From: Candidatus Magasanikiibacteriota bacterium
GTDB lineage: Bacteria > Patescibacteriota > Patescibacteriia > Magasanikbacterales > GWA2-37-8
Reading direction: 5' to 3'
DNA length: 64,000 nucleotides
NCBI GenBank assembly: GCA_026396515.1
Contig: JAPLWQ010000003.1
Location: 163,569-227,568, forward strand
How positions within the stretch are numbered: position 1 is the stretch's first letter; each line of letters starts with the position of its first letter. This document shows positions 1-64,000 of the stretch, piece after piece. Below the pieces are notes generated by a model that saw only the letters and a program-made list of their open reading frames with translations, did no database searches and had not been told where the DNA came from. Both the position numbers and the translations under genes were made by a program.

Positions 1-1167
1 ACACGAAGTGATGAATTATTGCAAAGAGAAGCCGCTCTAGAGGCGGAAATTGCGAGTTTGGGCGGGGGAGAGGCCGCATCGGCTGAAGAGCCGATTGAAG
101 CCGCTGTTTCCGAAGATCCGGCTGTTGAGGCTCCTGCGGAAGCGCCTGCAGAAACCGGCGGGGCGCCAAAGGAAGTGATGTTCGGAGCGGAGGAAATGAA
201 AAAATTGATTGATTCGGCGGCTGGCGCTGAACCGAAGCTGGCGATGAAGTTAGAGGAAGAAAATAGCGTTGGTGATTATAATCCGGCAAAAAATAAATTG
301 GCTCGTATAACTGAAGAGGGTTTGCAGGAACTTCGCGCGGTCTATGATAAACACGGCGAAAATCCTGATCTTGATAAATTTCCGATAATGAAAGAGTGGC
401 ACGGCCGGATGAAAAATATGATTGATTGCATTCAAACCTTTATTGATATTAGAAATAAGCCGGATTTCATAAAACAGACAACAGAGGGGGCTCTGGAAAC
501 AATGAAAACGGACATGCCGAATAAGGGCAGAATAGAACTCGCGAGATTAATCCAGGATTCGAAGGCAATACCTGGAGCGGCCGAGCGATTGGCTCAAGAA
601 ATTGGCACGAAACCACTTGATATTTTACAGGAGAAAAAAAATCAGTTGGACGCAAAGCTTGGCGCGGAGGGCAGGCCGGAAAGCGCTGTTTTTAATCAGG
701 CCATGTTTCATGATATACCAAATATCACTTCAGCGATGGAAACTGTTGATCCAGCCCAGGCGGACGCATACCATGAATTTTTCGCCAAAGGTATGGTAGA
801 ATCGTTTAAAGGTAAAAAGCCGGATGAAGTGCGCCAAGCACTATTAACACAAGGATCCAATGCAAGTGTTTACCGTGAGCTAGGGTTAGTATTTGATAGA
901 ATGAAAGAAGGGAAGGATTTTTCAGAAGGTGCTGGAAAAGCGATAGCTGAAATGATTCAAATTTTAGAGGAGAGCGATAAGGTTGAGCAGGTAAAGGGTA
1001 TGTATAGTAAAAGGACGGAGCCAGTTAAAGGTGAATCTGAGTTTTTAACAGACAGTTTTGTTGAACGGGTTTCAGAGGCTAAGTATAAAAAACCAGAGGA
1101 AAAACAGAGGATAATGTCTACGATACGAGAATCGATAAAGGCCTTGAAAGATAAATATAGTAAATAA
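1..1167 (+). CDS. Hypothetical protein, 5'-partial. The frame is open from window position 1. The N-terminus is acidic and Ala/Glu/Pro-rich, followed by a helical region.
   Basis: Long ORF with no upstream stop in-frame. Ends at TAA, followed by a terminator. No recognisable motif. Confidence 0.45.
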   Translation, partial: TRSDELLQREAALEAEIASLGGGEAASAEEPIEAAVSEDPAVEAPAEAPAETGGAPKEVMFGAEEMKKLIDSAAGAEPKLAMKLEEENSVGDYNPAKNKLARITEEGLQELRAVYDKHGENPDLDKFPIMKEWHGRMKNMIDCIQTFIDIRNKPDFIKQTTEGALETMKTDMPNKGRIELARLIQDSKAIPGAAERLAQEIGTKPLDILQEKKNQLDAKLGAEGRPESAVFNQAMFHDIPNITSAMETVDPAQADAYHEFFAKGMVESFKGKKPDEVRQALLTQGSNASVYRELGLVFDRMKEGKDFSEGAGKAIAEMIQILEESDKVEQVKGMYSKRTEPVKGESEFLTDSFVERVSEAKYKKPEEKQRIMSTIRESIKALKDKYSK

Positions 1168-1197
1168 AAAAAATCCGCCGTAAGGCGGATTTTTTTA
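1168..1197 (+). terminator. Rho-independent terminator
   Basis: A-tract, stem tccgcc/ggcgga with gtaa loop, then T7 tract (aaaaaaaatccgccgtaaggcggattttttt). Confidence 0.8.
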
Positions 1198-1208
1198 CAT
1201 CACCCTAA

Positions 1209-1272
1209 CCCTCTCCTTGGTAAGGAGAGGGAAGTATGACTCTCCCTCAGTCCCTCTCTTTGTAAGAGAGGG
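1209..1272. repeat. Two tandem copies of a hairpin-forming repeat of about 22 nt. They are ccctctccttggtaaggagaggg and ccctctctttgtaagagaggg, each followed by aagt.
   Basis: Direct reading. Two near-identical imperfect palindromes lie between convergent genes. There is no U-tract after either. Confidence 0.6.
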
Positions 1273-1277
1273 AAGTC

Positions 1278-2597
1278 TTAGCGGACCATTCTCTCATAAA
1301 TCGTTCCGAAGAGATTGCGTGGATCGGTTTTTTGTTTGATGCGGTTGTAGAGTTCAAGATTGTATATTTCTGCGAAGCGCTCCTTGGTGTAGTGGTTGCG
1401 CGAAATAAGAGTTTTTACTCCGCCCAGTTCATAGACCTTTTGCTCCATCATTTCCGAATAATCAATTTTCGGGTCGTTGTTCGGTTTGCCGTAAATGGCG
1501 GCGTCAATAATGAAATTTTCTCCGGCTTTTTTTGCGTGAGACGGGTTGACCCAAGGATACATGCCCTGTGGCATTTTATAGGGTACTATCCAGAGCGGGA
1601 AGAAATTGAAATCACGGGCGTACCAGCGCCAAAAGTCGGGGAACTTTTTCGAAGGGATAAAAACATCCACCACCACCTCGGTTCGGAGTTTCGTTTTCCT
1701 GAATATTCCGGCCAGTCGTTTGGCCCATTTGATCATATTGGTAGAGCCGAGAACTATTTTGCCGAAAAACAATCGGCTAAGCTTTGTTTCCATAAGCGGC
1801 AGGGCTTTTGCCAACCAGTGGCAATCGGCGTCATAGCGAAAAAAGTATTGATCGGTTTTTATATAGTCCTCGTCGCGTGTGAGTGTGCTTTTGTAGAAAA
1901 TATTTATCCATTCATAGTTCGACGTGTATGGCGCGGTATCAACCATATTCCCGAGGCAGGCGACAAATGAATTTGTTCCATGGATAATGGCATCCACGAA
2001 TTCGTAGTCCGCGCGCTCACAGCGTTCCAGGAGGTATTTGTAGAAAATATCAAAGTCGCTGAATTTTTTGTATGTCATCTTCACGAACGGCTTGGCCGGG
2101 TAAAGTTTGAATTTCAATTTGGTGACCAGCGCGAGGGTGCCATAGGAACCGTGTATCATATTAAATAATTCGGGATCTTTTTCGCGCGAGCAGGTGAGTA
2201 CTTCGCCATTCGCGGAAATTACCTCATAGGCCAGACAGGAATCGTGAAAACCGCCGTATTTGTAGGACATGGCCTCAATGGAACAGCCGGAAACCGCTCC
2301 GCCAATGGTAATTCCCTTTAGTTCAGGCACAACAAAGGGGACAAGCCCGAGAGACAGTGTTTTTTTCACAAGATCATAAAAAGTGACACCCGATTCGGCG
2401 GTACAGGTTTTGTTTATAGCGTCAATTTTAATAACCTGATCCAAGTCGCCGATATATATTTTTTCATTTACCTCAACTCTGCCTGAATTGGGCACCACGT
2501 GCGGAACGGATTTTTTTACAAACGCGAGCGGCTTTCCGGCCGCTGCTTTGACTTTAATTTGTTCGGCGATGGATTTTATCTTTTCCTCGTGTGTCAT
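1278..2597 (-). CDS. FAD-binding oxidoreductase (PCMH-type FAD-binding domain; FAD-linked oxidase family)
   Basis: 439 aa. The motif GITIGGAVSGCSIE...YGGFHDS is typical of the FAD_binding_4 fold. No antisense alternative fits better. Confidence 0.65.
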   Translation of the reverse strand: MTHEEKIKSIAEQIKVKAAAGKPLAFVKKSVPHVVPNSGRVEVNEKIYIGDLDQVIKIDAINKTCTAESGVTFYDLVKKTLSLGLVPFVVPELKGITIGGAVSGCSIEAMSYKYGGFHDSCLAYEVISANGEVLTCSREKDPELFNMIHGSYGTLALVTKLKFKLYPAKPFVKMTYKKFSDFDIFYKYLLERCERADYEFVDAIIHGTNSFVACLGNMVDTAPYTSNYEWINIFYKSTLTRDEDYIKTDQYFFRYDADCHWLAKALPLMETKLSRLFFGKIVLGSTNMIKWAKRLAGIFRKTKLRTEVVVDVFIPSKKFPDFWRWYARDFNFFPLWIVPYKMPQGMYPWVNPSHAKKAGENFIIDAAIYGKPNNDPKIDYSEMMEQKVYELGGVKTLISRNHYTKERFAEIYNLELYNRIKQKTDPRNLFGTIYERMVR

Positions 2598-2745
2598 ATT
2601 TTTTACGAATTATATCGCTCGTGGCCACTTATTGTGGTATAATTGTACTATAACATTTAGACCAGAACAAAGTTTTTGTCAACGTTAGCTCTTGCCATAT
2701 TATCTTACTGTGCTAATATATTTTCAGTTATAATTAATATCATAT

Positions 2746-3462
2746 ATGCGAAAAACCATATATTTTGCGGCGATATTTGTAGCGTTGGCGTTCGTATTTA
2801 CCGGTTGCGGTAAAAAAACAGCCGGACCGGCCGGAGTTGAAGACCAAAAAGCGGACAGCACCAGCGTGGAGGAATTTCAGGCGACAATTGAGGAGATGGC
2901 GAGATCCGGCAAACCATACCAGTGCGATTATTCGGTTAACGATGAGAACGGCAAGCAGGTTGGTACGCTATATTTTGCCGGCGAAAATAATTTTCGCGGC
3001 GATGTGAAAATTACCATGGCGGATACTGGGGACCAGACAACTCATTTTATCAAAGACGGTGAAACGCAATATATTTGGACTGATGGCCAGACGACCGGCA
3101 TGAAGATAACCATTACCAAAGAGGAAGAGGCGAAAATGAAAGAAGACGCCGCACAGAATAAGCAACAAGGCGTGGATATGAATACCAAGGCGGATTTGAG
3201 ATGCAAAAAATGGTCTCCGGATAAAGCAATAATGACGCCGCCGGGCAATATCAAGTTTCAGAGTTTGGATGAGATGATGCAAGCGGTAACCGGCGGGGCT
3301 TTCGGAGCGGGAGCAGGTGCAGAAGAGGGTAGCGCCGGTGGATCAGTGGATGGCGGCCCCGGAACGAGCTTAAACGCGGACGATATTAATATGTGTTCTA
3401 TCTGCGAAAAAATGCCGGTTGGGGCGGCGCGAAATTCCTGCATGCAGTCTAATTGCGAATAA
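2746..3462 (+). CDS. Putative lipoprotein with a Cys-rich C-terminus
   Basis: Signal peptide plus lipobox (FTGCGKK). Gly/Ala-rich linker. The C-terminus has CSICEK...CMQSNCE. Confidence 0.55.
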   Translation: MRKTIYFAAIFVALAFVFTGCGKKTAGPAGVEDQKADSTSVEEFQATIEEMARSGKPYQCDYSVNDENGKQVGTLYFAGENNFRGDVKITMADTGDQTTHFIKDGETQYIWTDGQTTGMKITITKEEEAKMKEDAAQNKQQGVDMNTKADLRCKKWSPDKAIMTPPGNIKFQSLDEMMQAVTGGAFGAGAGAEEGSAGGSVDGGPGTSLNADDINMCSICEKMPVGAARNSCMQSNCE

Positions 3463-3482
3463 TATATCGGTTTGCTTCGTAT

Positions 3483-3806
3483 ATGAAGAAAATTATTTGT
3501 TTATCATCAACCCTAATCATCGCCGTTTTTTTACTTTCCGGCTGTGCCAGCGTAGCTGAAAAGGGGGCTGTAAAAACGCCGCCGGAAAATAAAACTCCCG
3601 CCGCTTGCCAGGTTGATAGCGATTGCGTGCCAAAACCGGAGTGCCATCCGATGGAATGTATCCCGTCAAAAGACGCTAAGAATTATGAAAAGCCGAAGAT
3701 GTGCACTTTGATGTTTAGCTATCAGGCAGCGTATTCCGCTGAAGATTGTGCTTGTGTCGAAGGCGCCTGCGTCAACAAAAATATTGGACGCAAGGCCGAG
3801 TATTAA
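3483..3806 (+). CDS. Small Cys-rich lipoprotein
   Basis: MKKIICLSSTLIIAVFLLSGCAS lipobox. Eight or more Cys residues in the mature part. The start was moved to an internal ATG with the signal peptide. Confidence 0.5.
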   Translation: MKKIICLSSTLIIAVFLLSGCASVAEKGAVKTPPENKTPAACQVDSDCVPKPECHPMECIPSKDAKNYEKPKMCTLMFSYQAAYSAEDCACVEGACVNKNIGRKAEY

Positions 3807-3846
3807 ATTTTTAAGCTGGACACACCCAGCAATTTGGCATTAACGT

Positions 3847-4437
3847 ATGAAAAATTTATTTAAGGCAGTACTATTCGTGGTTGTAATATTGGCGTTTGGA
3901 GCGATGATCGGCTGGCTTTTGGCAAAAGACGCTAAGCCGGACCGGACTGTCTCCGGCCAGACAATTTTATCGGCGTTACGCGAGCGCGGATTTTTGGTGA
4001 CTGAAACCAGCGTGTCCACTGTGGCCACAACAATTATAGACAATGATTCAAGCATTTGGAAAAAATTGTTCTGGGGCCAGGAGATCCGGGCGTCGGCGGT
4101 GATGGAAGTAAATTTGGGTGTTGACCTGGAAGAAATGAAAGCTGAAGACATTCAAATGTCCGGCGGAAAAATTACTGTTACCATCCCCGGGGCAAAAATT
4201 TTCAATTCGCGGTTGGTTGGGGATATAAATGTGGAAAACAAGCAGGGGATACTGAAGCGAATATTGGAGAATGATGACGGATATAATCAAGCCATGGCCG
4301 AGTTGATCAAGCAGGCCGAGTCAGCGGCCACTTCCACACTGATGATGGAGGCGGCGAATGATAAAGCCAAGGAGGAAATAAAGCGTCTGGTGGGTTATAT
4401 GGCGCCGGACAAAGAGGTAACAGTGACGATAAAATAG
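3847..4437 (+). CDS. DUF4230-like membrane-anchored protein
   Basis: N-terminal TM helix. Overall architecture resembles DUF4230 family proteins. Assigned from memory of the family pattern only. Confidence 0.45.
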   Translation: MKNLFKAVLFVVVILAFGAMIGWLLAKDAKPDRTVSGQTILSALRERGFLVTETSVSTVATTIIDNDSSIWKKLFWGQEIRASAVMEVNLGVDLEEMKAEDIQMSGGKITVTIPGAKIFNSRLVGDINVENKQGILKRILENDDGYNQAMAELIKQAESAATSTLMMEAANDKAKEEIKRLVGYMAPDKEVTVTIK

Positions 4438-4450
4438 TAAAATTCTAACA

Positions 4451-4483
4451 AAAAAACTCCGGATTTTGGTCCGGAGTTTTTTA
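4451..4483 (+). terminator. Rho-independent terminator
   Basis: ctccgga-ttttggt-ccggag followed by tttttt. Confidence 0.8.
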
Positions 4484-4545
4484 TTTGACATTTGCTGTAG
4501 CTAGTGGTAGTTTTTTATTTGGTGCTGAACAAAAGGAGGCATGCA

Positions 4546-5154
4546 ATGAGGTTAGATATGTCCGAAAAACAGCTCCTCGCGGGCACGAGGGCTTACAGAC
4601 GCATTCATCCGGAAGAAAAGGACCAGCGCGCCGCTATGTTGCGCCGTCAACGTTCTGCCAACGCCACCACGGACGTTCCGGATGTCGAGGAACTCATGAA
4701 CATCTACGGCGCTGACCTTGTCGAAGCGATCGGTGAATACGATTGGAAGGACCTGTTCGCGAAGTGCGCGACCCCCATCGGACGCGACGAGATTACATTC
4801 TGGCTGGCTCAGTGTTCGTGTCCGGAAGCCAGACGCACGCTCTCTGCGATGTTCTACGATGGGGCCGTGGACTTGTACTGCCTCGTCGGAGCAAAACGGT
4901 GTCTCTGTGTTGAGACCCATCACCCGCAACTGTCCATGTGGGACTGCAAAATTTACCCTTCGGACACCGCGCTCGATTACATGGCAGACGATGTTGACGA
5001 GGTCGCAGACAGTAAACGAACATGCGACTTTGCCGGTGATTCAGACGTTCTCTCCGTTATCTTTGCCGAATGGGTTTTCGGACGGCCGAAAAGCACGGCG
5101 GCCCGCAGCTTCATCTGTTCGGTCTGCGAAAGAGCCGAGGGGCCGCAGATCTGA
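4546..5154 (+). CDS. Hypothetical Cys-rich protein encoded in GC-rich cassette 1
   Basis: AGGAGG SD sits 6 nt before ATG at 4546. About 58% G+C against a 35-40% background. No known motif. Alternative-frame ORFs (4718-5335 and others) look like GC artefacts (Arg/Ser-rich). Confidence 0.45.
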   Translation: MRLDMSEKQLLAGTRAYRRIHPEEKDQRAAMLRRQRSANATTDVPDVEELMNIYGADLVEAIGEYDWKDLFAKCATPIGRDEITFWLAQCSCPEARRTLSAMFYDGAVDLYCLVGAKRCLCVETHHPQLSMWDCKIYPSDTALDYMADDVDEVADSKRTCDFAGDSDVLSVIFAEWVFGRPKSTAARSFICSVCERAEGPQI

Positions 5155-5180
5155 CGCTTCGCTCTTTGAAGAATTTTTAT

Positions 5181-5213
5181 GCCCGGCAGGATTCGTTCCT
5201 GCCGGTTTTTTTA
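5181..5213 (+). terminator. Rho-independent terminator after the cassette-1 gene A
   Basis: cccggcagg-attcgtt-cctgccgg followed by ttttttt. Confidence 0.75.
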
Positions 5214-5244
5214 TATTTCATACCAATATCGTCAACATTGGCCT

Positions 5245-5272
5245 TGACAAAACCCATATTTTATGCTATACT
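5245..5272 (+). promoter_or_regulatory. Near-consensus sigma70-type promoter (TTGACA, 16 nt spacer, TGcTATACT) for gene B of cassette 1
   Basis: Direct reading. -35 TTGACA at 5245-5250, extended -10 at 5264-5272. Confidence 0.55.
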
Positions 5273-5324
5273 CTGCTCAGACAACGTGGTTTTTTTGGTG
5301 TTTTCACCCTAAAAAGGAGGAAAG

Positions 5325-5597
5325 ATGGCAAGTAGAGCCAGAACGCCGATGAAGAATTTCCGATTGACGGACATCAGGTCAGGACAGCTCGTCAGCAACG
5401 GCCTGGTGCGAGCCGTATCGGCCGAAGCTGCATCGCGCAACTTTGCGCTGATCAAGTTCAGAGACGAGAGCCTTATGGTTTTCTTCCGCGCCGACGAGGT
5501 TGACATGATGGGCGTGAATATCGAAAATGCCTGCCCCGAGTGCGGTTTGTCCGACCCGAACATTGGCGACGAATTTCCCTGCCCCAACTGCACCTAA
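5325..5597 (+). CDS. Hypothetical small protein with a C-terminal zinc ribbon (CPECG...CPNC), in GC-rich cassette 1
   Basis: AAAAAGGAGGAAAG SD then ATG. 90 aa. GC-rich. Own promoter and terminator. Confidence 0.45.
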   Translation: MASRARTPMKNFRLTDIRSGQLVSNGLVRAVSAEAASRNFALIKFRDESLMVFFRADEVDMMGVNIENACPECGLSDPNIGDEFPCPNCT

Positions 5598-5619
5598 CAA
5601 CCCACCGCTCATTCCCGCC

Positions 5620-5650
5620 AAACCCGCATCCCGCGGGTTTTACGTTTTTT
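5620..5650 (+). terminator. Rho-independent terminator
   Basis: aacccgc-atc-ccgcgggtt followed by a T-rich tail. Confidence 0.65.
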
Positions 5651-5689
5651 ATGGAAAAGTGATACAATACCAGCAATTAATATATACTT

Positions 5690-7420
5690 ATGTATAAAAA
5701 AATCTGCCTGGTATTTTTTGTTGCCGGTTTGCTGTTAATCGCTTCTCCGGTTTTTGCCGAAGAAAAAATTGATAAATTTGTCACTGACATTCAGCTTCAT
5801 AGCGACGCCACCATTAATATTGAAGAAAGCATTGCTTATGATTTTGGCGATGCCGAGCGTCACGGAATATTTCGCGATATTACAATCGGTTACAAGGCGC
5901 GCGGTGGAAATTATAAATTGCGGGTGTCAGACATTTCGGTGGTTGATGAAAAAAATAATCCTTACACTTTTACCACTTCATATTCAGGCAGTAATTTGCA
6001 GATTAAAATCGGTGATGCCGAAACGCTCATAACCGGTAAGCACATTTACCGCATTCGCTATACGGTGGGGCGCGCCATAAATTATTTTAAAGACCACGAC
6101 GAGTTGTACTGGAATGCCACTGGTAATGGTTGGGAAGTGCCGATCGGTGAAGCCGAGACCATTGTCCGACTTGAGAGCGATTTGCCGGATAGCGATGTAA
6201 CGCGGACATGTTTTTTCGGCCCCTATGGCAGCACTTCGGTATGCGATATGTCGGTAGTAGAGGAAAACAAGGTGGAAGCCGGCGGTTCGGTTTCCGCTGT
6301 TTTATTTAAAGCCAAGAATCTCGGTTCGTATGAAGGGCTGACTGTGGTGGTGGGTGTACCGGTTGGCACTATTCAAAAACCGCCTCTCACGGAGACTATT
6401 TGGGAAATTATCCGCGACAACGGCATTTTGTTGTTGCCGGTTATTATTTTTCTATTGCTTTTCAGGCGTTGGAAAAAATATGGCAAAGACGCTAAGGGTA
6501 GAGGAACGATCATTCCCGAATATGAAGCACCGGACAATTTAGCGCCGGCCGAGGTTGGCACTCTTTATGACAACCGGGCCGACCGGACCGATGTATCGGC
6601 GCAAATTATTCAGCTTGCGGTTAATGGCTACTTAAAAATACGGCGGGAGGAAACCGGCGCGGTATTTAAGAGTACTGATTATGTTTTTACGAAATTGAAA
6701 CCTTCAGTTGATCTGACGAAAAGTTTCGACAAGGAAATAATGGATAATCTGTTTGAAAAAGGGGAAGTGGTTAAATTATCCGATTTGAAATATGAGTTTG
6801 CTTCCGCCATGCAGAAAATAATCAAGAATCTGTATGAAGACCTGACCAAAGACGGGTATTACAAAAACAATCCGATGATGACCAAAGTGAAATATTTGGC
6901 CGGTAGCTGTCTGACTTTTTTCCTGGCTTTTTTTATCGGAGCATTTTTCGGATTTTTGGGAATATTCTCCATTATTGTTGCGGCATTGATTATTTTAGTA
7001 TTTGCATTTATCATGCCGGCTTTAACCCAAAAAGGCGCGGAAACAAAAGAGAAAATTCTTGGGCTGAAGCTGTATATGACTGTAGCAGAGGAAGCGCGAA
7101 TAAAATTTCACAATGCGCCGGAAAAAAATCCGGAAAGGTTTGAGAAATTATTACCCTATGCCATGGTGATGAAAGTGGAAAAAGAATGGGCCAAGCAGTT
7201 TGAAGGGATATACAATATTCAGCCGAAGTGGTATGAGGATCCGTCGCATCAGGGTATGTTTAACGCGGTTCTGCTCACCAGCAGTTTGTCCAGTTTTGAC
7301 ACTACGGCGGCGTCCACGCTCGGCGCCACGGTTTCCTCTTCTGCCTCGTCCGGCGGGAGCGGTTTTAGCGGCGGAGGTTCGGGCGGCGGATTTGGCGGCG
7401 GTGGGGGAGGTAGTTGGTAG
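5690..7420 (+). CDS. DUF2207 domain membrane protein
   Basis: Signal peptide, large extracellular N-domain, central TM helices, then a C-terminal SGGSGFSGGGSGGGFGGGGGG tail. All are characteristic of DUF2207. Confidence 0.7.
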   Translation: MYKKICLVFFVAGLLLIASPVFAEEKIDKFVTDIQLHSDATINIEESIAYDFGDAERHGIFRDITIGYKARGGNYKLRVSDISVVDEKNNPYTFTTSYSGSNLQIKIGDAETLITGKHIYRIRYTVGRAINYFKDHDELYWNATGNGWEVPIGEAETIVRLESDLPDSDVTRTCFFGPYGSTSVCDMSVVEENKVEAGGSVSAVLFKAKNLGSYEGLTVVVGVPVGTIQKPPLTETIWEIIRDNGILLLPVIIFLLLFRRWKKYGKDAKGRGTIIPEYEAPDNLAPAEVGTLYDNRADRTDVSAQIIQLAVNGYLKIRREETGAVFKSTDYVFTKLKPSVDLTKSFDKEIMDNLFEKGEVVKLSDLKYEFASAMQKIIKNLYEDLTKDGYYKNNPMMTKVKYLAGSCLTFFLAFFIGAFFGFLGIFSIIVAALIILVFAFIMPALTQKGAETKEKILGLKLYMTVAEEARIKFHNAPEKNPERFEKLLPYAMVMKVEKEWAKQFEGIYNIQPKWYEDPSHQGMFNAVLLTSSLSSFDTTAASTLGATVSSSASSGGSGFSGGGSGGGFGGGGGGSW

Positions 7421-7484
7421 GTTTTTATGGTATAATATATGAAATATGTTACCCAACCCTGCCTTTAGGAGGGTTATATAGGTT

Positions 7485-10400
7485 ATGAGTTTACGAAAAA
7501 AAAAGAAATTGCCCGTAAAAAGAGATGCCAAATTTAAGGGTGGTCATAAATTTATTATTTCCGAAAGTGAAGAAATGAATCAGGTGCTTATCAACACTAT
7601 GCTTGACGGCGTGGCGATTGTTGATTTTACCGGTAAAGTCATATATTTTAATCCGGCGGCTGAAAAGATTTTTGAAATTGATAATCCGAAAGTGCTGATG
7701 GGGAAAAATGTTTTAAAATATTTATTACCCGCTTCCAAATTGGTGGCGATAAAAGACATGGTTAATGTCAGTTTGGGCAAGGGCGGTTATTTGCAGAGCT
7801 ACCAGATTAGAACGGCCAGGGGGCGCGTTATTTGGATTGAAAATATAGGGACGAAAATTTCTTATGGAGGCAAGTCTGTAATGATAATGTCATTTCGCGA
7901 CATTTCCGAGCGAAAGAAATTTGAAGAGAAAATTGAGGTTGAAGCGAAAAAACTTTCCATTCTCAATGATATTATTGTTGCATCCAATGAAAGTATAAAT
8001 TTGGCGGAGCTGTTGGAATCAATTTTAATTTTGGGCATGCGTTTGCTGAATTTTGATGCGGCTGGCATTTACTTGGTGGACCAAAGCGGAGAATTTGCCG
8101 ATGTGGTTAAAAGTAAAAATATTCCGGAGGGTTTTTTACGGCGGGTAGGTCGTGTGCGCGTAAAAGACAAACCATATAGTAGAATATTTGTAAAAGGAGA
8201 ATCAATTGTATCTGAATATTATGAGAAATTTGTTGCCAAAAAACGTGACACTTTTGGGTTTAAATCTTTAATATCCGTTCCATTGGTTGTAGGAGATAAG
8301 GTGATAGGCGCTTTAAATTTTGTAAGCAAACGTCGCCAAACTATCTCCGCAGATGAACGTATTATGGTTGAGTCCATTGGCAAGGAGCTTGGGAGCACTG
8401 TTAAAAAAATGCAGATGGAAAAGGATCTTATCGATAGCGAGAAGCGATATAGGGTAATTTTTGAAAATACGATGGATATAATTTATTCGTTTAATCCAAA
8501 TGGTAAGGTTATTTTTGTTAGCCCCAATGTAACGCTCTGGGGGTATCAGACAAAGGAGGTGATCGGAGCCGATATTTTTAAATTCGTTCATCCCGATGAT
8601 GTTAAGAATGTTAAGCGTGAATTGCAAAAAACTATTAAAACAAGCCAGACATTTACCACGACGTTTCGCTTGGTAAGGAAAGATGGCACCTTTTTTTACG
8701 CCGAAGAGTTTGGTAAACCGGTTTATGATGGAAATGGCCGTCTGAGCGCTTTTACCGGGGTAATACGCGATATTACCGGTAGAAAAATGTTTGAAGAAGA
8801 GTTAAAGTGCTATAGTGAACGAATGAGAATAATGTTTGAAGATGCGCCTGATGCATATTATATCAGCAGTCTGAAGGGCATTCTTTTGGATGGTAATAAG
8901 GCGGCTGAGAAGATTACCGGATACGAAAGAAAAGAGTTGGTTGGTAACAGCTTTATCAACTTGAGAAAGCTTGTCGCCCCCGGACAAAAATCAAAGATAC
9001 TTTCTTTGCTGTCAAGAAATGTTAAAGGTGAGTCAACAGGCCCGGACGAATTTGAATTGATTAAAAAGGACGGCACTTCCATTTCTGTTGAAATTACTAC
9101 TCATCCTGTAAAAATAAATGGCAAATCGATGGTCCTTGGAATAGCCCGAGACATTTCACAGCGTAAACTAGTTGAAAATTCTTTAAAGGTCAGTGAAGAA
9201 AGATTTTCTAAAGCTTTTCAGTCGTCACCATATGCGAATATCATGACTCGTCCGACGGATGGCAAGGTCATAGATATTAATGCGTCATTTACCGAAATAG
9301 CGGGTTTTAAGCGGTCCGAGGCGATTGGGAAGACGACTGAAGAATTGGGTTTGTGGGCGAATTTTAGCGAGCGCGATAAAGTTGTTGACGACTTGTTAAA
9401 AGGCGTCCCCGTTAAAGGCCGAGTGATACAATTTAGGATAAAGTCGGGTGAAATAATAATTGGAAATTTTTTCGCGGAGCTTATTACTGTCGGACAGGAA
9501 AAAATTATACTTTCAAGCATAAACGATATAACTGAAAAAGTGAAAGCGGAAGAAAAGCTGCGCTTGAGCGAGGAGCGATATCGCAACGTGGTTGAGAAAG
9601 CCGCTGAATCGATTGTAATCGCCCAAGACGGAAAACTAAAATTTTTTAATCCCCAGGTACTTTTAATTACAGGGTATTCCAGAAAAGAATTGGAAGCCAT
9701 GCCTTTTATTATGCTTGTGCATCCGGATGACAGAAAAATGGTTGCCGAACGATACACAAAGCGTTTAAAAGGTGAAAAAACTGTGGAGACATACCCCTTT
9801 AGAATTGTTAATAAACGCGGTGAACAGATATGGGGAGAGATTCGATCGGTATTGATTACGTGGGAGGGAAAGCCGGCAACGCTCAGTTTTTTACAGGAGA
9901 TCACTGGGCGTAAACGGGCTGAGGATGCTTTAAATGCAAGGGTAGTTGAAGTTGAAAAAGCAAAAAAGGCGATGGTAGATGTATTGGAAGATATAGGGCG
10001 GGAAAAAAGTATTTCCGAATCTTTAGCAAAAGATTTGGAAAAATTTAAGCTTGCAGTGGATGGGGCTTCTGATCTCATCGTGATAACCGATATTAATGCA
10101 AAAATAGTATTTGCCAATCGGGCGGCTGAGAGAATTACCGGGTTTAAAATCGATGAAATGATTGGTCATGATCCGGGCGAATTATGGGGCGGTCAAATGA
10201 ATACGGAATATTATAAACGCATGTGGCAGATAATTAAGAAGGATAAAAAAGTATTTAGCGGTGAATTTATCAACAAAAGAAAAAACGGTGAAACCTACGA
10301 TGCTGAAGTGCATGTATCACCGATTATGGACAAAAGCGGTGATATAATTTTCTTTGTAAGCATTGAAAAAGATATTACCCAAGCTAAAGAGGTTGACCGC

Positions 10401-11081
10401 ATGAAAACCGAATTTGTTTCTATCGCTTCGCACCAGCTCCGTACGCCTCTCACCACGATGAAGTGGTACGCTGAATTGTTAGTTGCAGCCGAGAAAGATT
10501 TAAGTAAGAAACACTCTGACTATGTTCACAGAATCTATGACAGTAGTTTGAAAATGGTGCGTTTGGTGAATGACCTCCTGAATGTGTCGCGAATTGAAAC
10601 GGGTAAGAAATTTGCGATTGAGAAAAAAAGTACTGACATGGTTTCTCTGGTGAAGCGGGCGATCGCCGATCAATCGGTAGCCGTTATGCAAAGCGATATT
10701 AAGATTGAATTGGTAGATTGGCCGGAACATATCAAAATGATGGTGGATGAGGAAAAGATGTACCAGGTATTCCAAAATTTGATTAACAACGCCGTTAAAT
10801 ATTCTAATCCGGGAGGCAAGGTTGAAGTGAGGATAGAATTAAGCGATGGAAACAGCATTTTTTCCGTTAAAGATATGGGTTTGGGGATACCGTTAAATCA
10901 ACAGGGTCGTGTTTTTGAAAAATTCTTTCGTGGAGAAAACGTGACCAATGCCGGTAAAGCGGGTACCGGCCTTGGTTTATATATTGTGAAAGCAATTGTT
11001 GAAGGTCATGGGGGAAGAATCTGGTTTGAATCCGGTAAAAAAACCGGTACGATATTTTATTTTGAATTATCTAAAAAATGA
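7485..11081 (+). CDS. Multi-PAS/GAF sensor histidine kinase (1198 aa)
   Basis: At least five PAS-like repeats. HisKA H-box is IASHQLRTPL. HATPase N, G1 and G2 boxes are present (NLINNAVKYS, DMGLGIP, GTGLGLYIVK). Confidence 0.85.
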   Translation: MSLRKKKKLPVKRDAKFKGGHKFIISESEEMNQVLINTMLDGVAIVDFTGKVIYFNPAAEKIFEIDNPKVLMGKNVLKYLLPASKLVAIKDMVNVSLGKGGYLQSYQIRTARGRVIWIENIGTKISYGGKSVMIMSFRDISERKKFEEKIEVEAKKLSILNDIIVASNESINLAELLESILILGMRLLNFDAAGIYLVDQSGEFADVVKSKNIPEGFLRRVGRVRVKDKPYSRIFVKGESIVSEYYEKFVAKKRDTFGFKSLISVPLVVGDKVIGALNFVSKRRQTISADERIMVESIGKELGSTVKKMQMEKDLIDSEKRYRVIFENTMDIIYSFNPNGKVIFVSPNVTLWGYQTKEVIGADIFKFVHPDDVKNVKRELQKTIKTSQTFTTTFRLVRKDGTFFYAEEFGKPVYDGNGRLSAFTGVIRDITGRKMFEEELKCYSERMRIMFEDAPDAYYISSLKGILLDGNKAAEKITGYERKELVGNSFINLRKLVAPGQKSKILSLLSRNVKGESTGPDEFELIKKDGTSISVEITTHPVKINGKSMVLGIARDISQRKLVENSLKVSEERFSKAFQSSPYANIMTRPTDGKVIDINASFTEIAGFKRSEAIGKTTEELGLWANFSERDKVVDDLLKGVPVKGRVIQFRIKSGEIIIGNFFAELITVGQEKIILSSINDITEKVKAEEKLRLSEERYRNVVEKAAESIVIAQDGKLKFFNPQVLLITGYSRKELEAMPFIMLVHPDDRKMVAERYTKRLKGEKTVETYPFRIVNKRGEQIWGEIRSVLITWEGKPATLSFLQEITGRKRAEDALNARVVEVEKAKKAMVDVLEDIGREKSISESLAKDLEKFKLAVDGASDLIVITDINAKIVFANRAAERITGFKIDEMIGHDPGELWGGQMNTEYYKRMWQIIKKDKKVFSGEFINKRKNGETYDAEVHVSPIMDKSGDIIFFVSIEKDITQAKEVDRMKTEFVSIASHQLRTPLTTMKWYAELLVAAEKDLSKKHSDYVHRIYDSSLKMVRLVNDLLNVSRIETGKKFAIEKKSTDMVSLVKRAIADQSVAVMQSDIKIELVDWPEHIKMMVDEEKMYQVFQNLINNAVKYSNPGGKVEVRIELSDGNSIFSVKDMGLGIPLNQQGRVFEKFFRGENVTNAGKAGTGLGLYIVKAIVEGHGGRIWFESGKKTGTIFYFELSKK

Positions 11082-11142
11082 TTCCGCGGTGCGGGATCCT
11101 CTCGGTCCGTTTTCAGGCGGATAGAGATATTAAATTTTGTAT

Positions 11143-11511
11143 ATGAAAGAGGTACTAGTAGTTGAAGACGAAGTAGAGTTGGCTGAGGTGATTGCCTCTC
11201 AACTTAAGGAGGAAAAAATTGGAGTGCGCATCGCCAGAGATGGAGTGGAAGGCTTGGAAATGGCGTTAAAACTGCACCCGGATTTGATTTTGCTGGATAT
11301 TATTATGCCGAAAATGGATGGCATGACCATGTTGGCTCATTTGCGAAAAGATAGTTGGGGCAAGGACGCCAAGGTTATTTTGTTGACCAACTTGAGTGAT
11401 AATGAAAAAGTAGCCGAGGCAATAAAACAGCAGTCTTATGATTATCTGGTAAAAGCAGATTGGAATATCCGGGATGTGGTGAAATTGGTTAAAGAAAAAT
11501 TGGAAGAGTAA
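11143..11511 (+). CDS. Single-domain response regulator (REC only, CheY-like)
   Basis: VVEDE...D...DIIMPKMDG...K receiver signature with no output domain. An upstream TTG (11137) is an alternative start. Confidence 0.8.
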   Translation: MKEVLVVEDEVELAEVIASQLKEEKIGVRIARDGVEGLEMALKLHPDLILLDIIMPKMDGMTMLAHLRKDSWGKDAKVILLTNLSDNEKVAEAIKQQSYDYLVKADWNIRDVVKLVKEKLEE

Positions 11512-11560
11512 AATGCGGTTGCGCCGGCCCGGTATTCTTGGTATAGTTTAGGGGCAATTT

Positions 11561-11866
11561 ATGGCCATATCACTTAAAGAAGTAAGAAAAATTGCTTCCT
11601 TGGCGCGCCTTGAGCTGACGCCGGAAGAAGAACAAAGACACGCCGAAACTATTTCGGCTGTTTTGGACTATATGAAAGTATTGAACGAGGTCGATACTTC
11701 ACGCGTTGAAGCGACTGAGCAGGTCACCGGGCTGACAAATATTTTTCGTGAGGATGAACCGGTTTCGGGTGGAAATAGGAATGAGTTGATTGATGAAATG
11801 CCTGAAGTCTACGCGGGTGAATTGGTAGTGCCTGGCGTATTTGCCGATGAAGAAGAAAAAATATGA
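11561..11866 (+). CDS. gatC: Asp-tRNA(Asn)/Glu-tRNA(Gln) amidotransferase subunit C
   Basis: About 100 aa. Typical GatC N-terminus (ISxxEVxKIAxLARLxLT) and a conserved C-terminal region. Confidence 0.85.
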   Translation: MAISLKEVRKIASLARLELTPEEEQRHAETISAVLDYMKVLNEVDTSRVEATEQVTGLTNIFREDEPVSGGNRNELIDEMPEVYAGELVVPGVFADEEEKI

Positions 11867-13287
11867 ACCTGAATGAACTGACAATTAAAGAGGCTGTCGA
11901 GGGGTTGAAAAATAAAAAATTCAGTTCGGTTGAACTCACTGAATCCTGTCTAAAAAGAATCGGCCAACGGAACACCGAAATAAACGCTTTTATTTCCGTA
12001 AATGCCGAGGAGGCGTTACTTGATGCAAGAACAGCCGATATTTTAATTGGAAAGAAAAAGGCGGGTACTATTGCCGGCATACCGTTTGCGGTAAAAGACG
12101 CAATTTGCACGGTTGATTTAAGGTCTACAGGCGCGGCAAAAATTTTGGATAATTATATTCCGCCGTATGAGGCAACCGTAATCAGAAGATTGCGTGAAGC
12201 CGGGGGAGTGGTGATAGGAAAAAATAATTGCGATGCGTTCGGACACGGAGCCAGTAATGAAAATAGTATGTATGGAGCGGTTCGCAATCCGTACGATATT
12301 TCCAAAGTCGCCGGCGGCTCGTCGGGTGGTTCGGCTGCGGCCGTGTCGGACAATGAATGTATTTTTTCCATTGCCGAAGATACAGGCGGATCAATCCGTC
12401 AGCCGGCAGCTTTTTGCGGAGTGGTTGGTCTACGCCCTAGTTATGGCCGCAATTCACGTTTCGGCATCATGCCGATGGCGTCATCGCTCGATACTGTCGG
12501 ACCGATTGCCAAGTCGGTAGAGGATATTGCCTTGCTTATGGAGATTATGGCCGGCCGGGACCCAAAAGATGCCACCACCGTGAATGAGCCGGTGCCGTTA
12601 TATTCAAAAGAAATCGAAAAAAATATTAATGGTATGAAGGTCGGTGTGCCGGAAGAATATTTTAATGTTAAGGGAATTGATAAGGAAATTATTAAAGCGA
12701 CTGAAAAAGAAATCGAAAAATTAAGGGATCTCGGCTGTAAGATTGTACCGGTAAGTTTGCCGCATACCAAATACGCCATTGCCGCATATTATATTATTGT
12801 ACCGAGCGAAGACAGCTCAAACCTGGCGCGTCTTGATGGTGTTCGCTATGGGGAAAGGGTTAAAACAAAGAATTTATTTGATTTGTATGCAAAGTCGCGC
12901 GCCATCGGTTTTCCGGAAGAAGTGAAGCGGCGCATTCTTATCGGCACCTATGCATTATCGGCGGGTTATTATGATGCCTATTATAAAAAAGCTCAAAAAG
13001 TCCGTACGTTGATCAAAAATGATTTTGAAGAAGCCTTCAAAAAGGTTGATGCAATAATTACCCCGACAACCCCAAGTCCGGCGTTTGGCGTGGGCGAAAT
13101 GATTAGCGATCCGCTTTCCATGTATTTGGCTGATGCGATGGTTTCTCCGGCAGCGATGGCCGGCGTACCGGCCCTATCCGTGCCTGCCGGCATGACAAAG
13201 GCGGGTTTGCCTATCGGTGTGCAGATTATCGGAGCGCGCCTGAATGAATCGGCGGTACTGCGCATCGGATACTCGCTTCAAAAGTAA
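11863..13287 (+). CDS. gatA: Amidotransferase subunit A (amidase signature family)
   Basis: GGSSGGSAAAV amidase signature and the Ser-cisSer-Lys context. ATGA overlap with gatC. Confidence 0.9.
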   Translation: MNLNELTIKEAVEGLKNKKFSSVELTESCLKRIGQRNTEINAFISVNAEEALLDARTADILIGKKKAGTIAGIPFAVKDAICTVDLRSTGAAKILDNYIPPYEATVIRRLREAGGVVIGKNNCDAFGHGASNENSMYGAVRNPYDISKVAGGSSGGSAAAVSDNECIFSIAEDTGGSIRQPAAFCGVVGLRPSYGRNSRFGIMPMASSLDTVGPIAKSVEDIALLMEIMAGRDPKDATTVNEPVPLYSKEIEKNINGMKVGVPEEYFNVKGIDKEIIKATEKEIEKLRDLGCKIVPVSLPHTKYAIAAYYIIVPSEDSSNLARLDGVRYGERVKTKNLFDLYAKSRAIGFPEEVKRRILIGTYALSAGYYDAYYKKAQKVRTLIKNDFEEAFKKVDAIITPTTPSPAFGVGEMISDPLSMYLADAMVSPAAMAGVPALSVPAGMTKAGLPIGVQIIGARLNESAVLRIGYSLQK

Positions 13288-13299
13288 TTAATTTTTTTT

Positions 13300-14637
13300 A
13301 TGAAAAAAATAAAGGATCCGGTTGTGGACACCGCTGAACGTCCGCAAAAACTTATTACTGCCGGAGCGATGGTTGATTACCGCGAATCGTGGCGTATTTT
13401 TAAAATAATGTCGGAGTTTGTTGAGGGGTTTCAGTTTCTGGGGGAATTAAAAAATGAAGTGACAATTTTGGGCTCTGCGCGTTTAGCGCCCAATACAAAA
13501 TATTACAAAATCGCCGTCGAGCTCGGACATTTGCTGGGTAAAAATGGGTTTACCACAATTACCGGAGGCGGTCCGGGCATTATGGAGGCGGCAAATCGTG
13601 GTGCCTTTGAAGCGGGCGGTGAATCGGTCGGTCTTAATATCCAACTGCCATTTGAACAGCGAACAAACCCGTATGTGAAAAAATCAATTGGTTTTTATTA
13701 TTTTTTCACGAGAAAAGTAATGTTAACATCGCCGGCAAACGCCTTTGTATTTTTTCCCGGCGGTTTCGGCACTTTAGATGAATTTTTTGAAGTAGTAGAC
13801 GTTATGGAGCAGGGGTATATGAGCGAGTCGCCGATCGTTCTTGTGGGAAGCGAATTTTGGAAACCGATTATAAGTTTTTTACGCGAAAAATCCGGTAAAT
13901 TAATTGGTTCCATGAGTGACGCGGAAATTGACAAATGGCACCTGGTCGACGACGCGAGTGAAGCATTTAATTTTATTAAGGATACGCAGGATCGTCCGAA
14001 TTATTACAGCCCGCAATTTGACTCAAACGGCGGCGCCGAATGGAGGATATTCAGAATTATGGCGGAGCTGGTAGATGGTTTCGAATTTTTAACGCAGATA
14101 AAAAATGGTGCAACGGTTTTGGGAACGAAGAGTATTATGCCGGGTTCCCGTTTTTATGAGGCGGCGCAGGAATTGGGAAAGGAGCTGTCCGGCCTTGGTC
14201 TCACCGTTGTAACCGGTGGCGGACCGGGGGTAATGGAGGCGGCAAATAAAGGTGCCTTTGAGCGGGGTGGTGAAAGCATTGGTATTAATATGCGCGTTAA
14301 GGGTGTCGAGCGCAGGAATAATTATATGACGCGGACTATCGGTTTTACTTTTCCGTTTGTTCGAAAGCTTATTATTACGGCGCCGTCTAATGGCTTCACT
14401 TTTTTTCCGGGCGGGTTTGGTACTCTGCACCAGTTGTTCGAGCTGCTAACGCTGGTTGAAACAGGGAAAATTGAGCATATGCCTCTTTGTTTGTATAATC
14501 GCGAGTTTTGGCAGCCGCTCATGGATTTTATTAATGTGATGTATGAGGACTTTAAAACCATCGGAAAGAGCGATCGAGAACTTTGCCACATTGCCGACAG
14601 CGTTGCCGATATTATAAATTGCGCAAAAAATAAATGA
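13300..14637 (+). CDS. Tandem-duplicated LOG family protein (two TIGR00730/lysine-decarboxylase-like domains fused)
   Basis: Two roughly 215-aa halves each carry GGGPGxMEAANxGAFE...GxSxGxNI...PGGFGTLxE motifs. Confidence 0.8.
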   Translation: MKKIKDPVVDTAERPQKLITAGAMVDYRESWRIFKIMSEFVEGFQFLGELKNEVTILGSARLAPNTKYYKIAVELGHLLGKNGFTTITGGGPGIMEAANRGAFEAGGESVGLNIQLPFEQRTNPYVKKSIGFYYFFTRKVMLTSPANAFVFFPGGFGTLDEFFEVVDVMEQGYMSESPIVLVGSEFWKPIISFLREKSGKLIGSMSDAEIDKWHLVDDASEAFNFIKDTQDRPNYYSPQFDSNGGAEWRIFRIMAELVDGFEFLTQIKNGATVLGTKSIMPGSRFYEAAQELGKELSGLGLTVVTGGGPGVMEAANKGAFERGGESIGINMRVKGVERRNNYMTRTIGFTFPFVRKLIITAPSNGFTFFPGGFGTLHQLFELLTLVETGKIEHMPLCLYNREFWQPLMDFINVMYEDFKTIGKSDRELCHIADSVADIINCAKNK

Positions 14638-15428
14638 TACCTTATTTTTTTTGGAATGCAATTCACATTGGTCCCTTGACACTACAGGTCTGGGGCCTTT
14701 TTGTGTCGGTCGGAGCGCTTATAGCGCTTATAATTGCGCAAAAAATTGGACGAACACATAATTTATCCAAAGAAACTATTTTGGATTTATTTTTTTGGCT
14801 GCTTGTATCCGGCTTAATCGTCGGCAGGTTATTCTATGTAATTTTTTATAACCCATTATTTTTTTTGCAGAATCCACTGGAGATATTTATGGTTTGGCAC
14901 GGTGGCGCATCTTCGCTTGGCGGTTGGGTTGGCGCGGGCATTGCGGCATATATCTATTGTAAAATGCATAAGCTGAATTTGGTGAATTTTCTGGGTTATG
15001 CCGATGTTCTTGCCTTGGGTTTATGGGCGGGCTGGGCGATCGGGCGCATCGGTTGTTTTCTGATCCATGATCATATCGGTGTCTTGTCGAATTCCTTTTT
15101 AGCGGTGGCGTATCCGGGTGGTGCTCGCCTGGACCTTGGCTTGTCAGAATCTATTTTAGCAGCGATCATTTTTATCATATTTATTTTATTGTACAAGAAA
15201 ATTATTCATCAGCCTGGTCGGATATTGGCGTATTCATTTATGATTTATTCGGCGGCGCGTTTTGCTCTGGATTTTTTTAGAGCAACGGATATAGAGGGTT
15301 TTGATGTGCGATATGCTTTGCTGACTCCCGCTCAATGGGGTATGCTTATCCTATTTGGTGGGTTGACTATTTGGTTAATTCGGGATAAAATCAGTCAGCG
15401 TAAAAAAATATCAGGAAGGGTCGCCTAG
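14634..15428 (+). CDS. lgt: Prolipoprotein diacylglyceryl transferase
   Basis: Seven TM helices. WHGGASSLGG (WxGGMSxHGG-like) and GRIGCFLIHDHIG motifs. ATGA overlap with the LOG gene. Confidence 0.75.
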   Translation: MIPYFFWNAIHIGPLTLQVWGLFVSVGALIALIIAQKIGRTHNLSKETILDLFFWLLVSGLIVGRLFYVIFYNPLFFLQNPLEIFMVWHGGASSLGGWVGAGIAAYIYCKMHKLNLVNFLGYADVLALGLWAGWAIGRIGCFLIHDHIGVLSNSFLAVAYPGGARLDLGLSESILAAIIFIIFILLYKKIIHQPGRILAYSFMIYSAARFALDFFRATDIEGFDVRYALLTPAQWGMLILFGGLTIWLIRDKISQRKKISGRVA

Positions 15429-15501
15429 TGGTCGATGGCGCACGCTTGGAAAGCGTGTAAACCGAAAGGTTTCGAGGGTTCGAATCCCTCTCCTTCCGCC
15501 A
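15414..15501 (+). tRNA. tRNA-Ser (anticodon GGA)
   Basis: Manual fold. Acceptor GGAAGGG/TCCTTCC, 3-bp D-stem, anticodon stem CACGC/GCGTG with loop TTGGAAA, long variable arm, T-arm GAGGG-TTCGAAT-CCCTC, encoded CCA. Overlaps the last 15 nt of lgt. Confidence 0.85.
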
Positions 15502-15635
15502 GCATTCATCTCTTGACAAACTTCATACCACCCAAATAAAAAAGGTGGTATTGTTTATATAGATCTTTCAGCAACTTCTTCGCGTAATGGTGCGCGCAGA
15601 AGTTCTTTGAACTTCGCCTAAAGAGGAGGTGAGTC

Positions 15636-16028
15636 ATGGCGAGGATGATATCTGTTGTGGTGCAAATCAGAAAAGGTTCAACCTATGGTGAATGGCTCGA
15701 AATTCGGGAAGCGATGAACCGGCAGGAAATCGCGGAAAGGGAGGTGGAAAAGGCGCTTAGCGCCCTGATTGTTTTGGCGGCGGTCAGACCAGGTTGCCCT
15801 GAACGCGGCAGCCAGACTGATGCCCCGGCAAAAGAGTTGTGGCAGGATGTATTCTTCTTCGTCCGGCATGGAGCGCTATCGCCCAGGGAAGTGTCCGAGA
15901 ACCTGCGCCAGCTCAGAAAACTGGGAGTATTTTTACCAATTCCGGCCCGAGTCAGGGACAGCTGGCCGCGGCTTCACGCCGTTGCCGGTAATCATGGAGG
16001 TGTCGATGGATCCAGGAGACTGTTGTAG
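15636..16028 (+). CDS. Hypothetical protein in GC-rich cassette 2
   Basis: AGAGGAGGTGAG SD 5 nt before ATG. About 58-60% G+C. 130 aa. No motif. Immediately 3' of tRNA-Ser. Confidence 0.4.
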   Translation: MARMISVVVQIRKGSTYGEWLEIREAMNRQEIAEREVEKALSALIVLAAVRPGCPERGSQTDAPAKELWQDVFFFVRHGALSPREVSENLRQLRKLGVFLPIPARVRDSWPRLHAVAGNHGGVDGSRRLL

Positions 16029-16052
16029 AAAAAATGCGAAGTTGTTCAACAA

Positions 16053-16107
16053 AGACCCGCAAACGCTATATTTGTGCGACGAAGCGTTAGCGGGTCTTTT
16101 CTTTTTA
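16053..16107 (+). terminator. Rho-independent terminator (long interrupted stem gacccgcaaacgc...gcgttagcgggtc, then T-tract)
   Basis: Direct reading. Confidence 0.6.
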
Positions 16108-16161
16108 GTGAGTTTGTTATAAGATTATTACTGGTACAATAATATTTATCTACCACAATAT

Positions 16162-16929
16162 ATGCGACAAAAGAGGGTTTTTTTGCTTATTACAAGCGTT
16201 ATATTATTCGGCGGATGTGCTGTCTTTAATGGAAATTATGAAACGCCGCGAAGCGTTTCCCAAGATGAAGCAGTAGATTTCAAGGATGGAGAAAAGATGC
16301 TGCAAAGCCGGCTTGATGATGTATCAAGCGGTAAGACCGCACCGGGTGAGGTATCAGAGACAACAACAAATAATTCACAAGCGAGCGGAGCATCAGCAAC
16401 GTCGCCAGTTACATCTAACCCAAACAATACTAATATGCCTCAAATTGTCATTGAACAGGGAAAACAATATTCTGCCGTGCTTCACACGACTGTGGGTGAT
16501 ATCAACATTGATTTTACTGCGGATCAAACACCGGTGACGGTTAATAATTTTATTTTTCTGGCAAAAAAGAATTTTTACGATAACACCATTTTTCATCGCA
16601 CTATTAAAGGCTTTATGATTCAAGGTGGAGACCCTGATGGTAATGGCACCGGCGGTCCGGGTTATCGCTTCGCCGATGAACCGTTTAGCGGAGATTATAT
16701 GCGGGGTACAGTGGCAATGGCAAATTCCGGGCCGGATACAAACGGCAGCCAGTTTTTTATTATGCACAAGGATTATGGGCTTCAGAAAAATTATGTAATT
16801 TTCGGCCACGTCACAACCGGCCTTGATGTAGTTGATAAAATTGCCGAAGCGCCGGTAAAGCCGGGCGGTGAAAATTCTTCCCCGGTAAATCCGATTAAGA
16901 TTGAATCAGTTGATGTAATTGAAAGATAA
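16162..16929 (+). CDS. ppiB: Cyclophilin-type peptidyl-prolyl cis-trans isomerase, lipoprotein-anchored
   Basis: Lipobox LFGGCAV. Ser/Thr/Asn-rich linker. Cyclophilin core FHRxIxxFMxQGGD...NxGxxTNGSQFFI. Confidence 0.85.
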   Translation: MRQKRVFLLITSVILFGGCAVFNGNYETPRSVSQDEAVDFKDGEKMLQSRLDDVSSGKTAPGEVSETTTNNSQASGASATSPVTSNPNNTNMPQIVIEQGKQYSAVLHTTVGDINIDFTADQTPVTVNNFIFLAKKNFYDNTIFHRTIKGFMIQGGDPDGNGTGGPGYRFADEPFSGDYMRGTVAMANSGPDTNGSQFFIMHKDYGLQKNYVIFGHVTTGLDVVDKIAEAPVKPGGENSSPVNPIKIESVDVIER

Positions 16930-16931
16930 GT

Positions 16932-17513
16932 ATGACCGAGGAACATCAGCTGCCAAAATTATTCTTCTTCGACAAGGTATTTAATAAAACCATCCTTCCT
17001 TTGATTCCGCACCGAGTCAAGCCGAATTATGTCACCATGCTGCGGTTTCTTATGGTTCCTTGGGTGGCATTTTTTTTGTGGCAAGGTAATTATTGGATTG
17101 GATTGATTTTATTTTTAATTGCCGCATTTACCGACGCGATTGATGGCGCGTTAGCGCGAACTCGAGACCAGATAACGGCTTGGGGCAAGATGTATGATCC
17201 GTTGGCTGACAAATTGCTTATTTGTACCACGGTATTCATTTTAGTTCTAAAATATGTTGATTTCTATGCCGCCTGGATTATTATTGTTCTTGAAAGCATT
17301 ATCGTTGTGGCAGCATTATATAAACAACATAGCGGGGGAGAGGTTCAGTCAAATTTTTGGGGGAAGCTAAAGATGATATTGCAGGTTGTCGGTGTTGTAT
17401 TTTTGCTCCTGGCGTTGGTTTTTAATTTGGAGTCGCTTTTGCCAGTTTCGCGAGGAACATTTTATGTAGCCATTGCTTTCGCCATTATTAGCTTGTTCAC
17501 TTATAGTATCTGA
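16932..17513 (+). CDS. CDP-alcohol phosphatidyltransferase family protein (PgsA-like)
   Basis: DAIDGALAR...G...DPLADK motif (D-x2-DG-x2-AR...G-x3-D-x3-D). Multi-TM. Confidence 0.75.
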   Translation: MTEEHQLPKLFFFDKVFNKTILPLIPHRVKPNYVTMLRFLMVPWVAFFLWQGNYWIGLILFLIAAFTDAIDGALARTRDQITAWGKMYDPLADKLLICTTVFILVLKYVDFYAAWIIIVLESIIVVAALYKQHSGGEVQSNFWGKLKMILQVVGVVFLLLALVFNLESLLPVSRGTFYVAIAFAIISLFTYSI

Positions 17514-17518
17514 TTCAT

Positions 17519-18235
17519 ATGTCTGATTTTTGGTTTTCCTATTTATATCAACCGCTGCTTAACGCGCTTGTTTGGATATATAACAATCTGGCAAATCAGA
17601 ATATGGGCTGGGCAGTTATTATTCTTACTGTTTTTTTGCGGGCAGCGCTTTTGCCATTGTCCATAATTTCCCAACGGGACGCGATGCGCCAGCGACAAGT
17701 TGAACTTGAAGCGAAAAAGGCCGTTGAGATGTTTAAAAATGATCGGGTGGCAAAAAATGAAGAGTATAGAAAAATAATGAAGAAGAATCGTATTTCGCCC
17801 TGGGCAAAAGTGCTGGTACTCGGCATTCAGGCGCTTGTGTTGGTTTTGTTATATCAAGTTTTTATCAGCGGAATTTTTGGCGAGAGGCTGGTCAAAGTAT
17901 TGTATGATTCAATAAGTTTTCCGGGCGCGATAAACAATGACTTTTACGGTCATAATATAGGCCTGAAGCATGATGTGTTATGGGGCGCTATCGTGGCGGT
18001 GTATTTGTTTGTCTTTATTATTATCCAAAAAATAGCCGATAAATCGTGGGAAAAATCTGAAGCGATATTTCTTGTATTATTTCCGCTTTTTGTTTTTGTG
18101 GCGCTTTGGATATTGCCGATGGCCAAATCCCTCTTTATCTTGACAAGTATGATATTTTCTGATATATTGACTTTTACTCGAATAGTGCTTTTTCCAACTC
18201 CAAAAGAGCCGGAAAGTACCATAATTAAGCCATAA
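17519..18235 (+). CDS. yidC: Short-form YidC/Oxa1 membrane insertase
   Basis: Conserved first TM with LTVFLRAALLPLS. Five TM helices. About 240 aa, as in monoderm and CPR YidC. Confidence 0.7.
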   Translation: MSDFWFSYLYQPLLNALVWIYNNLANQNMGWAVIILTVFLRAALLPLSIISQRDAMRQRQVELEAKKAVEMFKNDRVAKNEEYRKIMKKNRISPWAKVLVLGIQALVLVLLYQVFISGIFGERLVKVLYDSISFPGAINNDFYGHNIGLKHDVLWGAIVAVYLFVFIIIQKIADKSWEKSEAIFLVLFPLFVFVALWILPMAKSLFILTSMIFSDILTFTRIVLFPTPKEPESTIIKP

Positions 18236-18236
18236 T

Positions 18237-18815
18237 ATGGCCGGAGATTCGTTGGACAAATTAATGTACAGTTTCGTTGTTGAGGATGTCCTCAAAGGTT
18301 TTTTTATACATGTGCCGCCCGGATATGTGGCCTGCGTATACGATTTAGGCCGTGGTGTTTTGAAGAAAGTAATGACGCCGGGCCTCCACTTGAAGATTCC
18401 GTTTTGGCAAAAGGCAAAGCTTTTTAATACTCAAACATTGGAATATAGCATTTCACGGCAGTTTGATGCGCAGCAGCCGAGGGCTTTGGGTGACATTCCG
18501 ATCGCAGCCATTACCATGGATGGAAAACGGGTTGGCACAGAAGGGACAATATTATTGCGCCTTGATGTTCATCAGGTACCGCTTATCTGGCAAACAATCG
18601 GTGAGGATTTTGTCGAAAAAATTGTCCGCCCCACCATCCGCAGCCGAATTCGTATGGTTTTTTCCAGATTCAATTATCAGGATGTTGTCGGCAGCCGGCG
18701 TGATGCTGTGGAAGAACAGCTCAAACAAGAGTTGGAAAGCATTTTTTATCCACGAGGAATATACGTTGAAAATGTGCTGTTAACCGAGATTCAGATGATA
18801 AGCAGCAAAGAATAA
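18237..18815 (+). CDS. SPFH/band-7 domain protein (short)
   Basis: Prohibitin-like core pattern. Weak assignment. Confidence 0.5.
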   Translation: MAGDSLDKLMYSFVVEDVLKGFFIHVPPGYVACVYDLGRGVLKKVMTPGLHLKIPFWQKAKLFNTQTLEYSISRQFDAQQPRALGDIPIAAITMDGKRVGTEGTILLRLDVHQVPLIWQTIGEDFVEKIVRPTIRSRIRMVFSRFNYQDVVGSRRDAVEEQLKQELESIFYPRGIYVENVLLTEIQMISSKE

Positions 18816-18848
18816 CAAAAAATGACCCCCAGAAATGGGGGTTTTTTG
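18816..18848 (+). terminator. Rho-independent terminator
   Basis: gaccccc-agaaat-gggggt then tttttt. Confidence 0.8.
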
Positions 18849-18852
18849 ATAT

Positions 18853-18880
18853 TGACTCGGATGATAGTCGTTGGTATAGT
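18853..18880 (+). promoter_or_regulatory. Promoter. TTGACT, 16 nt spacer, TGGTATAGT (extended -10).
   Basis: Direct reading. It drives the small transcription unit upstream of hrcA. Confidence 0.5.
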
Positions 18881-18918
18881 GTCCAGACACTGAACATCGC
18901 CACCAAAGGAGGGTATGT

Positions 18919-19056
18919 ATGTACGCATTTCGAACCAGGGATACCCTGGAGAAAGAGTGCATTTCGCTCATTTTTCTCGTTTTCATAATCAGTGCGAGTA
19001 TCGCCATTAGCGTGGTTGAAATAATCACCGGAAAAAATGACGAGTGCCATGAGTAG
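18919..19056 (+). CDS. Putative 45-aa single-TM peptide (MYAFRTRDTLEKECISLIFLVFIISASIAISVVEIITGKNDECHE)
   Basis: AGGAGG at 18907-18912, 6 nt before ATG 18919. Hydrophobic core of about 22 aa. Own promoter and terminator. Below the 60-aa ORF-track cutoff. Confidence 0.35.
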   Translation: MYAFRTRDTLEKECISLIFLVFIISASIAISVVEIITGKNDECHE

Positions 19057-19083
19057 GAGCGAGTAGGTGAAGACAGAAAACAA

Positions 19084-19116
19084 GCGGTTGCGCCGGTCAG
19101 CGCAGCCGTTTTTTAT
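19084..19116 (+). terminator. Rho-independent terminator (gcggttgcgc-cggtca-gcgcagccg then ttttttatttg)
   Basis: Direct reading. One mismatch in the stem. Confidence 0.6.
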
Positions 19117-19176
19117 TTGAATATGGAACAAAAATACAGTCTTGACTCCGCGTAATCGCTAAAGAACGATATGGGG

Positions 19177-19229
19177 TTGACACTGTGGATAGGTGTGGTA
19201 TATTATCACTCGAAGCATAAGAGTGATAA
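19177..19229 (+). promoter_or_regulatory. hrcA promoter (TTGACA ... TATATT/TATTAT) overlapping a CIRCE-like operator TTATCACTC-N9-GAGTGATAA (19203-19229)
   Basis: Perfect 9-bp inverted repeat with a 9-nt spacer. It differs from canonical CIRCE (TTAGCACTC-N9-GAGTGCTAA) at one position per arm. It lies directly before the hrcA start. Confidence 0.8.
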
Positions 19230-19230
19230 T

Positions 19231-19917
19231 ATGAATGAACGCCAAAAAAAGCTCCTGAATTTAGTGATTGAAAGCCATGTGGCCACGGCCGAACCGATTG
19301 GTTCCAGATTTTTAATATCCGAAGCGGGTGTTGATTGGAGCGAGGCGACGGTGCGAAACGATTTGCGCACTTTGGAAGAAGAAGGTTATTTGACTCATCC
19401 GCACACCAGCGCCGGCCGGATACCGACCGAAAAAGGCTACCGTTTTTATTTGAAAAATCTTGATTTAACCAAAGCCAAGATTTCAAAAAAAGACAACGAT
19501 GTCCTCGGCATGAGTTTAAAAGAAGCGACCGACCCGGAACTTCAATATAAAAATTTGGCCAGAACCCTGGCCGAGCTTTCCGGTGAAACGGTATTTTTTG
19601 CGCCTTCGCCGGAAAAAGTTTATTTTGCCGGCTTGTCCAATTTATTCGCCAAGCCGGAGTTCCACGCCTTGGAACTGATCGCCGATCTTTCGCAGATTCT
19701 CGATCATTGCGATCAATGTTTAAATCAGTTTTTTGAAGATGACGGACTTTACGCCATGCCCAAGTTTCTTTTGGGGAAAGAGCATGATTTCGGCAATATG
19801 CTGGCCGCGCTGGCGTTCAACCGCGACGAGGGCAGTCTGCTGGTGATGATCGGGCCGATGCGGATGGATTATTCCCGTAATTACGCGCTGATGAATCGCG
19901 TTAAAGAATTAATGTAA
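19231..19917 (+). CDS. hrcA: Heat-inducible transcription repressor HrcA
   Basis: N-terminal wHTH (RQxxLLxLVIExHVxTAEPIGSRxL). Operon position before grpE-dnaK-dnaJ. Start taken at ATG 19231 downstream of CIRCE. The ORF-track start at 19171 would include the promoter. Confidence 0.85.
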   Translation: MNERQKKLLNLVIESHVATAEPIGSRFLISEAGVDWSEATVRNDLRTLEEEGYLTHPHTSAGRIPTEKGYRFYLKNLDLTKAKISKKDNDVLGMSLKEATDPELQYKNLARTLAELSGETVFFAPSPEKVYFAGLSNLFAKPEFHALELIADLSQILDHCDQCLNQFFEDDGLYAMPKFLLGKEHDFGNMLAALAFNRDEGSLLVMIGPMRMDYSRNYALMNRVKELM

Positions 19918-19919
19918 TT

Positions 19920-20432
19920 ATGACAGACGATCAAAACAACATCGCTCCGGCGGCGGAGCCAAAAGAAGAAAAGAAATTTTTCGGCAAGCCGTGCAAGAAG
20001 TGCGCGGATTTAAAAAATGAATGTGAGCAGTATAAAACCGGCTGGCAGAGAGCGCTGGCTGATTATCAAAATCTTCAGAAAGAAATGTCCGCCCGCCGGG
20101 CCGAGTGGGCCGAGATGAGCGAACAGCAGATTTTGGAGGAGTTTATTCCGGTGTATGAACACCTGAAAATGGCTGTTCAGGGGACGGATGATAATAGTTC
20201 CTGGCTGGAAGGTGTGAAACACGTGTTAAAACAATTTGCCGATATATTAAAAAATCACGGTGTGGAAGAAATAAAAACCGTGGGTGAAAAATTTAATCCG
20301 GAATTGCACGAAGCCGTCGGCTATGAGCCGATGGAGGGCGTCGGCGAAGACGAGATCATCAAAGAAATTTCCAGCGGCTTTAAGATGGGTGAAAGAGTAA
20401 TAAGAGCGGCGAAGGTGATTGTGACGAAATAA
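19920..20432 (+). CDS. grpE: Nucleotide exchange factor GrpE
   Basis: Coiled-coil N-terminal half plus a conserved C-terminal beta domain. Operon context. Confidence 0.9.
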   Translation: MTDDQNNIAPAAEPKEEKKFFGKPCKKCADLKNECEQYKTGWQRALADYQNLQKEMSARRAEWAEMSEQQILEEFIPVYEHLKMAVQGTDDNSSWLEGVKHVLKQFADILKNHGVEEIKTVGEKFNPELHEAVGYEPMEGVGEDEIIKEISSGFKMGERVIRAAKVIVTK

Positions 20433-20468
20433 ATTTAAAATTAAAAAAATTCATAATTCAATACACAT

Positions 20469-22397
20469 ATGAGCAAAGTATTAGGAATCGATCTCGGCAC
20501 TACCAATTCGTGTATGGCCATCATCGAAGGCGGACAGCCCAAGGTGTTGGAAAATAAAGAGGGGGCGCGGACCACGCCGTCAATCGTGGCTATCTCCAAA
20601 TCCGGTGAACGTCTGGTCGGCCAATTGGCCAAACGACAGGCCGTCACCAACCCGGAAAACACGCTGTATTCCATCAAGCGCTTAATCGGCCGTCATTTTA
20701 ATGATGCCGAAGTTCAGCGCGATTTGAAATTGATGCCGTACAAAATCGTCCAAGCGGGTGAAGGCGTTAAAGTAGAAATGCAGGGTAAAGATTTTTCTCC
20801 GCAAGAGATTTCGGCCATGATACTCGGTAAAATGAAAGCAGATGCGGAAGAACGCCTGGGCGAGAAAATTACCGACGCCGTGATTACAGTGCCGGCATAT
20901 TTTGATGATTCACAGCGCAAGGCGACAAAAGACGCCGGAGAAATCGCCGGTTTAAATGTACTTCGCGTAATTAACGAACCGACCGCAGCCGCGCTGGCGT
21001 ATGGCTTCGACAAAAAAACAGAACAAAAAATTGCCGTTTACGACCTGGGCGGCGGCACTTTTGATATCTCTATTTTGGAAGTGGCACCGGATAATGTGCA
21101 GGTGCTTTCCACTAATGGTGACACTCATTTGGGCGGAGATGATTTTGATCAGGTGTTGATTCAATGGATTTTGGATGAATTCAAAAAGGACCAGGGGATT
21201 GATTTAAGCAAGGATAACTTAGCACTTCAGCGCATCAAAGAAGCGGCCGAAAAAGCAAAAATTGAACTTTCTACGGCGCAGGAATCGGAAATCAATCAGC
21301 CGTTTATCACTTCCGACTCATCCGGCCCGAAGCATTTGGTGATGAAATTGACCCGCGCAAAATTGGAAGAGCTGGTCGGTGATTTGGTTGAAAAAACTCT
21401 TGGCCCGGTACGCAACGCGTTGACTGACGCCAAGCTGGAAACAAAAGATATCAATGAAGTGGTGCTGGTCGGCGGCATGACTCGCATGCCTTTGGTTTTG
21501 TCCACCGTGGAAAAGTTCTTCGGCAAGAAGCCGAACATCACCGTCAATCCGGATGAAGTGGTGGCCATCGGCGCCGGCGTGCAGGGTGGTATTCTCAAAG
21601 GTGAAGTAAAAGATATTTTGCTTTTGGACGTAACTCCGCTGTCTCTTGGCTTGGAAACACTGGGTGGGGTGATGACCAAATTGATTGAACGCAACACCAC
21701 TATTCCGACTTCCAAGACGCAGGTGTTTTCCACCGCGGCCGACAATCAGCCGGGTGTAGAGATTCATGTGCTTCAAGGCGAGCGCCCGATGGTTGGCGAC
21801 AATAAAACCCTCGGTCGGTTTATGTTGGATGGCATTCCGCCGGCTCCGCGCGGCGTACCGCAGGTAGAAGTAACTTTTGACATTGATGCCAACGGCATTT
21901 TAAATGTTAAGGCGAAAGACAAAGCGACTAATAAAGAACAATCAATCCGCATCGAGGCATCTTCCGGTTTGTCTAAGGATGAGGTGGAGAAAATGAAAAA
22001 GGAAGCGGAAACGCACGCTACCGAGGATAAGAAAAAACAAGAATTGATTGAGTCGAGAAATATTGCCGATACGATGGTTTACACTACCGAAAAAATGATG
22101 AAAGATGTTGAGGAGAAGAAAATTAATATTACCGATGATGAAAAGAAAAATGTGGAAGAGGGTCTGAAGTGGGTGAAAGAAGTAAAGGATAAAGACGATG
22201 TAGAGGTTATGAAAAAGGCCTGTGAGGCGCTGTCGAAGTCGGCGCAAGCTGTTGGTGTGAAGATGTATTCCGCAGAACAAGATAAAAAAACAGATAATGG
22301 ATCGCCTACTGGCGGACAAAAAACAGAGGATGGAGAGCCGAAAGCGGATGAAAAACAGGGAGATGACAAGCCGATTGAAGGAGAAGTAGTTAAATAA
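20469..22397 (+). CDS. dnaK: Chaperone DnaK (Hsp70)
   Basis: [16 protein letters not shown] and other Hsp70 signatures. 642 aa. Confidence 0.97.
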
Positions 22398-22403
22398 TAT
22401 ATT

Positions 22404-23513
22404 GTGTCAAAGGACTACTATAAATTACTTGGCGTAGATAAATCCGCTACGCAAGACGAGATAAAAAAGGCCTTTAAAAAACTGGCTATGCAACATCATC
22501 CGGACCGTCCGGGTGGTGACGAAAAGAAGTTTAAGGAAATAAACGAGGCCTTTCAAGTTGTCGGTGATGCGGAGAAACGCGCCAAGTACGACCAATTTGG
22601 CGCTGATTTTGATCAGCAGGGTGGTTTTGGCGGCGCCAGCTGGGATGACTTTATGCGCGCGGCTCGCGGCAACAGTCAAGGTGGTTTTTCCGGTGGCAAT
22701 TTTGGCGGGGTTGATCTGGGCGACATCTTTGGAGATATTTTTGGTTTTTCTTCTTCAGGTGGATCGTTTAGCGGCGGGCGCGGACAGGGCCGAGGACGCG
22801 ACATACAAGTTGATGCAGAACTTGATTTTAAAGAAGCGGCATTTAGCACTGAAAAAGAAGTAACTTTGCGTAAACAATCGAAATGCGACGTCTGCCGCGG
22901 CAGCGGTTCAGAGCCCGGCAGTAAGATGGATACTTGTACCGCATGCCGCGGACAGGGCCAAGTTGTACAACAGCAAAGAACATTTTTGGGTGTAATACAA
23001 ACCGTCGCCACTTGTCCGGAGTGTCACGGCCGCGGCCAAAAGCCATCGGCAAAATGTAAGCATTGCGGCGGTGATGGAATTTTGTCAAAAACTTCGGATA
23101 TTAAAGTAAAAATTCCGGCCGGCATTGATGACGGCGAAGCGATCCGTTTATCCGGCCATGGCGAAGCGGCTCCGCACGGCGCACCTGCCGGCGATTTATA
23201 TGTGCGCGTGCACGTCAAACCGCAGAGAATTTTTCATCGCGAAAATTTTGATGTTTATACCGAATCGGAAATAAATTTTACACAGGCTGTTCTTGGCGAT
23301 AAAATTGATGTGCCGACCTTGGACGGCGAACTTACAGTGATCGTGCCTGAGGGCACTGAGTCCGGCCAGCTCATCCGTCTAAAAGGCCGCGGCGTTCCTC
23401 ATTTGGGACGGTCCGGCAGGGGAGACCACTATGTTCGTATAAAGATTAGAGTGCCGAAAAAAATAAATAAAAAAATAAGACAAGCATTGGAGGAATTAAA
23501 AAATGAGCTATAG
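22404..23513 (+). CDS. dnaJ: Chaperone DnaJ
   Basis: J-domain with HPD. Gly/Phe-rich region. Four CxxCxGxG zinc-finger repeats. GTG start. Confidence 0.95.
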   Translation: MSKDYYKLLGVDKSATQDEIKKAFKKLAMQHHPDRPGGDEKKFKEINEAFQVVGDAEKRAKYDQFGADFDQQGGFGGASWDDFMRAARGNSQGGFSGGNFGGVDLGDIFGDIFGFSSSGGSFSGGRGQGRGRDIQVDAELDFKEAAFSTEKEVTLRKQSKCDVCRGSGSEPGSKMDTCTACRGQGQVVQQQRTFLGVIQTVATCPECHGRGQKPSAKCKHCGGDGILSKTSDIKVKIPAGIDDGEAIRLSGHGEAAPHGAPAGDLYVRVHVKPQRIFHRENFDVYTESEINFTQAVLGDKIDVPTLDGELTVIVPEGTESGQLIRLKGRGVPHLGRSGRGDHYVRIKIRVPKKINKKIRQALEELKNEL

Positions 23514-23530
23514 CTCATTTTTTAATTCCT
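23491..23530. terminator. Perfect 40-bp palindrome acting as a bidirectional terminator. It contains the stop codons of both dnaJ (+) and rnhA (-).
   Basis: aggaattaaaaaatgagcta|tagctcattttttaattcct is its own reverse complement, with a T-run on each strand. Confidence 0.75.
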
Positions 23531-23944
23531 TATCCGTCTTGCCTCTTCGTCGAGAATTTTATTCAGTATCAAATCGGCTTCTTTATTATTCTCCCGCATG
23601 GTATGTCTGAAGGTCACCTTTTTTAATTGCATCGCGGCATTGTAGGCCTCAACAAATTTTTTTTGCAAAGTGGGTTCCTTCACCTTATATTCGCGCCGCA
23701 TTTGTTTAACCACCAGTTCGGAATCAAGTACACATTCAACTTCCGTCGCTCCAAGCTCCTTGGCCTTTTTTAGACCCGAAATCAACGCGGCGTATTCGGC
23801 GTAATTATTCGTCTGTTCGCCCAGATATTCACCAAATGTGGCCACGGTTTCACCGGTTTCATTTTTTACAATTACTCCGGTTGCCGCCGGTCCGGGATTG
23901 CCGCGTGCTCCGCCGTCGGAAAAAATTATTAGTTTCATAATCAA
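23522..23944 (-). CDS. rnhA: Ribonuclease HI
   Basis: DGGxRGNPGPAxxG...EYxAL...G and the D-E-D-D catalytic pattern. 140 aa. Confidence 0.85.
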   Translation of the reverse strand: MIMKLIIFSDGGARGNPGPAATGVIVKNETGETVATFGEYLGEQTNNYAEYAALISGLKKAKELGATEVECVLDSELVVKQMRREYKVKEPTLQKKFVEAYNAAMQLKKVTFRHTMRENNKEADLILNKILDEEARRIRN

Positions 23945-25294
23945 TTAATAGCTTAGTTTCCACAGTCCTTCTTTGTCGCCGATTTTTGCGGAAAAATAAA
24001 ATACTCTATTGTTTGTATTGGCGGCAGCCGAAATAATGCTTGCGCCTACCAAATCGTGCGTCACCAGGTAATACGGGTAGAGAGCCGTTGTTTTATCATC
24101 CCAGATTAATGCCAGAGTATTATATTGATCAAGCGGCAGCACCTCTTTGAGGCCTTCGCCCGAACGATTCAACAAGCTTGGTTCTCCACCTTTTGAGTAT
24201 GTCCATATTTCCCAGGGCGTCCAAAATAGCCACCAGTTATTGAATTTTGAAATTTTAAATTGTTCCCCGGAAAAAATAAATTTTTTATCTTTAGTCAGCA
24301 GAAGCATTTCAGGCTTTCCGTTCTTCTTCAGGAGTATTTGGTTGTCCGAGCATGCTAGGATTTTTAAATTCTGTTCAGTTGGAAGAAACATATTTTCATC
24401 AATAAAATCGGATTTGAAACCCAAAGTATCTTTTACCAGCCGAATTTGAGAGGTGCTGGCCGATTTTTGTATTGTCCAGAGTTGTCCGTTTTCCATTTGC
24501 CAGTCGAGCCAATTGGTTTTTCCCAATATAAATTTTTGTTCTGTTTCCGGCAAAATAGACATTAATCTTAGCTTAGTTCCAAAATACAGCTCCGGAGCAG
24601 CTGTTTCATTCCACATGTATTTATCTATCGGGTACTGTGTTATCGCCATTACATCAATTTTTTTGTCGGTTTTACCGGCATTCATTATTATCAAAGTATC
24701 GTATGGCGCTTCGGCATTACTGATCGCAATATAATTATTGGTTGGAGCCCAGACGAAAGCCATTTTTTTATCGCCGACAAATGTATGCATGATTTCTTCC
24801 GATTGATTATCCAGATTTCTGACGCGCAATTCTTCGCCATCAGAAGTTAGCTTGATGTAGGCGAGGAATGAACCGTCATATGAAATGGAGAGACTTCGTA
24901 TTGAGCCATCAGTTAAAAAATCAGGCTGATTTTTTTTCAATATTGAAATTTCCTTTATGTAGACGGTTTGTTTGTTTTTTACCTCAATCTCCTTGCGCCA
25001 ATCAAAATAACCAGGCGACGAAATCAATACGTTGTATTTTCCCGGTATACGGTCATTCAGGCGAACCGGCATCGTACTTTTAATTTTAATCCCGTTTAAA
25101 GTGACAACCGCATCTTTTGGTTCAATATCGATGTTTATCGCGCCAGTTTCGCGCAGTAATCCGCGTTTAAAGTCATACCTATAGCCGCTCGTATACATTA
25201 TAATGGCCGGTGAAATAATAAAAAATAGCGCTATAAAGATAACCATTATAGTTTTTCTAACCGGCTTTGAAATTCTACTTCCCGGGTATTCCAT
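23945..25294 (-). CDS. Membrane-anchored hypothetical protein (PEGA-like beta-sandwich plus a probable beta-propeller)
   Basis: N-terminal TM helix. A PEGA-like segment (PGKYNVLISSPGYFDWRKEIEV). Repeated Trp/Gly-containing blades. Co-directional and abutting rnhA. Confidence 0.45.
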   Translation of the reverse strand: MEYPGSRISKPVRKTIMVIFIALFFIISPAIIMYTSGYRYDFKRGLLRETGAINIDIEPKDAVVTLNGIKIKSTMPVRLNDRIPGKYNVLISSPGYFDWRKEIEVKNKQTVYIKEISILKKNQPDFLTDGSIRSLSISYDGSFLAYIKLTSDGEELRVRNLDNQSEEIMHTFVGDKKMAFVWAPTNNYIAISNAEAPYDTLIIMNAGKTDKKIDVMAITQYPIDKYMWNETAAPELYFGTKLRLMSILPETEQKFILGKTNWLDWQMENGQLWTIQKSASTSQIRLVKDTLGFKSDFIDENMFLPTEQNLKILACSDNQILLKKNGKPEMLLLTKDKKFIFSGEQFKISKFNNWWLFWTPWEIWTYSKGGEPSLLNRSGEGLKEVLPLDQYNTLALIWDDKTTALYPYYLVTHDLVGASIISAAANTNNRVFYFSAKIGDKEGLWKLSY

Positions 25295-25360
25295 GTGATA
25301 TTGATTAATGGCGGTGATTGGTGTAAGCTATAATATATTAAAAAACGCAGTCAGTAAAGT

Positions 25361-26668
25361 ATGTCATACTTGGTAATAAACGGAGGCAGGAAATTGAAAG
25401 GATCTATCGCAAACCAAACCGCCAAGAATTCGGCGGTAGCTATTCTTTGCGCCTGCGCTATGGTAAGAGGCAAGGTCAAATTGTTTGATGTGCCTGAAAT
25501 TGAAGAAGTGTACCGGATTATTGAGTTGCTTATCAGTATTGGCGTGAAGGTGGAGAAGCTGGGCCCGGGTAAATATATTCTTAATGCTTCTGGTAATCTT
25601 AATATGGAGCGCATCGATGCCGAAGCTTCCGAGAAGACGCGCTCGTCTCTTTTGCTTTTTGGCGCGCTGGCTGCAAGAGAGAAAAAATTCAGACTGTTTA
25701 AATCCGGCGGTTGTAAACTTGGCGAACGAACAGTGCGGCCGCATATTTACGCGCTGGAAAAATTTGGCGTAAAAATTTTTTCGCGGGAAAACTATTTTGA
25801 GATAGAAAACCGCCATCCGTTGTCAGCTGCGAAAGTGGTTATGTATGAATCCGGTGACACAGCCACTGAAAATGCGGTGATGGCGGCGGTTTTAGCCAGA
25901 GGAAAAACAATAATAAAGATGGCTTCGGCCAATTACATGGTGCAGGATTTATGCTATTTTCTGAATAAAGCTGGCGCGAAAATTAAAGGTATTGGTTCAA
26001 CGACTCTAGAAATTGAAGGAGTTAAAAGGTTGAGTTCGGTCGGCTACTATCCGATAATGCCTGACCCGATTGTCGGTATGACCTATATTGCCGCCGGGAT
26101 AGTTACCGGTTCGTCAATCGTGGTGGAGAATTGTCCGATTGATTTTCTGGAACTTGAGTTGGAGAAATTGCACAGAATGGGCCAGAAGTTTGAAATAAAA
26201 AATCTGCGAAAATCAAAGAATGGCAAATTTGAGGTTGCTGACTTGATGATTGTTCCGTCCAAGCTGAACGCCTTGCCGGATAAGATAGAGTGCCGGCCAT
26301 ATCCTGGTTTGAATATTGATAACCTACCTCTATTTGTACCGGTAGTAGCAAAAGCTAAAGGCCGCACGCTACTCCACGATTGGCCGTATGAAAACAGAGC
26401 GGTAAGTTACATGGAAATGCAAAAGCTCGGTTTGAAAATTACCCTGCTCGATCCGCATCGCGTCTGGGTGGAAGGGCCGACCGATTTTAAATCAAATGAA
26501 GCCATTTGTCCGCCTATTTTGCGCGTAGCCGTAGTCTTGCTTCTTGGCATGATGGCTGCTAAAGGAAAATCAATTTTGCGCAATACTTATATGATTGACC
26601 GAGGTTATGAAGATTTTTATGAGACATTAAATCGGGCTGGCGCTGATATAAAAATAATTAATGAGTAA
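25361..26668 (+). CDS. murA: UDP-N-acetylglucosamine 1-carboxyvinyltransferase
   Basis: EPSP-synthase fold. Conserved N-terminus (INGGxxLxGxIxxQxAKNSAVAIL) and an active-site Cys-region analogue. Confidence 0.9.
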   Translation: MSYLVINGGRKLKGSIANQTAKNSAVAILCACAMVRGKVKLFDVPEIEEVYRIIELLISIGVKVEKLGPGKYILNASGNLNMERIDAEASEKTRSSLLLFGALAAREKKFRLFKSGGCKLGERTVRPHIYALEKFGVKIFSRENYFEIENRHPLSAAKVVMYESGDTATENAVMAAVLARGKTIIKMASANYMVQDLCYFLNKAGAKIKGIGSTTLEIEGVKRLSSVGYYPIMPDPIVGMTYIAAGIVTGSSIVVENCPIDFLELELEKLHRMGQKFEIKNLRKSKNGKFEVADLMIVPSKLNALPDKIECRPYPGLNIDNLPLFVPVVAKAKGRTLLHDWPYENRAVSYMEMQKLGLKITLLDPHRVWVEGPTDFKSNEAICPPILRVAVVLLLGMMAAKGKSILRNTYMIDRGYEDFYETLNRAGADIKIINE

Positions 26669-26673
26669 TTTGT

Positions 26674-27972
26674 ATGCTTGAGCAAAACGCGACGCCGTCA
26701 AAGGCACGTTTTAGCAAATATGTCGGAATATATCTGGCGATTATTTTATTTGTATCCTCATTTGGGCTGGGTATTTTAGTGGGCCAATCAATAATCGTAA
26801 AAAAACAGATTGAAAATGAAAACGGCCAGGTGGAAATAAATAAAGTGATCAATTTTAACAGAACGATAAACCGTTCTGATAGTGTTGATTTCAGCCAGTT
26901 TTGGGACGTATGGGACAGAATAAAGCAAAAATACGTTAACAAAGATGTAAAGGATACGGATTTATTTTACGGAGCGATAGAGGGCTTGGTATATTCTCTT
27001 GGCGATCCTTATTCGGTATATATGATTCCGAAAATGGCCGATGAGTTTACGAAAGATTTATCAGGTGAATTCGAGGGTATCGGCGCGGAAATTGGCATCA
27101 AAAACGGCCAGCTTACGGTTGTTTCTCCGCTTGCGGAATCTCCCGCTCAGCGAGCCGGTTTGCGTCCAGGTGACAAAATAATGGCGATTAATAAGGAAAA
27201 CACTTTCGGCATGGACGTGAATATGGCTGTAAGCAAAATTCGCGGTCAGGCCGGCACCGAAGTTACGCTAACGATCACCCGCAACGGGGCAAGCAAGGCG
27301 GTTGACATAATAATCAAGCGCGAAAAAATTAACGTTCCATCGGTCACCTTTGAATGGAAAGGGGATAAGATAGCTTACGTGCGGATTTTGCAGTTTAATG
27401 AAGATACAGACGTGATCTTTGATCGGTACGCGGAAAAGATTGTCAAGGAAAAAGCCAAAGGCATAATATTGGATATGCGCAATAATCCCGGTGGATTTCT
27501 TGATGCCGCTGTAAATATGGCAAGTGAGTGGGTTGAGGATGGAATGATAGTTAGCGAAAAGTCAGAAACGGGATATTCCCGCGATCATGAAACAATCGGC
27601 GCTCATCGTCTGTCCGGCATTAAGACAACAGTTCTGGTTAATGGAGGGTCGGCTTCGGCTTCGGAGATAGTGGCCGGAGCTCTAAAAGATCACGGACAGG
27701 CGACAGTTGTCGGTGAAAAGACATTCGGCAAGGGGTCGGTTCAAGATTTTGAAACTTTTCCGGACGGTTCCGCCTTAAAACTCACGGTGGCCGAGTGGTA
27801 TACGCCTGCCGGAAAAAATATTAACAAAGAAGGCATTGTTCCGGATATTGAGATTAAACAAGATTGGGAAAAGGAGAAAGTCGGCGAGGATATAATGCTT
27901 GAACGGGCGATAAATATTATGGAGGGCAGGGAAGTGGCGCCGGTCAGCAACTCCACGACCAGTATAAAATAA
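26674..27972 (+). CDS. ctpA: Carboxy-terminal processing protease (S41 family) with a PDZ domain
   Basis: PDZ (GLRPGDKIMAIN). S41 catalytic region (DMRNNPGG...SASASE...K). N-terminal TM anchor. Confidence 0.85.
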   Translation: MLEQNATPSKARFSKYVGIYLAIILFVSSFGLGILVGQSIIVKKQIENENGQVEINKVINFNRTINRSDSVDFSQFWDVWDRIKQKYVNKDVKDTDLFYGAIEGLVYSLGDPYSVYMIPKMADEFTKDLSGEFEGIGAEIGIKNGQLTVVSPLAESPAQRAGLRPGDKIMAINKENTFGMDVNMAVSKIRGQAGTEVTLTITRNGASKAVDIIIKREKINVPSVTFEWKGDKIAYVRILQFNEDTDVIFDRYAEKIVKEKAKGIILDMRNNPGGFLDAAVNMASEWVEDGMIVSEKSETGYSRDHETIGAHRLSGIKTTVLVNGGSASASEIVAGALKDHGQATVVGEKTFGKGSVQDFETFPDGSALKLTVAEWYTPAGKNINKEGIVPDIEIKQDWEKEKVGEDIMLERAINIMEGREVAPVSNSTTSIK

Positions 27973-28008
27973 AAAAAATCCTCAGCCCAAGGCTGGGGAT
28001 TTTTTTTA
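27972..28008. terminator. Bidirectional rho-independent terminator between ctpA and era
   Basis: A8-atcctcagcc-caa-ggctggggat-T8. Confidence 0.8.
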
Positions 28009-28896
28009 TATTCTTTCTTCCCAGTGTTTATCCGTTTCAACTTCCAGTTCTATAAATACTTTTTTATTTAAAGCAGTTTCCAATTCTTTTCTTGCCGCAA
28101 TGCCAATTTCCTTTATTGCTCTGCCGTGGGCGCCGATAATCATTTTTTTATAACGCGCATCAAGCGTGTAAATTGTGGCCTTGATAACATAGAGATCGGG
28201 CTTTTCTTCTATATCCACTATTTCAACATGTGTGGTATAGGGCACTTCTTTGCGTAAGGCCTTAAAAATTTTTTCTCTTATCAATTCGGACACCCAGAAT
28301 TTTGGGTCGGTGTTTGTGAGCTGGTCCGGCGGATAGAGCGGTTCGCCAAAAGGCAAGAGCTCAAAAACTTTTTCGCGCAGCGGTTCCACGTGCCGGTTGT
28401 GGAGCGCCGACAATTCAAATACGGCAGAGTAATTCTCGCTGAGAGCCAGATAATCGTCGAGAAATTCTTTTTCCTGCCGCGGCAGGTCGGATTTATTTAT
28501 TACCAATATTTTTGGTACTTCAATTTTTCTGATTAGCGACATTATGTAGCGTTCTTCGGCCCCGACCGATTTGGTCGGGTCAACAACATAAATAACCAAG
28601 TCAATATCTTCCAGTGATTCGTGCACCCTTTTTCCCAGCTTGCCGGATAGAAAGTTTCTGCTTTCCTTGAACACACCCGGCGTGTCCACAAAAACGGCCT
28701 GGCCTTGCGGCCAGTTTAGCACACCGTGGATGATATTTCTGGTAGTTTGAGGTTTATCTGTAACAATGGCCAATTTCGTACCAATCAGTGTGTTTAGCAG
28801 TGTTGATTTGCCTACATTGGAGCGGCCGACAAGCGTAATCAAGCCGGATTTTAGAGCCGGATTTTCAGGATTGCTTGTTGTGTTTTCTGTGTCCAT
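28006..28896 (-). CDS. era: GTPase Era
   Basis: G1 GRSNVGKST, G3 DTPG, G4 NKSD. C-terminal KH domain. Confidence 0.9.
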   Translation of the reverse strand: MDTENTTSNPENPALKSGLITLVGRSNVGKSTLLNTLIGTKLAIVTDKPQTTRNIIHGVLNWPQGQAVFVDTPGVFKESRNFLSGKLGKRVHESLEDIDLVIYVVDPTKSVGAEERYIMSLIRKIEVPKILVINKSDLPRQEKEFLDDYLALSENYSAVFELSALHNRHVEPLREKVFELLPFGEPLYPPDQLTNTDPKFWVSELIREKIFKALRKEVPYTTHVEIVDIEEKPDLYVIKATIYTLDARYKKMIIGAHGRAIKEIGIAARKELETALNKKVFIELEVETDKHWEERI

Positions 28897-28983
28897 ATTT
28901 ATCCCTTGACAGGTTATTTTCCAACCGTTTAATTTTGTACTATAATATACCCGAAATTAAGATATCTTTCAAGGTGGTCAGCT

Positions 28984-29445
28984 ATGAAAGTCATACTACT
29001 TGCCAAAGTCGCAGGACTCGGCGAAATTGATGATATAAAGGAAGTGGCTGAAGGGTATGCGGTAAATTTTCTGTTTCCGCGCCATTTGGCTGTTTTGGCG
29101 TCTACGAAATCAGTAAGTGAACTGAACGCCGATAAACGCCGCAAGGCAAAGGAGGAAGAGACGGACCTCAAAACGCAGCAATCGATGGCCAGCCGGCTCG
29201 ATGGCCTGCCGGTGACTTTCACCGAAAAGACCAATGAAGCCGGTTTTTTGTATGCCGGGGTTGGGGCGCAAAAAATCTTTGATTCGCTGAAGAAGCTGGG
29301 TTTCGAAATAGATAAAAATAGAATTTCCGTAAATTTAATAAAAGAACCGGGTGAATATAGCGCGACAATTAAATTAAGACACGGTCTGGAAGCGAAAATT
29401 CACGTTATAGTTAATTCTATAAAAAATAACGAGGGACAAGTATGA
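28984..29445 (+). CDS. rplI: 50S ribosomal protein L9
   Basis: MKVILLxxVxxLGxxGDxxxVxxGYAxNFLxPxxLA N-terminal signature. Confidence 0.9.
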   Translation: MKVILLAKVAGLGEIDDIKEVAEGYAVNFLFPRHLAVLASTKSVSELNADKRRKAKEEETDLKTQQSMASRLDGLPVTFTEKTNEAGFLYAGVGAQKIFDSLKKLGFEIDKNRISVNLIKEPGEYSATIKLRHGLEAKIHVIVNSIKNNEGQV

Positions 29446-31073
29446 AAACCAAGTATATATTTGTCATCGGCGGAGTAATGAGCGGAGTGGGAAAGGGGAT
29501 AACAGTTGCTTCCATCGGCCGTATTCTTGCCAACCGCGGCATGCGAGTATCAGCGATCAAGATTGATCCGTACATAAATATCGACGCCGGTACGATGAAT
29601 CCGATTGAACATGGCGAAGTATTTGTAACCAACGACGGTGATGAGACAGATCAGGATATTGGCAACTATGAACGTTTTTTGGATACGGATGTAAATTCTT
29701 CCAATTACATGACTACCGGACGAGTGTACCAAAGTGTGATTCAGAAGGAGAGAAGCATGGGGTACAAGGGTCGTTGTGTGCAGGTGGTGCCGCACATTCC
29801 TTTGGAAGTTATCGGGCGCATTAAGAATGCTTCAAAAAAGGCAAATGCGGATGTGATGATTATTGAAATCGGCGGCACTGTCGGCGAATATGAAAATATC
29901 TTATTTTTAGAAGCGGCCCGCATGATGAAGCTTGATGATCCTGATGGAGTAATTTTTGTATTGGTTAGCTATTTGCCGGTGCCGGGCCATTTGGGCGAAA
30001 TGAAAACCAAACCGACTCAGCACGCGTCCAGAACACTGAATAATTCCGGTTTACAGGCGGATATTGTGATTGCCCGCGGGCATGAAGTACTGGATGAGCC
30101 GAGGCGCGAGAAGCTGGCTTTTTTCTGTTCCCTGCGCTCCAAGGACGACATTATTCCGGCTCCGGATGTACGCAATATTTATGAAATACCGTACAATTTT
30201 GAAAAATATAATTTAAGCAAGATCATCGCTAAAAAATTGAAGCTTCGGTTAAAAGAAAAGGATGGCTCAATGTGGGCGAATTTTATCAAAAAGATGCGAA
30301 CGGCGGATAAAAAGATTAAAGTGGCGGTAATTGGTAAATACTTCGGCACCGGCAATTACACTTTATCCGATTCTTATATTTCAGTGATTGAAGCGATAAA
30401 AACCGCCGCTTGGTATAATGGGGCGATACCGGAATTGACTTGGATTGATTCGGAAAAATATGAGCGTGACTCTAAACGGCTAAAGGAGCTTTCCGGCTTC
30501 AACGCGATTGTTGTGCCGGGCGGATTTGGCACGCGCGGAGTTGAAGGGGTAATTGCTGCGATTAAATATGCACGCGAAAAGAAGATTCCCTATTTGGGGT
30601 TGTGTTATGGCATGCAGCTTGCGGCGATTGAGTTTGCGCGACATGTACTTCACTACAAAGACGCGCATACGGTTGAGTGCAACCCGATCAGTTCCAATAT
30701 TATTATTCAGGTGAATCCCAATCAGGCAAAAAATATTCAGGAGGCGAAATACGGCGGCACTATGCGCCTGGGTGCATATGGCTGTACTTTGAAAAAGGGG
30801 AGCCAGGTTCGCAAACTTTATGGGGCGGATAAAATAAGCGAACGCCATCGACACCGTTTTGAATTTAACAACAAATACCGCGATGAGTTGGATAAGGCGG
30901 GTATGAAAATTGTCGGTGTGAACAATGAATCAAATCTGGTTGAAATTATTGAATTGAAAGACCACCCATTTTTTGTCGGCTCGCAGTTTCATCCTGAATT
31001 TAATTCGCGACCGCTTCGTCCGCATCCGTTGTTTATGGGGCTGATCAAAGCGGCAGTGAACAGAAAAAAATAG
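29442..31073 (+). CDS. pyrG: CTP synthase
   Basis: KYIFVTGGVxSxxGKG synthetase N-terminus. GATase C-domain with GxCxGMQ and HRHRYE. Confidence 0.95.
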   Translation: MKTKYIFVIGGVMSGVGKGITVASIGRILANRGMRVSAIKIDPYINIDAGTMNPIEHGEVFVTNDGDETDQDIGNYERFLDTDVNSSNYMTTGRVYQSVIQKERSMGYKGRCVQVVPHIPLEVIGRIKNASKKANADVMIIEIGGTVGEYENILFLEAARMMKLDDPDGVIFVLVSYLPVPGHLGEMKTKPTQHASRTLNNSGLQADIVIARGHEVLDEPRREKLAFFCSLRSKDDIIPAPDVRNIYEIPYNFEKYNLSKIIAKKLKLRLKEKDGSMWANFIKKMRTADKKIKVAVIGKYFGTGNYTLSDSYISVIEAIKTAAWYNGAIPELTWIDSEKYERDSKRLKELSGFNAIVVPGGFGTRGVEGVIAAIKYAREKKIPYLGLCYGMQLAAIEFARHVLHYKDAHTVECNPISSNIIIQVNPNQAKNIQEAKYGGTMRLGAYGCTLKKGSQVRKLYGADKISERHRHRFEFNNKYRDELDKAGMKIVGVNNESNLVEIIELKDHPFFVGSQFHPEFNSRPLRPHPLFMGLIKAAVNRKK

Positions 31074-31077
31074 CAAC

Positions 31078-31106
31078 TAAAAAAGCGCCCCAAAGGCGCT
31101 TTTTTG
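31078..31106. terminator. Bidirectional terminator (A-tract, agcgcc-ccaaa-ggcgct, T-tract)
   Basis: Direct reading. Lies between convergent pyrG and the sugar transferase. Confidence 0.8.
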
Positions 31107-31109
31107 ATT

Positions 31110-32498
31110 TTATCTGCCGGCCATTCTTCCCAAAATATTAAACGTTCGAAGGATAATCGCGGCATCAAGAAGTAGGCCGCGATTTTTTAAATAGTATAAA
31201 TCGTATTCCAGTTTGCGCAGGTTTTCTTCGATCGTGCCATAATATGATTTCTGAATCTGCCCCCAGCCGGTCAGGCCCGGTTTAATCAGATGTCGCAATG
31301 CGTAATAAGGCATCTGTGCGGTGAGTTGTAGCACAAATTCAAGCCGTTCCGGCCTTGGTCCGATTAAACTCATTTCATTTTTGAAAATATTTATAAACTG
31401 CGGCAGTTCGTCCAGGCGGGTTTTGCGCAAGAAACGGCCTATAAACGTTATTCTCTGATCGTTTTCAGAAGCAAATTGCGCGCCGTTAATTTCCGCACTG
31501 CCGTCTTTAGATAGCGCCAACATGGTGCGGTACTTATAAATTTTAAATGCAAGGCTATTTCTGCCGACCCTATCCTGAATAAAGAATATCGGTCCGGAAG
31601 ATGTCAGCTTAATTACGAGGGCGATTATCGGGAAGGTCACGGCAAAAACTGCGCCCATTATTACTGCAAACAGGAAATCAATAATTGTTTTAAATCTGTC
31701 ATATACTTTTTTGTCCTGCTCCTGCAAGTTCGCTAAAAACCATGATTCGGAAAAAGTGGAAGGAGGGATGCGTTTCATTATTTCTTCATAAAATTGTACG
31801 AAGTTGACGACACTGACCTGGCGGAAAAGCTGTTGATAGAGTTCTTTGGCGATGTCCAAATTCTGTGCCATTGACGGCGCGACGATAATTAAGTTGATCG
31901 GCTTGTTTTGTTTTTTGGACAGGGCGCCTAAACTCTCAGCAACAGGATATTTTTCAAATCCTGGCAAGCTGGCCTGCAGCACTTCTTCACCCCCCTTTAT
32001 TACCCCGACAATTTCATATCCAATTTCAGGTTCATTTTCTAATTTTTTAATCAACTCAAGAGCCTCCTTCGGCAATCCGACGAATACGATGTTGGTTTTT
32101 AAAATTGACTTTGACAAAAATTTATTATGTAGCGCTCTCCAGGCGGAAATAAATATCGTACCGATAGCCGCGCATAGAAGCATTATTGTTTTTGGCTTTG
32201 CTTCGGTCTGCGCGCTCAAATAGAAATATATCATCCCGGCAACGAGCCATATGGCCATTGCCACAAATATTTTTTGAAAAAAAGGCCAACGGTTTTTTGA
32301 TTGGCCGATATCGTAAAGGCCGACAATAAAAAAAATTACCGCGGCAACAACAAACAGCCGTGTCATCGGAGCGAATAGAATATTCCATTGACTGATAGGT
32401 AATTCCAGAAAACGCAGCCATAAAGCGGCAAATAGCGCCGCGTAAAGGGCCAGCCAATCGCCTATGAGCAATGTGAGTTGTTTAATGCGGTAAAACAT
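31110..32498 (-). CDS. Polyprenyl-phosphate hexose-1-phosphate transferase (bacterial sugar transferase, WbaP/WcaJ-like initiating enzyme)
   Basis: Four or five N-terminal TM helices. C-terminal Bac_transf core (PIFxQxRxGxxGxxFxxYKFRTM...DELPQ...GxMSLVGPRP). Confidence 0.85.
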   Translation of the reverse strand: MFYRIKQLTLLIGDWLALYAALFAALWLRFLELPISQWNILFAPMTRLFVVAAVIFFIVGLYDIGQSKNRWPFFQKIFVAMAIWLVAGMIYFYLSAQTEAKPKTIMLLCAAIGTIFISAWRALHNKFLSKSILKTNIVFVGLPKEALELIKKLENEPEIGYEIVGVIKGGEEVLQASLPGFEKYPVAESLGALSKKQNKPINLIIVAPSMAQNLDIAKELYQQLFRQVSVVNFVQFYEEIMKRIPPSTFSESWFLANLQEQDKKVYDRFKTIIDFLFAVIMGAVFAVTFPIIALVIKLTSSGPIFFIQDRVGRNSLAFKIYKYRTMLALSKDGSAEINGAQFASENDQRITFIGRFLRKTRLDELPQFINIFKNEMSLIGPRPERLEFVLQLTAQMPYYALRHLIKPGLTGWGQIQKSYYGTIEENLRKLEYDLYYLKNRGLLLDAAIILRTFNILGRMAGR

Positions 32499-32547
32499 AA
32501 TCCGTTTCCAAGAGGAATGATTTAGTGTATAATTAGGGCAGTATTTT

Positions 32548-34476
32548 ATGCATAAATCCTACATTATTTCCGGAAAAAAATCAATCGTTTGGCTGGTGGC
32601 CGGCCTATTTTTGTTTTTAGCCGTTCCGGCCATGGCCAGCACCTCTTTAGATCCTGAATTTGCGCGGCAGGCGCCAGTTTTCAAACAAATTAATGCAGCC
32701 GCTGCCTGGAACTATACTACGGGCTCACCGGAAATTGTTGTGGCTGTTTTGGACACCGGAGTGGATATCGGGCACCCGGATTTAGCGAAGAATATTTGGA
32801 CCAATGAACATGAAATACCCGGCAACGGGATTGACGATGATGGTAATGGGTATATTGATGATGTTCACGGTTGGAATTTTATTGATAAAAATAACAATGT
32901 TGACGCCTCCACAGAGGCGACCTTTTTTGGCATAGAGACCATTTCGCACGGAACGGTTATCGCCGGTTTGATCGGCGCGATCGGTGATAATAACCAGTTC
33001 GGCGCCGGAGTGAATTGGCAGGTTAAAATTATGCCAATACGGGCTATCGATAACTACGGTTCCGGTTCGTATGAAGACTTGGCCAAGGCGGTGGATTATG
33101 CCGCGTCCAATGGAGCTGACATTATAAGTTTGAGTTTTGTCGGCAGCGCAGATGAAGCAATTCTCTATGAAGCATTGCGCCGCGCCTATACGAAAAATGT
33201 ATTAATTGTCGTTGCAGCCGGAAATGAAGGATTATCGGTAAACGGCAATATAGGCGAAAATTTTTTATACCCCATCTGCTACCCGGACCCGGAAAAAGAA
33301 AATTGGATTTTAGGCGTCACTGCCGTTGATCAATCGGATAAGCTGAGCGGGTTTGCCAATTATGGCGGTTGCGTGGATATTTCCGCACCGGGCGAAAATA
33401 TATTTAGCACCATCAAGCGCACTGCTGACAATAATAATCTCGGTTTCACCGGCCCATGGAAGGGTACGTCATTCGCTACTCCGCTGGTGGCCGGAGCAGC
33501 CGCCTTGGTAAAATCAGTGCAACCCGATTGGGGGCCAAAAAAGCTGATTTCAACTTTGCTGGCGTCTGTTGATAATATTGATAAGGCCAATCCCAATTTT
33601 CTTGGCCGATTTGGTTATGGCCGGTTAAATGTGGGGGCGGCGGTAAAAATCGCAATTAAAGAGAAATTATTAACCGGGCCATTCGCCAATATTTGCTATC
33701 CCGCAGCAGGCCAAATTTATTGTCATAGTTTGTACGATAATAAATCAGCGCCAATTGTTGATTTAAAAACCGGTCTCGTGACGATTGACAGCTCTGACCG
33801 TGAGCTGATTGCCGCACTGGTAAAAGAAAAAAATAATTTTACGATTAAAACTATTTTTAAAACTGGCGTTATTAATTCCGGTTGGGCTCTTGAACAAGGT
33901 ATAAATTTTAATCTCGTCAGAGTTGCGTCTGTTAATGGTGAAAAATTTGTTTACGTTGCGGGTTATGATGTGAAGGGCAAGCGGACTAAGATTATTTCTT
34001 TTTCTATAGAAGGGAAGCGTCAAATATCCTGGTGGGCTGCGGGACGGGTAGATACTTTCGATGTTAATGATAACGGCCGCATATTTATTGCGGGTATTAA
34101 AAATGGAAGATTAATTGTTGAGGATTACGATTTTCTCGGCAACTTTCAGAAGAAGTTTGATCTTGGCGGTGCGACGAGAGCCGATGATATATCGGTCGGC
34201 AATTTTACGGATACGGATATTGGCAGTGATGAACAAATAGCGGTAATTTCACGGCGCGGCTTAGACGCTTATCGGTTGATTGTTTATCCGGAAAGCGGCG
34301 GGTATTTGACCGAACGCCTGGCTGATACTAAGGAAAAATGGTCAATACTCACGGCTGATTACAATTACGATGGAGCGACGGATCTGTTGTTGTACAATAA
34401 TGGCGGCGGAATATTTAATATTGTCTCAGGCAAAGGAAATGTGCTAAAATCAGTGCAGTTGCCGCGCCTTAAATAG
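32548..34476 (+). CDS. Secreted S8 (subtilisin-like) serine peptidase with a C-terminal FG-GAP-like repeat domain
   Basis: Signal peptide. Asp/His/Ser triad contexts (VAVLDTGVD, HGTVIAG, GTSFATPLVAGAAAL). C-terminal repeats with DxNxDGxxD-like motifs. Confidence 0.85.
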   Translation: MHKSYIISGKKSIVWLVAGLFLFLAVPAMASTSLDPEFARQAPVFKQINAAAAWNYTTGSPEIVVAVLDTGVDIGHPDLAKNIWTNEHEIPGNGIDDDGNGYIDDVHGWNFIDKNNNVDASTEATFFGIETISHGTVIAGLIGAIGDNNQFGAGVNWQVKIMPIRAIDNYGSGSYEDLAKAVDYAASNGADIISLSFVGSADEAILYEALRRAYTKNVLIVVAAGNEGLSVNGNIGENFLYPICYPDPEKENWILGVTAVDQSDKLSGFANYGGCVDISAPGENIFSTIKRTADNNNLGFTGPWKGTSFATPLVAGAAALVKSVQPDWGPKKLISTLLASVDNIDKANPNFLGRFGYGRLNVGAAVKIAIKEKLLTGPFANICYPAAGQIYCHSLYDNKSAPIVDLKTGLVTIDSSDRELIAALVKEKNNFTIKTIFKTGVINSGWALEQGINFNLVRVASVNGEKFVYVAGYDVKGKRTKIISFSIEGKRQISWWAAGRVDTFDVNDNGRIFIAGIKNGRLIVEDYDFLGNFQKKFDLGGATRADDISVGNFTDTDIGSDEQIAVISRRGLDAYRLIVYPESGGYLTERLADTKEKWSILTADYNYDGATDLLLYNNGGGIFNIVSGKGNVLKSVQLPRLK

Positions 34477-34550
34477 GCGTGTTTTGTTCACTTGCCTAAG
34501 ACAGTAATTTTTGTTAAAATAGTACGGATTTATATAATAGTTTTGCATTT

Positions 34551-35573
34551 ATGGATACCCCAATTTTTGAGAAAAAAAATGTCATTGTCACGGGCGGTGC
34601 CGGTTTTATCGGTTCGCACTTATGCGAGCGGCTGTTAAAGGAGGCCAAAGTCATCTGTATCGATGATTTTTCCAATTCCGACCCCACGAATATCAACCAT
34701 CTTTTGCAGTATCCGGATTTTGAGTTTATTAATCTTGATGTGTCAAAGTCGCTCGACTTAGATCAGTATGAAGAATTGAATAAATTTAAAATTAAGTTTC
34801 AGGGCGTTCAGGAGATTTACCATTTGGCATGTCCTACCAGCCCGAAGGACTTTGAGAGTTTAAAAATGCAAACTCTGGCTGCGAATTCAACCGCCATGTT
34901 CAATACTTTGGATTTAGCGGTAAAGTATCGTGCTAAATACATATTTGCCTCAAGCTCGGTTATCTATGGTGATGCCACAGAGGAAAGAAACCGTTTTAAG
35001 GAATCCGATCAGGGTGTGGTTGATCATCTTTCACCGCGCGCGTGCTATGATGAAGGGAAGAGATTTGCCGAAGCCGCCGTGGAGACATATCACCAGGTGC
35101 ATGGAGTAGATGCGAAAATAGCGCGGATATTTACTACTTTTGGGCCTCGCATGCGTTTGTTTCAGGGCCTGCTTATTCCGGATTTTATCGTTGATGCGAT
35201 GGAAGGAAAAGATTTGGTTGTTTACGGAGATGAATCTTTTTCCACCTCTCTCTGCTACGTGGATGACCTGGTGACCGGGTTGACGAAGCTGATGTCATCG
35301 GATCCGGAAATTAAAGTGGCGAATTTCGGCGATGATAAAATCGTTCGAATTGTTGATGTGGCAAACATGATTATTAAGATGATGAATTCCACATCTAAAG
35401 TCACATTCGAAAAGAGTTTGCTGTTTTTAACAAAAAAAGGAGCTGCAGACTTAACCTTTGTTAAAGAAGCGCTCGGCTGGATGCCGCTCGTACGTCTGGA
35501 AGACGGTTTGGAAAAAACCATTGAATTTGTCGTGGCTAATAAAGAGGCGCTGCTTTTTAACCACAATCGTTAA
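34551..35573 (+). CDS. NAD-dependent nucleotide-sugar epimerase/dehydratase (SDR superfamily)
   Basis: TGGAGFIGSHL Rossmann motif and catalytic YxxxK region. UDP-GlcA decarboxylase or 4-epimerase-like. Confidence 0.8.
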   Translation: MDTPIFEKKNVIVTGGAGFIGSHLCERLLKEAKVICIDDFSNSDPTNINHLLQYPDFEFINLDVSKSLDLDQYEELNKFKIKFQGVQEIYHLACPTSPKDFESLKMQTLAANSTAMFNTLDLAVKYRAKYIFASSSVIYGDATEERNRFKESDQGVVDHLSPRACYDEGKRFAEAAVETYHQVHGVDAKIARIFTTFGPRMRLFQGLLIPDFIVDAMEGKDLVVYGDESFSTSLCYVDDLVTGLTKLMSSDPEIKVANFGDDKIVRIVDVANMIIKMMNSTSKVTFEKSLLFLTKKGAADLTFVKEALGWMPLVRLEDGLEKTIEFVVANKEALLFNHNR

Positions 35574-35576
35574 TTT

Positions 35577-36239
35577 ATGATCGTTGTTGTTGTTCCGGCT
35601 TATAATGAAGAAAAGAAAATTGGTCGCGTTGTACGCGGCCTTTTTGAACATGGCTATGAGAAGGTGGTTGTGGTTGACGATGGTTCGTCCGACGAGACCG
35701 GCAAACTCGCCGCTGAAGCCGGAGCTTTGGTGGTTTGCCATGCACTGAATCGCGGGCAAGGTGCCGCACTACGAACCGGCAACCAGTTTGCCCTGCGAAT
35801 CGGAGCCGAAATAATTGTGCACTTTGACGCTGATGGCCAGTTTAATCCCTCGGACATTGCCGGCGCCGTGCGTTTGATGCGTGAAAAATCTCTCGATGCC
35901 GTGCTTGGCTCAAGATTTTTGGACGAGCGGTCTAGAATTCCGTGGCTTAAAAAATATTTGATACTACCGTTTGCACGGATAGTTAACCGGCTGATAACCG
36001 GCATCTGGCTAACGGATGCGCACAATGGATTTCGCGTACTGAGTCGTGCTGCGGCGGAAAAACTCGTAATTCATCAGGATGGTATGGCGCATAATTCGGA
36101 AATTGTTTCTAAAATTGGAAAGAATAAAATGAAATTTCAGGAGATACCGGTTGAGGTGGTTTACCATGAATATGGCCAGGGGATACGCGGAGGCCTTAAA
36201 GTGCTGACTGATATATTTATTTCCAAATTATTTAAATAG
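35577..36239 (+). CDS. GT2 glycosyltransferase (polyprenol-phosphate sugar synthase-like, DPM1/GtrB type)
   Basis: VVVPAYNEE...VVVDDGSSDET...DAD motifs. About 220 aa. Confidence 0.85.
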   Translation: MIVVVVPAYNEEKKIGRVVRGLFEHGYEKVVVVDDGSSDETGKLAAEAGALVVCHALNRGQGAALRTGNQFALRIGAEIIVHFDADGQFNPSDIAGAVRLMREKSLDAVLGSRFLDERSRIPWLKKYLILPFARIVNRLITGIWLTDAHNGFRVLSRAAAEKLVIHQDGMAHNSEIVSKIGKNKMKFQEIPVEVVYHEYGQGIRGGLKVLTDIFISKLFK

Positions 36240-36244
36240 CAATT

Positions 36245-36583
36245 ATGACATTGATTCAAATAATTTTATTGGTGGTTTTTTTAGCGGGTGCGTTAAGTTC
36301 AGTTATCAGATTTAAACGCGGAGATATCAGGCCGTCCGAGCTTATTTTATGGATACTATTCTGGCTTTCCGCCGGTGCAGTAGTCGCCTGGCCGGACGCC
36401 ACATTCTATTTTGCAAAAATATTCGGTATCGGGCGCGGCGCTGACCTGATTGTCTATTTGGCTCTGGTGTTATTATTTTTTCTGGTTTTTCGTCTGATAA
36501 TATCCGTGGAAAAGCAAAGGCGCGAGATCACCATTCTCACGCGCCTGATGGCATTAAAAAATGTTGACGATAAAAAAGAATAA
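36245..36583 (+). CDS. DUF2304 small membrane protein (GT2 partner)
   Basis: Three TM helices. 112 aa. Immediately follows the DPM1-like GT2, as is typical for DUF2304. Confidence 0.6.
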   Translation: MTLIQIILLVVFLAGALSSVIRFKRGDIRPSELILWILFWLSAGAVVAWPDATFYFAKIFGIGRGADLIVYLALVLLFFLVFRLIISVEKQRREITILTRLMALKNVDDKKE

Positions 36584-36588
36584 TTATT

Positions 36589-37458
36589 ATGGCAGATAGA
36601 TTCAGCGCCTATTGGATTTCCCACACCTCGATTAGTGATTTTTTGTGCTGCCCGCGGGCGTATTATCTAAAAAATGTTTATCGCGATCCGAAAAATAATC
36701 ACAAAATCAAACTGATGAGTCCGCCTCTGGCGCTCGGTCAGTGCGTGCATGAAGTATTGGAATCGCTTTCCACGTTGCCGCGCAATCGCCGGCTTGATGT
36801 GTCCCTGGTAAAGAAATTTGATTCGTCATGGGAAAAAGTGTCAGGAAAAAGAGGAGGTTTTTTCAATGAAGAAATGGAATATAGATACAAAACGCGTGGC
36901 CAAAACATGATGCGCCGGGTGTTGCAGAACCCGGGGCCGATAGCCGAACTTTCAGTTAAGATCAACATGGACTTGCCGTATTATTGGCTTTCCGAAGAAG
37001 ACAATCTGATTTTATGCGGGAAAATTGACTGGTTGGAATATTTTCCGGAAACGGACAGCGTCCATATTATCGATTTTAAAACGGGCAAAAGCGAAGAAGA
37101 CCCGGCATCATTGCAGTTGCCGATATATCATTTATTGGTTCATAATTGTCAAAAAAGAAAGGCGTCAAAAGCCAGTTATTGGTATCTTGATTATAGCGAC
37201 GAGCCGACAGAAAAAATATTGCCTAATCTTGATGAATGTCATGAAAAGGTTTTGGCCGTGGGAAGAGATGTAAAATTAGCGCGCCAGATTGAAAGATATA
37301 AATGTCCGGCAGGCGAAAACGGCTGTTCGGCTTGCCGCCCGTTTGAGATGATATTTAACAGAGAGGCGGAGTTTGTGGCGACAGATCAGTATAGCGGTGA
37401 TGTATATGTTTTGCCGAATGCCGATGCCGATGAAGATCGCGATGGTACTATTTTATAA
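36589..37458 (+). CDS. Cas4-like PD-(D/E)XK nuclease with Fe-S Cys4 (one N-terminal Cys plus C-x6-C-x2-C at the C-terminus); solo, no CRISPR context
   Basis: Motif GKIDWLE (motif II Asp), IIDFKTGK (D-x-K), QCVHEVLE (QhxxY-like). Cys at LCCPRAYY and CPAGENGCSAC. Confidence 0.55.
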   Translation: MADRFSAYWISHTSISDFLCCPRAYYLKNVYRDPKNNHKIKLMSPPLALGQCVHEVLESLSTLPRNRRLDVSLVKKFDSSWEKVSGKRGGFFNEEMEYRYKTRGQNMMRRVLQNPGPIAELSVKINMDLPYYWLSEEDNLILCGKIDWLEYFPETDSVHIIDFKTGKSEEDPASLQLPIYHLLVHNCQKRKASKASYWYLDYSDEPTEKILPNLDECHEKVLAVGRDVKLARQIERYKCPAGENGCSACRPFEMIFNREAEFVATDQYSGDVYVLPNADADEDRDGTIL

Positions 37459-37465
37459 TAATATA

Positions 37466-38581
37466 ATGAAAATTGCGCATTTAGTATCAACATTTCCGCC
37501 GCATATAGGCGGTATGGGAGCGGTTTGCTACGAAGAGGTAAACCGTATGACAACCGGAAACGAAGTGTCTGTTTTTACGTTGAAATATCCGGGAGTGAAA
37601 TATAATGATAATGATTTTGGATTTTCTGTCCGCCGACTCAGGCCGATGTCGAAAGTCGGCGATGGAGGAATAATTTTCGGTTTGCCGAATTTTCTGCGAG
37701 GCTTTGATATTGTACATTTGCATTATCCGTTTTACGGCGCCTTGGGGTCGCTCGTTAAGGCCAAAAAGCTTCTTGGTTTCAAGCTGGTTGTCACCTACCA
37801 TATGGATCCGCAGGGCAGCGGCTTCAAAGGGGCTTTACAAAAGATTTATGATTCAATGTATTCCAGAAAGATATTCGCATTAGCTGATAAGATTATTGCC
37901 GTGGATGCCGATTATTTTAATAAATCAAAATTTGGGCGTTACATCGGAAAAGAAAAGATTATTTTTCTACCCAACGGAGTAGACACATACGAATTCAGCG
38001 GGCAGGAAGGGGATTGGTCTGCGCTGGGAAGGCCGGAGTTGATTGGTAAAAAAGTCATCCTATTTGTCGGTAATCTTTTACCCGTTAAGAATTTCGAATT
38101 CTTAATTAATTTATTGCCGAAATTACAGGACAACATAATACTTATGGCAGTGGGCGGCGGATATGATGAAGAAAGACTAAAAAAAATAACGGCCGGTACG
38201 CCGTATGAAAATCGTATTGTCTTTATTGGCTCCGGCGTCTCACGGAATGATTTGCCTAAATATTATTCTTACGCCGACCTGGTGGCCGTTCCGTCTCTTT
38301 CAGAATCATTTTCATTGGTGGTAGTCGAGGCGATGTCTTGCGGTGCAATAGTGCTCGCGAGTGATGTTGCGGGAATCCGCAGGCGTATTGTGAATGGCGC
38401 TAATGGATTTTTATCACCGTTAAATGACGCGTTGGCTTGGAAAGATGGTATTGAACGGATATTGTCATTAGGCAAAGAGGAAAAAAAAATTATTAAGGGA
38501 AGAGCTCGGGAAAGGGCGCTTCAATATGATTGGAACAATCATATTTTTTCTTTGAGTGAGGTGTACCGCGCTTTAATATGA
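37466..38581 (+). CDS. GT4 family glycosyltransferase (GT-B fold)
   Basis: N-terminal MKIAHLVSTFPPHIGGMG. C-terminal EsfxxxxxEAMACGxPVxASxxGG motif region. Start moved to the internal ATG. The upstream part of ORF 37373 overlaps the preceding gene. Confidence 0.8.
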   Translation: MKIAHLVSTFPPHIGGMGAVCYEEVNRMTTGNEVSVFTLKYPGVKYNDNDFGFSVRRLRPMSKVGDGGIIFGLPNFLRGFDIVHLHYPFYGALGSLVKAKKLLGFKLVVTYHMDPQGSGFKGALQKIYDSMYSRKIFALADKIIAVDADYFNKSKFGRYIGKEKIIFLPNGVDTYEFSGQEGDWSALGRPELIGKKVILFVGNLLPVKNFEFLINLLPKLQDNIILMAVGGGYDEERLKKITAGTPYENRIVFIGSGVSRNDLPKYYSYADLVAVPSLSESFSLVVVEAMSCGAIVLASDVAGIRRRIVNGANGFLSPLNDALAWKDGIERILSLGKEEKKIIKGRARERALQYDWNNHIFSLSEVYRALI

Positions 38582-39399
38582 CGTTTGATTATAACAAATC
38601 AATTTGGGGGAAGGGCACGGCAACATTGAAGTGGAGCGATCCAGCCAATGTGCGTTTGCGCCGGTGCATGAATGTATTTTCTGTTTTATCTGAAAAAGCA
38701 AAAATTTTAGAAGTCGGCTGTGGAGCGGGCGAATTTATTCGGGCGCTTAAATCGGCTAGGCCGTCTTGGAATTGTTTTGGCGCGGATATCAGCGAGACTG
38801 CGGTAAATAGGGCCATCATCTCAGCGGGCGGCGGCGTTGAATACGCGCTGTGCGGGGAATATAGCCTGCCTTATTCGGATGGTGAGTTTGATGGTGTCGC
38901 AATATTTGATGTTTTAGAACACGTTGGAGATCCGGTTGTTTTTCTACAAGAAATTAGGCGGGTGCTTAAACCAAGCGGGGTTCTTTATGCCTTTGTTCCT
39001 TGTGAGGGAGATATAACCTCGCTTTGGCATTTACTGGATAAACTGGGGCAAAAACATGAATTAACTAAAAGATTTGCCGGACATATACATTTTTTTTCTC
39101 GCAAACAGCTTTCTCAGGTCTTTGAAAATAGCGGTTTTACTGTTGAAAGTAAAAGTTACGCCGAGCATTTTATAGGCCAGATATTGGGTGTGGCGGTATT
39201 CAAAGCAATGGCCAGACATGCCAAGAATACCGGTGAAGAGCAGTTGAATAACGAACAGTTTTTTCTCGCTTCAAATTCAGGCTGGTATTCAATTTTCAAG
39301 AAATTAGTAAATTTTTTAATTTCTCTTGAATCAGCGTTGTTTTTTCTTATACCGTCGCCAAATGTGCATTTGGCAGTAAGAAATAAAAAGAAATTATGA
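38578..39399 (+). CDS. Class I SAM-dependent methyltransferase
   Basis: Motif I ILEVGCGAGEF. Motif post-I and motif III (LKPSGVLY). Confidence 0.8.
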   Translation: MTFDYNKSIWGKGTATLKWSDPANVRLRRCMNVFSVLSEKAKILEVGCGAGEFIRALKSARPSWNCFGADISETAVNRAIISAGGGVEYALCGEYSLPYSDGEFDGVAIFDVLEHVGDPVVFLQEIRRVLKPSGVLYAFVPCEGDITSLWHLLDKLGQKHELTKRFAGHIHFFSRKQLSQVFENSGFTVESKSYAEHFIGQILGVAVFKAMARHAKNTGEEQLNNEQFFLASNSGWYSIFKKLVNFLISLESALFFLIPSPNVHLAVRNKKKL

Positions 39400-40028
39400 A
39401 CGTAATACATATTATACCGTCTGTCTTTGACTATTTTGATGATATTAGGGATAGTGCCATGGCTCTTGCCGAGCGAGAGAGAGATTTTGGAATAAACGCC
39501 GAGGCCTACACGCTTCAATATGGCACTGTTTCGCGTAATGAACAGGCGGTAACGGCGTATAAAACTCCGACCATGAAATTCTCCGGACTGTTTAGCGGCT
39601 CCTACGTGATTTCAGAGCTTGATGCGGCCGATGTTGTCCATCTGCACGCTCCGTTTATGGGTTTGGCGGGTGATTTAATTAAATGGAAAAAAGAGCGGAA
39701 TATTCCGCTGATTGTCACTTTTTATAGAAATGTTAACATCCGTGATTTATTTTCATTGCTTTTGTCGTTATATAACCGGTACTATCTGCCGAAGATAATA
39801 AATTTGGCGGATTTAGTAATAGCAAGCACATCTGACACCTGTAAAAAATTATCAGTTTGCTCTAAGATTTCTGGGACGGGAAAACTTCGGATATTAAGTG
39901 AGTTAGTTAGCGGTTCAGAAAATGAAAATATCCACTTGACTTTGGATAAAAATACTATAAAATTAAGTACAGCAGATGTGGAGGCCCGCGCCTACATATC
40001 TGTTTATAATCATTTATTAAATATATAG
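39396..40028 (+). CDS. Hypothetical protein resembling an N-terminal GT4 half-domain (possible split or remnant glycosyltransferase)
   Basis: Glyco_trans_4-like beta-alpha pattern (IHIIPS...VVHLHAPF...PLIVTFY) without a C-terminal catalytic half. Confidence 0.3.
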   Translation: MNVIHIIPSVFDYFDDIRDSAMALAERERDFGINAEAYTLQYGTVSRNEQAVTAYKTPTMKFSGLFSGSYVISELDAADVVHLHAPFMGLAGDLIKWKKERNIPLIVTFYRNVNIRDLFSLLLSLYNRYYLPKIINLADLVIASTSDTCKKLSVCSKISGTGKLRILSELVSGSENENIHLTLDKNTIKLSTADVEARAYISVYNHLLNI

Positions 40029-40032
40029 GTCT

Positions 40033-40884
40033 ATGGAAAACGGAGAAAAAAAGAGGTTTTTTGAGCTTTTGGATTCGCGAAGCGCTATGGTAGTCGGCGG
40101 AATTGCCGGTTTGCTTATTCTTTGTACCATCGGGTTTATTGTGCTGGGTATCATGGCATTAACTAAGGGCGTTAATTGTCGGGCCGCGGCAGCGGGTGAA
40201 AATAAAGCTGTGGCTACCGCGCAGACAGCAGATACTGCCAACGCCCAGCCCGAAGCGACTCCTCCACCCAAAACAGATAAACCGAAAGTTGAGTTGTTTG
40301 TAATGTCGTATTGTCCCTATGGGCTTCAGATGGAGAAGGCATACTTGCCTGTGATGGAGCTTTTAAAGAAAAGAGCGGAGATGGATATTAAGTTTGTATC
40401 TTATGCCATGCACGGAAAGAAAGAGATTGATGAAAATACCAGACAGTATTGCATACAGAAAGATCAAGTGGCTAAACTTAATAAGTATCTGACATGCTTT
40501 ACGGGGAAAGATGATTATGCCGGATGTTTAAAGGAAGCGGGGGTAAATGAGAGCCAGGTTAATACTTGTATGGCAAAAGCGGATACGCAGTTTGGCATCA
40601 CGGCCAAATTTAATGATCAAGCCAGCTGGCTGAGCGGACAATTCCCAATGTATCAGGTTCATGCCGCTGATAACGAGAAGTATGGCGTACAGGGTTCTCC
40701 GACTTTGGTCATCAATGGCGTACAATCAGAAGTCGATCGTAGTCCCGAGGCGGTGAAGCAGGCAATTTGCGCCAGCTTTACTAAAGCGCCGGCTGAGTGT
40801 GATACAGCCCTCAGCACGCAAAGCGCCGCTCCGAGTTTTGGCGTTGGTACCGCCGGCGCAAGTACTGATGCGAGTTGTGGTTAA
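40033..40884 (+). CDS. Membrane-anchored thioredoxin-fold (DsbA-like) protein
   Basis: N-terminal TM helix. Ala/Thr/Pro-rich linker. Thioredoxin-like domain with CPYG (single-Cys variant of CxxC) and a cis-Pro region (GSPTLVING). Confidence 0.5.
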   Translation: MENGEKKRFFELLDSRSAMVVGGIAGLLILCTIGFIVLGIMALTKGVNCRAAAAGENKAVATAQTADTANAQPEATPPPKTDKPKVELFVMSYCPYGLQMEKAYLPVMELLKKRAEMDIKFVSYAMHGKKEIDENTRQYCIQKDQVAKLNKYLTCFTGKDDYAGCLKEAGVNESQVNTCMAKADTQFGITAKFNDQASWLSGQFPMYQVHAADNEKYGVQGSPTLVINGVQSEVDRSPEAVKQAICASFTKAPAECDTALSTQSAAPSFGVGTAGASTDASCG

Positions 40885-40908
40885 TTTTCATTAATTAACT
40901 TTTTTCAT

Positions 40909-41220
40909 ATGGGTAGATTTAAAAAAGGATTAGTGCTGGGTGGTATTGTTGGCGCCGGACTAATGTGGCTGAATGCTACGGTAAAAGGCAAAGAATATCG
41001 AGCTAAATTAATTGCTCACCTTGAACCGCTGTATAATGAATTAAAGGAAAGCATCATGAAGTTGGAAGGTCCGACCCGTGAGATGTGGGACGCGTTGGTG
41101 GAGAGAGCGGTAGAGGAATACAGCGCGAAAAAGGAATTGGCGGTCGATGTTAAAAATAATCTGATACGAGAATTACAGAAGAGGTGGTGCAAGTTGGAAA
41201 AAGAGATTAGAAACGGATAA
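40909..41220 (+). CDS. YtxH-like small protein
   Basis: N-terminal GxxxGxxxG-type helix (GLVLGGIVGAGLMW) then a coiled coil. Confidence 0.4.
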   Translation: MGRFKKGLVLGGIVGAGLMWLNATVKGKEYRAKLIAHLEPLYNELKESIMKLEGPTREMWDALVERAVEEYSAKKELAVDVKNNLIRELQKRWCKLEKEIRNG

Positions 41221-41237
41221 AATTAATTTTTTAATGC

Positions 41238-41267
41238 AAAAGAAGCGCCTGGAGCGCTTCTTTTTTT
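41238..41267. terminator. Bidirectional terminator (agaagcgc-ctgg-agcgcttct flanked by A/T tracts)
   Basis: Direct reading. Lies between convergent operons. Confidence 0.8.
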
Positions 41268-41290
41268 GATAATTTACCGGAGAGACGCGG

Positions 41291-43075
41291 CTAATCAGAG
41301 GCATTTGCTTTTTTCATATCCTTTACTGAAAGTTCAAGCTCACGGTTGCCGTTCCATTCATTGACGCTAACGGAAAAAACCATATCAATTTTATCGCCCG
41401 GTTTTAATGTTTTTTTCCAGTCAGCCGGATGCTTTTCCGTGTTGCCAAAACCAAAAGCGATTGTTTTTTTCACTAAATGAGAATTATGCTTAACCAAAAG
41501 TTTCAGATGCCGACCGACTTGTCCCACCGGGCTGATCTCAATCACAGTTAAGCCTTTTGCCAGATATAGCGGCTCTTCGTTTGTCTGGCCGAATGGTTCA
41601 AATTTTTGTAGTATGTCATACAATTTCCAATCAACATCTTCCAGATTCACTTCAGCATCAATAACAATTTGTGGTACGAGATCTATCCCAGTCGTCTGCT
41701 TTTTTGCCAGCGCATTGATTTTTTTGCTAAAGTCTTTCAGCAAATCCTTTGACTTAAGGGAAAAACCGCAGGCGAGCGGATGACCGCCAAATTTGGAAAA
41801 ATACTGAGGCATTGATTGCAGGGCGGCGATCATATTAAACTGCGGCACACTACGCCCGGAAGCGGTTGTCTCATTACCATCACTTCCCAATACGATTGAC
41901 GGCTTGTAATATAAGTCCTTAATTTTTCCGGCAATTAAGCCGATAATGCCGGTTGACCATTTTTCGCCCATGACGATTAAAACAGAGTTGCTTTCCTGCT
42001 TTGATTCTGTAATTTGATTTATCGCTTGTTCAACCATTTGCTCGGTCAATTTTTGCCGGTCGGTATTATTTTTATTGAGTTGCAGTGCCAAAGCAAGCGC
42101 TTCCTCGTTTTTTTCCGCCATAAGTAGCGCGAGCGCGGTGTTTGCGTGGTCCATTCTCCCGGCAGCATTAAGACGCGGTACAATTTGGAAGCTCACAGTT
42201 TCAGAAGTATATGATCCTTTTTTCGACCGGCCGTTTTCATCAGCGAGCGATGATGCGATTAGCAGCTCTCTTAAGCCGATGTTTTTGGTTTTGTTCAATA
42301 CCGTTAGGCCATAGCGGGTAAGTGTGCGCGATTCACCGACCAGAGGAACCATATCGCCGATGGTGGCAATGGCGACGAGATCAAGCAACCATTTTTCATA
42401 TCCTTCATGTGATTGTTTGTCTTGAAGAGGTTCGCCGTTTTCCGCGCTCGTCTTGATAAGCGCTTGAGCCAGCTTAAAGGCGACCGCCGCTCCGGAAAGG
42501 CCCTTATCCGGATATGGTTCATTTGGAACCAGAGCGTGGATTATCGCGTCTGCACCGGGCAATTCAGCCGGAACAGTATGATGGTCCGTCAGTATGACTT
42601 GCATGCCGGCGTCTTTGGCAGCCGCGATTTCATCAAAATTTGATATACCGCAGTCGCAGGTAATTATCAGGTCAATCTTTTGTTTAATAAAGGATTTGAC
42701 GGTATTCATGTTTATACCGTAGCCGTCTATTTCGCGGTGCGGTAAGAAAACTCCGACTTTTTTAGCGCCGACGTTTTTTAGCGTACTGATCAAAATCGTT
42801 GAAGCGCAGACTCCGTCGGCATCGTAATCTCCGTGCACCATGATATTTTTGTCCGACTTGATCGCTTCAAAAATAATATTAACCGCCTTGCGCATGTCCT
42901 TAAATAAAAAAGGATCGTGCACGTCGGTAAGATAATCGGGATTAAGAAATTCATCAATTTGTTCCTGAGTATGAATATTGCGGTTCCAAAGAAGCCGTGC
43001 GGCTATCGGCGGCAATTCAGGATGCGAATTTATAAAATCAGACGGAGGCGGTGCTTGAACAATCCACTTTTTCAT
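41291..43075 (-). CDS. recJ: Single-stranded-DNA-specific exonuclease RecJ
   Basis: DHH motifs (HGDYDADG, TDHH) and a DHHA1 domain. Confidence 0.9.
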   Translation of the reverse strand: MKKWIVQAPPPSDFINSHPELPPIAARLLWNRNIHTQEQIDEFLNPDYLTDVHDPFLFKDMRKAVNIIFEAIKSDKNIMVHGDYDADGVCASTILISTLKNVGAKKVGVFLPHREIDGYGINMNTVKSFIKQKIDLIITCDCGISNFDEIAAAKDAGMQVILTDHHTVPAELPGADAIIHALVPNEPYPDKGLSGAAVAFKLAQALIKTSAENGEPLQDKQSHEGYEKWLLDLVAIATIGDMVPLVGESRTLTRYGLTVLNKTKNIGLRELLIASSLADENGRSKKGSYTSETVSFQIVPRLNAAGRMDHANTALALLMAEKNEEALALALQLNKNNTDRQKLTEQMVEQAINQITESKQESNSVLIVMGEKWSTGIIGLIAGKIKDLYYKPSIVLGSDGNETTASGRSVPQFNMIAALQSMPQYFSKFGGHPLACGFSLKSKDLLKDFSKKINALAKKQTTGIDLVPQIVIDAEVNLEDVDWKLYDILQKFEPFGQTNEEPLYLAKGLTVIEISPVGQVGRHLKLLVKHNSHLVKKTIAFGFGNTEKHPADWKKTLKPGDKIDMVFSVSVNEWNGNRELELSVKDMKKANASD

Positions 43076-43195
43076 AACAGTTATTATTGCAAAGCCGGCA
43101 TGATTGTGAACATTACCATTGCCGCTACCCCGATCAGAGCCACTATTATCCAGAGATTTTTTATGGTTTTATGCTTCATATTTGATTTATTAAAA

Positions 43196-44983
43196 TTAGC
43201 GCTTTAAAACTTTTAAATATGTTTCCGTGGGGATGTCCACTTTCCCCCTGGCAGCCATTTTTTTCTTCCCTTTCTTTTGTTTTTCCAAAAGTTTCATTTT
43301 ACGCGTTACATCGCCGCCGTAGAGTTTTGCTAAAACATCTTTGCGATAGGCGCTTAACCTTTCGGCGGCGACTATTTTTCCGCCGATGGCCGCTTGAATT
43401 TTTATTTCAAATTGCTGGCGCGGCAACGAACCTTTTAGCAATTCAACAATTCTTTTTCCGGTTTTATACGCTTCATCATCCCATACCAGAGTGGAAAGCT
43501 CCTCCACCGGTTCTTCGGCGATCAGAATATCCAGTTTAACAACCTTGGTAGGTTTATATCCTTTATATTCGTAATTCATTGAGGCGTACCCCGATGTTAC
43601 CGTCTTTAGCTTATCATAAAAATCAGTAATCAGGGATGCAAGCGGTATTTCATAATGAATCACCGCGCGCTGGTCTGAGCCGGCTGACAAATACTCGGTG
43701 TTAATATATCGGCCGCGCCTGTCTGAAATTAGACCCATAACATTTCCGACAAAGTCTTTCGGGGTGATGATATCCAGCGTCATCCAAGGTTCAAAGATTT
43801 CCTGAATATGGCCCTGATCCGGCATTTCTTGCGGGCCATGGATAATCAATTCGGCGCCGCCGTTTTTTATGATTTTGTAAGCAACGCTGGGAACCGTGAT
43901 AACTATTTCCAGATTATGTTCGCGGCGAAGGCGTTCCTGAAAGATATCAAGATGCAACATTCCTAAGAATCCGCAGCGGAAGCCAAAACCAAGCGCCTGC
44001 GAATGTTCAGGTTCAAAATATAGGGCAGAATCATTTAATTTGAGTTTGTCTATGGCATCGCGCAGTTCCTGATATTCATTTCCTTCTTTAGGAAATATGC
44101 CGGCAAAAACCATCGGTTTAACTTCTTTGTAGCCCGGTAGGGGAGTATCAGCCGAGTTATCACCGAGTAAAGTAATTGTATCGCCAACGCGGCATTCACG
44201 TACTTCTTTGAGGCCGGTGACAATATATCCGATTTCGCCGTTGGCCAATTTGTCGGCCGGCTTAAACTTTGGCGTATAATATCCGATTTCTAAAATTTCG
44301 GCCGGAGTGTGCGCAGTCATCAGGCGAATTTTATCGCCCTTCTTCAATTCTCCGTCAACCATTCCCACCGAGGCGACTACGCCTTTGTATTCGTTGTATT
44401 CGGAATCAAAGATCAGGGCGCGGGCTGGTTTTTTTGTGTTGTCAGATGGAGCGGGTATGCGCTTGATTACCGCGTTTAAAATTTCCGGCACGCCGACGCC
44501 GGTTTTTCCGGAGGCAAGAATTATTTCATCTTCTTTGCATCCGATTAAGTGAATAATTTCTTCTTTTGTTTTGGCGATATTCGCGAGCGGCATATCTATT
44601 TTGTTTACCACCGGAATGATGGTTAGGTTTTGTTCCAGCGCCAGATAGAGATTTCCGATGGTTTGCGCCTGTACACCCTGGGTTGCGTCAACTAAGAGAA
44701 CGGCGCCTTCAACCGCGGCCAGAGACCGGGAGACTTCATAATTAAAATCAACATGGCCGGGAGTGTCAATTAAATTTAAAATGTATTTTTGATATTCCAT
44801 ACGAACCGGAGTGAGCTTGATGGTAATGCCGCGTTCGCGCTCCAGATCCATTGAATCAAGCAGTTGCTCTTTCATGTCCCGGCGCGATACTGTACCGGTT
44901 AATTCTAAAAAGCGATCAGCCAGAGTGCTTTTTCCGTGATCGATGTGGGCGATAATGCAAAAATTTCTGATCATTTCATTCAT
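43196..44983 (-). CDS. lepA: Elongation factor 4
   Basis: IRNFCIIAHIDHGKSTLADR G-domain and an EF-G-like domain arrangement with the LepA C-terminal domain. Confidence 0.95.
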   Translation of the reverse strand: MNEMIRNFCIIAHIDHGKSTLADRFLELTGTVSRRDMKEQLLDSMDLERERGITIKLTPVRMEYQKYILNLIDTPGHVDFNYEVSRSLAAVEGAVLLVDATQGVQAQTIGNLYLALEQNLTIIPVVNKIDMPLANIAKTKEEIIHLIGCKEDEIILASGKTGVGVPEILNAVIKRIPAPSDNTKKPARALIFDSEYNEYKGVVASVGMVDGELKKGDKIRLMTAHTPAEILEIGYYTPKFKPADKLANGEIGYIVTGLKEVRECRVGDTITLLGDNSADTPLPGYKEVKPMVFAGIFPKEGNEYQELRDAIDKLKLNDSALYFEPEHSQALGFGFRCGFLGMLHLDIFQERLRREHNLEIVITVPSVAYKIIKNGGAELIIHGPQEMPDQGHIQEIFEPWMTLDIITPKDFVGNVMGLISDRRGRYINTEYLSAGSDQRAVIHYEIPLASLITDFYDKLKTVTSGYASMNYEYKGYKPTKVVKLDILIAEEPVEELSTLVWDDEAYKTGKRIVELLKGSLPRQQFEIKIQAAIGGKIVAAERLSAYRKDVLAKLYGGDVTRKMKLLEKQKKGKKKMAARGKVDIPTETYLKVLKR

Positions 44984-44985
44984 AT

Positions 44986-46605
44986 CTATTCTTTTGTTTC
45001 AATTAGTTCGGTGGTTGTAATATTCCGCAATTTTAGCCAGCGTCTTTCGAACGCCTCCTTAAGCGATACAAATTCCGGTACTTTTAATAGCCAGCAGATA
45101 AAGCCATAAACGGCGAATCCTATCAACCCCGCGACCAGACCCTGGCCGAGTACGCCGAAAAAATAATTCATATCAAAGATTTTTGCCAACGGATATTTCA
45201 AAAATTGAATCACAACAGCCATGGCAATGGCGGCAATGGAAATACGGTAAAGCGATGCAATTAATTTTTCTCCCTCAATCCCGCCGGTAGCCTTTCGCAG
45301 ATATATTACGAGTAGGGTCATATTAAGTACGGCGCCGACTGAAGAGGCAAGAGCCAAGCCGGCGACTCCGAGCGGGCGCATTAAAATAAGAGCCGCGATG
45401 ATTGCTATTAGCTCTGTAATTACACCGATCACAAAAGGTGTTTTTGTGTCGGAAAGGGAATAGAAAGAGCGCGCCAGAAGAGGAATTAATGATTGAGCGA
45501 AAAGTCCGAATGCAAAAAAGGCGAGGGCATCGGCTGTGGCTGTAGTGGCGGACCAATCGAAAGCGCCGGATCCAAGCACCACGCGAACAATCTGCGCGCG
45601 CAATAAAAGTATTATGACGGACATGGGAATTACTAGGAAGAGAATCTGCCGGGCGGTGCTGCTTAGGTATTTTAAGAAGTCGGCGGAATTATTCCTTGCT
45701 GCCGCAGCTGACAGTAAAGGAAAAACCGCCAAGGCAAATGGGATGCCGATAATGCCCGTAGGAACCGCTTGCAGGTTGTTGGCGTAATTGTAAACAGCTA
45801 CACTGCCTATCGGTAAAAGTGATGCCAAAATAGTAACTACAAAAACATTGAGTTCGGTGATTGCTAAGCCGAGAGTGCGTGGTATCATCAGTTTTGCCAC
45901 CAAGCGGGTTTCCGCGTCTTTAAGGTCGAATTGCCAGTGCCAGCGCCAACCGGCTCCGCGAGCCCCGATCATTTGAAGCGAACAGTGAAGTGCCGCGCCG
46001 AGAACGACTCCCCAGGCAAGACCAATTGGACCGAATAATTTAACCAGAAATACTGCACCGACTATGATACCCAGGTTATAAAAAATTGGAGCGATTGAAT
46101 AGAAAACAAAACGCCCCAGCGATTGAAGAACACCTCCAAGCGTCATGGATAAACCGAAAAAGAGCGGTGATATGAACATTATTCTGGTGAGTGATACAGT
46201 CAGCTCGCGGCTTGCTTCAGAAAAGCCCGGTGCGACAACCGGTATGAGCCAAGGGGCAAATACCATGCCTACAATGCTGAGAACGGCGATGACCAATCCG
46301 CCAATGTTAAAAATGTTGTTGGCCAGGCGCCAGGCAGGACTTTTTTCTTCACCGGAGTAAAATAATTTAGTAAATGTCGGTATAAAACCGGCGGTTAGAG
46401 CGCCTACGATCAGTAAAGTGTAGATAAGGTCCGGTATTTTAAACGCGGCGTAATATGCGTCCATAATTTCCCCGGCTCCGAAATAGTGGGCAAGAACACG
46501 GTCCCGTATCAAACCGATGATTTTACTTAACAAAGTAGCCGAGGCGATAATAATAGCCGCGCCGGTAACTGTTTTTGACTGATTGTTTAATCTATCCAAT
46601 ATCAT
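44986..46605 (-). CDS. murJ: Lipid II flippase MurJ/MviN
   Basis: 14-TM MOP superfamily with a conserved N-terminal region (LSKIxGxxRDxxLAxxFGAG). Confidence 0.85.
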   Translation of the reverse strand: MILDRLNNQSKTVTGAAIIIASATLLSKIIGLIRDRVLAHYFGAGEIMDAYYAAFKIPDLIYTLLIVGALTAGFIPTFTKLFYSGEEKSPAWRLANNIFNIGGLVIAVLSIVGMVFAPWLIPVVAPGFSEASRELTVSLTRIMFISPLFFGLSMTLGGVLQSLGRFVFYSIAPIFYNLGIIVGAVFLVKLFGPIGLAWGVVLGAALHCSLQMIGARGAGWRWHWQFDLKDAETRLVAKLMIPRTLGLAITELNVFVVTILASLLPIGSVAVYNYANNLQAVPTGIIGIPFALAVFPLLSAAAARNNSADFLKYLSSTARQILFLVIPMSVIILLLRAQIVRVVLGSGAFDWSATTATADALAFFAFGLFAQSLIPLLARSFYSLSDTKTPFVIGVITELIAIIAALILMRPLGVAGLALASSVGAVLNMTLLVIYLRKATGGIEGEKLIASLYRISIAAIAMAVVIQFLKYPLAKIFDMNYFFGVLGQGLVAGLIGFAVYGFICWLLKVPEFVSLKEAFERRWLKLRNITTTELIETKE

Positions 46606-46620
46606 GTTAGAAAAATCACA

Positions 46621-47331
46621 TTATTGTGCCGGGCTTGAAGAATTGCTGGTTGTAGTAACGGCATTGGACGGAGGCAAGTTGATAATTAAATAGGCGTAAG
46701 AAATTATTTTCTTTTCTTCACCCGGTTCCACGTAGATTGTCCCGCTTAATCCGTCACCTCGTGTAAATGTGAGTTGGGTGAAAGTTAATCCGGCGGTTTC
46801 GGATTCAATTGAACAGTTCGCATCTATCAGATTGTTTTTGTAATATGCCATCATCGTCTTGGCATCGCCCGAGATGTCGCGCCATTCGATTTGGACAGTA
46901 TCCCGGGTATCGCCAACAGGTTCGGTGAATGTTCTCCAAAGTTCGCGGATTATTCCCGGCCGTCTATTTTCGCCCGATTGCCCGGCGTCGTTGTTTAAAA
47001 TTAACGGCGAAAGAATCAGTTTTGGAAAAAGTGCGGATACCTCCATGCTGCGGCTTTTGTATCGTCCGGTAATATGGGTAATCTTATCAATATTATATTC
47101 ATCATAAATTGGGATGCCAGCGGGAAAATTCGGCGGCAAATTTTTTATTTCTCTTGGGCCAGATCCTATGAATATTTTAATTCCGATAATAATTCCAACC
47201 ACAAAAATTAAGATAAAACCACAGCCGCTCATACAAGCGGTTGTCAGCCATGGTCCGCGTTTTTTTAGTTCCTGAATCGGCGGCTCGATGATTTCTACGT
47301 CGATAATTCGGTCATCGGGGTTTGTGGTCAT
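46621..47331 (-). CDS. Hypothetical membrane-anchored protein
   Basis: N-terminal TM helix. No motif. Co-directional with murJ. Confidence 0.4.
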   Translation of the reverse strand: MTTNPDDRIIDVEIIEPPIQELKKRGPWLTTACMSGCGFILIFVVGIIIGIKIFIGSGPREIKNLPPNFPAGIPIYDEYNIDKITHITGRYKSRSMEVSALFPKLILSPLILNNDAGQSGENRRPGIIRELWRTFTEPVGDTRDTVQIEWRDISGDAKTMMAYYKNNLIDANCSIESETAGLTFTQLTFTRGDGLSGTIYVEPGEEKKIISYAYLIINLPPSNAVTTTSNSSSPAQ

Positions 47332-47415
47332 AGGTGGTGTCAGTATATCAGAACTATTGCTGTTTGTGTAGGGTATAAACTATGGTATAATTACGTCGTA
47401 ATTAGCCTATTTAAT

Positions 47416-48780
47416 ATGAAAATTTCGTTTTTCGGCGCGGCTCATGAAGTGACCGGCTCGTGCTCGTTGTTCGAGCACCGGGATATTCGGATATTGGTAG
47501 ATTGCGGCGCTTTTCAGGGCGGCGATTTTGTGGAGGAAAGAAACGCCGATCCTTTTGTTTTTGACGCCAAAACTTTAAGCGCAGTAGTGGTCACTCACGC
47601 CCATCTCGATCATATTGGTCGGTTGCCTTTGCTTATTAAAGCCGGTTACGACGGTTTTATCTATGCGACGCCGCCAACGGTTGAGTTGCTCAAATTGGTG
47701 CTTGAGGACGCCGTTGAAGTTATGACCTATAATAACAAAAAATTTGGTACGCCTATTTTGTATAATCTTGATGATGTGGCGGCAACGGTCGGCCATTGCA
47801 AAAATGTTGAATATTATGAAGAGTTTACGTTGCCGTTATCGGAAAAAGTTGCAATTAAATATTATGAGGCCGGCCATATATTCGGCTCAGCATTTGTTGA
47901 AATACGCTGTGGCGGTAAGAAAATTATTTTTTCCGGAGATTTAGGAAATGTGAAGGTGCCGATTTTGCGCGATACGGATAATTTGCCGGGTGATGTTGAT
48001 TTATTGGTGTGCGAATCAACTTACGGCGACCGGTTGCATGATACCAGGGCGGACAGGCAGGAAGTAATAAAGGAGGTGGTAAAAAGAGCGCTTGACCGGG
48101 GAGGGGTGTTGATGGTGCCGGCTTTTTCTGTTGAGCGCACGCAAGAAATATTATACGATCTAAATGAAATGATAGACCTGGAAAAATCTTTTCCGCAGGA
48201 TATACCGATATTCCTTGATTCGCCACTGGCGATCGAAGCTACCGAAGTGTTCAACCGACATACAAAATATTTTGACGAAGAGGCGAAAAAATATTTGTTT
48301 TCAGGCGACGATTTATTCCATTTCCGTGGCCTAAAAATTTGCTATTCCCGGGATGAATCAAAAAAAATTAACAGTACGCCTGGGAGAAAGATTATTATTG
48401 CCGGCGCCGGTATGATGAACGGAGGAAGAATTCAACATCATGCTTTGCGGTATTTGTCTGACGAAAAAAATACTTTATTTTTCACCGGTTTTCAAGCGCC
48501 TAACACTTTAGGCCGGAAAATACTTGACGGCGCTTCGTCGGTGTCGTTTCTCGGGGAGAGAGTACGGGTAAAGTGCAAGATAGAGTTCGTTGATGTTTTG
48601 TCGGCCCATGCGGATCGCGCTAGATTATTTAACTGGATTAAAAACAACGGAGAACTTCCGAAAAAAGTAATTCTAAATCACGGTGATTTGGTACAAAGCC
48701 AGGCTTTTGCCGATAGAGTTAAAAGTGAATTATCCATTGAAATAGACGTCGCTTCGCCGGAAATGGCTGTAGAGTTTTGA
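47416..48780 (+). CDS. MBL-fold beta-CASP family ribonuclease (RNase J/CPSF-like)
   Basis: HxHxDH (VVTHAHLDHIG). Beta-CASP motifs A-C region. C-terminal RNA-metabolising MBL domain. Confidence 0.75.
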   Translation: MKISFFGAAHEVTGSCSLFEHRDIRILVDCGAFQGGDFVEERNADPFVFDAKTLSAVVVTHAHLDHIGRLPLLIKAGYDGFIYATPPTVELLKLVLEDAVEVMTYNNKKFGTPILYNLDDVAATVGHCKNVEYYEEFTLPLSEKVAIKYYEAGHIFGSAFVEIRCGGKKIIFSGDLGNVKVPILRDTDNLPGDVDLLVCESTYGDRLHDTRADRQEVIKEVVKRALDRGGVLMVPAFSVERTQEILYDLNEMIDLEKSFPQDIPIFLDSPLAIEATEVFNRHTKYFDEEAKKYLFSGDDLFHFRGLKICYSRDESKKINSTPGRKIIIAGAGMMNGGRIQHHALRYLSDEKNTLFFTGFQAPNTLGRKILDGASSVSFLGERVRVKCKIEFVDVLSAHADRARLFNWIKNNGELPKKVILNHGDLVQSQAFADRVKSELSIEIDVASPEMAVEF

Positions 48781-48807
48781 TTAGAGTAGAATAACTAAGT
48801 TATCCAC

Positions 48808-48833
48808 AACCCCGCTAACGGCGGGGTTTTTTG
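48808..48833 (+). terminator. Rho-independent terminator
   Basis: aaccccgc-taac-gcggggtt then ttttt. Confidence 0.8.
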
Positions 48834-48935
48834 TTTAATTTTAGCCAATATTTATGTGGCGTTTTGTGTTGACGTATGTAGCTATGTGGTATAAAATGGA
48901 ATGTAGTGGTGGAAAGTGGTAAATATCCAGTTTTT

Positions 48936-49367
48936 ATGTTTATTGGCGAATACTCCCACAATCTAGATGACAAAGGGCGATTGGCGATACCGATAAAATT
49001 TCGTGCTGAGCTCAAAGGGGGTGCGGTGGTAACCAGAGGCCTGGATAACTGTCTTTTTCTTTATACAAGAAATGAGTGGGAAAAACTGGCAGAAAAATTG
49101 GCCGCTTTGCCCATCAGCCAGTCTAACAGCCGGGCGTTTGCCCGTTTGATGCTGGCAGGAGCGATGGATGTGGAGGTGGATAAACAGGGCCGGGTGGTCC
49201 TGCCGGAATATCTTCGGGTGTTTGCAAGCCTAAAAAAAGAAGTGGTCGTGGCCGGTTTATATAGCCGCCTGGAAATTTGGGACGAATCAAAATGGAAAGC
49301 ATATAAAACTCAGACAGAAGCCGAGAGCGGTGAGATTGCCGAACGAATGGCTGAATTGGGAATTTAA
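48936..49367 (+). CDS. mraZ: Transcriptional regulator MraZ
   Basis: Two DxxGR repeats (DDKGRLAIP, DKQGRVVLP). Preceded by TTGACG...TGGTATAAAAT promoter. Confidence 0.85.
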   Translation: MFIGEYSHNLDDKGRLAIPIKFRAELKGGAVVTRGLDNCLFLYTRNEWEKLAEKLAALPISQSNSRAFARLMLAGAMDVEVDKQGRVVLPEYLRVFASLKKEVVVAGLYSRLEIWDESKWKAYKTQTEAESGEIAERMAELGI

Positions 49368-49368
49368 T

Positions 49369-50277
49369 ATGAGACACGAATCGGTGCTTTTAAATGAAAT
49401 CATAGAGTTATTAAAACCAAAAAAAGGAGACAGAGTAATTGACTGTACGCTGGGAGATGGCGGCCATGCTGAAGCGATTCTTAATCTGATCGGCGAAAAG
49501 GGCAAATTGCTTGGCATCGATGCAGACCCTGAATCATTGCTTCGGGCAAAAAGATATTTATATAAATTCGGCGAAGGTGCTGTTTTTGCCAGAGACAATT
49601 TTAAAGACTTAAAAAAAATCGCCCAGGCAAACGGATTTGAAGAAGTTGATGCGATACTGATGGATCTTGGCTGGTCATCGCCCCAGTTTGAGGAACGGGG
49701 CAGGGGATTCTCATTTGAAAAAGACGAACCGCTGGATATGAGGTTTGATCCGAATGATGCCAAGCGGGAAACAGCAGCCGCTATTTTGAACAACAGCAGC
49801 AAACCGGAGTTGGTAAAAATTTTCAAACAATTCGGTGAGGAAAAATTTTCAGACGATATTGCGTCGGCAGTGGTTGAAAAAAGAGCAATTGAACCTGTTC
49901 TCACCACAAAACAATTAGTAGGCATAATACTGTCTGTCTACCGCGAAAAACTACACACCGATAAAGAAGTGCCTTGGACAGGCGGGTCACACCCGGCGAC
50001 AAAAATTTTTCAGGGATTGCGGATCGCAGTAAATCAGGAGCTTGAGTCATTAAAACAAGCATTGCCTCAAGCTGTTGACTTGCTAGCAATCGGTGGGCGG
50101 TTGGCGGTTATCACCTTTCATTCGCTTGAAGACAGAATAGTGAAGCAATTTTTTGCCGGAATTGCCGGTAAACAAATCGGGCTAATCAATAAAAAGCCAA
50201 TCGGACCGGATCAGCAGGAAATAGCAATTAACAGGCGCGCCAGGAGCGCTAAAGTAAGAGCAGTAATAAAATTATGA
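49369..50277 (+). CDS. rsmH: 16S rRNA (cytosine1402-N4)-methyltransferase
   Basis: HxPVLL N-terminus and DxTxGxGGH SAM motif. Position after mraZ. Confidence 0.9.
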   Translation: MRHESVLLNEIIELLKPKKGDRVIDCTLGDGGHAEAILNLIGEKGKLLGIDADPESLLRAKRYLYKFGEGAVFARDNFKDLKKIAQANGFEEVDAILMDLGWSSPQFEERGRGFSFEKDEPLDMRFDPNDAKRETAAAILNNSSKPELVKIFKQFGEEKFSDDIASAVVEKRAIEPVLTTKQLVGIILSVYREKLHTDKEVPWTGGSHPATKIFQGLRIAVNQELESLKQALPQAVDLLAIGGRLAVITFHSLEDRIVKQFFAGIAGKQIGLINKKPIGPDQQEIAINRRARSAKVRAVIKL

Positions 50278-50645
50278 TTTTAAAAAGAAAAATTAAATAT
50301 CAGATTGAGCATTACAAGCGATTGTTGCTCGGTTATTGCCGATGCTTATCGATTCCGGCGTGGATATATGGATATAAAGCCCGCCTCGCCTATGCCGGCG
50401 TCTTTGCTTCGTTACTTTTGGCCTATATTTGTCAGGTCAGTGTTGCTTCAGGCAGTGGATATGAAGTGAATGACCTGCAAAAACGGGTAGCTGATCTTAA
50501 ATCGGAAATACAAAAAATAAACGTTGAGGTTGCGAGTCTGAACGCATTGCCAAATTTGGAAAAAAGAGTTCAGACCTCGGGCATGATTGCTGTTGCTTCA
50601 ATTAAATATGTCAAGCCGGCCGATATCGCCGTTGCCAAAAAATAG
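50274..50645 (+). CDS. FtsL-like small bitopic division protein
   Basis: Single TM then a coiled coil. Positioned after rsmH. Call is by position and architecture only. Confidence 0.45.
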   Translation: MILKRKIKYQIEHYKRLLLGYCRCLSIPAWIYGYKARLAYAGVFASLLLAYICQVSVASGSGYEVNDLQKRVADLKSEIQKINVEVASLNALPNLEKRVQTSGMIAVASIKYVKPADIAVAKK

Positions 50646-50710
50646 GTAACTCTCCATAGCCGTTCAAGTCGCCGCGTGCTCCTTGGACGGCTGTTTTATT
50701 TATGGTATAA

Positions 50711-51100
50711 TTGATATTGAAGAATTTCATTATGCTATATTTGATATTACAGCGTTTGTTTTTTGAAGCGCTGTTAGACGCGCTGTATTTTCCGTTTTGG
50801 TGGTACACCGGCGGCGTAAAGCACGCCATGTTTTGGTGCGCCGATATGTTCCAAGTGGGAAACAAAAATTTGTCTCCCGGATTGTGGTTAAAAAATATTT
50901 TTGTTCCGATGTTCGGTCAATATGATATTCAAGGCCGGATTATCAGTTTTCTAATGAGATTTTTTCAGGTGCTGGGCCGCGGATTCGCTTTGTTAATTTG
51001 GCTAATTTTTTGTCTGGCACTGTTTATTGTCTGGTTGGCGATACCGGCAGTTATTGTCTGGGGTTTGGTCGGTTCATTTCTTCCCGCGGCAAAAATATGA
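50711..51100 (+). CDS. Hypothetical small membrane protein
   Basis: Three or four TM helices. Overlaps the start of the next gene. Confidence 0.35.
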   Translation: MILKNFIMLYLILQRLFFEALLDALYFPFWWYTGGVKHAMFWCADMFQVGNKNLSPGLWLKNIFVPMFGQYDIQGRIISFLMRFFQVLGRGFALLIWLIFCLALFIVWLAIPAVIVWGLVGSFLPAAKI

Positions 51101-53871
51101 TGTTTGATCAATTATCGCAACTTAATGTTTTAGCCTGTCCATCGTGCAAAGGGACCGGTTTGGTTGGTTTTAAGAAGTGTTCGCAGTGCAAGGGCGCTTC
51201 GCTTGGTTTATGGCGAAGGAATAAATTGCTCGTTTGGAGCTACCCTCTCACCAGATACAATCTGGCGTTGCTCAACGGCCGTAGAATTTGGAACAAAATC
51301 AGACGCGTTACCCTGATTGTCCTCTGGCTAAACTGCTGGGTTTGGTTTTTGTTTTTAATTTACAGAAGCGGAGCGGCAATAAATTTTATTTCCTCGCCAT
51401 TAGAGTGGCCGGCAGCTTTTTCAGCGCTGTACGGACAGTATAAATTTTTGTTTTGGCTGGGGGCTATTTTTTTGTGCGCTTTGTGGTATCGCGTGATTGT
51501 GGAGAGAAATAAAGCCGGATTGGTGGAGAAATATGATTATAAGAAAAAGGATATTGCTGACGCGCCGCAGAGCGGGTCTATATCCGACTGGTCTCAGGTA
51601 AAAACTATTACAAATAGTAAGCGTTTGGTAATAAATAGCGCTTTTACCGACGAAGCCATGTCCGCCCTGGGAGAAGCATATCGTTTTGCCGATAAACATA
51701 ATTATCCGATGGTTGCAGCGGAGCATCTTTTTTATGCCCTGCTTTCTTTTAACCGCATATCAAATATTTTTATTCGGCTGGGAATCCCGTCCAAGGCCTT
51801 GCAGGATGATGTCTCCGCCTCACTGGGCTCGCCGGCTAAAACGCAGAATTCTTCCTCAATGCCCCTTTTGTCTGTTGATCTTCAGCAAATATTGTTTAGG
51901 TCGTATGAAGAGGCGTATGAAGCACATCAGGATTACGTCAGTGTTACTGAACTCTTAGTAGCGGTGATTAAACAGTCGCCTTTTTTGCAGGAATTAATGT
52001 ATGATTTGAATGTCGAAAAAGATAAATTAATGAATGTGGTTGAATGGGCGAGAATCAGAGAAAGGCTATACCGGCAGTACGTTAAATTATCACGGGCGGC
52101 GAGCAGTCGGTCTAAAACCGGGATGGATAAAGCGATGACGGCATTAGCCACTCCGTTTTTGAATTCTTTCAGCGAAGATATGACGCTACTCTCGCAGCTT
52201 GGCCATTTTGATTATTGTGTTGCCAGAGAAAAAGAGGACGAGGAGATTTTTCGGGTGGTTGACGGCGGGGGAATGAATGTAATATTGGTTGGCCCTCATG
52301 GCGTAGGAAAACGAACAATTGTTGAAGGACTTGCGGAAAAAATGGTTGAAGATGATGTTCCGCCGCGTTTACAGGATAAGCGCTTGGTGAAATTGAGCAT
52401 ATCGTCGCTTCTTGCCGGGACAACGCCTGCGGGAGCTATTGAAAGGCTGATCGGCATAATGAACGATATTGCAAAGGCCAGAAATGTTATATTGTTTATT
52501 CATAATATCCATGAGCTAGTCGGCGTCGCGGCCGGCGGTGGAGGCAGTTTGGATGTCGCCGACACACTCTCCGAGTATTTAAAGAGAGGTCATTTTTTTA
52601 CTATTGCTACCACCACCGATGAAGAATATGCTCAGCATATTGCCGACTCCACTTTATCAAACGTATTTACAAAGATAGATGTAAAAGAAATGGATGAAAA
52701 TCAGGCTATTCAGGTGGTTGAGTCGAAAATTGGCGCTTTGGAACATAAAAATCATGTATTTTTTGCCTACAGTGCGGTAGAAAAATCCGTTCAGTTATCG
52801 GCACGTTATTTGCACGAAATATATTTGCCGGGTAGTGCTTTGGAAATTACCAGCGAGGCAGCTGCTTATACACGATCAAAAAAAGGAGATGACTCTCTGG
52901 TTACTGCCGAGGAAGTCGCGGCCGTTGTATCAGATAAAACCGGCATACCGGTAACTTCGGTTACAACAGATGAATCAAGCAAATTATTAAAGCTTGAAGA
53001 AGAGATGCACCAGCGGGTAATCGGCCAGGAAGAAGCGGTTGATCTGGTGGCGAATGCCTTGCGACGCGCCAGAGTTGAAATCAGATCAAAACAAAGGCCG
53101 ATTGCCAACTTTTTATTTCTTGGTCCGACCGGTGTGGGTAAGACTGAATTGGCAAAAACAATAGCCGATGTATATTTTGGCGGTGAAGAGCGAATGACCC
53201 GGATAGATATGAGCGAATATCAGGATAAGACCGGCATTTATCGTTTAATAGGGGCGCCCGGAGAAAAAGGAACTGGAATTCTTACCGAAGCAATTCGTAG
53301 GCATCCGTTTACTCTGCTGTTGCTCGATGAAATTGAAAAAGCTGATCCGGATATTTTAAATTTATTCTTACAGGTTATGGATGACGGCCGTTTAACGGAT
53401 AGTACCGGGAAAATAGTTGATTTTACCAATGCAATATTGATCGCCACATCAAACGCCGGCACTTCATATGTGCAGGAGCAGATGCGGGCGGGTATTGCAT
53501 CAGACGCCATTAAAGAGCGCCTTCTGCACGGAGAATTAAAACAGTATTTCCGTCCGGAATTTTTAAATCGTTTTGATGGTATTGTACTGTTTAAAGCGCT
53601 GGTACTTGATGATATTAAAAAGATCGCTGGAATAATGTTGTCGCGAGTGGCAAAAGATCTTGAAGCAAAAGGCATGGAATTAGTGATTGAAGATTCGGCT
53701 CTGGACTTTCTCGCATCCGTTGGATTTGACCCTGAATTCGGTGCGCGTCCGATGCGGCGCGCTCTTCAGGAACGCGTTGAAAATAAATTGGCCGAAATGA
53801 TTTTGTCAGGCTTGGTTAAGCGCCGTGATAAAATTGTACTCGGTGAAGGGGGGTCGCTAACAGTCGTATAA
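51099..53871 (+). CDS. Membrane-anchored ClpA/ClpC-like double-AAA+ protein with an N-terminal Cys4 zinc ribbon and a degenerate first ATPase module
   Basis: CPSCKGTG...CSQCKG ribbon. Two TM helices. Clp_N-like repeat. D1 Walker A GPHGVGKRT (Thr replaced by Arg) and Walker B IHNIH instead of IDExH. D2 canonical: GPTGVGKTE, LLLLDEIEKA, sensor/arginine finger, and C-terminal ClpB_D2-small. Start chosen at ATG 51099 (MMFDQL). Confidence 0.8.
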
Positions 53872-53873
53872 AT

Positions 53874-54227
53874 ATGTTTTACTTGCTTAAAGTATTGATT
53901 AAGGATCCTTGGATAATTGCGCCTCTGCTTGTTTCAGCGGGAGGGCAATTGTTTATGTGGCCGTATATAATTATCAAGCTTAGCGCCACGGGTGAACAGG
54001 CTTTTTTGCATTATAATAATATTTTTGGAATTGATTTGGTCGGCGCCTGGTGGAAAGCATTATATTTGCCGCTCGGCGGGTTGGCCATCATTTTAATAAA
54101 TTATTTGCTGATTTTTTATTCTTATAACACTGATAAAATTATCGCGCGTTTATTATCATTTAGCGTCGGATTGTTTCAGCTTTTTTTGGTGTGGGCGGTT
54201 TATTTGATGGTTGAAATTAATTTATAA
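53874..54227 (+). CDS. Hypothetical small membrane protein
   Basis: Three TM helices. 117 aa. Confidence 0.35.
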   Translation: MFYLLKVLIKDPWIIAPLLVSAGGQLFMWPYIIIKLSATGEQAFLHYNNIFGIDLVGAWWKALYLPLGGLAIILINYLLIFYSYNTDKIIARLLSFSVGLFQLFLVWAVYLMVEINL

Positions 54228-54233
54228 TTTTAT

Positions 54234-55343
54234 ATGTTGGAACGAGTGGCCGAGAAAAAGACTGATCGTCTTTTTTTGCTTTATGTGGCTATACTGATTT
54301 TATTCGGTCTGGCTGCTTTAGCCTCTGCCAGCGCACCGTATGGCTATAGCCGTTTTGGCGATATCTACTATTTTGTAAAAAGGCAAATTTTTTATGGGTT
54401 ATTGCCGGGATTATTAATATTTTTTATTTTTATCCGTTTTAAGGCTAGGTTTTGGCAACGTGTCAGTTGGGTTGCATATTTTGCCTGTCTAGCGGCTCTG
54501 ATAATAGTATTTATTCCTGGAGTGGGTGCGGATTTTAATAAATATGCAAAGAGCTGGATTGATATCGGTTTTTTTCATTTTCAACCGGCGGAATTTGTAA
54601 AGCTCGGTCTGATTATGGTTTTGGCTCAAATGTTAAGCGACCCCAGGCGCGACCTGAGAGATTTCAAACACGGTCTCTTGCCTGTGCTTGGCGTTATAGC
54701 GCCGGTGATGTTTTTAGTTCTATTTCAACCGGATATTGGAACGCTGGCGGTGTTGGGTGGCATCTCTTACAGCATGTTATTTTTAGCAAAGACACCAAAG
54801 ATTTACTTGGCAATAATCGGCCTGCTTGGCGTTGCCGGTTTTGCATTAATAGCCTTAGTTGCACCCTACCGCATGGATCGTTTAACCATTTTTTTACATC
54901 CCGAACTTGATCCTCAGGGCGTCGGCTATCACGTAAACCAGGCGTATCTGGCGGTCGGCTCCGGTGGTTTTTGGGGGCTTGGGCTTGGCCATTCACGGCA
55001 AAAGCACGCCTATCTTCCGGAAGTTCAGGCCGACTCCATATACGCTGTTATTGCCGAGGAGCTCGGTTTCTTATTTTCTGCCGGTCTTATGGTTTTCATC
55101 TTACTTATTGCGTGGCGGGGTTTCAATATCGCCAAAGAGGCGTCAGATGAATACGGCTATTTACTTGTTTGCGGAATTATGGTTTGGTTCTTTTGGCAAT
55201 CGTTTATAAATATCGGAGCAATGGTCGGGTTATTGCCTTTGACAGGTGTCACCTTACCCTTTGTCAGCCACGGCGGGTCGTCTCTTATGATTAGCCTGGC
55301 GGCGGTGGGTATTGTTGCCAGTGTCAGCCGTGGATCGCGATAA
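54234..55343 (+). CDS. ftsW: SEDS family peptidoglycan polymerase (FtsW/RodA)
   Basis: About 10 TM helices. Conserved C-terminal PLTGVTLPFVSxGGSS motif. Confidence 0.85.
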   Translation: MLERVAEKKTDRLFLLYVAILILFGLAALASASAPYGYSRFGDIYYFVKRQIFYGLLPGLLIFFIFIRFKARFWQRVSWVAYFACLAALIIVFIPGVGADFNKYAKSWIDIGFFHFQPAEFVKLGLIMVLAQMLSDPRRDLRDFKHGLLPVLGVIAPVMFLVLFQPDIGTLAVLGGISYSMLFLAKTPKIYLAIIGLLGVAGFALIALVAPYRMDRLTIFLHPELDPQGVGYHVNQAYLAVGSGGFWGLGLGHSRQKHAYLPEVQADSIYAVIAEELGFLFSAGLMVFILLIAWRGFNIAKEASDEYGYLLVCGIMVWFFWQSFINIGAMVGLLPLTGVTLPFVSHGGSSLMISLAAVGIVASVSRGSR

Positions 55344-55360
55344 TTATTTTCTGTTTAAAG

Positions 55361-55386
55361 AGAACCCCGAAATGGGGTTTTTTTGA
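55361..55386 (+). terminator. Rho-independent terminator
   Basis: aacccc-gaaat-ggggtt then tttttt. Confidence 0.8.
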
Positions 55387-55499
55387 TTTGCACCATTTTG
55401 ACAAATCAGGCCATTATGATAATATAGTTTTGCTTAAGTAAGCAAAAAATAGCTAATATTCGGCTTAATTTTTTTGGTTATAAAAGCAAAGAGACACTT

Positions 55500-56342
55500 A
55501 TGGATTTATCTATAATCACCGTTACCCACAATGATAAAGATCAAATGGCGGGCCAGCTGGAATCCGTAGAGTCTGCGGCCCGCGATATTAGCGTTGAGCA
55601 ATGGGTTGTTGATAATGGATCAGAGGATGGCACCGCGGAGTTGGTCAGCAAAAATTTTCCGGAAGTGAATATTATAAAAAATTCCGATAACACCGGTTTC
55701 GGCCGTGCCAATAATCAGGCGGCGAAAAAATCCGCCGGCGATTTTTTCCTTTTTTTAAACCCTGATATGCGCTTAGAAGAGCGGGGGTTAGATAAGATTG
55801 TTGCTTGGATGCGGGCGCATCCTGAAGTCGGTATCGCCAGTTGTAAGCTAATTTATGAAAATGGAAAGTTTAATGAAAATGCTAAGCCGCGGCGCTTTCC
55901 CCGTTTGTCAGACCAGATAGCGATTCTTTTGAAGTTACCGCACATATTTCCAAACATACTTGGCGGATACTTGTATAAAGATTTCGATGAAAACAAGGAA
56001 CAGGAAGTTGATACCGTGCGTGGATCATTTATGCTTATGCGTCGTTCACTTTATGAAAAACTCGGTTGGGCTTTCGATCCGCGATACTTTATCTGGTTTG
56101 AAGATGTTGACACTTGCCGTGAGTGCAGGAAATTAGGAATGAAAGTCGTATACACGCCGATTATTTCTTGCGTCGACTATGTCGGCCAGAGTTTTAAAAA
56201 AATGCCGGTAATATGGAAACAGAAAAATTTTACAAAAAGCATGCTGCAGTATTTTCAGAAATGGGAGCCATGGTATAAATGGATCTGGGTTGCGGCGCTT
56301 AGGCCGGTAGCAATCGCATTCTCCGCCATAAATAAGAAATAA
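55500..56342 (+). CDS. GT2 family glycosyltransferase
   Basis: SIITVTHN...NxGFGxANN...DxD (NPD) motifs. Confidence 0.8.
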   Translation: MDLSIITVTHNDKDQMAGQLESVESAARDISVEQWVVDNGSEDGTAELVSKNFPEVNIIKNSDNTGFGRANNQAAKKSAGDFFLFLNPDMRLEERGLDKIVAWMRAHPEVGIASCKLIYENGKFNENAKPRRFPRLSDQIAILLKLPHIFPNILGGYLYKDFDENKEQEVDTVRGSFMLMRRSLYEKLGWAFDPRYFIWFEDVDTCRECRKLGMKVVYTPIISCVDYVGQSFKKMPVIWKQKNFTKSMLQYFQKWEPWYKWIWVAALRPVAIAFSAINKK

Positions 56343-56349
56343 TTTTTTT

Positions 56350-57441
56350 ATGCATAAATTAAGCGTAAATTTGGTTGTCTGCAACGGCGCAAGGTATCTT
56401 CCGTTTATGATTGAGTCGTTAAAGCATCAATTGTTCAAGGATTTTGAAATGATCGTTGTCGACAATGCTTCAACTGACGGCACGGTCGATTTGATAAAAA
56501 AGAGCATGGTTGATTCAGGAATTGAATATCGTTTGATTCAGAATATTGAAAACCTTGGTTTCTCCCATGGTCATAATCAAGCTTATAAGGAAACGCAGAC
56601 GCCGTATTTTGTTCTGATTAACGCTGATACATATTTGATGCCTGACGTGTTGGGGAAAGCGGTATCCTTTTTAGACACCCACACTAATACCGCCGCGGTT
56701 GCTCCACGATTGATGCGTTGGGACTTTGAAATTACGCGTACAGGAATTGGTAGCGGATCCGACTATTCGGCTGTGGCGCGTCAGGGTTTCACTTCGCAGA
56801 TAGACGCTATCGGTATACGGCTGTTTCGCAATCGTCGCGCCGTTGAATGGCTTACCAAACAGGAATGGGCCAAGGATAGCTCTTCGATTGATGTGCAAAA
56901 AATATTTGATAAAAATGTCCTGGAAGTTTTCGGCGTATCCGGCGCTTTCGCGGTTTACCGGAAGAGTGTTATTGATAACGTTCGCCTTCCGGGCGAGAAC
57001 ATGTTTGACCCTACATATCATTCATATAAGGAAGACTTGGATTTGGCGTACCGCTTGCGTAATGCCGGTTACGTTTCCTACGTAATCCTTGACAGCGTTG
57101 TTTATCACGACCGAACAGGAGCCGGACCGATGAAAATGAGCGACTGGGCCGCACTGAAAAACAAAACACGTCAGACATTTTTTGTCCGTTATCATTCATA
57201 TAAAAATCATTTGCGTACTCTATATAAAAATGAATATTGGCAGAATTTCCTGATTGATCTTCCTCTTATTTTCTGGTACGAACTGAAAAAGTTTTTTTAC
57301 ATTCTGTTTATCGACCCGAAAGTAATTTTCATGGGATGGTCGGATATAATTAAGAACCGCAAGTATACCTGTGAGGCGCGTAAGGCGGTCATAAAATCAA
57401 GGCGCATGTATTGGAAAGGGCTGCGAAGATGGTGGTTATAA
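56350..57441 (+). CDS. GT2 family glycosyltransferase
   Basis: LVVCNGARYL...VDNASTDGT...NxGFSHGHN...DAD. Confidence 0.8.
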   Translation: MHKLSVNLVVCNGARYLPFMIESLKHQLFKDFEMIVVDNASTDGTVDLIKKSMVDSGIEYRLIQNIENLGFSHGHNQAYKETQTPYFVLINADTYLMPDVLGKAVSFLDTHTNTAAVAPRLMRWDFEITRTGIGSGSDYSAVARQGFTSQIDAIGIRLFRNRRAVEWLTKQEWAKDSSSIDVQKIFDKNVLEVFGVSGAFAVYRKSVIDNVRLPGENMFDPTYHSYKEDLDLAYRLRNAGYVSYVILDSVVYHDRTGAGPMKMSDWAALKNKTRQTFFVRYHSYKNHLRTLYKNEYWQNFLIDLPLIFWYELKKFFYILFIDPKVIFMGWSDIIKNRKYTCEARKAVIKSRRMYWKGLRRWWL

Positions 57442-57444
57442 AAT

Positions 57445-58275
57445 ATGTTTGACGTTTGTGTAACAATAGTAAACACAAAGGAGCGTGCGGAGATAGAGAA
57501 ATCTCTTGATTCGTTATTCGCCGATTCGATGGAGTCCGGGCTAAATTTTGGCATTGCCGTAATTGATAATTCGTCCGGTGAAGCCGTGGAGGAATTGGAA
57601 AAAAAATACACAAATTTACGAGTTCTCAGGCAGGAGAGAAACATGGGTTTTGGCTATTCGCACAATCGTGCGTTTGAGGCCGTAACGGCGAAGTACTATT
57701 TTATACTCAATCCGGACACCGAATTTCCGGCCGGTCAGAATTTTCTCCGTAGATTAGTAAAATTTATGGATGAAAATCCTAAGATTGGAATGGCTGGTCC
57801 AAAGATATTTTATCCGGACGGTTCTTTACAATATTCCTGCTATCGTTTTCCCTCTTTTTTTCAGCCCGTTTTTTCCAGAACAAGCGCCGGGCAGACCGAA
57901 ACCGGAAAAAAAGCCACCGGCAGGTACTTAATGAAAGATTTTGATCATAATCTTTCGATACCTGTTGACTGGGTTATGGGTTCCGCCATGATTTTTCGCC
58001 GTGCGGCTTATGAGCAGATCGGCGGTTTTGATGAAAGGTATTTTATGTATGCGGAGGATAGCGATTTGTGCCGCCGTCTTTGGGAAGCGGGTTGGGCGGT
58101 TTATTATGTTCACGACATTCATCTGCGCCATACGCACGGGCGGGCGTCGGCAAAAGTGCCCGGTGTTTTTCGGGCACTAATAAAAAATCCATTTACCCGC
58201 GTTCATATTTACAGCTGGTTGAAATACTTTTTTAAATGGCGCAATAATCGCCATTATTATCCGCACGATATATGA
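57445..58275 (+). CDS. GT2 family glycosyltransferase
   Basis: DNSSGE...NxGFGYSHN...NPD...EDSD motif. Confidence 0.8.
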   Translation: MFDVCVTIVNTKERAEIEKSLDSLFADSMESGLNFGIAVIDNSSGEAVEELEKKYTNLRVLRQERNMGFGYSHNRAFEAVTAKYYFILNPDTEFPAGQNFLRRLVKFMDENPKIGMAGPKIFYPDGSLQYSCYRFPSFFQPVFSRTSAGQTETGKKATGRYLMKDFDHNLSIPVDWVMGSAMIFRRAAYEQIGGFDERYFMYAEDSDLCRRLWEAGWAVYYVHDIHLRHTHGRASAKVPGVFRALIKNPFTRVHIYSWLKYFFKWRNNRHYYPHDI

Positions 58276-59366
58276 GTTTACCGAAAACGGCAATTATATA
58301 TCTGTGCTGGGCCGATGAACCGAAAAAGTATTTGGGCGCGGCGCTTGATGCTATTGCAGGGCAAACATATCCGAAAGAGGGGACGATGGTAGTAGTTGTA
58401 TATAATGGTCCCCGTTCAGGTGAAGAATCTCAGCTGGACTATATTAGAAATGAGATCAATGATAAACGGCATAGATTGCCCGATACCGTTGTCCTTGAAC
58501 CGGGAGGTAATGTCGGCTTTTCAGCAGGGAATAATTTTGGCGCCAGATATGCGGTGGAACATGGCGCCGATTATATTTTTTTGCATAATGCCGATGGCTT
58601 TTTGAAAAATACTGCGATAGCTGAGTTGGTTAGGGTCATGGAAAGTGATAAAAATATAGGGGAGTGCCAGCCTTTAATACTTCTATACCCCGAAAGGCAT
58701 CTGATTAATTCAGCAGGAAATGAGTTCCATTATTTGGGTATAGGATTTTGCGCGAGCTACCGCGATGCAGTTAAGGATGTGTATCCGGTTTTTTCCGAAA
58801 TAGGATATGTCAGCGGAGCGGCCGCATTTATGCGCGCTGACCTTCTAAAGCAATTTGGATACTGGAGCGACAGGTTTTTTCTTTATCATGAGGACACCGA
58901 ATATTCGCAGCGTTTAAAAGTTCGTGGTTATAAAATCGGTATGGCTGGCCAGGCGGTGTTTTATCACCAATATGAGTTTTCTAATAAGCCGAATAAGTTT
59001 TTTTGGATTGAGCGGAATCGGCACGCGCTTAAATTGTTGTTCTATAAATGGCCGACATTGATTCTGCTTCTGCCTTTGGAAATAGTGTATAATGTCGGTT
59101 TACTGTTTTTGTCAGCAGTAAACGGGTGGTTTCCTGAATTGATTAAGGTTTACGGATATTGGTTAAAACCAAAAAACTGGAGAGGATGGCTTGCCGACAG
59201 GAAAATATTGCAGAAGCAGAGAATCGTCAGCGACCGCCAAATGATTTTCCGCGCGGCTGTCGGAGTGGGGACAGGGGATTTGCGTCTTCCGGCCATAATA
59301 CGAGTAAGCGTTAATTTCATCTTTACAATTTATTGGTATTTACTTAAAATACTTATCTGGTGGTAA
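58272..59366 (+). CDS. GT2 family glycosyltransferase with C-terminal TM helices
   Basis: NVGFSAGNN...HNAD...HEDTE motif. ATGA overlap with the previous GT2. Confidence 0.7.
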   Translation: MSLPKTAIIYLCWADEPKKYLGAALDAIAGQTYPKEGTMVVVVYNGPRSGEESQLDYIRNEINDKRHRLPDTVVLEPGGNVGFSAGNNFGARYAVEHGADYIFLHNADGFLKNTAIAELVRVMESDKNIGECQPLILLYPERHLINSAGNEFHYLGIGFCASYRDAVKDVYPVFSEIGYVSGAAAFMRADLLKQFGYWSDRFFLYHEDTEYSQRLKVRGYKIGMAGQAVFYHQYEFSNKPNKFFWIERNRHALKLLFYKWPTLILLLPLEIVYNVGLLFLSAVNGWFPELIKVYGYWLKPKNWRGWLADRKILQKQRIVSDRQMIFRAAVGVGTGDLRLPAIIRVSVNFIFTIYWYLLKILIWW

Positions 59367-59382
59367 TAAGATTCGTTACATT

Positions 59383-60474
59383 ATGAAGATATTAGTCTGT
59401 GGCGGCGCCGGGTTTATCGGCTCAAATTTCATCCATCATATTCTGGAAAAGCATCCGCATTATGAGGTGGTGAATTATGACAAGCTAACCTACGCCGGGA
59501 ACCTGGACAATTTAAAAGATATTGAGAATAAATTGGAATATTCGACCCGGTACACCTTTATTAAAGGTGATATTTGCGATTACAAACTTTTGGCCGAGGT
59601 TGTTGAAAAGTATAAAATTGATCACGTAATAAATTTTGCCGCGGAAACTCATGTTGATAGGTCAATTTTTGGAGATTGCTCGGACTTTGTTATGACCAAC
59701 ACCTACGGCGTTCTAATGTTGTGTAATTTAGTGCGTTATTTTGGTCTGCAAAAATTTGTTAATGTTTCAACCGATGAAGTCTATGGAACCCTTGGCCTTA
59801 ATGATGAGCGCCGTTTTACCGAGCTAACTCCGATCGAACCGAATATGCCATATGCGGCGGCAAAAGCCGGTGGCGATATGATTTGTCGATCGTATTTTGT
59901 AACCCACAAAATTCCGGTAGTGGTGACGCACTGCTCCAACAATTACGGTCCGTATCAACATCCGGAGAAACTGATACCGTCGTCAATTTTCAGATTATTA
60001 AAAAATAAGCCGATATTGCTTCACGGATCCGGCGTTAATGTGAGAGACTGGATATATGTGCGCGATCATTGTGCCGCGCTCGACCTGATGCTCCACGAGG
60101 GCAAGCCGGGCGAGATATATAATGTCGGGGTTGACAATGAACGCAATAATTTGGAGATTTCGAAAATGATTTTGTCGCTAATGAACAAATCCGAGAATAT
60201 GATTGAGTTTGTTGAAGACCGGCCGGGAAATGACTTGCGCTATGCAATTGATGCCGCTAAATTGGAGGCACTGGGATGGAAACCTATTTATGATCGCGGC
60301 CAATTTGAAATCGGAATGTCGGAAACGATTAACTGGTATTTGACTCACCGCGATTGGGTTGAGGCACTATGGTCAAAGCACGAGGACGCTTACAAAATCA
60401 ACCACGCCCCGACCAGAGAGAAGCGGGAAAAATCACATGATGAAAAAATCGAGTCGGGTGAAAAAATTATTTAA
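59383..60474 (+). CDS. rfbB: dTDP-glucose 4,6-dehydratase
   Basis: MKILVCGGAGFIGSNF. Catalytic region ...DEVYG... and PYAAAKAGGD (YxxxK). 363 aa. Confidence 0.9.
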   Translation: MKILVCGGAGFIGSNFIHHILEKHPHYEVVNYDKLTYAGNLDNLKDIENKLEYSTRYTFIKGDICDYKLLAEVVEKYKIDHVINFAAETHVDRSIFGDCSDFVMTNTYGVLMLCNLVRYFGLQKFVNVSTDEVYGTLGLNDERRFTELTPIEPNMPYAAAKAGGDMICRSYFVTHKIPVVVTHCSNNYGPYQHPEKLIPSSIFRLLKNKPILLHGSGVNVRDWIYVRDHCAALDLMLHEGKPGEIYNVGVDNERNNLEISKMILSLMNKSENMIEFVEDRPGNDLRYAIDAAKLEALGWKPIYDRGQFEIGMSETINWYLTHRDWVEALWSKHEDAYKINHAPTREKREKSHDEKIESGEKII

Positions 60475-60483
60475 TATCATAAT

Positions 60484-60888
60484 ATGCAATTGGATTTCAA
60501 AAGAATGTCATTAAAATTGGTGGTGAACGAGAGGGCGACGTACAGCTTTGCCGAACTTAAAGAATTTGTCGATTTTGAGGTAAAAAGAATCTATTTTATT
60601 CAGAATTGCAAGCAGGCCACTAACCAGCATTGTCATAAGGAAGAAAAAGAGTTGTTTGTTATGGCTAAGGGGATGTGCACTGCGATTATTGACCGCGGAA
60701 ACGGCAAGGAAGAAATAGCATTAGTATCTCCTGGAGATGCCATATATGTGGGAAATTATGTGTGGCACGGTTATAAGGATTTTAGCGACGACGCAGTTTT
60801 GCTCGCCGTATCGTCCACCAATTACCGTGAAGACAGGAGCGACTATATTGAAGATTACGAAGAGTACAAAAAAGTAATTGCAGCATAA
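60484..60888 (+). CDS. Small RmlC-like cupin (FdtA/WxcM-type dTDP-sugar 3,4-ketoisomerase-like)
   Basis: 134-aa cupin between rmlB and rmlD. Conserved His in HGYKDF context. Confidence 0.45.
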   Translation: MQLDFKRMSLKLVVNERATYSFAELKEFVDFEVKRIYFIQNCKQATNQHCHKEEKELFVMAKGMCTAIIDRGNGKEEIALVSPGDAIYVGNYVWHGYKDFSDDAVLLAVSSTNYREDRSDYIEDYEEYKKVIAA

Positions 60889-60890
60889 TT

Positions 60891-61757
60891 ATGAACGAAA
60901 AAGTATTGATTCTCGGAGCGAAGGGGATGCTTGGCCAGGAGCTGGTAAAGATTTTTAGTAAAAATGATTTTGATGTAGTTGCCTGGGACAAGGCAGAACT
61001 TGATTTATCAACTAACAATTTTTCTGAAAACATTGTCGCCTTAAAACCCGCAATTATTATTAATGCTTCGGGATATAATAAAGTTGACATGGCTGAAACA
61101 GATGATGCTGAAAAAAAACTTGCCTTTGTGGTCAATGCGGAGGCTCCTAAAATTTTGGCTGAAACAGCGAAGAGCATCGGAGCGATTTTCGTCAATTATT
61201 CAACCGACTTCGTCTTTGATGGCGTGAAAGCAGGGGGTTATACGGAGACAGACACGCCAAATCCGCTCAGTGTCTATGGAGAGACAAAGTATCTCGGAGA
61301 AAAAAATGTCGAGAGCGTAGGGGGAGAGTATTATATTATTCGTCCGGCAAGAATTTTTGGCAGACAGGGGAGCGGGGACGGTAAAAAAAGTTTTGTGCAA
61401 ATAATGTTGGAGAAGAGCGACCTGCCAGAAGTAAAAGTGGTAAGCGACGAGCGTGGCAGTATTACCTATGCGCCCGACCTGGCTCAATTCACATTCGACC
61501 TGATAAGCCATAAGGCAAAGCCCGGGATCTACCACGGCGCCAATTCCGGTTCATGCAGTTGGTTTGAATGGGCCGAAGAAATATTCAGATTAATAGGGAA
61601 GAGTCCGAAATTAATACCCATTTCTTCGTCAGAGTTTAATAACCCGGCTAAGCGGCCAGTTGATTCAACGCTGGTCAACACAAAAACCGCGTTGCAGAAA
61701 CCATGGGGTGATGCTCTGCGCGAATTTATTGCGGACTATACCGCAAATCAAAAATAA
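60891..61757 (+). CDS. rfbD: dTDP-4-dehydrorhamnose reductase
   Basis: ILGAKGMLGQ Rossmann. TDFVFDG...YGETKYLGE catalytic YxxxK. 288 aa. Confidence 0.85.
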   Translation: MNEKVLILGAKGMLGQELVKIFSKNDFDVVAWDKAELDLSTNNFSENIVALKPAIIINASGYNKVDMAETDDAEKKLAFVVNAEAPKILAETAKSIGAIFVNYSTDFVFDGVKAGGYTETDTPNPLSVYGETKYLGEKNVESVGGEYYIIRPARIFGRQGSGDGKKSFVQIMLEKSDLPEVKVVSDERGSITYAPDLAQFTFDLISHKAKPGIYHGANSGSCSWFEWAEEIFRLIGKSPKLIPISSSEFNNPAKRPVDSTLVNTKTALQKPWGDALREFIADYTANQK

Positions 61758-61772
61758 CATTACTTAAATATT

Positions 61773-62390
61773 TTGATTGATTTTATGAATATTGATTTCA
61801 AAAACGTAGGTAAGCATTACGCGTCCCGTACAAACGGGAAAATGAAAGAGGTACTAATGAATCCTGATGCTGTCGGCCCGGATATCCATTATTACATGAT
61901 ACGCGGCGGTAAAGAACAAAAAAATATTACTGTTTGGGAACCTGGTACAGTTGGCGGAGAATATATAAAAACTTACGGGCATTATCATGTCGGCAAGTTA
62001 GATGAAACTTACTGGATATTATTCGGAGAGGGAGTGGTGATAACGCAAAAATTGGCTATTGATGAAAAGGGGAGCCCGATAGCGGATGTTGTCGATGAGT
62101 TTAAAGCCATCAAAGTGAAGCAAGGGGATAGCGTCTATATGCCCACCGGTTTTGGGCACCTAGTTGCAAATATCGGCACAACCTACCTGGTTACCGCTGA
62201 TGATAGCCCGGTTGATTTTGAAGAGCGCGACCCGGTCAGTTTGCCAGGGCACGCAGATTATGAATTGGTAAAACAGATGAGAGGGTTTGTATATTATGTG
62301 ATAGAACATAACGGAGCTCCCGCGCTGGTGAAGAATAAATTGTATACAGAGATTAAGATTGAGGACTTGGGCGGATTGGAAATTGTATGA
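61773..62390 (+). CDS. Cupin-type phosphoglucose isomerase (archaeal-type cPGI)
   Basis: Signature GxEYIKTYGHYH(x)nETYWILFGEG. This matches the cPGI TxGHxH...ExY metal-binding motif. Confidence 0.55.
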   Translation: MIDFMNIDFKNVGKHYASRTNGKMKEVLMNPDAVGPDIHYYMIRGGKEQKNITVWEPGTVGGEYIKTYGHYHVGKLDETYWILFGEGVVITQKLAIDEKGSPIADVVDEFKAIKVKQGDSVYMPTGFGHLVANIGTTYLVTADDSPVDFEERDPVSLPGHADYELVKQMRGFVYYVIEHNGAPALVKNKLYTEIKIEDLGGLEIV

Positions 62391-62393
62391 TAA

Positions 62394-62425
62394 TAAAAAA
62401 AAATCGCCATGAGGCGATTTTTTAA
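62394..62425 (+). terminator. Rho-independent terminator for the rml/cPGI operon
   Basis: A9-atcgcc-atga-ggcgat-T6. Confidence 0.8.
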
Positions 62426-62438
62426 TTAAATTATTTAT

Positions 62439-62468
62439 AAAAAAATGCCCCCAGGAGTGGGGGCTAAA
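62439..62468 (-). terminator. Rho-independent terminator for the HD gene (minus strand reads agcccccac-tcc-tgggggc-atttttt)
   Basis: Direct reading. Confidence 0.75.
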
Positions 62469-62498
62469 GAATTTCTATCTCGAAGTCAGTGGGGGGGG

Positions 62499-63236
62499 TT
62501 ACAGGAGGTTCTTCTTCTCCTGCAGATTCAGGTAGGTCTCGACGATAACGCGGTACATGGCGAGACGCGGTTCGCTCCAGTCATTCATGTAGCGGTCGCT
62601 GAGCAGGTGCCGAACCGGCGCAATGATGTGCGCGGTGGCGCAGTAGTTGTAGGATAGATGCGCGACTAGACTGTCGTTCTTGTAGACGTTCATCATCTCC
62701 GGCGTGCAGCCGTTGATCATTAGCTCGCGCAGATGATCGGCCGTATAGTTGTCCGACAGGATCGGTTTGCCCTTTAGCGCCAACGCGGCTCGAGCCGCGC
62801 CGTCCGGACTTGCGGCGTCCGCGTGGTCGCAGACGCACAGCAGGCCGAGCAAGACCTCTTTCAGGTCTTTCGCCTCGTTGATGCCGATGGCGCGCAGGCC
62901 GCGGCTGTGGTGCGTGACGGCGAAGTGCACCGCCTCGTACTCGTCCGTGGTCAGATCCTCGAGAGTTATCTGCCGGAACACCTCCGCGGACACCATGGCG
63001 TGATCGCGCGTCTTGTCGATGGCCCGACCGATGTCGTGGATGTCGACCGCTGCGTGCAAACACCTGATGACCCGCGAGTCCTTGACCTGCACGTCGAAGA
63101 TGTTGTTGCAGACCTCGCGGACGTGGCGCATGTGCCGCATTCCATGGATCAGTTCATCCGCAAGTCCCGCTTCGAGGTACTTTTCGGAAACATAACTCCA
63201 GATCTGATCGGCCATTTTGATCTCTTCTATCTGCAC
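62499..63236 (-). CDS. HD-domain metal-dependent phosphohydrolase in GC-rich cassette 3
   Basis: H...HD...H...D motif (HGMRHMRH, AAVDIHDIGR, VTHH, CDHAD). About 60% G+C. GTG start preceded by AAGGAGGT. Confidence 0.75.
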   Translation of the reverse strand: MQIEEIKMADQIWSYVSEKYLEAGLADELIHGMRHMRHVREVCNNIFDVQVKDSRVIRCLHAAVDIHDIGRAIDKTRDHAMVSAEVFRQITLEDLTTDEYEAVHFAVTHHSRGLRAIGINEAKDLKEVLLGLLCVCDHADAASPDGAARAALALKGKPILSDNYTADHLRELMINGCTPEMMNVYKNDSLVAHLSYNYCATAHIIAPVRHLLSDRYMNDWSEPRLAMYRVIVETYLNLQEKKNLL

Positions 63237-63423
63237 GTGACCTCCTTGCCACTGTTTAAGTGGACTTTTTTGTGAACAGCCCTGTGGGGCCGTAGTTGAA
63301 TGAGCATGGAATTGGATATTTTACAAAAATATCGACAGTTATTCATAGCATAGATTAGCTGATTCGTCAAGGTTGTATCGGGTAAGTGAGGACTTTTGCT
63401 ACTCGGCCCCACCCATCCAAAAC

Positions 63424-63449
63424 AAAAAAACGCCTGACGGCGTTTTTTG
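63424..63449. terminator. Bidirectional hairpin (A7-cgcc-tgac-ggcg-T6) immediately 3' of the tRNA-Pro pair
   Basis: Direct reading. Confidence 0.7.
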
Positions 63450-63454
63450 TTTAG

Positions 63455-63528
63455 TCGGGGTGACAGGACTTGAACCTGCGACCTCATCGTCCCGAACGAT
63501 GCGCTCTAGCCAACTGAGCTACACCCCG
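63455..63528 (-). tRNA. tRNA-Pro (anticodon CGG)
   Basis: Manual fold of the reverse complement. Acceptor CGGGGTG/CACCCCG, anticodon stem CATCG/CGATG with loop TTCGGGA, T-arm GCAGG-TTCAAGT-CCTGT. No encoded CCA. Confidence 0.85.
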
Positions 63529-63583
63529 AAAATTGGATTGATTATATTACTGGATGGACAAAAAGTCAATGTAATTCACAAAG

Positions 63584-63657
63584 TCGGGGATACAGGACTT
63601 GAACCTGCGGCCTCATGCACCCCATGCATGCGCTCTAGCCAACTGAGCTAATCCCCG
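63584..63657 (-). tRNA. tRNA-Pro (anticodon GGG)
   Basis: Manual fold. Acceptor CGGGGAT/ATCCCCG, anticodon stem CATGC/GCATG with loop ATGGGGT. The T-arm is identical to the neighbouring tRNA-Pro. Confidence 0.85.
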
Positions 63658-63659
63658 AA

Positions 63660-63735
63660 TTGCGCCATATTATCACAATTTCTATTACTTTTCAATAGAG
63701 AAAAATTGTGATATAATATTCCCAAATATTACCCC
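63660..63735. promoter_or_regulatory. Divergent promoter region containing a 10-bp inverted repeat (atcacaattt ... aaattgtgat). Minus strand has TTGAAA-17-TAATAT for the tRNA-Pro pair. Plus strand has TGtGATATAAT for pilT.
   Basis: Direct reading of both strands. Confidence 0.5.
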
Positions 63736-63740
63736 TTTTT

Positions 63741-64000
63741 ATGATAGATATAAACAACTTATTTAAGCAGGCAATTAAGAGTGGCGCCTCAGATATACAC
63801 CTTGTTGGTGCGGAAAAGCCGATGTTGCGGCTTCATGGCGAGTTGGCTGAACTCGACAATATTCCACTGCAAGATACGGAGTTAAGACGTTCCATTTTGG
63901 CTATCTTGTCGCCTGCCCAGCGAGATCAATATGAATCAGAAAAGGAGCTGGATTTTGCCTATGAAGTCAGCGGAGTCAGATTTCGTGTAAATCTTCATCA
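63741..64000 (+). CDS. pilT: Type IV pilus retraction ATPase PilT-like (3'-partial)
   Basis: The N-terminus MIDINNLFKQAIKSGASDIHLVGAEKPMLRLHGEL matches the PilT/PilU N-domain. Runs off the window end. Confidence 0.7.
   Translation, partial: MIDINNLFKQAIKSGASDIHLVGAEKPMLRLHGELAELDNIPLQDTELRRSILAILSPAQRDQYESEKELDFAYEVSGVRFRVNLH

Follow-up and report, generated by a model that had tools for sequence, protein, structure and literature searches.

Two GC-rich orphan genes with their own promoters, Shine–Dalgarno sites and terminators at a conserved chromosomal site in Candidatus Magasanikbacteria

As shown in Table 1, two genes, ORF1 and ORF2, lie side by side between a DUF4230 family gene and the gene of a DUF2207 membrane protein. 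They belong to a 64-kb window, by which we mean the whole stretch of DNA analysed (64,000 nucleotides). A preliminary description of this DNA had described the two genes as monocistronic, and indeed a separate promoter, AGGAGG-type Shine–Dalgarno (SD) site and terminator could be assigned to each of them. The gene models proposed there, a 202-aa protein and a 90-aa protein ending in CPECG...CPNC, also stood; NCBI starts ORF1 at Met5 (198 aa) and ORF2 at Met9 (82 aa). Two other GC-rich orphan genes of the window, encoding 130 and 245 aa, share much of this anatomy, and we refer to the four together as the cassette genes.

Table 1. Features of the ORF1/ORF2 locus and of the two other GC-rich cassettes of the window.
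Feature	Position	Strand	Basis and remarks
DUF4230 family gene	3847..4437	+	Pfam DUF4230, E 2.7e-15; conserved anchor on the left side
Terminator hairpin of the DUF4230 gene	4457..4484	+	A-run 5', T-run 3'; read from the sequence; identical with inverted repeat I1
ORF1 promoter	4485..4513	+	-35 TTGACA 4485-4490, 17-nt spacer, extended -10 TGgTAGTTT 4505-4513; read from the sequence
ORF1 SD site AAGGAGG	4533..4539	+	6 nt before ATG
ORF1, 202 aa	4546..5154	+	Homologs, codon-position pattern, dN/dS, AF2 model; new family
ORF1 intrinsic terminator	5183..5212	+	Hairpin 5183-5205, 9-bp stem, 7 GC pairs, T7
ORF2 promoter	5244..5272	+	TTGACA-17-TATACT with TG extension
ORF2 SD site AAGGAGG	5314..5320	+	4 nt before ATG
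ORF2, 90 aa	5325..5597	+	Homologs, four invariant Cys, dN/dS 0.24 in close pair; new family
ORF2 intrinsic terminator	5620..5650	+	Hairpin 5620-5640 and T-run; kept in L002 and L011
DUF2207 membrane protein gene	5690..7420	+	Pfam DUF2207 and DUF2207_C, synteny; conserved right anchor of the site
130-aa orphan cassette	15636..16028	+	55.7% G+C, AGGAGG site, directly after tRNA-Ser
245-aa gene cassette	62499..63236	-	59% G+C, GC3 81%, NNC index 0.82, own promoter and terminator

ORF1 and ORF2 are genuine protein-coding genes, conserved, syntenic and under purifying selection. The long overlapping ORFs in other frames had been put down to GC content, and this explanation held: the two candidates considered, 4718-5335 (+) and 4552-4929 (-), were rejected for lack of conservation across the orthologous loci.

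The compositional contrast with the surroundings is real, but smaller than first described. Local G+C peaked at 59.7% (4515-5069) and 58% (5311-5668) in 300-nt windows, against a mean of about 44.0% (sd 4.4) over the 64 kb. However, 4485-5650 as a whole, said to be about 58% G+C, measured 53.1%, the spacer between the two genes being at 40%, and the 35-40% given for the flanks was wrong, since the flanking genes have 47.0% and 45.0% and the window about 44%. The coding sequences themselves are at 56.7% (ORF1) and 55.7% (ORF2), with a GC3 of 66-71% versus a median of 46%.

Most of this excess stems from a preference for C-ending over T-ending codons (NNC versus NNT); G+C is not raised uniformly. 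TTC accounted for 62-76% in the cassette genes compared with 23% in background genes; TAC, AAC, ATC, GTC and CTC were raised likewise, and TTA and ATA were nearly absent. Third-position C reached 36-46% (background, 22%) with third-position G unchanged, and the four-fold boxes of Ala, Gly, Pro and Arg were used nearly as in resident genes. All three codon positions were shifted in the cassette genes. At the amino acid level, Arg amounted to 8-9% versus 3.6%, Lys and Ile were reduced, and AAG was preferred over AAA, changes that look like general GC pressure or an avoidance of AT-rich words, not pure translational selection. When we applied an Akashi-type test, which counts homologs as independent, NNC codons made up 70% at conserved and 52% at variable residues of the ORF1 family (odds ratio 2.1, p = 0.0016). 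The same test was not significant for ORF2, and the flanking genes showed no NNC enrichment at conserved residues (odds ratios 0.72 and 0.97).

The two proteins represent two new families without known homologs. Single-sequence and profile searches against Pfam, NCBIfam, PADLOC, PHROGs and PDB sequences returned nothing significant for either of them, and neither contains a signal peptide or membrane segment. ORF1 is acidic (pI 4.8) and soluble by prediction. Its earlier characterization as Cys-rich applies to the window protein, which has 10 Cys residues, but does not extend to the family: C194 is the sole Cys invariant across 12-14 homologs, and for this reason a conserved zinc site was rejected. 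AF2 modeling with a 14-sequence alignment gave a pLDDT of 81.8 (42 with a 2-sequence alignment). The model is helical in its N-terminal part, has a few short strands and ends in two helices; Foldseek found no match to it in PDB or BFVD.

ORF2, likewise acidic overall and predicted to be soluble, begins with a basic segment, continues with what the sequence suggests is a small alpha/beta part, and ends in a zinc ribbon of the form CxxCG-x(10-12)-CPxC. The knuckles of this ribbon had been noticed before, and they proved to be a family trait, as C70, C73, C86 and C89 are invariant in seven homologs with conserved spacing. No curated zinc-ribbon family in Pfam was matched above threshold, and the PDB gave no significant match. 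The window protein produced two Pfam matches of 11-14 bits, against a cut-off of 27, and the best matches within the family, Anti-TRAP (E = 0.0018, one member) and HypA (E = 0.011, three of seven members), are too weak to assign. ORF2 shares with HypA-type proteins a short alpha/beta part, again as read from the sequence, and a zinc ribbon whose two CxxC knuckles are 10-12 residues apart; however, it lacks the N-terminal metal motif of HypA, and the likeness is confined to the knuckles. Most likely, ORF2 is a putative zinc-ribbon binder of nucleic acid or protein.

The TTGACA-type promoters, strong SD sites and hairpin terminators that had been claimed for each gene were all found, and many of them recur in related loci (denoted by L-numbers). 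The layout of the ORF1 promoter, TTGAC(A/T)-17-TGnTAnnnT, is also seen in L001 and L002, and the ORF2 promoter, which with a score of 11/12 is joint best in the 64 kb, is near-identical in L002 and L011. Similarly, the ORF1 terminator (CCGGCAG...CTGCCGG) reappears in L001 and L002, with CCGGCGG...CCGCCGG at the same place in L011. AGGAGG is kept in all 10 ORF1-family genes of other loci, and an SD core of at least 5 nt in four of the five ORF2 homologs of other loci.

Outside the GC-rich cassettes this genome is almost SD-free, about 95% of the genes having no SD. AGGAGG was present at five of the 58 window ORFs, four of which are the GC-rich cassettes (4/4 cassette genes versus 1/54 other genes, p = 1e-5). 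The related loci gave the same picture (13/15 GC-rich cassette genes versus 6/88 other genes, p = 2e-10), and GGAG or GAGG occurred in just 4 of 110 ordinary genes. The leaders of ordinary genes have an A+T content of 80%, and 88% of these genes have T at -1, whereas no cassette gene does. As for the two other cassettes, the 130-aa orphan had no match in Pfam, NCBIfam or PADLOC; the 245-aa gene, preceded by AAGGAGG at 63241-63247 and adjoining two tRNA-Pro genes, encodes a protein with weak HD-domain or Cas3-HD matches only.

An anti-SD motif has been detected in only 48% of Parcubacteria 16S rRNAs, and some Parcubacteria lack it (PMC9297842). In SD-poor Bacteroidia, a strong SD is kept on a single gene, rpsU (PMC7797042, PMC9976891), and the ribosomes do not respond to an SD as long as bS21 is present (PMC9976891, PMC13000453). 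Literature searches turned up nothing specific on GC-rich cassettes of orphan genes in Magasanikbacteria or on how these bacteria use SD sites. No rRNA gene is present in the window or in the related loci examined, and there were no ribosomal-protein or EF-Tu genes among the genes of the window and related loci.

ORF1 and ORF2 occur at the DUF4230/DUF2207 site in at least six related Magasanikbacteria genomes and are GC-rich in all of them. The order DUF4230–ORF1–ORF2–DUF2207 is common to the window, L002, L011 and L015, and extra genes precede DUF2207 in L013 and L014. In L005, other genes separate DUF4230 from ORF1, and two more separate ORF1 from ORF2; this locus is also the only exception among the eight loci holding both a DUF4230 gene and an ORF1-family gene, the latter lying directly 3' of the former in the other seven. 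In L001 and L009, ORF1 follows DUF4230 directly and ORF2 is missing. The site is a variable hotspot, with six small genes in L005 and extra genes in L014, and in L007 short forms of ORF1 are part of a GC-rich three-gene operon adjoining a tRNA-like sequence. Neighboring genes are those for DUF4230, DUF2207, CorA, a PAS kinase and GatCAB; there is no integrase among them and no tRNA at the ORF1/ORF2 site, and no att-like direct repeats beyond chance were found around 4300-5800.

The unusual composition accompanies the genes wherever they occur. In every locus, GC3 is higher in the ORF1 family (53-82%) and the ORF2 family (58-80%) than in the neighbors (31-59%), and the most divergent members, at 28-32% identity, have the highest values, 78-82%. 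All eight other species-level loci with the long form of ORF1 fall within 53-82%, seven of them showing the flanking DUF4230 gene. Synonymous sites are saturated (dS >1.3 or not computable), and divergence by codon position follows 3 > 1 > 2. In the close pair L013/L014, ORF1 shows seven synonymous and no non-synonymous differences (dN = 0), and ORF2 has a dN/dS of 0.24. Over longer distances ORF1 changes fast: its identity is 49-53% where that of DUF4230 is 82-87%. The pairwise identities of the two correlate weakly (Spearman 0.21), so that allele replacement at the site may have occurred.

An exhaustive HMMER search of 1.84 billion representatives yielded nine ORF1 homologs. Eight of the nine (contigs of at least 2 kb were read) lie in related CPR-type neighborhoods; the ninth, P0010, and the short contigs of P0012, P0014 and P0016 were left out. 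A GTDB genome scan returned two sister MAGs only, and pattern scans of JGI metagenomes returned no relative of ORF1 or ORF2. Viral, phage or plasmid relatives were absent from IMG/VR, INPHARED and PLSDB, as well as from the BFVD structures.

With moderate confidence, we favor the view that these genes constitute a native expression package, maintained by selection for high or separately controlled expression and restricted to a clade within Candidatus Magasanikbacteria. According to this view, the ORF1 and ORF2 families would have been passed on at a single place in the chromosome, flanked by DUF4230 and DUF2207, within this clade (Parcubacteria, CPR), each gene forming an independent expression cassette comparable to the two other GC-rich orphans of the window. 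Four signals would define such a cassette: a sigma-70 promoter with -35 and extended -10 elements and a leader of about 25-50 nt; a canonical AGGAGG with no T at -1, unlike the SD-less, 80% A+T leaders of ordinary genes; C-ending, GC-rich codons with Arg-over-Lys usage; and an intrinsic terminator. Selection in the resident cell would keep the package together, so that small acidic cytoplasmic proteins are made abundantly or with their translation controlled separately. Initiation would be driven by SD/anti-SD pairing, and accurate elongation by NNC codons that GNN tRNAs read.

That expression is high, and that selection is the cause of the composition, is what we infer. In favor of the package are the match of the window to a Magasanikbacteria MAG, the shared gene order, purifying selection, a composition kept despite saturated synonymous sites, the SD dichotomy, the high score of the ORF2 promoter and the precedent of Bacteroidia rpsU; the NNC-specific shift and its accuracy-type enrichment at conserved ORF1 residues are indirect evidence for translational optimization. 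Several observations count against it: the fast divergence of the proteins, which is unusual for highly expressed genes; the amino acid shift and the AAG preference, with their look of general GC pressure; the non-significant Akashi-type result for ORF2; the weak correlation between ORF1 and DUF4230 identities; and the existence of Parcubacteria without an anti-SD in their 16S rRNA (PMC9297842).

The preliminary description had suggested a foreign origin, from a high-GC host or a phage, and had offered unusual native genes under a different mutational regime as the alternative. The latter is closer to the evidence, given the equally GC-raised orthologs at the same site in sister genomes and the lack of viral, phage or plasmid relatives. 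Still, the foreign hypothesis deserves a full hearing. The genes could be ready-made promoter–SD–gene–terminator units from a GC-richer, SD-using pool (phage, plasmid or host bacterium) that retained the signals of the donor, and whether they came in with the ancestor of the clade or entered repeatedly, we consider this doubtful. A phage moron is an independent promoter–gene–terminator unit, such as gene 15 of HK97, and the anatomy of the cassettes fits the definition, with their own promoter and terminator and a G+C unlike that of the neighbors (PMC3594210). The flanks, however, are housekeeping genes, not phage genes, without att-like direct repeats, and none of the relatives (nine HMMER matches, eight read) was found outside CPR chromosomal contexts, the viral, phage, plasmid and JGI metagenome searches being empty. 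The shift of all three codon positions and of the Arg/Lys ratio agrees with an import, but the four-fold codon boxes match resident usage. Furthermore, the synonymous sites are saturated and the most divergent members are the most GC-rich, whereas a single old import should have ameliorated. Other features pointing toward an import are the variability of the site (the six small genes of L005, the extra genes of L014), the short ORF1 forms in the GC-rich operon beside a tRNA-like sequence in L007, the tRNA genes adjoining the two other window cassettes, and the weak congruence between ORF1 and DUF4230 distances. Taken as a recent event, foreign origin is not supported.

It had also been proposed that the pair could be a toxin/immunity or effector-type module, and in this wider sense (toxin/immunity, defense or secreted effector) we judge the idea improbable. 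Small, fast-evolving, clade-restricted genes in a variable hotspot would suit it, as would the co-occurrence of the two families in six genomes. Yet the genes are separate transcription units with their own promoters and terminators, two genomes (L001 and L009) have ORF1 but lack ORF2, and two other genes split the pair in L005. The absence of PADLOC, Pfam, NCBIfam and PHROGs matches, the acidic and soluble character of both proteins, which have no signal peptide or membrane segment, and the dN of 0 for ORF1 in L013/L014 all argue in the same direction.

We assign a similarly low probability to the possibility that the cassettes are read by something other than bulk translation, be it a ribosome sub-population with an exposed anti-SD, as in Bacteroidia when bS21 is missing, or, more extremely, the ribosomes of a GC-richer host to which the genes are transferred. 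The four signals are all canonical for bacteria and unlike those of resident genes, and the detection of an anti-SD motif in only 48% of Parcubacteria 16S rRNAs (PMC9297842) and the SD-blindness of Bacteroidia ribosomes in the presence of bS21 (PMC9976891, PMC13000453) are both compatible with the proposal. This reasoning is purely inferential, however; no transfer machinery is linked to the locus, the four-fold codon boxes match resident usage, and use by resident ribosomes is the simplest reading of a conserved SD.

Finally, islands of high G+C in an AT-richer genome often prove to be RNA genes, and a jump in composition could mark a mis-join, but the chance that the locus is a chimera of the assembly, or a structured non-coding RNA mistaken for ORFs, is negligible. 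A mis-join is excluded by an independent Logan assembly, which shows 100% identity over 12 kb spanning both junctions, and by the recurrence of the arrangement at orthologous loci in other samples. Scanned with Rfam and for tRNAs, the window gave three tRNAs only, none at the locus, and the fold z-scores of the two transcripts (-2.0 and +0.3) led us to reject a structured RNA. The pattern across codon positions, together with homology at the protein level (E = 1e-29 to 1e-79), shows that the sequences are coding.

CPR bacteria contain many unexplained small proteins, and how their translation starts is poorly known. Irrespective of the cause, the locus offers a natural contrast within one genome, between an SD-less majority with T at -1 and a few SD-led, strongly promoted GC-rich orphans. 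This contrast makes it testable whether Parcubacterial ribosomes use the anti-SD, and for which genes, and whether selection, as opposed to recent transfer, can hold local GC and codon composition far from the equilibrium of the genome, a point that calls for caution in composition-based calls of horizontal transfer. The two new families may represent CPR proteins that are abundant or subject to special regulation, ORF1 having a confident predicted fold without a library match. It might even be, although we think it unlikely, that the GC-rich orphans use a second translation channel, SD/anti-SD pairing plus C-ending codons, as opposed to an SD-less bulk with an AT-rich leader and U at -1. If true, CPR bacteria would possess an SD-specific regulon, or a system of specialised ribosomes, that evolved independently of the bS21 circuit of Bacteroidia; in the extreme form of this idea, the genes would be tuned to host ribosomes.

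Returning to the native, selection-maintained package, it can be set against several known systems. Like phage morons, the cassettes have their own sigma-70 promoter and terminator, a deviant G+C and a variable site between conserved genes. They differ in having chromosomal housekeeping flanks, no phage or prophage context and no viral relatives, and in keeping their composition across deeply diverged orthologs, which makes a fresh import untenable. The comparison with acquired genomic islets is analogous. The genes are orphans and outliers in G+C, GC3 and codon usage, but they are syntenic and equally atypical in sister species, mobility genes and flanking repeats are missing, and the codon shift is limited to C-ending and weak-weak codons.

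In type II toxin–antitoxin systems, a single autoregulated promoter serves both genes. Here, by contrast, the ORF1 terminator and a 170-nt spacer separate ORF1 from ORF2, which has a promoter of its own, and the same holds in L002 and L011. In addition, the partners are not always together, and neither matched a known toxin, antitoxin or defense family in PADLOC, Pfam, NCBIfam, PHROGs or the PDB sequences.

A further comparison is with rpsU of Flavobacterium johnsoniae, where a nearly SD-free genome likewise has a few genes with a strong, conserved SD. In the rpsU type of Bacteroidia, the 16S anti-SD is kept and is sequestered by bS21, bS18 and bS6, and the native start context is marked by upstream adenines; in our case, ordinary genes have an AT-rich leader with T at -1, the genes with an SD are GC-rich orphans and not rpsU, and the lineage is Parcubacteria.

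The two small genes ORF1 and ORF2 lie at 4485-5650, between a DUF4230 and a DUF2207 gene. As the preliminary description had it, each carries its own promoter, Shine-Dalgarno (SD) sequence and terminator. The promoter has a TTGACA -35 box and an extended -10, the SD is AAGGAGG 4-6 nt upstream of the ATG, and a GC-rich hairpin and a T-run form the terminator. The GC-rich anomaly reported there is also real, since 300-nt windows peak here at 58-60% G+C and average 44.0% overall (sd 4.4; contig 44.1%), but its size was overstated: the whole stretch has 53% G+C (56.7% and 55.7% in the ORF1 and ORF2 coding sequences, 40% in the spacer), and the flanking genes have 47% and 45%. Third-position G+C (GC3) is 66% in ORF1 and 71% in ORF2, third and second among 58 ORFs of the window (median 46%).

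Coordinates of the genes and signals discussed (positions in the window, or within the related locus L005-L013 where one is named)
Feature	Position	Strand	Length
DUF4230 gene	3847-4437	+	
ORF1	4546-5154	+	202 aa
ORF2	5325-5597	+	90 aa
ORF2 zinc knuckles	5522-5591		
DUF2207 gene	5690-7420	+	
PAS/GAF histidine kinase and stand-alone receiver protein	7485-11511		1198 and 124 aa
tRNA-Ser	15414-15501		
GC-rich orphan	15636-16028	+	130 aa
Otherwise empty spacer	18816-19170		
Short ORF unit	18852-19112	+	
Its promoter	18852-18880		
Its AAGGAGG	18906-18912		
Its hydrophobic peptide	18919-19056	+	45 aa
Its terminator-like hairpin	near 19085-19112		
Terminator hairpin of 245-aa gene	62440-62470		
GC-rich gene	62499-63236	-	245 aa
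Its AAGGAGG	63241-63247		
Two tRNA-Pro genes	63454-63657		
L005, DUF4230-DUF2207 site	3802-6582		
L007, three-gene operon	5085-6378		
L007, tRNA-like sequence	about 6490-6560		
L008, three-gene operon	5160-6390		
L011, antisense call	4650-4952	-	100 aa
L011, ORF2 homolog (GTG start)	4671-4928	+	
L013, antisense call	5700-6140	-	146 aa
L013, ORF2 homolog	5793-6056	+	

ORF1 and ORF2 are real, native and conserved genes of new families, under purifying selection. Their products are identical to NTW66_02995 and NTW66_03000, which are annotated as hypothetical in a Candidatus Magasanikbacteria MAG. An exhaustive HMMER profile search over 1.84 billion representatives returned 9 relatives of ORF1 (E down to 3e-79), and relatives of ORF2 were obtained through word-indexed searches, tblastn and contig look-ups. 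Divergence between orthologs ranks 3 > 1 > 2 by codon position; in one near-identical pair of loci (L013 and L014), ORF1 shows 7 synonymous and 0 non-synonymous differences, and the dN/dS of ORF2 is 0.24. The long ORFs in other frames lack conservation in orthologous loci and are artefacts, as had been supposed. Public gene calls also place spurious antisense ORFs over the true ORF2 homologs of L011 and L013, a gene-calling artefact of GC-rich regions. The starts at 4546 and 5325 are favored because their SD spacing fits and the N-termini are conserved (MxxDIS... in the ORF1 family, MA plus basic residues in the ORF2 family). The starts chosen by NCBI (198 and 82 aa) probably truncate both proteins; in an independent assembly they are called at 202 and 90 aa. 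Rfam gave no RNA family at the two genes, nor did we find unusually strong folding of their transcripts. A chimeric contig, raised earlier as a possibility, is excluded because both composition junctions lie within 12 kb that a Logan assembly from a different run matches at 100% identity.

Both proteins fall outside described families. ORF1 is acidic (pI 4.8) and soluble, with no membrane segment. Its family shares two motifs, WLxRQxxANATxDxPD near the N-terminus and LSAIFAEWxxGRPKSxxARxFIxxxC near the C-terminus, which are the only parts retained by short forms of 121-129 aa; since C194 is the sole invariant Cys, the 'Cys-rich' label given to ORF1 does not describe the family. From a 14-sequence alignment AlphaFold predicts (pLDDT 81.8, pTM 0.77) an N-terminal part made of helices, three short strands, an acidic linker modelled at low confidence, and a pair of helices at the C-terminus. 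ORF2 (pI 5.0) has a basic N-terminus and, as read from its sequence, a short alpha/beta part. The zinc ribbon proposed for its C-terminus is assigned by motif, a CxxCG-x(10-12)-CPxC pattern that is invariant across homologs; matches to zinc-ribbon families were all sub-threshold. At the DNA level the two knuckles form a 22-nt direct repeat, CGAAaatGCCTGCCCCgAgTGC / CGAAtttCCCTGCCCCaAcTGC, 77% identical, which may reflect an internal duplication. Sequence evolution is fast in both families, ORF1 being 49-53% identical where the adjacent DUF4230 protein is 82-87%.

The order DUF4230-ORF1-ORF2-DUF2207 recurs in three of the related loci (L002, L011, L015). The related loci as a set come from different samples and assemblers. 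L013 and L014 have additional genes ahead of DUF2207, in L005 other genes separate DUF4230 from ORF1 and ORF1 from ORF2, and in L001 and L009 only ORF1 follows DUF4230, DUF2207 and ORF2 both being missing. The site is a variable hotspot. In L005 it holds six small genes (120, 93, 88, 112, 87 and 193 aa), diverged ORF2 and ORF1 homologs among them, several with SD cores. Every relative has the histidine kinase and receiver pair downstream of the site; in L001 and L009 the pair comes immediately after ORF1.

At every locus, ORF1-family genes have 51-61% G+C (GC3 53-82%) and ORF2-family genes 51-62% (GC3 58-80%), with GC3 of 31-59% in neighboring genes. Synonymous sites are saturated (dS > 1.3 or not computable), and the highest G+C is found in the most divergent ORF1-family members (28-32% identity; L005, L007, L008). 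A single ancient import, slowly ameliorating, does not fit these observations. Against the foreign origin first proposed stand the equal-GC homologs in sister genomes, the very finding that the preliminary description had named as refuting it; the genes are native rather than recently foreign, and the locus differs from ordinary islands of imported DNA. Neither att-like repeats nor a tRNA were found at the site.

Unexpectedly, SD sequences proved to be rare in this genome. AGGAGG occurs within 20 nt of the start in only 5 of the 58 long ORFs of the window, and four of these five are the genes with the highest GC3: ORF1, ORF2, the 130-aa orphan and the 245-aa gene (Fisher p = 1e-5). Across ten related loci, with the L015 start corrected, an SD core of 5 nt or more precedes 10/10 ORF1-family and 4/5 ORF2-family genes but very few of the 88 other genes (p = 2e-10), several of the latter being themselves GC-rich island orphans. 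Ordinary genes (n = 110) are 80% A+T over the 20 nt upstream of the start, with GGAG or GAGG there in only 4 and T at -1 in 88% (context WWT|ATG), which suggests that ordinary genes may use a non-SD mode of initiation; no cassette gene whose start was read has T at -1. TAAT/ATAA words are frequent upstream of ordinary genes in the window and in L001-L015. Only 48% of Parcubacteria 16S rRNAs yielded an anti-SD motif in a published survey, Magasanikbacteria not being broken out (Tsurumaki et al. 2022, PMC9297842).

When 11 ORF1-family and 6 ORF2-family genes were pooled and compared with 15 flank genes, the main codon shift was from T-ending to C-ending: TTC 62-76% vs 23%, TAC 57-67% vs 27%, AAC 62-74% vs 29%, ATC 54-60% vs 22%, GTC 37-51% vs 15% and CTC 28-33% vs 8%. 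AAA gives way to AAG, and TTA and ATA are almost absent. C fills 36-46% of third positions vs 22% in the flank genes, with G steady at 25-30%, and codon choice within the boxes for Ala, Gly, Pro and Arg is hardly altered. Arg makes up 8-9% of residues vs 3.6%, Lys and Ile being lower. In the ORF1 family, NNC use is 70% at conserved residues vs 52% at variable ones (OR 2.1, p = 0.0016, homologs treated as independent), the pattern expected if selection favors accuracy when GNN-anticodon tRNAs decode; this enrichment is absent in flank genes (OR 0.72 and 0.97) and not significant for the ORF2 family. Resident codon usage in the window and loci is itself strongly context-dependent, mostly G/C-ending after G/C at positions 1-2 (GCC+GCG 71%, CCG 68%) and A/T-ending after A/T (TTT 77%, AAA 71%).

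Four linked signals thus set the cassettes apart from the resident genes: the promoter and its leader, the SD, the choice of codons and the terminator. Both the base composition and the initiation signals of the cassettes stand out from the genome at large and are conserved across the clade.

The most extreme cassette is the 245-aa gene (59% G+C, GC3 81%, NNC index 0.82), which has its own promoter-like site, gives only weak HD-domain/Cas3-HD matches and adjoins the two tRNA-Pro genes. The 130-aa orphan (55.7% G+C) has GAGGAGG upstream of its ATG and its own terminator, lies immediately 3' of tRNA-Ser and returned no family match. The short ORF unit, below ORF-table length, is not GC-rich; its promoter is TTGACT-17-TATAGT with TG, and its peptide is MYAFRTRDTLEKECISLIFLVFIISASIAISVVEIITGKNDECHE. 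L007 and L008 carry a GC-rich three-gene orphan operon (GC3 65-82%) with one promoter and one terminator, adjoining the tRNA-like sequence in L007; its third gene encodes a short ORF1-family protein (125-129 aa).

We favor, with about evenly balanced confidence, selection in the resident cell that maintains the cassette package for high or separately controlled expression, which SD-driven initiation, NNC-optimised elongation, and strong promoters with clean termination would all serve. Fast protein evolution, and an amino-acid shift that resembles general GC pressure, argue against it. The main rival, a moron-like class of foreign genes retaining their donor's signals, would account for the promoter-gene-terminator anatomy (PMC3594210), the hotspot location, the tRNAs next to other cassettes and short ORF1 forms, and the fact that ORF1 is only weakly congruent with the flank gene; it seems unlikely, as searches of IMG/VR, INPHARED phages, PLSDB plasmids and BFVD structures and JGI pattern scans found no outside relatives whatever, and the composition outlasts synonymous saturation. 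The toxin/immunity or effector module once proposed is unsupported and improbable, and we do not regard the two genes as a toxin/immunity pair; readings that invoke a second translation channel or host-directed expression are speculative and likewise improbable.

Selection-maintained expression aside, ORF1 and ORF2 are a conserved orphan pair. They belong to a small class, not described before, of GC-rich cassettes that are led by an SD in a CPR genome otherwise poor in SDs, and this dichotomy of translation signals is the main interest of the locus. The cassettes resemble phage morons in anatomy but lack their defining phage context. In Bacteroidia, whose ribosomes are SD-blind through sequestration of the anti-SD by bS21, bS18 and bS6, a strong SD is kept on rpsU (PMC7797042, PMC9976891, PMC13000453). 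The likeness lies in a strong SD kept in an SD-poor genome, whereas the genes, the lineage and the native start context all differ.

Follow-up and report, generated by a model that had tools for sequence, protein, structure and literature searches.

ACE1, the described nuclease closest to the one analysed here both by fold and by profile, is likewise stand-alone, helicase-free and about 270-290 aa long. It is an Fe4S4-binding endonuclease of single-stranded DNA (ssDNA) with a buried active-site channel, and has been reported only in cyanobacteria, where it is co-encoded with long-A Argonaute (PMC12094033). ACE1, AdnA and AddB are all reported to bind Fe4S4 and to cleave ssDNA via a narrow channel (PMC12094033). 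The Fe4S4-binding AdnA and AddB cleave the 5' strand of unwound DNA ends. The nuclease domains of AdnA/AdnB, AddB and Dna2 (PDB 6PPU/6PPR/9NP6, 4CEJ_B and 5EAN) have the same fold as our protein, but they form part of helicase-nucleases that reach about 1000 aa or more, whereas ours is a free protein of 289 aa.

The category to which the protein belongs is that of the solo-Cas4/pfam12705 'RecB family exonucleases' (COG2887-type) of small-genome bacteria, archaea and phages. Solo-Cas4 genes lie outside CRISPR-cas loci, are over-represented in CPR and DPANN, are inherited chiefly vertically and have an unknown function (Hudaiberdiev et al. 2017, PMC5704561). Solo Cas4-family genes in CPR have thus been known since 2017, and pfam12705 receives only brief treatment in that study (PMC5704561). 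Searching the literature on CPR RecB-family exonucleases and on RecBCD/AddAB and DNA repair in Patescibacteria, we found no paper characterising the subfamily described below; a Saccharibacteria Tn-seq supplement lists PF12705 only in the UvrD-helicase fusion SEML1_0364, so that this one saccharibacterium carries the fusion but no solo copy.

With CRISPR Cas4 (PF01930/TIGR00372; PDB 4IC1, 4R5Q and 8D3L) our nuclease shares the PD-(D/E)XK core and a four-Cys module, which in our protein is predicted to hold an Fe-S cluster. Profile similarity to Cas4 is weak (E about 7e-4; about 2e-8 for PADLOC Cas4), our protein is about 80 residues longer, and the fold match to canonical Cas4 structures is marginal (Foldseek E 0.04-0.09).

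The gene encodes a stand-alone PF12705 nuclease

The analysed window is a 64-kb stretch of DNA, and its features of interest are collected in Table 1. The gene starts with ATG, and its translation contains, where expected, every motif that an earlier sequence-only reading of the window had named. An NCBI protein titled 'PD-(D/E)XK nuclease family protein [Candidatus Magasanikbacteria bacterium]' is 100% identical to the product. In a Pfam scan the protein scores 83.9 bits (cut-off 22; E = 2.3e-23) for PF12705 (PDDEXK_1), the profile of a nuclease family, and its residues 10-249 align to model positions 2-240 of 247. The nuclease domain stands alone in the 289 aa, and Pfam finds no helicase domain.

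Table 1 Features of the nuclease gene and its surroundings (positions are those of the window)
Feature	Position	Strand	Description	Basis
Host transcription unit (inferred)	34511..41220	+	Epimerase, GT2, DUF2304, nuclease, GT4, methyltransferase, GT4 N-terminal half, GILT-like, YtxH	Pfam
Nuclease gene	36589..37458	+	289-aa stand-alone Fe-S PD-(D/E)XK nuclease (Fe-S predicted), PF12705 family	ORF and Pfam
N-terminal iron-staple motif DFLCCPRAYYLKN	36637..36675	+	C21 (36649-36651), putative first cluster ligand	
Motif I VHEVLE	36745..36762	+	H54, E58	Conservation in A1/A2
Motif II GKID	37018..37029	+	D147, predicted first catalytic aspartate	Alignment
Motif III IIDFKT	37066..37083	+	D162-x-K164, predicted (D/E)xK catalytic pair	Alignment
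Motif IV QLPIY	37114..37128	+	RecB-family QhxxY; counterpart of AdnA QLamY	
Cys triad CPAGENGCSAC	37303..37335	+	C239-x6-C246-x2-C249, putative Fe-S ligands with C21	
Disordered acidic tail PNADADEDRDGTIL	37414..37455	+	Conserved hydrophobic dipeptide at end; possible docking motif	

We built two family alignments and profiles, a narrow one (A1) and a broader one (A2) of 32 relatives at 25-62% identity. The AlphaFold2 model of the nuclease (pLDDT 76.7, pTM 0.75) was compared with the PDB using Foldseek. The top matches are ACE1 (9iab/9iac; E ~6e-7, TM 0.57-0.65), followed by AdnAB, Dna2 and AddB; the E-values for AdnA/AdnB, AddB and Dna2 range from 1.5e-5 to 4e-4. The A2 profile recovers ACE1 at E = 1.9e-11 and AdnA at E = 5e-7, and a direct sequence search of the PDB gave a single weak match each for the single protein (E = 0.15) and for A1 (E = 0.21). 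Despite the likeness of ACE1 to our nuclease, which extends to a common D-DxK triad and to one N-terminal and three C-terminal Cys, their identity in structure alignment is only 12-16%. In BFVD the same fold occurs in phage homologs annotated as RecB family exonuclease, COG2887 or Cas4 family exonuclease.

In the profile alignment the AdnA nuclease domain covers residues 9-248, and the N-terminal Cys, GxxD, DxKTGK, QLxxY and CxxC of the two proteins are in register, as a superposition of motifs and Cys on Cas4/AddB-type nucleases predicts. PF12705, Foldseek and this alignment agree on a PD-(D/E)XK nuclease with one-plus-three Cys, of the superfamily that includes Cas4, AddB, AdnA and Dna2. The sequence-only reading had called the protein Cas4-like, and its interpretation holds at the level of the RecB/AddB/Cas4 superfamily only, to which the profiles assign the protein; it does not qualify as Cas4 proper, its scores for the two Cas4 models lying below the curated cut-offs (PF01930, 19.6 versus 22.7 bits; TIGR00372, 32.4 versus 65 bits).

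Catalytic motifs, cysteines and tail

The predicted catalytic residues are strongly conserved. D147, D162 and K164 are invariant in both A1 and A2; D147 is the counterpart of the D of GrlD in AdnA and of the D-DxK triad of ACE1, and the D162/K164 pair corresponds to vvDlKTGK in AdnA and hivDfKTGK in ACE1. Q176 and Y180 are likewise invariant in both alignments. Neither H54 nor E58 varies in A1; among the 32 relatives of A2, H54 and G144 each reach at least 90% conservation. GxIDW, DFKT and QxxxY occur in all 81 genome-encoded homologs. Because the motif residues are invariant or at least 90% conserved across 32 relatives at 25-62% identity, we conclude that they are under selection and not matched by chance.

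One N-terminal and three C-terminal Cys (C21; C239, C246 and C249) are conserved, as in iron-staple nucleases, and together they would be expected to bind an Fe-S cluster. No sequence of A1 or A2 lacks C21, the counterpart of the N-terminal Cys in the nuclease domain of AdnA; among the 32 relatives (25-62% identity) of A2, C249 is invariant and conservation of C239 and C246 is 90% or more. C246-x2-C249 is in register with GCanC of AdnA and CryC of ACE1, neither of which has a Cys at the C239 column of the profile alignment. The canonical C-terminal spacing in Cas4 and AddB is C-x2-C-x5-C, a pattern found in none of the 81 homologs, of which 55 have x6 ahead of CxxC, 18 have x5 and 6 have x4. 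The four-Cys Cas4/AddB pattern claimed earlier is thus upheld as regards the set of Cys and the match of C21 and CxxC to AdnA, but not as regards the arrangement, C-x6-C-x2-C differing from the canonical one. To judge from the alignments, the position of the fourth Cys upstream of the CxxC pair, and not downstream as in the AdnA/AddB/Dna2 type, seems to be a small feature of the family.

The conserved C-terminal tail is the CPR family's own and distinguishes it from ACE1. Residues 279-289 have pLDDT < 50 in the model, L289 is invariant in A1, and the mean net charge of the tail across homologs is -1.75. Every one of the 81 homologs has a pair of hydrophobic residues at its C-terminus, compared with 10.4% of 568 neighbouring ORFs, so that a tail ending in a hydrophobic dipeptide seems to be a second small family feature.

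In some distant relatives the tip of the tail reads DLPF, which is the tip of bacterial SSB C-termini. SSB genes were sought in the relatives' loci with an approximate B. subtilis SsbA sequence as the query, and one was detected, in L028. This SSB ends in ...EDIPF and the nuclease of the same genome in ...ASVVL; we therefore rejected a literal SSB-tip mimic in the close family and keep the idea as a lead only.

Breadth of the family

The nuclease matches 6722 clusters at 90% identity, and the best 120 of the 6722 are all 63-84% identical to it and about 287-290 aa long. When clustered at 50% identity the family comprises 78 clusters with E <= 1e-30. Among the matches listed, full-length relatives are all <=378 aa, and are therefore not helicase fusions. 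Relatives are encoded in at least 548 stretches of a species-representative genome collection, and the best 80 of these loci include MAGs labelled Magasanik-, Woese-, Shapiro-, Collier-, Pace- and Paceibacterota. The CPR subfamily is unusually uniform, with 58-84% identity across several candidate phyla.

In five relatives with conserved synteny the nuclease is 83/72/70/66/65% identical to ours and RecJ 85/70/68/68/67%, an equal rate, while the flanking GT4 (78/47/56/54/55%) diverges faster than the nuclease. The best reading of these patterns is that the nuclease gene is a conserved, vertically inherited housekeeping gene of Patescibacteria/CPR.

Genomic context

Pfam identifies the neighbours as an epimerase, GT2, DUF2304, GT4, a methyltransferase, an N-terminal GT4 half and a GILT/thioredoxin-like protein. 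Together with the ORF coordinates this confirms that the nuclease gene is co-directional with, and tightly packed between, DUF2304 and GT4 genes in an epimerase/GT2/methyltransferase/thioredoxin run: the DUF2304 gene ends at 36583, 5 nt before the nuclease gene, and the true ATG of the GT4 gene is at 37466, after a gap of 7 nt. Of the promoter-like sites in the scanned region, the best (34511-34538, TTGTTA-16-TATAAT) lies shortly before the epimerase gene and after a terminator-like hairpin (34463-34481). Within the same region, the host operon showed no strong promoter or terminator of its own further inside. Tight packing, on which the sequence-only reading had remarked, is ordinary in this window, of which 95.8% is coding; co-directional gaps have a median of 5 nt, and 28 of the 45 are <=10 nt.

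We compared the surroundings of the gene in the best 80 of the at least 548 loci. The epimerase-GT2-DUF2304 ... GT4-methyltransferase neighbourhood occurs in only 5 of these 80 species loci (L001, L002, L003, L017 and L024). The remaining 75 have an orthologue that is 58-69% identical, with unrelated housekeeping neighbours and no glycan genes near. The most frequent neighbour family is present in at most 17 of 81 loci, and the recurrent neighbours are pseudouridine synthase, FtsE/FtsX-like proteins, a C39-type peptidase, and RpoB-like and MetK-like genes. Across the 80 loci, no helicase-sized or Argonaute-sized neighbour family recurs, and there is no large recurrent neighbour besides RpoB; scans of the window also found no Argonaute-like family. 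In L024, an extra ORF of 305 aa lies between DUF2304 and the nuclease.

Conservation at the same position in related glycan loci, which the sequence-only reading had proposed as a check, is seen in five relatives and absent from 75 of the best 80 of at least 548 loci. Where it is kept, the clade is fairly deep, with LepA down to 80% and GT4 down to 47% identity; co-expression with the envelope genes there is therefore probably real and could carry regulatory meaning. With glycan neighbours in 5 of these 80 loci and gaps of about 5 nt being the genomic norm, the 'unexpected context' stressed earlier loses its information value. The glycan-operon position is best read as a lineage-specific accident, not a functional link.

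Proposed role and alternatives

The best explanation, and in our view a probable one, is a stand-alone Fe-S PD-(D/E)XK nuclease with a housekeeping DNA role that is incidental in an envelope operon. By homology, the protein would be a metal-dependent DNA nuclease whose fold is pinned by an iron-sulfur 'staple' of C21 with C239, C246 and C249, and whose predicted active site (D147, D162 and K164) would be aided by H54/E58 and by the Q176/Y180 motif. It appears to be the same module as in the nuclease domains of AdnA, AddB and Dna2 and in stand-alone ACE1, enzymes that thread ssDNA along a narrow channel into a buried active site. Since it has no helicase domain, its most likely substrates are ssDNA, 5' tails or flaps exposed by other proteins; substrate, polarity and pathway are here read from homologs whose identity in structure alignments is only 12-16%. 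In Patescibacteria it may serve as a housekeeping enzyme of DNA repair, recombination or recycling, and the disordered acidic tail with its terminal hydrophobic pair probably docks the nuclease onto a partner. The operon position would be an accident of a very compact genome; co-transcription may occur, presumably with no part in glycan synthesis. Among the options offered by the sequence-only reading, a repair factor fits the data best.

A more specific proposal, which we regard as doubtful, is that the ssDNA nuclease is specific to Patescibacteria and possibly essential, that its iron staple is re-wired, and that its conserved acidic tail recruits it to a replication, repair or DNA-uptake hub. 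There it would act as the nuclease half of a split AdnAB/AddAB-like resection system or as a degrader of imported DNA for nucleotide salvage. The salvage variant concerns organisms unable to make nucleotides.

A stand-alone anti-plasmid or anti-phage nuclease, degrading invading DNA as a solo-Cas4-type defence, is unlikely. Weak PADLOC matches to models of Cas4, an Argonaute-associated Cas4-like nuclease and DruK (E 1e-8 to 1e-3) point in this direction, and 'uncharacterized defense or repair functions' have been suggested for solo-Cas4 in small-genome microbes (Hudaiberdiev et al. 2017, PMC5704561). Some solo Cas4-family proteins are reported to lower plasmid content (PMC12094033), and the nuclease may therefore contribute to defence. 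However, the family is highly conserved and of uniform length in several candidate phyla, and its neighbours in the best 80 of at least 548 loci are housekeeping and not defence genes. Genes for defence, in contrast, tend to be patchily distributed and to evolve fast. Over the 64-kb window PADLOC detects no complete defence system, which disfavours the anti-phage or 'defence island' reading raised earlier, and solo-cas4 genes show chiefly vertical evolution and ordinary purifying selection (PMC5704561). PADLOC also gave an SduA/DUF4263 match in the window (E = 2.7e-7), whose source a scan of 10 unannotated ORFs did not locate.

It is very unlikely that the nuclease is a functional part of the surface-glycan pathway, as a moonlighting enzyme or a regulator. 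In favour of such a part, the gene shares its strand with its neighbours at gaps of 5 and 7 nt, the scanned region shows no strong promoter or terminator inside the operon, and five related species have the same arrangement. The synteny described above largely refutes this reading, and with it the earlier suggestion of moonlighting, the orthologue lying away from glycan genes in 75 and near them in 5 of the best 80 of at least 548 loci. The catalytic residues are moreover all invariant, tight spacing is the norm of the genome, and the additional ORF at the DUF2304-nuclease junction in L024 is unrelated.

A phage or mobile-element origin, with a Cas4/RecB-like exonuclease inserted in the operon as a prophage remnant, is highly improbable. 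The protein does match PHROG 69 'exonuclease' (E = 3.3e-12), and many RecB-family and Cas4-family phage exonucleases in BFVD share its fold (TM about 0.6). Yet those structural matches are 10-20% identical, and the best tblastn match in 50,697 phage genomes has 23.6% identity over 67% of the protein, which speaks against the phage-derived Cas4 considered earlier. The gene has no G+C anomaly (0.424, the same as its flanks), no integrase or phage genes are among the Pfam matches listed for the ORFs of the window, and orthologues occur in at least 548 stretches of the species-representative collection.

Finally, a bona fide CRISPR adaptation Cas4 serving a CRISPR-cas locus elsewhere in the genome is scarcely credible: some sources title close homologs 'CRISPR/Cas system-associated exonuclease Cas4 (RecB family)', but beyond the sub-threshold scores and marginal fold matches given above, the repeat search of the window found no CRISPR-like array, PADLOC on its 64 ORFs found no other cas gene and only weak Cas4 matches from the nuclease itself, as the sequence-only reading had stated for array and cas genes, no cas-sized neighbour family recurs in the best 80 of at least 548 loci, and the pfam12705 branch has no major CRISPR-associated branch (PMC5704561).

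Implications

CPR genomes pack unrelated genes 5 nt apart, and adjacency alone therefore says little about function. For annotation, the lesson is that a nuclease inside a CPR polysaccharide operon is no evidence for a defence island or a moonlighting enzyme. Small and highly conserved across several candidate phyla, the nuclease family is a reasonable biochemical target. If it proves to be an end-resection or DNA-recycling nuclease, it would fill a gap in the DNA metabolism of Patescibacteria.

A solo nuclease of the Cas4 superfamily

The nuclease is an unremarkable representative of a known kind, the biochemically uncharacterised solo pfam12705/Cas4-superfamily nucleases of CPR bacteria. It is 100% identical to the NCBI entry 'PD-(D/E)XK nuclease family protein [Candidatus Magasanikbacteria bacterium]', and each nuclease and cysteine motif named in the sequence-only reading translates at the expected coordinates of its gene (see table). 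Pfam assigns residues 10-249 to PF12705 (PDDEXK_1) with 83.9 bits (cut-off 22). A strict Cas4 was ruled out, as the matches to PF01930 (19.6 bits, cut-off 22.7) and TIGR00372 (32.4 bits, cut-off 65) are both below cut-off. Thus, the earlier description as a Cas4-like Fe-S nuclease stands at the level of the superfamily but not at that of the family. Across 32 relatives (25-62% identity), C21, D147, D162, K164, Q176, Y180 and C249 are invariant, and C239, C246, H54 and G144 show 90% conservation or more.

Features of the nuclease gene and of the surrounding window
Feature	Position	Strand	Description
Sensor histidine kinase	7485-11081		1198 aa; GAF domain and about five PAS domains
SLOG protein	13300-14637		445 aa; two LOG/'lysine decarboxylase'-type SLOG domains, weak DprA-like match
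Promoter-like site	34511-34538		TTGTTA-16-TATAAT, upstream of epimerase gene
Nuclease ORF	36589-37458	+	289 aa, ATG start
DFLCCPRAYYLKN motif	36637-36675	+	key residue C21
VHEVLE	36745-36762	+	H54, E58
GKID	37018-37029	+	D147
IIDFKT	37066-37083	+	D162, K164
QLPIY	37114-37128	+	Q176, Y180
CPAGENGCSAC	37303-37335	+	C239-x6-C246-x2-C249
Acidic C-terminal tail	37414-37455		residues 276-289
GT4 start codon	37466		real ATG
Partial GT4 ORF	39396-40028		210 aa; only the N-terminal (Glyco_transf_4) half
MurJ	44986-46605		Pfam match
Gene run	about 54234-62390	+	similar-sized genes

The family conserves the catalytic triad, the four cysteines and the QhxxY motif, and the modelled fold agrees in class with this superfamily. 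With the AlphaFold2 model (pLDDT 76.7, pTM 0.75), the top Foldseek match is ACE1, a stand-alone Argonaute-associated Cas4 family enzyme (9iab/9iac; E about 6e-7, TM 0.57-0.65), followed by the AdnA/AdnB nuclease domains (E 1.5e-5), Dna2 (5e-5) and AddB (4e-4); canonical Cas4 (4ic1, 8d3l) is marginal (0.04-0.09). A profile of 32 diverse relatives matches ACE1 (E 1.9e-11) and AdnA (E 5e-7). In the alignment of residues 9-248 with AdnA, the motifs GxxD, DxKTGK and QLxxY coincide, as do the N-terminal Cys and the CxxC pair, although both ACE1 and AdnA lack a cysteine at the column of C239. Based on PF12705 membership, the solved-fold matches, the AdnA alignment and the conserved residues, neither outcome that would have overturned the sequence-only reading, a non-nuclease family or motifs failing to superimpose on Cas4/AddB, was observed.

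The canonical C-terminal cysteine spacing of Cas4 and AddB is C-x2-C-x5-C. It occurs in 0 of 81 homologs (the window copy and its best 80 relatives), where the layout is C-x4-6-C-x2-C. From this pattern, the predicted fourth ligand seems to be shifted upstream of the CxxC pair, and C239-x6-C246-x2-C249 may represent a re-wired iron staple.

Distribution and conservation

At E ≤ 0.001, relatives of the nuclease fall into 6722 clusters at 90% identity, and each of the best 120 shares 63-84% identity with it and has a length of about 287-290 aa. Just 78 clusters of the 50%-identity library pass E ≤ 1e-30, and every full-length protein among the matches listed is short, so the family is tight and uniform. 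At least 548 stretches of the species-representative genome collection encode a relative. The best 80 of these loci (L001-L080) are 58-83% identical to the nuclease and carry Magasanik-, Woese-, Shapiro-, Collier-, Pace- and Paceibacterota/Parcubacteria labels. The solo form is not universal in the phylum, given that the one genetically tractable saccharibacterium carries PF12705 solely in fusion with a UvrD helicase (PMC10633639 supplement).

Copies that are 58-69% identical are present in many species-representative MAGs titled 'uncultured Gammaproteobacteria bacterium' or 'uncultured Pseudomonadales bacterium' (TPA_asm co-assemblies; L004, L006, L007, L009-L012, L014, L017-L019, L021 and many others). 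One of them, L017, is syntenic with the Magasanikbacteria window across all 14 genes. These titles look like placeholders or mislabels.

Genomic context

As read from the sequence alone, the gene lies tightly packed between DUF2304 (5 nt) and the GT4 glycosyltransferase gene (7 nt), and Pfam agrees on the epimerase, GT2, methyltransferase and thioredoxin neighbours, the full set being epimerase, GT2, DUF2304, GT4, SAM methyltransferase, an N-terminal GT4 half, a GILT/thioredoxin-like protein and YtxH. Upstream of these are a Bac_transf sugar transferase and a subtilase; RecJ and LepA are encoded downstream on the opposite strand. The GT4-half ORF is a separate short gene in 5/5 syntenic relatives (37-70% identity) and is either a conserved split/truncated GT4 or a stand-alone N-domain protein.

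The presence of a nuclease in a polysaccharide locus had been considered unexpected, a view that the wider comparison, the decisive one here, does not bear out. When the window's 13 neighbouring proteins were searched for in the best 80 loci, the neighbourhood was shared, complete from CTP synthase to LepA, by only five (L001, L002, L003, L017 and L024), and none of the 13 was found in the other 75; the gene's position is therefore conserved in those five alone. In an unbiased clustering of four ORFs per side across 81 loci, the most frequent neighbour family occurs in at most 17. Recurring neighbours are pseudouridine synthase and FtsE/FtsX-like, C39-type peptidase, RNase H-fold exonuclease-like, RpoB-like and MetK-like proteins. 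Even the DUF2304-nuclease junction is not fixed, because in L024 an additional 305-aa ORF without a Pfam match (9068-9985 of that locus) separates the two. In these five loci, in the order listed, identity is 83, 72, 70, 66 and 65% for the nuclease, 85, 70, 68, 68 and 67% for RecJ, and 78, 47, 56, 54 and 55% for GT4. The divergence of the nuclease is thus about as slow as that of RecJ, and the neighbouring GT4 has diverged faster.

Tight spacing is uninformative here, since the co-directional gaps (45 of 63 adjacent pairs) have a median of 5 nt and 28/45 are ≤10 nt; the window is 95.8% coding. The top promoter-like site of the scanned region is upstream of the epimerase gene and the nuclease has nothing notable on either side, so co-transcription with the envelope genes is likely. 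In this very compact genome the glycan setting is an arrangement specific to the lineage, and the place of the nuclease in the envelope operon reads as hitch-hiking.

The region overall appears rich in cell-envelope genes. Pfam identifies MurJ and FtsW- and MraW-type families, and over all ORFs four GT2, three epimerase-type and two RmlD-type families; based on these counts, the 54-62 kb gene run may be a second sugar-nucleotide/glycosyltransferase cluster. For a reduced genome of the CPR type, the histidine kinase is a large signalling protein.

Tests of a phage or defence origin

A repeat search of the 64-kb window detected no CRISPR-like array, and a PADLOC scan of all 64 ORFs found no cas families besides the weak Cas4 matches of the nuclease itself, in agreement with the sequence-only reading. 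That the nuclease is a defence factor is disfavoured: its PADLOC matches are generic as well as weak, the 64 ORFs show no evident defence system, and a uniform family with housekeeping neighbourhoods is unlike the usual pattern of defence genes. Solo-cas4 genes are mostly passed on vertically and experience ordinary purifying selection, and the pfam12705 branch lacks a major CRISPR-associated clade (Hudaiberdiev et al., PMC5704561). Derivation from a phage Cas4 is also disfavoured. Phage RecB-family/Cas4-family exonucleases have the same fold (TM about 0.6), but at only 10-20% identity; the best match in 50,697 phage genomes is 23.6% identical over 67% of the nuclease, and G+C is flat across the gene.

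Elsewhere in the window, PADLOC reported an SduA (Shedu, DUF4263 nuclease) match (E = 2.7e-7), whose source is neither the studied nuclease nor any of ten re-scanned unannotated ORFs, and a PsyrA match (E = 1.5e-11) that probably stems from the SLOG protein.

Proposed activity and the C-terminal tail

For the solo nuclease as an ordinary family member, the closest biochemical analogue is ACE1, a free-standing Fe4S4 enzyme that cleaves ssDNA passing through a narrow channel; neither ACE1 nor the AdnA/AddB nuclease domains attack duplex DNA without a helicase (PMC12094033). We propose that the four cysteines would hold an Fe-S cluster stapling the N- and C-terminal parts, that D147, D162 and K164 would bind metal, and that the enzyme would cut ssDNA or 5' tails/flaps exposed by other proteins, in housekeeping DNA repair, recombination or recycling.

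The tail is disordered yet constrained. Its final 11 residues have pLDDT below 50 in the model, and in each of the 81 homologs an acidic linker is followed by a terminal pair of hydrophobic residues, usually as [GS]-x-[ILV]-[LIF]; only 10.4% of 568 neighbouring ORFs end in such a pair. Judged by its sequence, the tail looks like a short docking motif for a partner protein. Some distant relatives (P0151, P0160, P0186, P0219) end in DLPF, the tip of Bacillus-type SSB tails. A literal SSB mimic does not fit the close family, because in L028 (Magasanikbacteria GW2011_GWA2_56_11) the SSB has a canonical EDIPF tail and the nuclease ends in ASVVL; the resemblance serves as a lead. This SSB gene (11673-11987 of that locus and beyond) follows the nuclease gene at a distance of about 0.8 kb downstream and was the sole SSB found in about 1.3 Mb of CPR DNA searched with an approximate SsbA query; its proximity may well be coincidence.

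What keeps the family interesting is its unusual conservation, the apparent shift of the fourth cysteine and a conserved C-terminal tail, which may help to find the partner of the nuclease.

Follow-up and report, generated by a model that had tools for sequence, protein, structure and literature searches.

A membrane-anchored Clp/Hsp100-type AAA+ protein with a degenerate D1 module and a conserved small membrane partner in Patescibacteria

A 924-residue Clp-like protein encoded in a Candidatus Magasanikbacteria MAG belongs to a large family of membrane-anchored AAA+ proteins of the Hsp100/Clp type, as yet uncharacterised, in the Patescibacteria (CPR), a group that holds a large share of bacterial diversity, has tiny genomes and is almost entirely uncultured. 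From the N- to the C-terminus, the protein is composed of a Cys4 ribbon, a two-helix transmembrane (TM) hairpin, a Clp_N domain, a degenerate D1 module, an intact D2 module and a D2-small domain, without an M-domain. A small membrane protein encoded directly upstream, and not the genes of the dcw cluster, is its deepest conserved neighbour. The coordinates of these features in the whole stretch of DNA that was analysed (64 kb, hereafter the window) are collected in Table 1.

This architecture recurs throughout the top 150 cluster representatives at 50% identity, and all named representatives that were checked are Patescibacteria. The family therefore reaches well beyond the "lineage-specific" component that a preliminary description of this DNA had suggested. 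An N-terminal TM segment is found in 135 of the best 137 representatives (50%-identity clusters, length at least 800 aa), and full-length relatives number in the hundreds, at 32–83% identity. A scan of the genome contigs with residues 1–618 returned one locus, on the same contig as locus L001. Motif counts refer to 120 close homologues, to 42 metagenome copies at 49–71% identity and to the 137 best representatives. Nothing on membrane-anchored or D1-dead Clp proteins in the CPR was found in the searchable literature; a "predicted clp protease" is all that is mentioned in the TM7x transcriptome paper.

Table 1. Positions of the genes, domains and motifs in the window
Feature	Positions	Strand	Basis
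mraZ (dcw head)	48906–49367	+	Pfam MraZ, 3.5e-43
rsmH/mraW (dcw head)	49330–50277	+	Pfam Methyltransf_5, 6e-97
ftsL-like gene, 123 aa; single TM (residues 38–61) and coiled coil	50274–50645	+	Weak FtsL matches; conserved position after rsmH
Putative promoter-like site just 5' of the small ORF: TGGACG, 16 nt, TATAAT, extended -10 TG	50684–50711	+	Consensus scan only, 10/12 matches
Small partner gene, 122 aa from ATG 50732 (longest ORF from TTG 50711, 129 aa)	50732–51100	+	Family, AF2, synteny
Membrane-anchored Clp/Hsp100-like double-AAA+ protein, 924 aa	51097–53871	+	ORF, Pfam, NCBIfam, alignment, AF2, Foldseek
Cys4 zinc ribbon, residues 14–31 (CPSC...CSQC), DnaJ CxxCxGxG-like	51136–51189	+	Cys conservation; weak Pfam match
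Predicted TM hairpin, N-in/C-in: TM1 ~71–90, outer loop 91–116, TM2 ~117–136	51307–51504	+	Hydropathy, charge bias, AF2
Clp_N-type N-domain, residues ~183–303	51643–52005	+	Pfam Clp_N 194–244; ClpA model from residue 186; ClpC N-domains align
D1, predicted pseudo-ATPase, with lid, residues ~355–600	52159–52896	+	ClpC alignment, homologues; AAA_lid_9 534–599
D1 Walker A, GPHGVGKRT	52291–52317	+	Alignment
D1 pore loop, AGTTPAGAIERL	52414–52449	+	Alignment
D1 Walker B, ILFIHNIHELVG	52489–52524	+	Alignment
D2, predicted active ATPase module, residues ~625–830	52969–53586	+	Pfam, ClpC alignment, homologues
D2 pore loop, GAPGEKGTG, without the GYVG tyrosine	53251–53277	+	Alignment
D2-small domain with sensor 2 (GARPMRR)	53608–53835	+	Pfam ClpB_D2-small, residues 838–913, 3e-24; sensor 2 in 120/120 homologues
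117-aa membrane ORF	53874–54227	+	Homologues in L001, L003, L004 and 4/36 metagenome loci
ftsW (SEDS family)	54234–55343	+	Pfam 3e-96; TIGR02614, 355 bits (cut-off 337.5)

Domain architecture and membrane topology

In the ORF scan, the longest frame of the Clp-like gene starts at a TTG and covers 50998–53871. The ATG of the 924-aa product lies at 51097, two nucleotides away from the start that had been given before (51099), and shares 4 nt (ATGA) with the stop of the upstream small ORF. The product is 100% identical to a 924-aa NCBI entry, "AAA family ATPase [Candidatus Magasanikbacteria bacterium]".

Besides the N-domain and the D2-small domain, Pfam recognises AAA_2 at residues 667–827 (E 1e-51) and AAA_lid_9 at residues 534–599. 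The NCBIfam ClpA model runs along residues 186–911 (profile positions 4–728), and a PDB sequence search matched ClpC at E 1e-128. Foldseek with the AF2 model (pLDDT 80) retrieved ClpC and ClpB with a probability of 1.00. Clp_N, two AAA+ modules and D2-small, present in this order and with full-length homology, place the protein in the class-I Clp/Hsp100 superfamily. The scores against the NCBIfam models are all far below the equivalog cut-offs (ClpB, 578 against 1232; ClpA, 528 against 993; ClpV, 462 against 885; ClpG, 454 against 1900). The M-domain is absent: the alignment skips ClpC residues ~407–462, ClpB matches in two stretches and the AF2 model has no insertion. Both the two-module Clp-like layout and the lack of a long ClpB middle domain, as first described, are thus borne out by the ClpC alignment and AF2, the former also by Pfam.

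The ribbon consists of one Cys4 centre only, with CPSCKGTG as its first motif and CSQCKG as its second. The Pfam match to DnaJ_CXXCXGXG (PF00684) is weak, covering residues 12–34 with 17 bits against a cut-off of 32.7. The four cysteines are kept in 106–107 of the 120 homologues and are invariant in alignment A1. In the anchor region that follows, two TM helices are indicated by hydropathy at residues ~70–91 and ~116–136, and AF2 places helices at residues 53–90 and 113–138. Residues 1–70 hold 13 K/R against a single D/E, which argues for an N-terminus inside the cell. The predicted N-in/C-in hairpin puts the ribbon, the N-domain and both AAA+ tiers on the cytoplasmic face. The outer loop, of ~26 aa, is the least conserved part of the protein (conservation 0.37–0.41); its shortness and variability disfavour transmembrane mechanotransmission of the FtsEX type.

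Hydropathy, AF2 and the homologues agree with the preliminary description on the ribbon and the two hydrophobic helices. Both are encoded in the same ORF as the AAA+ modules, not in a separate upstream one, and both are present in 107 of the 120 homologues. The first ~35 residues are missing from 13 of the 120 database entries, and at least one of the short entries is a genuine loss of the ribbon in which the TM hairpin is retained.

The two AAA+ modules

The motifs of D1 were read from a residue-level alignment to ClpC from S. aureus and B. subtilis, for which structures are solved. Walker A is GPHGVGKRT, as against GEPGVGKTA in ClpC, and Walker B is FIHNIHE, as against FIDELHT. Among the 120 homologues, the P-loop Lys is followed by R in 63 and by K in 40, and the Walker B pair is [HNQ]N, with N in 115. 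The Walker B DE is kept in only 7 of the best 137 representatives. These two alterations had already been noticed; the ClpC alignment confirms them, and a sequencing error is ruled out because the substitutions are kept across the 120 homologues. Two further losses had been overlooked. The Arg fingers are changed from RR to SN, and the pore loop from KYRGEF to TTPAGAI (family form TTPAGA(I/V)), with loss of the Tyr. Without GK[ST], hhhhDE and the RR fingers of an active module, D1 is predicted to be catalytically dead. Despite these motif losses, the conservation of D1 per block is 0.64–0.84, and the domain is therefore under purifying selection.

In D2, we observe the motifs GPTGVGKTE, LLLLDEIEKA, sensor-1 N786 and FRPEFLNR. 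Across the homologues (120/120) there is little or no variation in Walker A, Walker B, sensor 1, the Arg finger or sensor 2, and Walker A and Walker B are present in 137 and 136, respectively, of the best 137 representatives. With all these motifs, the trans-acting Arg finger included, D2 is predicted to be an active ATPase. From this conserved finger solely, we infer assembly into a ring (hexamer).

The pore loop of D2 has changed from GAPPGYVG... to GAPGEKGTG (family form GEKG[TS]G), which is four residues shorter and has no aromatic. The preliminary description of module 2 as fully canonical thus stands for Walker A and B, sensor 2 and the small domain, and fails for the pore loop. GY[VIL]G occurs in D2 of 0 among the best 137 representatives; an aromatic is still found in the D2 loop (GAPPGY/F..) of 26 of them, given which threading may be ancestral and survive in some lineages. 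The window protein, with neither KYR in D1 nor GYVG in D2, does not read as a threading motor. Both degenerate pore loops are ~90% conserved within the Magasanikbacteria clade, where they could still contact a ligand. An FtsK-like DNA translocase, considered from a Lys in the D2 loop, was rejected, the loop being variable or deleted across the family.

At the position aligned to the ClpP tripeptide, the window protein has AGI where S. aureus ClpC has AGF. Close relatives have x-G-[LVI] and others unrelated residues (MNDGVDL, IRKNTSF, NSRGATH); LVQGVSL is a further variant at this position. AF2 models a turn of four residues that joins two helices. A conserved [LIVA]-G-[FL] ClpP-docking tripeptide was not found in the window alignment, the 120 homologues or the 42 metagenome copies. 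The IGF/LGF loop that the preliminary description had proposed to look for is therefore not a family feature, and, given this family-wide variability, ClpP binding by the window copy is unlikely. With both pore-loop aromatics lost as well, the earlier term "unfoldase" is doubtful.

The small partner and the gene neighbourhood

The small partner is predicted to form two long helices (residues 2–47 and 66–116; AF2, pLDDT 92.8), with a hydrophobic C-terminal membrane segment and the conserved motifs YFPxWWYxxG and PGLWLKNIFVPMFGQYDxQGRxISFFMR. No Pfam or NCBIfam family matches it, and Foldseek with its model against the PDB gave nothing significant (best E-value 2.4). Its family comprises 177 clusters, every one of them annotated as hypothetical. 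In 68/68 metagenome loci the Clp-like gene is immediately preceded by the small gene, and so it is in 4/4 distant loci (HMM E-values 1e-23 to 1e-39). The ATGA overlap suggests that the two proteins are translationally coupled.

The location between an ftsL-like gene and ftsW, as first described, is seen both in the window and in relatives of the Magasanikbacteria type. The matches to FtsL are weak and do not reach the cut-off (FtsL_Actino, 28.7 bits against 55; also FtsL_2). An ftsL-like gene is found upstream in 57/63 metagenome loci, and ftsW is directly downstream in the window, in L001, in L004 and in 4 further loci. Neither ftsI nor murC–F is present anywhere in the 64-kb window, so their reported absence from this slot is upheld; murA and murJ do lie within the window. 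In the relatives, the gaps between conserved genes hold no ftsI or mur genes, and contain NYN, VanW, a LexA-methylase fusion or unknown ORFs. Of the two tiny membrane ORFs said to flank the gene, both exist, but only the upstream one is a conserved partner. The downstream 117-aa ORF, which matches no Pfam or NCBIfam family, is found among the loci examined only where ftsW follows the Clp-like gene.

A synteny survey, which had also been proposed, shows that the dcw position is conserved only in Magasanikbacteria-type loci. There the order mraZ, rsmH, ftsL-like, small ORF, Clp-like is fixed, and the mraZ-rsmH-ftsL context was seen in no other loci. Four distant loci (L088, L089, L090 and L091; 32–43% identical) have no dcw genes, and distant members have rnpA-yidD-yidC, the ATP synthase operon or tgt upstream. 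The commonest downstream gene of the family is a WecA/MraY-family GT4, not ftsW; as a candidate MraY it was rejected, WecA scoring higher and both scores being below cut-off. Since the neighbours differ in distant members while the small partner is invariant, the "ftsI slot" is a local arrangement and weak evidence for a role in division. An hrcA-grpE-dnaK-dnaJ operon is also located in the window and is not linked to the Clp-like gene.

Proposed function and comparison with known systems

We tentatively propose, at a little below an even chance, that the Clp-like protein is a ClpP-independent, D2-driven remodelling ATPase of the membrane face, acting with its obligate partner on envelope biogenesis. 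The ring would lie under the membrane, with D1 as a structural or adaptor tier and D2 as the sole motor, and would work without ClpP and without coupling to DnaK. Powered by ATP turnover in D2, the ring would go through cycles in which client proteins at the inner membrane face are bound, released or remodelled, with no processive polypeptide threading of the ClpA/ClpB/ClpC kind. Client recognition would fall to the ribbon, the N-domain and the small partner. Membrane proteins of envelope biogenesis or division are the likeliest clients because certain neighbours recur, namely the WecA/MraY-family transferase, FtsW with glycopolymer genes, FtsL and, once, YidC. This client set is a guess from gene order, which varies outside Magasanikbacteria-type loci.

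A more far-reaching version, which we regard as doubtful, would make the pair a Patescibacteria-wide, probably essential, non-threading machine, a bacterial counterpart of the Torsin/LAP1 logic, in which ATP hydrolysis would serve to assemble, activate or recycle envelope-synthesis or division complexes (WecA/MraY-type transferase, FtsW, FtsL) on the inner side of the membrane. To our knowledge, no membrane-integral member of the Clp/Hsp100 superfamily is known, and the pair would be the first, if this is true.

In other bacteria, FtsZ and divisome proteins are known targets of Clp ATPases, which counts for the view of the preliminary description that the protein is a dedicated divisome or peptidoglycan component functionally filling the ftsI/mur slot of the dcw cluster. 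One reported example is ClpX-FtsZ in M. tuberculosis (PMC2897852). The fixed gene order of the Magasanikbacteria-type loci, the frequent ftsL-like gene and the adjacent ftsW also fit such a role. We nevertheless consider it unlikely: distant members lie outside dcw clusters, the most frequent downstream gene matches WecA better than MraY, and an AAA+ ATPase cannot substitute for a transpeptidase or a Mur ligase. Furthermore, the ftsI and mur genes may be elsewhere in the genome.

A membrane-tethered unfoldase that feeds ClpP, that is, an FtsH-like machine based on ClpC/ClpA which extracts and degrades membrane or division proteins such as FtsL, appears quite improbable. ClpC, ClpA and ClpB are the best sequence and structure matches, the ClpA alignment is end-to-end without an M-domain, AGI stands at the AGF position of S. 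aureus ClpC, and the predicted topology would turn the entry side of the ring toward the membrane, as in FtsH. However, the tripeptide position is variable and modelled as a short turn, both tiers lack pore-loop tyrosines, D1 is predicted to be dead and no clpP is present in the 64-kb window or in ~90 flanking loci.

The absence of the DnaK-coupling M-domain and of the pore-loop Tyr that ClpB needs for threading makes it very improbable that the protein is the patescibacterial ClpB, a DnaK-coupled disaggregase at the membrane. In its favour, ClpB gives D2 its best NCBIfam score (578 bits), the AF2 model shows a short, ClpB-like ClpP-loop region, and the window contains the heat-shock operon, but this operon is unlinked and the constant neighbour is a membrane protein. 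Finally, a decaying relic or a gene-call artefact with an N-terminus fused from another ORF, to which the many lost catalytic motifs and the 13 entries without the first ~35 residues might point, is refuted by the conservation data: the frame is continuous, hundreds of full-length relatives exist, the D2 motifs are invariant, D1 and the partner synteny are conserved and at least one short entry has truly lost the ribbon while keeping the hairpin.

A protein of some 920 aa that is kept throughout the Patescibacteria, together with the same small partner in every case, probably has an important role. Its features challenge the default annotation "ATP-dependent Clp protease ATP-binding subunit ClpC/ClpA", with its implication of ClpP-coupled unfolding, and point to an ATP-dependent step, so far unstudied, on the cytoplasmic side of the envelope machinery of the CPR. 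For AAA+ biology it would be a natural experiment, in which an Hsp100 scaffold has been fixed in the membrane, D1 made structural and the gripping loops deleted, with D2 apparently left catalytically competent.

ClpA, ClpB and ClpC share with the protein the Clp_N domain, two stacked AAA+ modules with lids, D2-small and the catalytic D2 motifs, and solved ClpC, ClpB and ClpC1 chains are 30–41% identical to it; ClpA also has no M-domain. In contrast to these proteins, the Clp-like protein has a Cys4 ribbon, a TM hairpin, a predicted dead D1 and an obligate small membrane partner, with no pore Tyr in either tier and no conserved ClpP tripeptide. ClpE and ClpX carry a Cys4 zinc module at the extreme N-terminus, as the Clp-like protein does, and a ClpE structure (29hb) is among the PDB sequence matches. 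They differ in being soluble, in their IGF-type ClpP docking and in keeping the pore tyrosines, and ClpE has no Clp_N, whereas the ribbon of the Clp-like protein precedes a TM hairpin and then Clp_N. FtsH and Msp1/Bcs1-type proteins are similar in their two-helix N-terminal anchor and a cytoplasmic AAA+ ring under the membrane. FtsH, however, combines a single classical AAA module, whose pore loop is aromatic, with a fused metalloprotease, and lacks Clp_N, D1 and D2-small.

Two reports (PMC5425593, PMC4358337) describe Torsins with LAP1/LULL1 as membrane-associated AAA+ proteins of the Clp/Hsp100-D2 lineage, without aromatic pore residues and with a membrane-protein partner, in which the active module is accompanied by a degenerate, nucleotide-free AAA-like one. 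The Clp-like protein likewise lacks aromatic pore residues and has a membrane partner and a degenerate module, a likeness by analogy only. Torsins are eukaryotic, lumenal and single-tier and have no Arg finger of their own; in the Clp-like protein the Arg finger is intact, the module predicted to be dead is a fused D1 and the partner is a helical protein of 120 aa without an AAA fold. In Pex1/Pex6 and NSF, according to two further papers (PMC9265785, PMC6160233), one of the tiers is conserved as a structural ring without hydrolysis and the other serves as the motor, a pairing of inactive and active tiers that would recur in the Clp-like protein. Those proteins belong to another AAA clade, are soluble and have substrate-gripping pore loops in the active tier.

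Architecture and breadth of the Clp-like family

The ATG at 51097 is the biologically sensible start of the Clp-like gene within the longest frame, which opens on a TTG, and it shares four bases (ATGA) with the TGA stop of the upstream small ORF. Translation from this codon gives the 924-aa product of the preliminary description, whose start at 51099 was two bases off. An NCBI entry of the same 924 aa, from a Candidatus Magasanikbacteria MAG, matches it at 100% identity.

Its fold and the order of its domains make the protein a member of the Clp/Hsp100 class-I superfamily. The NCBIfam ClpA model spans it end to end (residues 186-911 against profile positions 4-728), and the Foldseek matches of its AlphaFold2 model (51 homologues as input, mean pLDDT 80.3) are ClpC, ClpB, and ClpC1 chains. 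All NCBIfam Clp equivalogs score far under their cut-offs (528 vs 993 for ClpA and 578 vs 1232 for ClpB). Between the N-domain and the first AAA+ module (D1), we observe an extra, strongly conserved basic helix, NVVEWARIRERLYRQYxKxxRAAS, which has no counterpart in ClpC.

Hydropathy defines two TM helices. Residues 1-70 contain 13 K/R and 1 D/E and the inter-helix loop is neutral, so that the hairpin is N-in/C-in and all other parts (ribbon, N-domain, and the two AAA+ tiers) lie in the cytoplasm. The AlphaFold2 model shows a β-hairpin past the ribbon, an unbroken helix at residues 53-90, and a further helix at 113-138, with a tether of low confidence between the TM hairpin and the N-domain. 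Conservation is poor in the extracellular loop, which is short, and good in the cytoplasmic juxtamembrane segment (WxYW...). Other family members have a compact CxxCxGxGCxxC ribbon, and in some all four ribbon cysteines are gone (for example …LNILTNNKRAETRMGVYLRSKWLYW… in protein P0086). These ribbon-less members retain the WxYW motif and the TM hairpin.

HMMER was run in full against 1.84 billion cluster representatives, and the best 150 matches were examined. Nearly all are about 900 aa long and align from around residue 10 to the C-terminus with 32-58% identity. Feature counts were made on the 137 of these that have at least 800 aa: 135 have a TM segment in the N-terminal region and at least 71 a CxxC...CxxC ribbon; further ones have the compact form, and a few have no ribbon. 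The named members that we looked up are all 'Patescibacteria group bacterium' and are labelled ClpC, ClpA, or AAA family ATPase. The architecture thus marks a large family of Patescibacteria, one that present-day annotation merges with ClpC. The protein was at first proposed as a possible lineage-specific component, a view that gives way to an architecture shared across the best 150 representatives. Neither NCBIfam nor Pfam holds a model specific to this family, and full-text searches of the literature brought up no description of it.

Positions of features (window nucleotides unless a locus or residues are named)
Feature	Position	Detail
Sensor kinase, 1198 aa	7485-11081	
hrcA-grpE-dnaK-dnaJ operon	19171-23513	
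murA	25361-26668	
murJ	44986-46605	minus strand
236-aa ORF	46621-47331	minus strand
mraZ	48906-49367	
rsmH	49330-50277	
ftsL-like	50274-50645	
Region with hairpin, T-run and promoter-like site	50650-50711	
Extended -10 promoter-like site	50684-50711	
Small ORF	50732-51100	
Clp-like, longest frame	50998-53871	plus strand
Clp-like gene	51097-53871	
117-aa ORF	53874-54227	
ftsW	54234-55343	
GT2 and rhamnose-pathway genes	55500-61757	
DnaJ_CXXCXGXG	residues 12-34	Pfam, weak match
TM helices	residues ~70-91, ~116-136	
Clp_N	residues 194-244	Pfam
Basic helix	residues 308-337	nt 52018-52107
AAA_lid_9	residues 534-599	Pfam
AAA_2	residues 667-827	Pfam, 1e-51
ClpB_D2-small	residues 838-913	Pfam
GT4 after Clp-like gene	L002 12788-13813; L089 13671-14732	
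Clp-like/GT4 inserts	L050 3439-4338; L060 13220-14182; L064 13235-14155; L009 3733-4371; L075 3622-5274	
FG-GAP repeat protein	L005 3504-9596	
Ribbon-less N-terminus	L005 10001-10180	P0086

Genomic neighbourhood and the small partner gene

The Clp-like gene occupies the slot between the ftsL-like gene and ftsW, flanked by two small ORFs, as first described. In agreement with the same description, neither ftsI nor murC-F is found anywhere within the 64-kb window. With murA, murJ, and ftsW present, the host organism is apparently capable of peptidoglycan synthesis, and the absent genes may sit elsewhere in the genome. Directly after ftsW, four consecutive GT2 genes are followed by RmlB-like dehydratase, FdtA/cupin, and RmlD genes, in what looks like a cell-wall glycopolymer cluster with rhamnose-pathway genes. 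Between murJ and an RNase J-like β-CASP gene lies a membrane-anchored 236-aa ORF that is syntenic in relatives; their copies give weak matches to PF27226 (AF_1845), and no family matches the copy in the window. Elsewhere in the window, the DnaJ of the heat-shock operon has a full CXXCXGXG zinc domain, and a sensor kinase that combines one GAF and five PAS domains with HisKA/HATPase_c is more elaborate than is usual in genomes of this kind.

A hairpin with a T-run past the ftsL-like gene was seen by eye, its 13-nt loop having kept it from being called by the scan. Together with the promoter-like site, it points to a possible separate transcription unit for the small ORF and the Clp-like gene.

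The small ORF encodes a 122-aa protein whose AlphaFold2 model (pLDDT 92.8) shows two long helices and, at the C-terminal end, a hydrophobic membrane segment; the model has no significant structural match. All 177 clusters of its family are annotated as hypothetical. Using its alignment, we fetched 80 metagenome loci and annotated their genes by phmmer. The Clp-like gene directly follows the small ORF in every distinct locus with room for it (68/68), and an ftsL-like gene is upstream in 57 of 63. Downstream of the Clp-like gene, 30 of 36 loci carry a WecA/MraY-family glycosyl transferase (GT4), four the 117-aa ORF and ftsW, and two DUF192. The GT4 scores 121 bits with the WecA model (TIGR02380) and 85 bits with that of MraY (TIGR00445), all below cut-off, so that naming it mraY would be premature. 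Lineage-specific inserts between the Clp-like and GT4 genes encode VanW-like (three loci), NYN-domain (one), and LexA/S24-fused C5 cytosine methylase (one) proteins. In one lineage (L005 and L038, the same contig), a gene for a 2030-aa FG-GAP repeat/PG_binding_1 protein separates the ftsL-like gene from the small ORF.

Four distant members (32-43% identity) are likewise directly preceded by a homologue of the small ORF (HMM E-values 1e-23 to 1e-39). Their upstream contexts include rpmH-rnpA-yidD-yidC, the ATP synthase operon, and tgt, in one locus each, and GT4 lies downstream in two. As the small ORF is kept while the wider context differs, the conserved unit is the gene pair, and the small membrane protein is the obligate gene partner of the Clp-like protein. 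The dcw placement put forward in the preliminary description stands for the window and for Magasanikbacteria-type loci, of which it is a trait, but not for the four distant members. These differing contexts make the dedicated divisome component proposed there unlikely, although it is the alternative that fares best.

Motif states of the two AAA+ modules

Residue-level alignment to the solved ClpC of S. aureus and B. subtilis bears out both D1 substitutions noted at the outset, with GPHGVGKRT for GEPGVGKTA in Walker A and FIHNIHE for FIDELHT in Walker B. It also reveals changes that had escaped notice. The D1 Arg fingers read SNVF instead of ERRF, the D1 pore loop is AGTTPAGAIERL against AGTKYRGEFEERL in ClpC and lacks the Tyr, and the pore loop of the second module (D2), GAPGEKGTGILTE against GAPPGYVGHDDGGQLTE, is four residues shorter and has no aromatic.

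Among 120 close homologues (56-83% identity), the D1 P-loop Lys is followed by R in 63 and by K in 40, Walker B of D1 is [HNQ]N (N in 115), and the Pro of the D1 pore loop is kept in 107. The D2 loop follows the consensus G-x-P-G-E-K-G-[TS]-G. Elsewhere in D2, Walker A, Walker B, the sensor-1 Asn, the Arg finger (FRPEFLNR), and sensor 2 (GARPMRR) show little or no variation in all 120. The recurrence of these states excludes a sequencing error in D1. Across the 137 wider representatives, D2 Walker A is found in all and Walker B in 136; DE in the D1 Walker B is present in 7, RR Arg fingers in 12, and a D1 pore-loop aromatic in 8. None has GY[VIL]G in D2, where the loop ranges from 8 to 19 residues and holds any aromatic in 26. 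Judged by these motifs, D1 is a probable conserved pseudo-ATPase and D2 is predicted to be catalytically complete, including its trans-acting Arg finger, the conservation of which suggests assembly into a ring.

An FtsH-like degradation machine coupled to ClpP would find some support in the AGI of the window protein, which aligns with the ClpP-docking AGF of S. aureus ClpC. However, no conserved tripeptide occupies the place of the IGF/LGF loop mentioned in the earlier description: the position varies in 42 further copies (LVQGVSL, MNDGVDL, IRKNTSF, NSRGATH) and is modelled as a 4-residue turn joining two helices. The ClpP loop is therefore taken as absent, with some residual doubt for the window copy, and we consider such a machine improbable. 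The ClpP loop and pore loops that define ClpA, ClpC, and ClpE are thus not those of the Clp-like protein. A membrane ClpB is still harder to credit, since the M-domain that defines ClpB is absent, as noted from the start, the alignment skipping ClpC residues ~407-462. Decay or artefact can be dismissed given a D1 block conservation of 0.64-0.84 and the D2 motifs.

Proposed action and relation to known systems

Our best explanation, which as a whole we rate at slightly under an even chance, is a D2-driven, non-threading ATPase at the membrane face, independent of ClpP and DnaK, that acts on envelope-biogenesis clients. The ring would be suspended beneath the membrane, D1 serving as its scaffold and D2 alone as its motor, and would work without ClpP, DnaK, or canonical processive threading. 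ATP-driven cycles would bind, release, or remodel membrane-proximal clients recognized by the ribbon, the N-domain, and the small partner. Envelope-biogenesis proteins are the candidate clients because of the recurring neighbours, namely the WecA/MraY-type transferase, FtsW with glycopolymer genes, FtsL, and YidC. Against this explanation, GAPPG[YF] persists in a quarter of the distant members with a long D2 loop, and the degenerate pore loops are well conserved inside the clade.

To an AAA+ specialist such a protein comes as a surprise, and it bears on the cell biology of Patescibacteria (CPR). It differs from the ClpC of S. aureus and B. subtilis, which has intact D1 Walker motifs, RR fingers, a pore Tyr, and an M-domain. 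In functional logic it is like three other systems, by analogy and not membership: Pex1/Pex6 and NSF also have one dead tier each, FtsH likewise holds its ring by a TM hairpin, and Torsin, a membrane-associated ATPase from the Clp-D2 lineage, has no pore aromatics and acts together with a membrane partner, LAP1.
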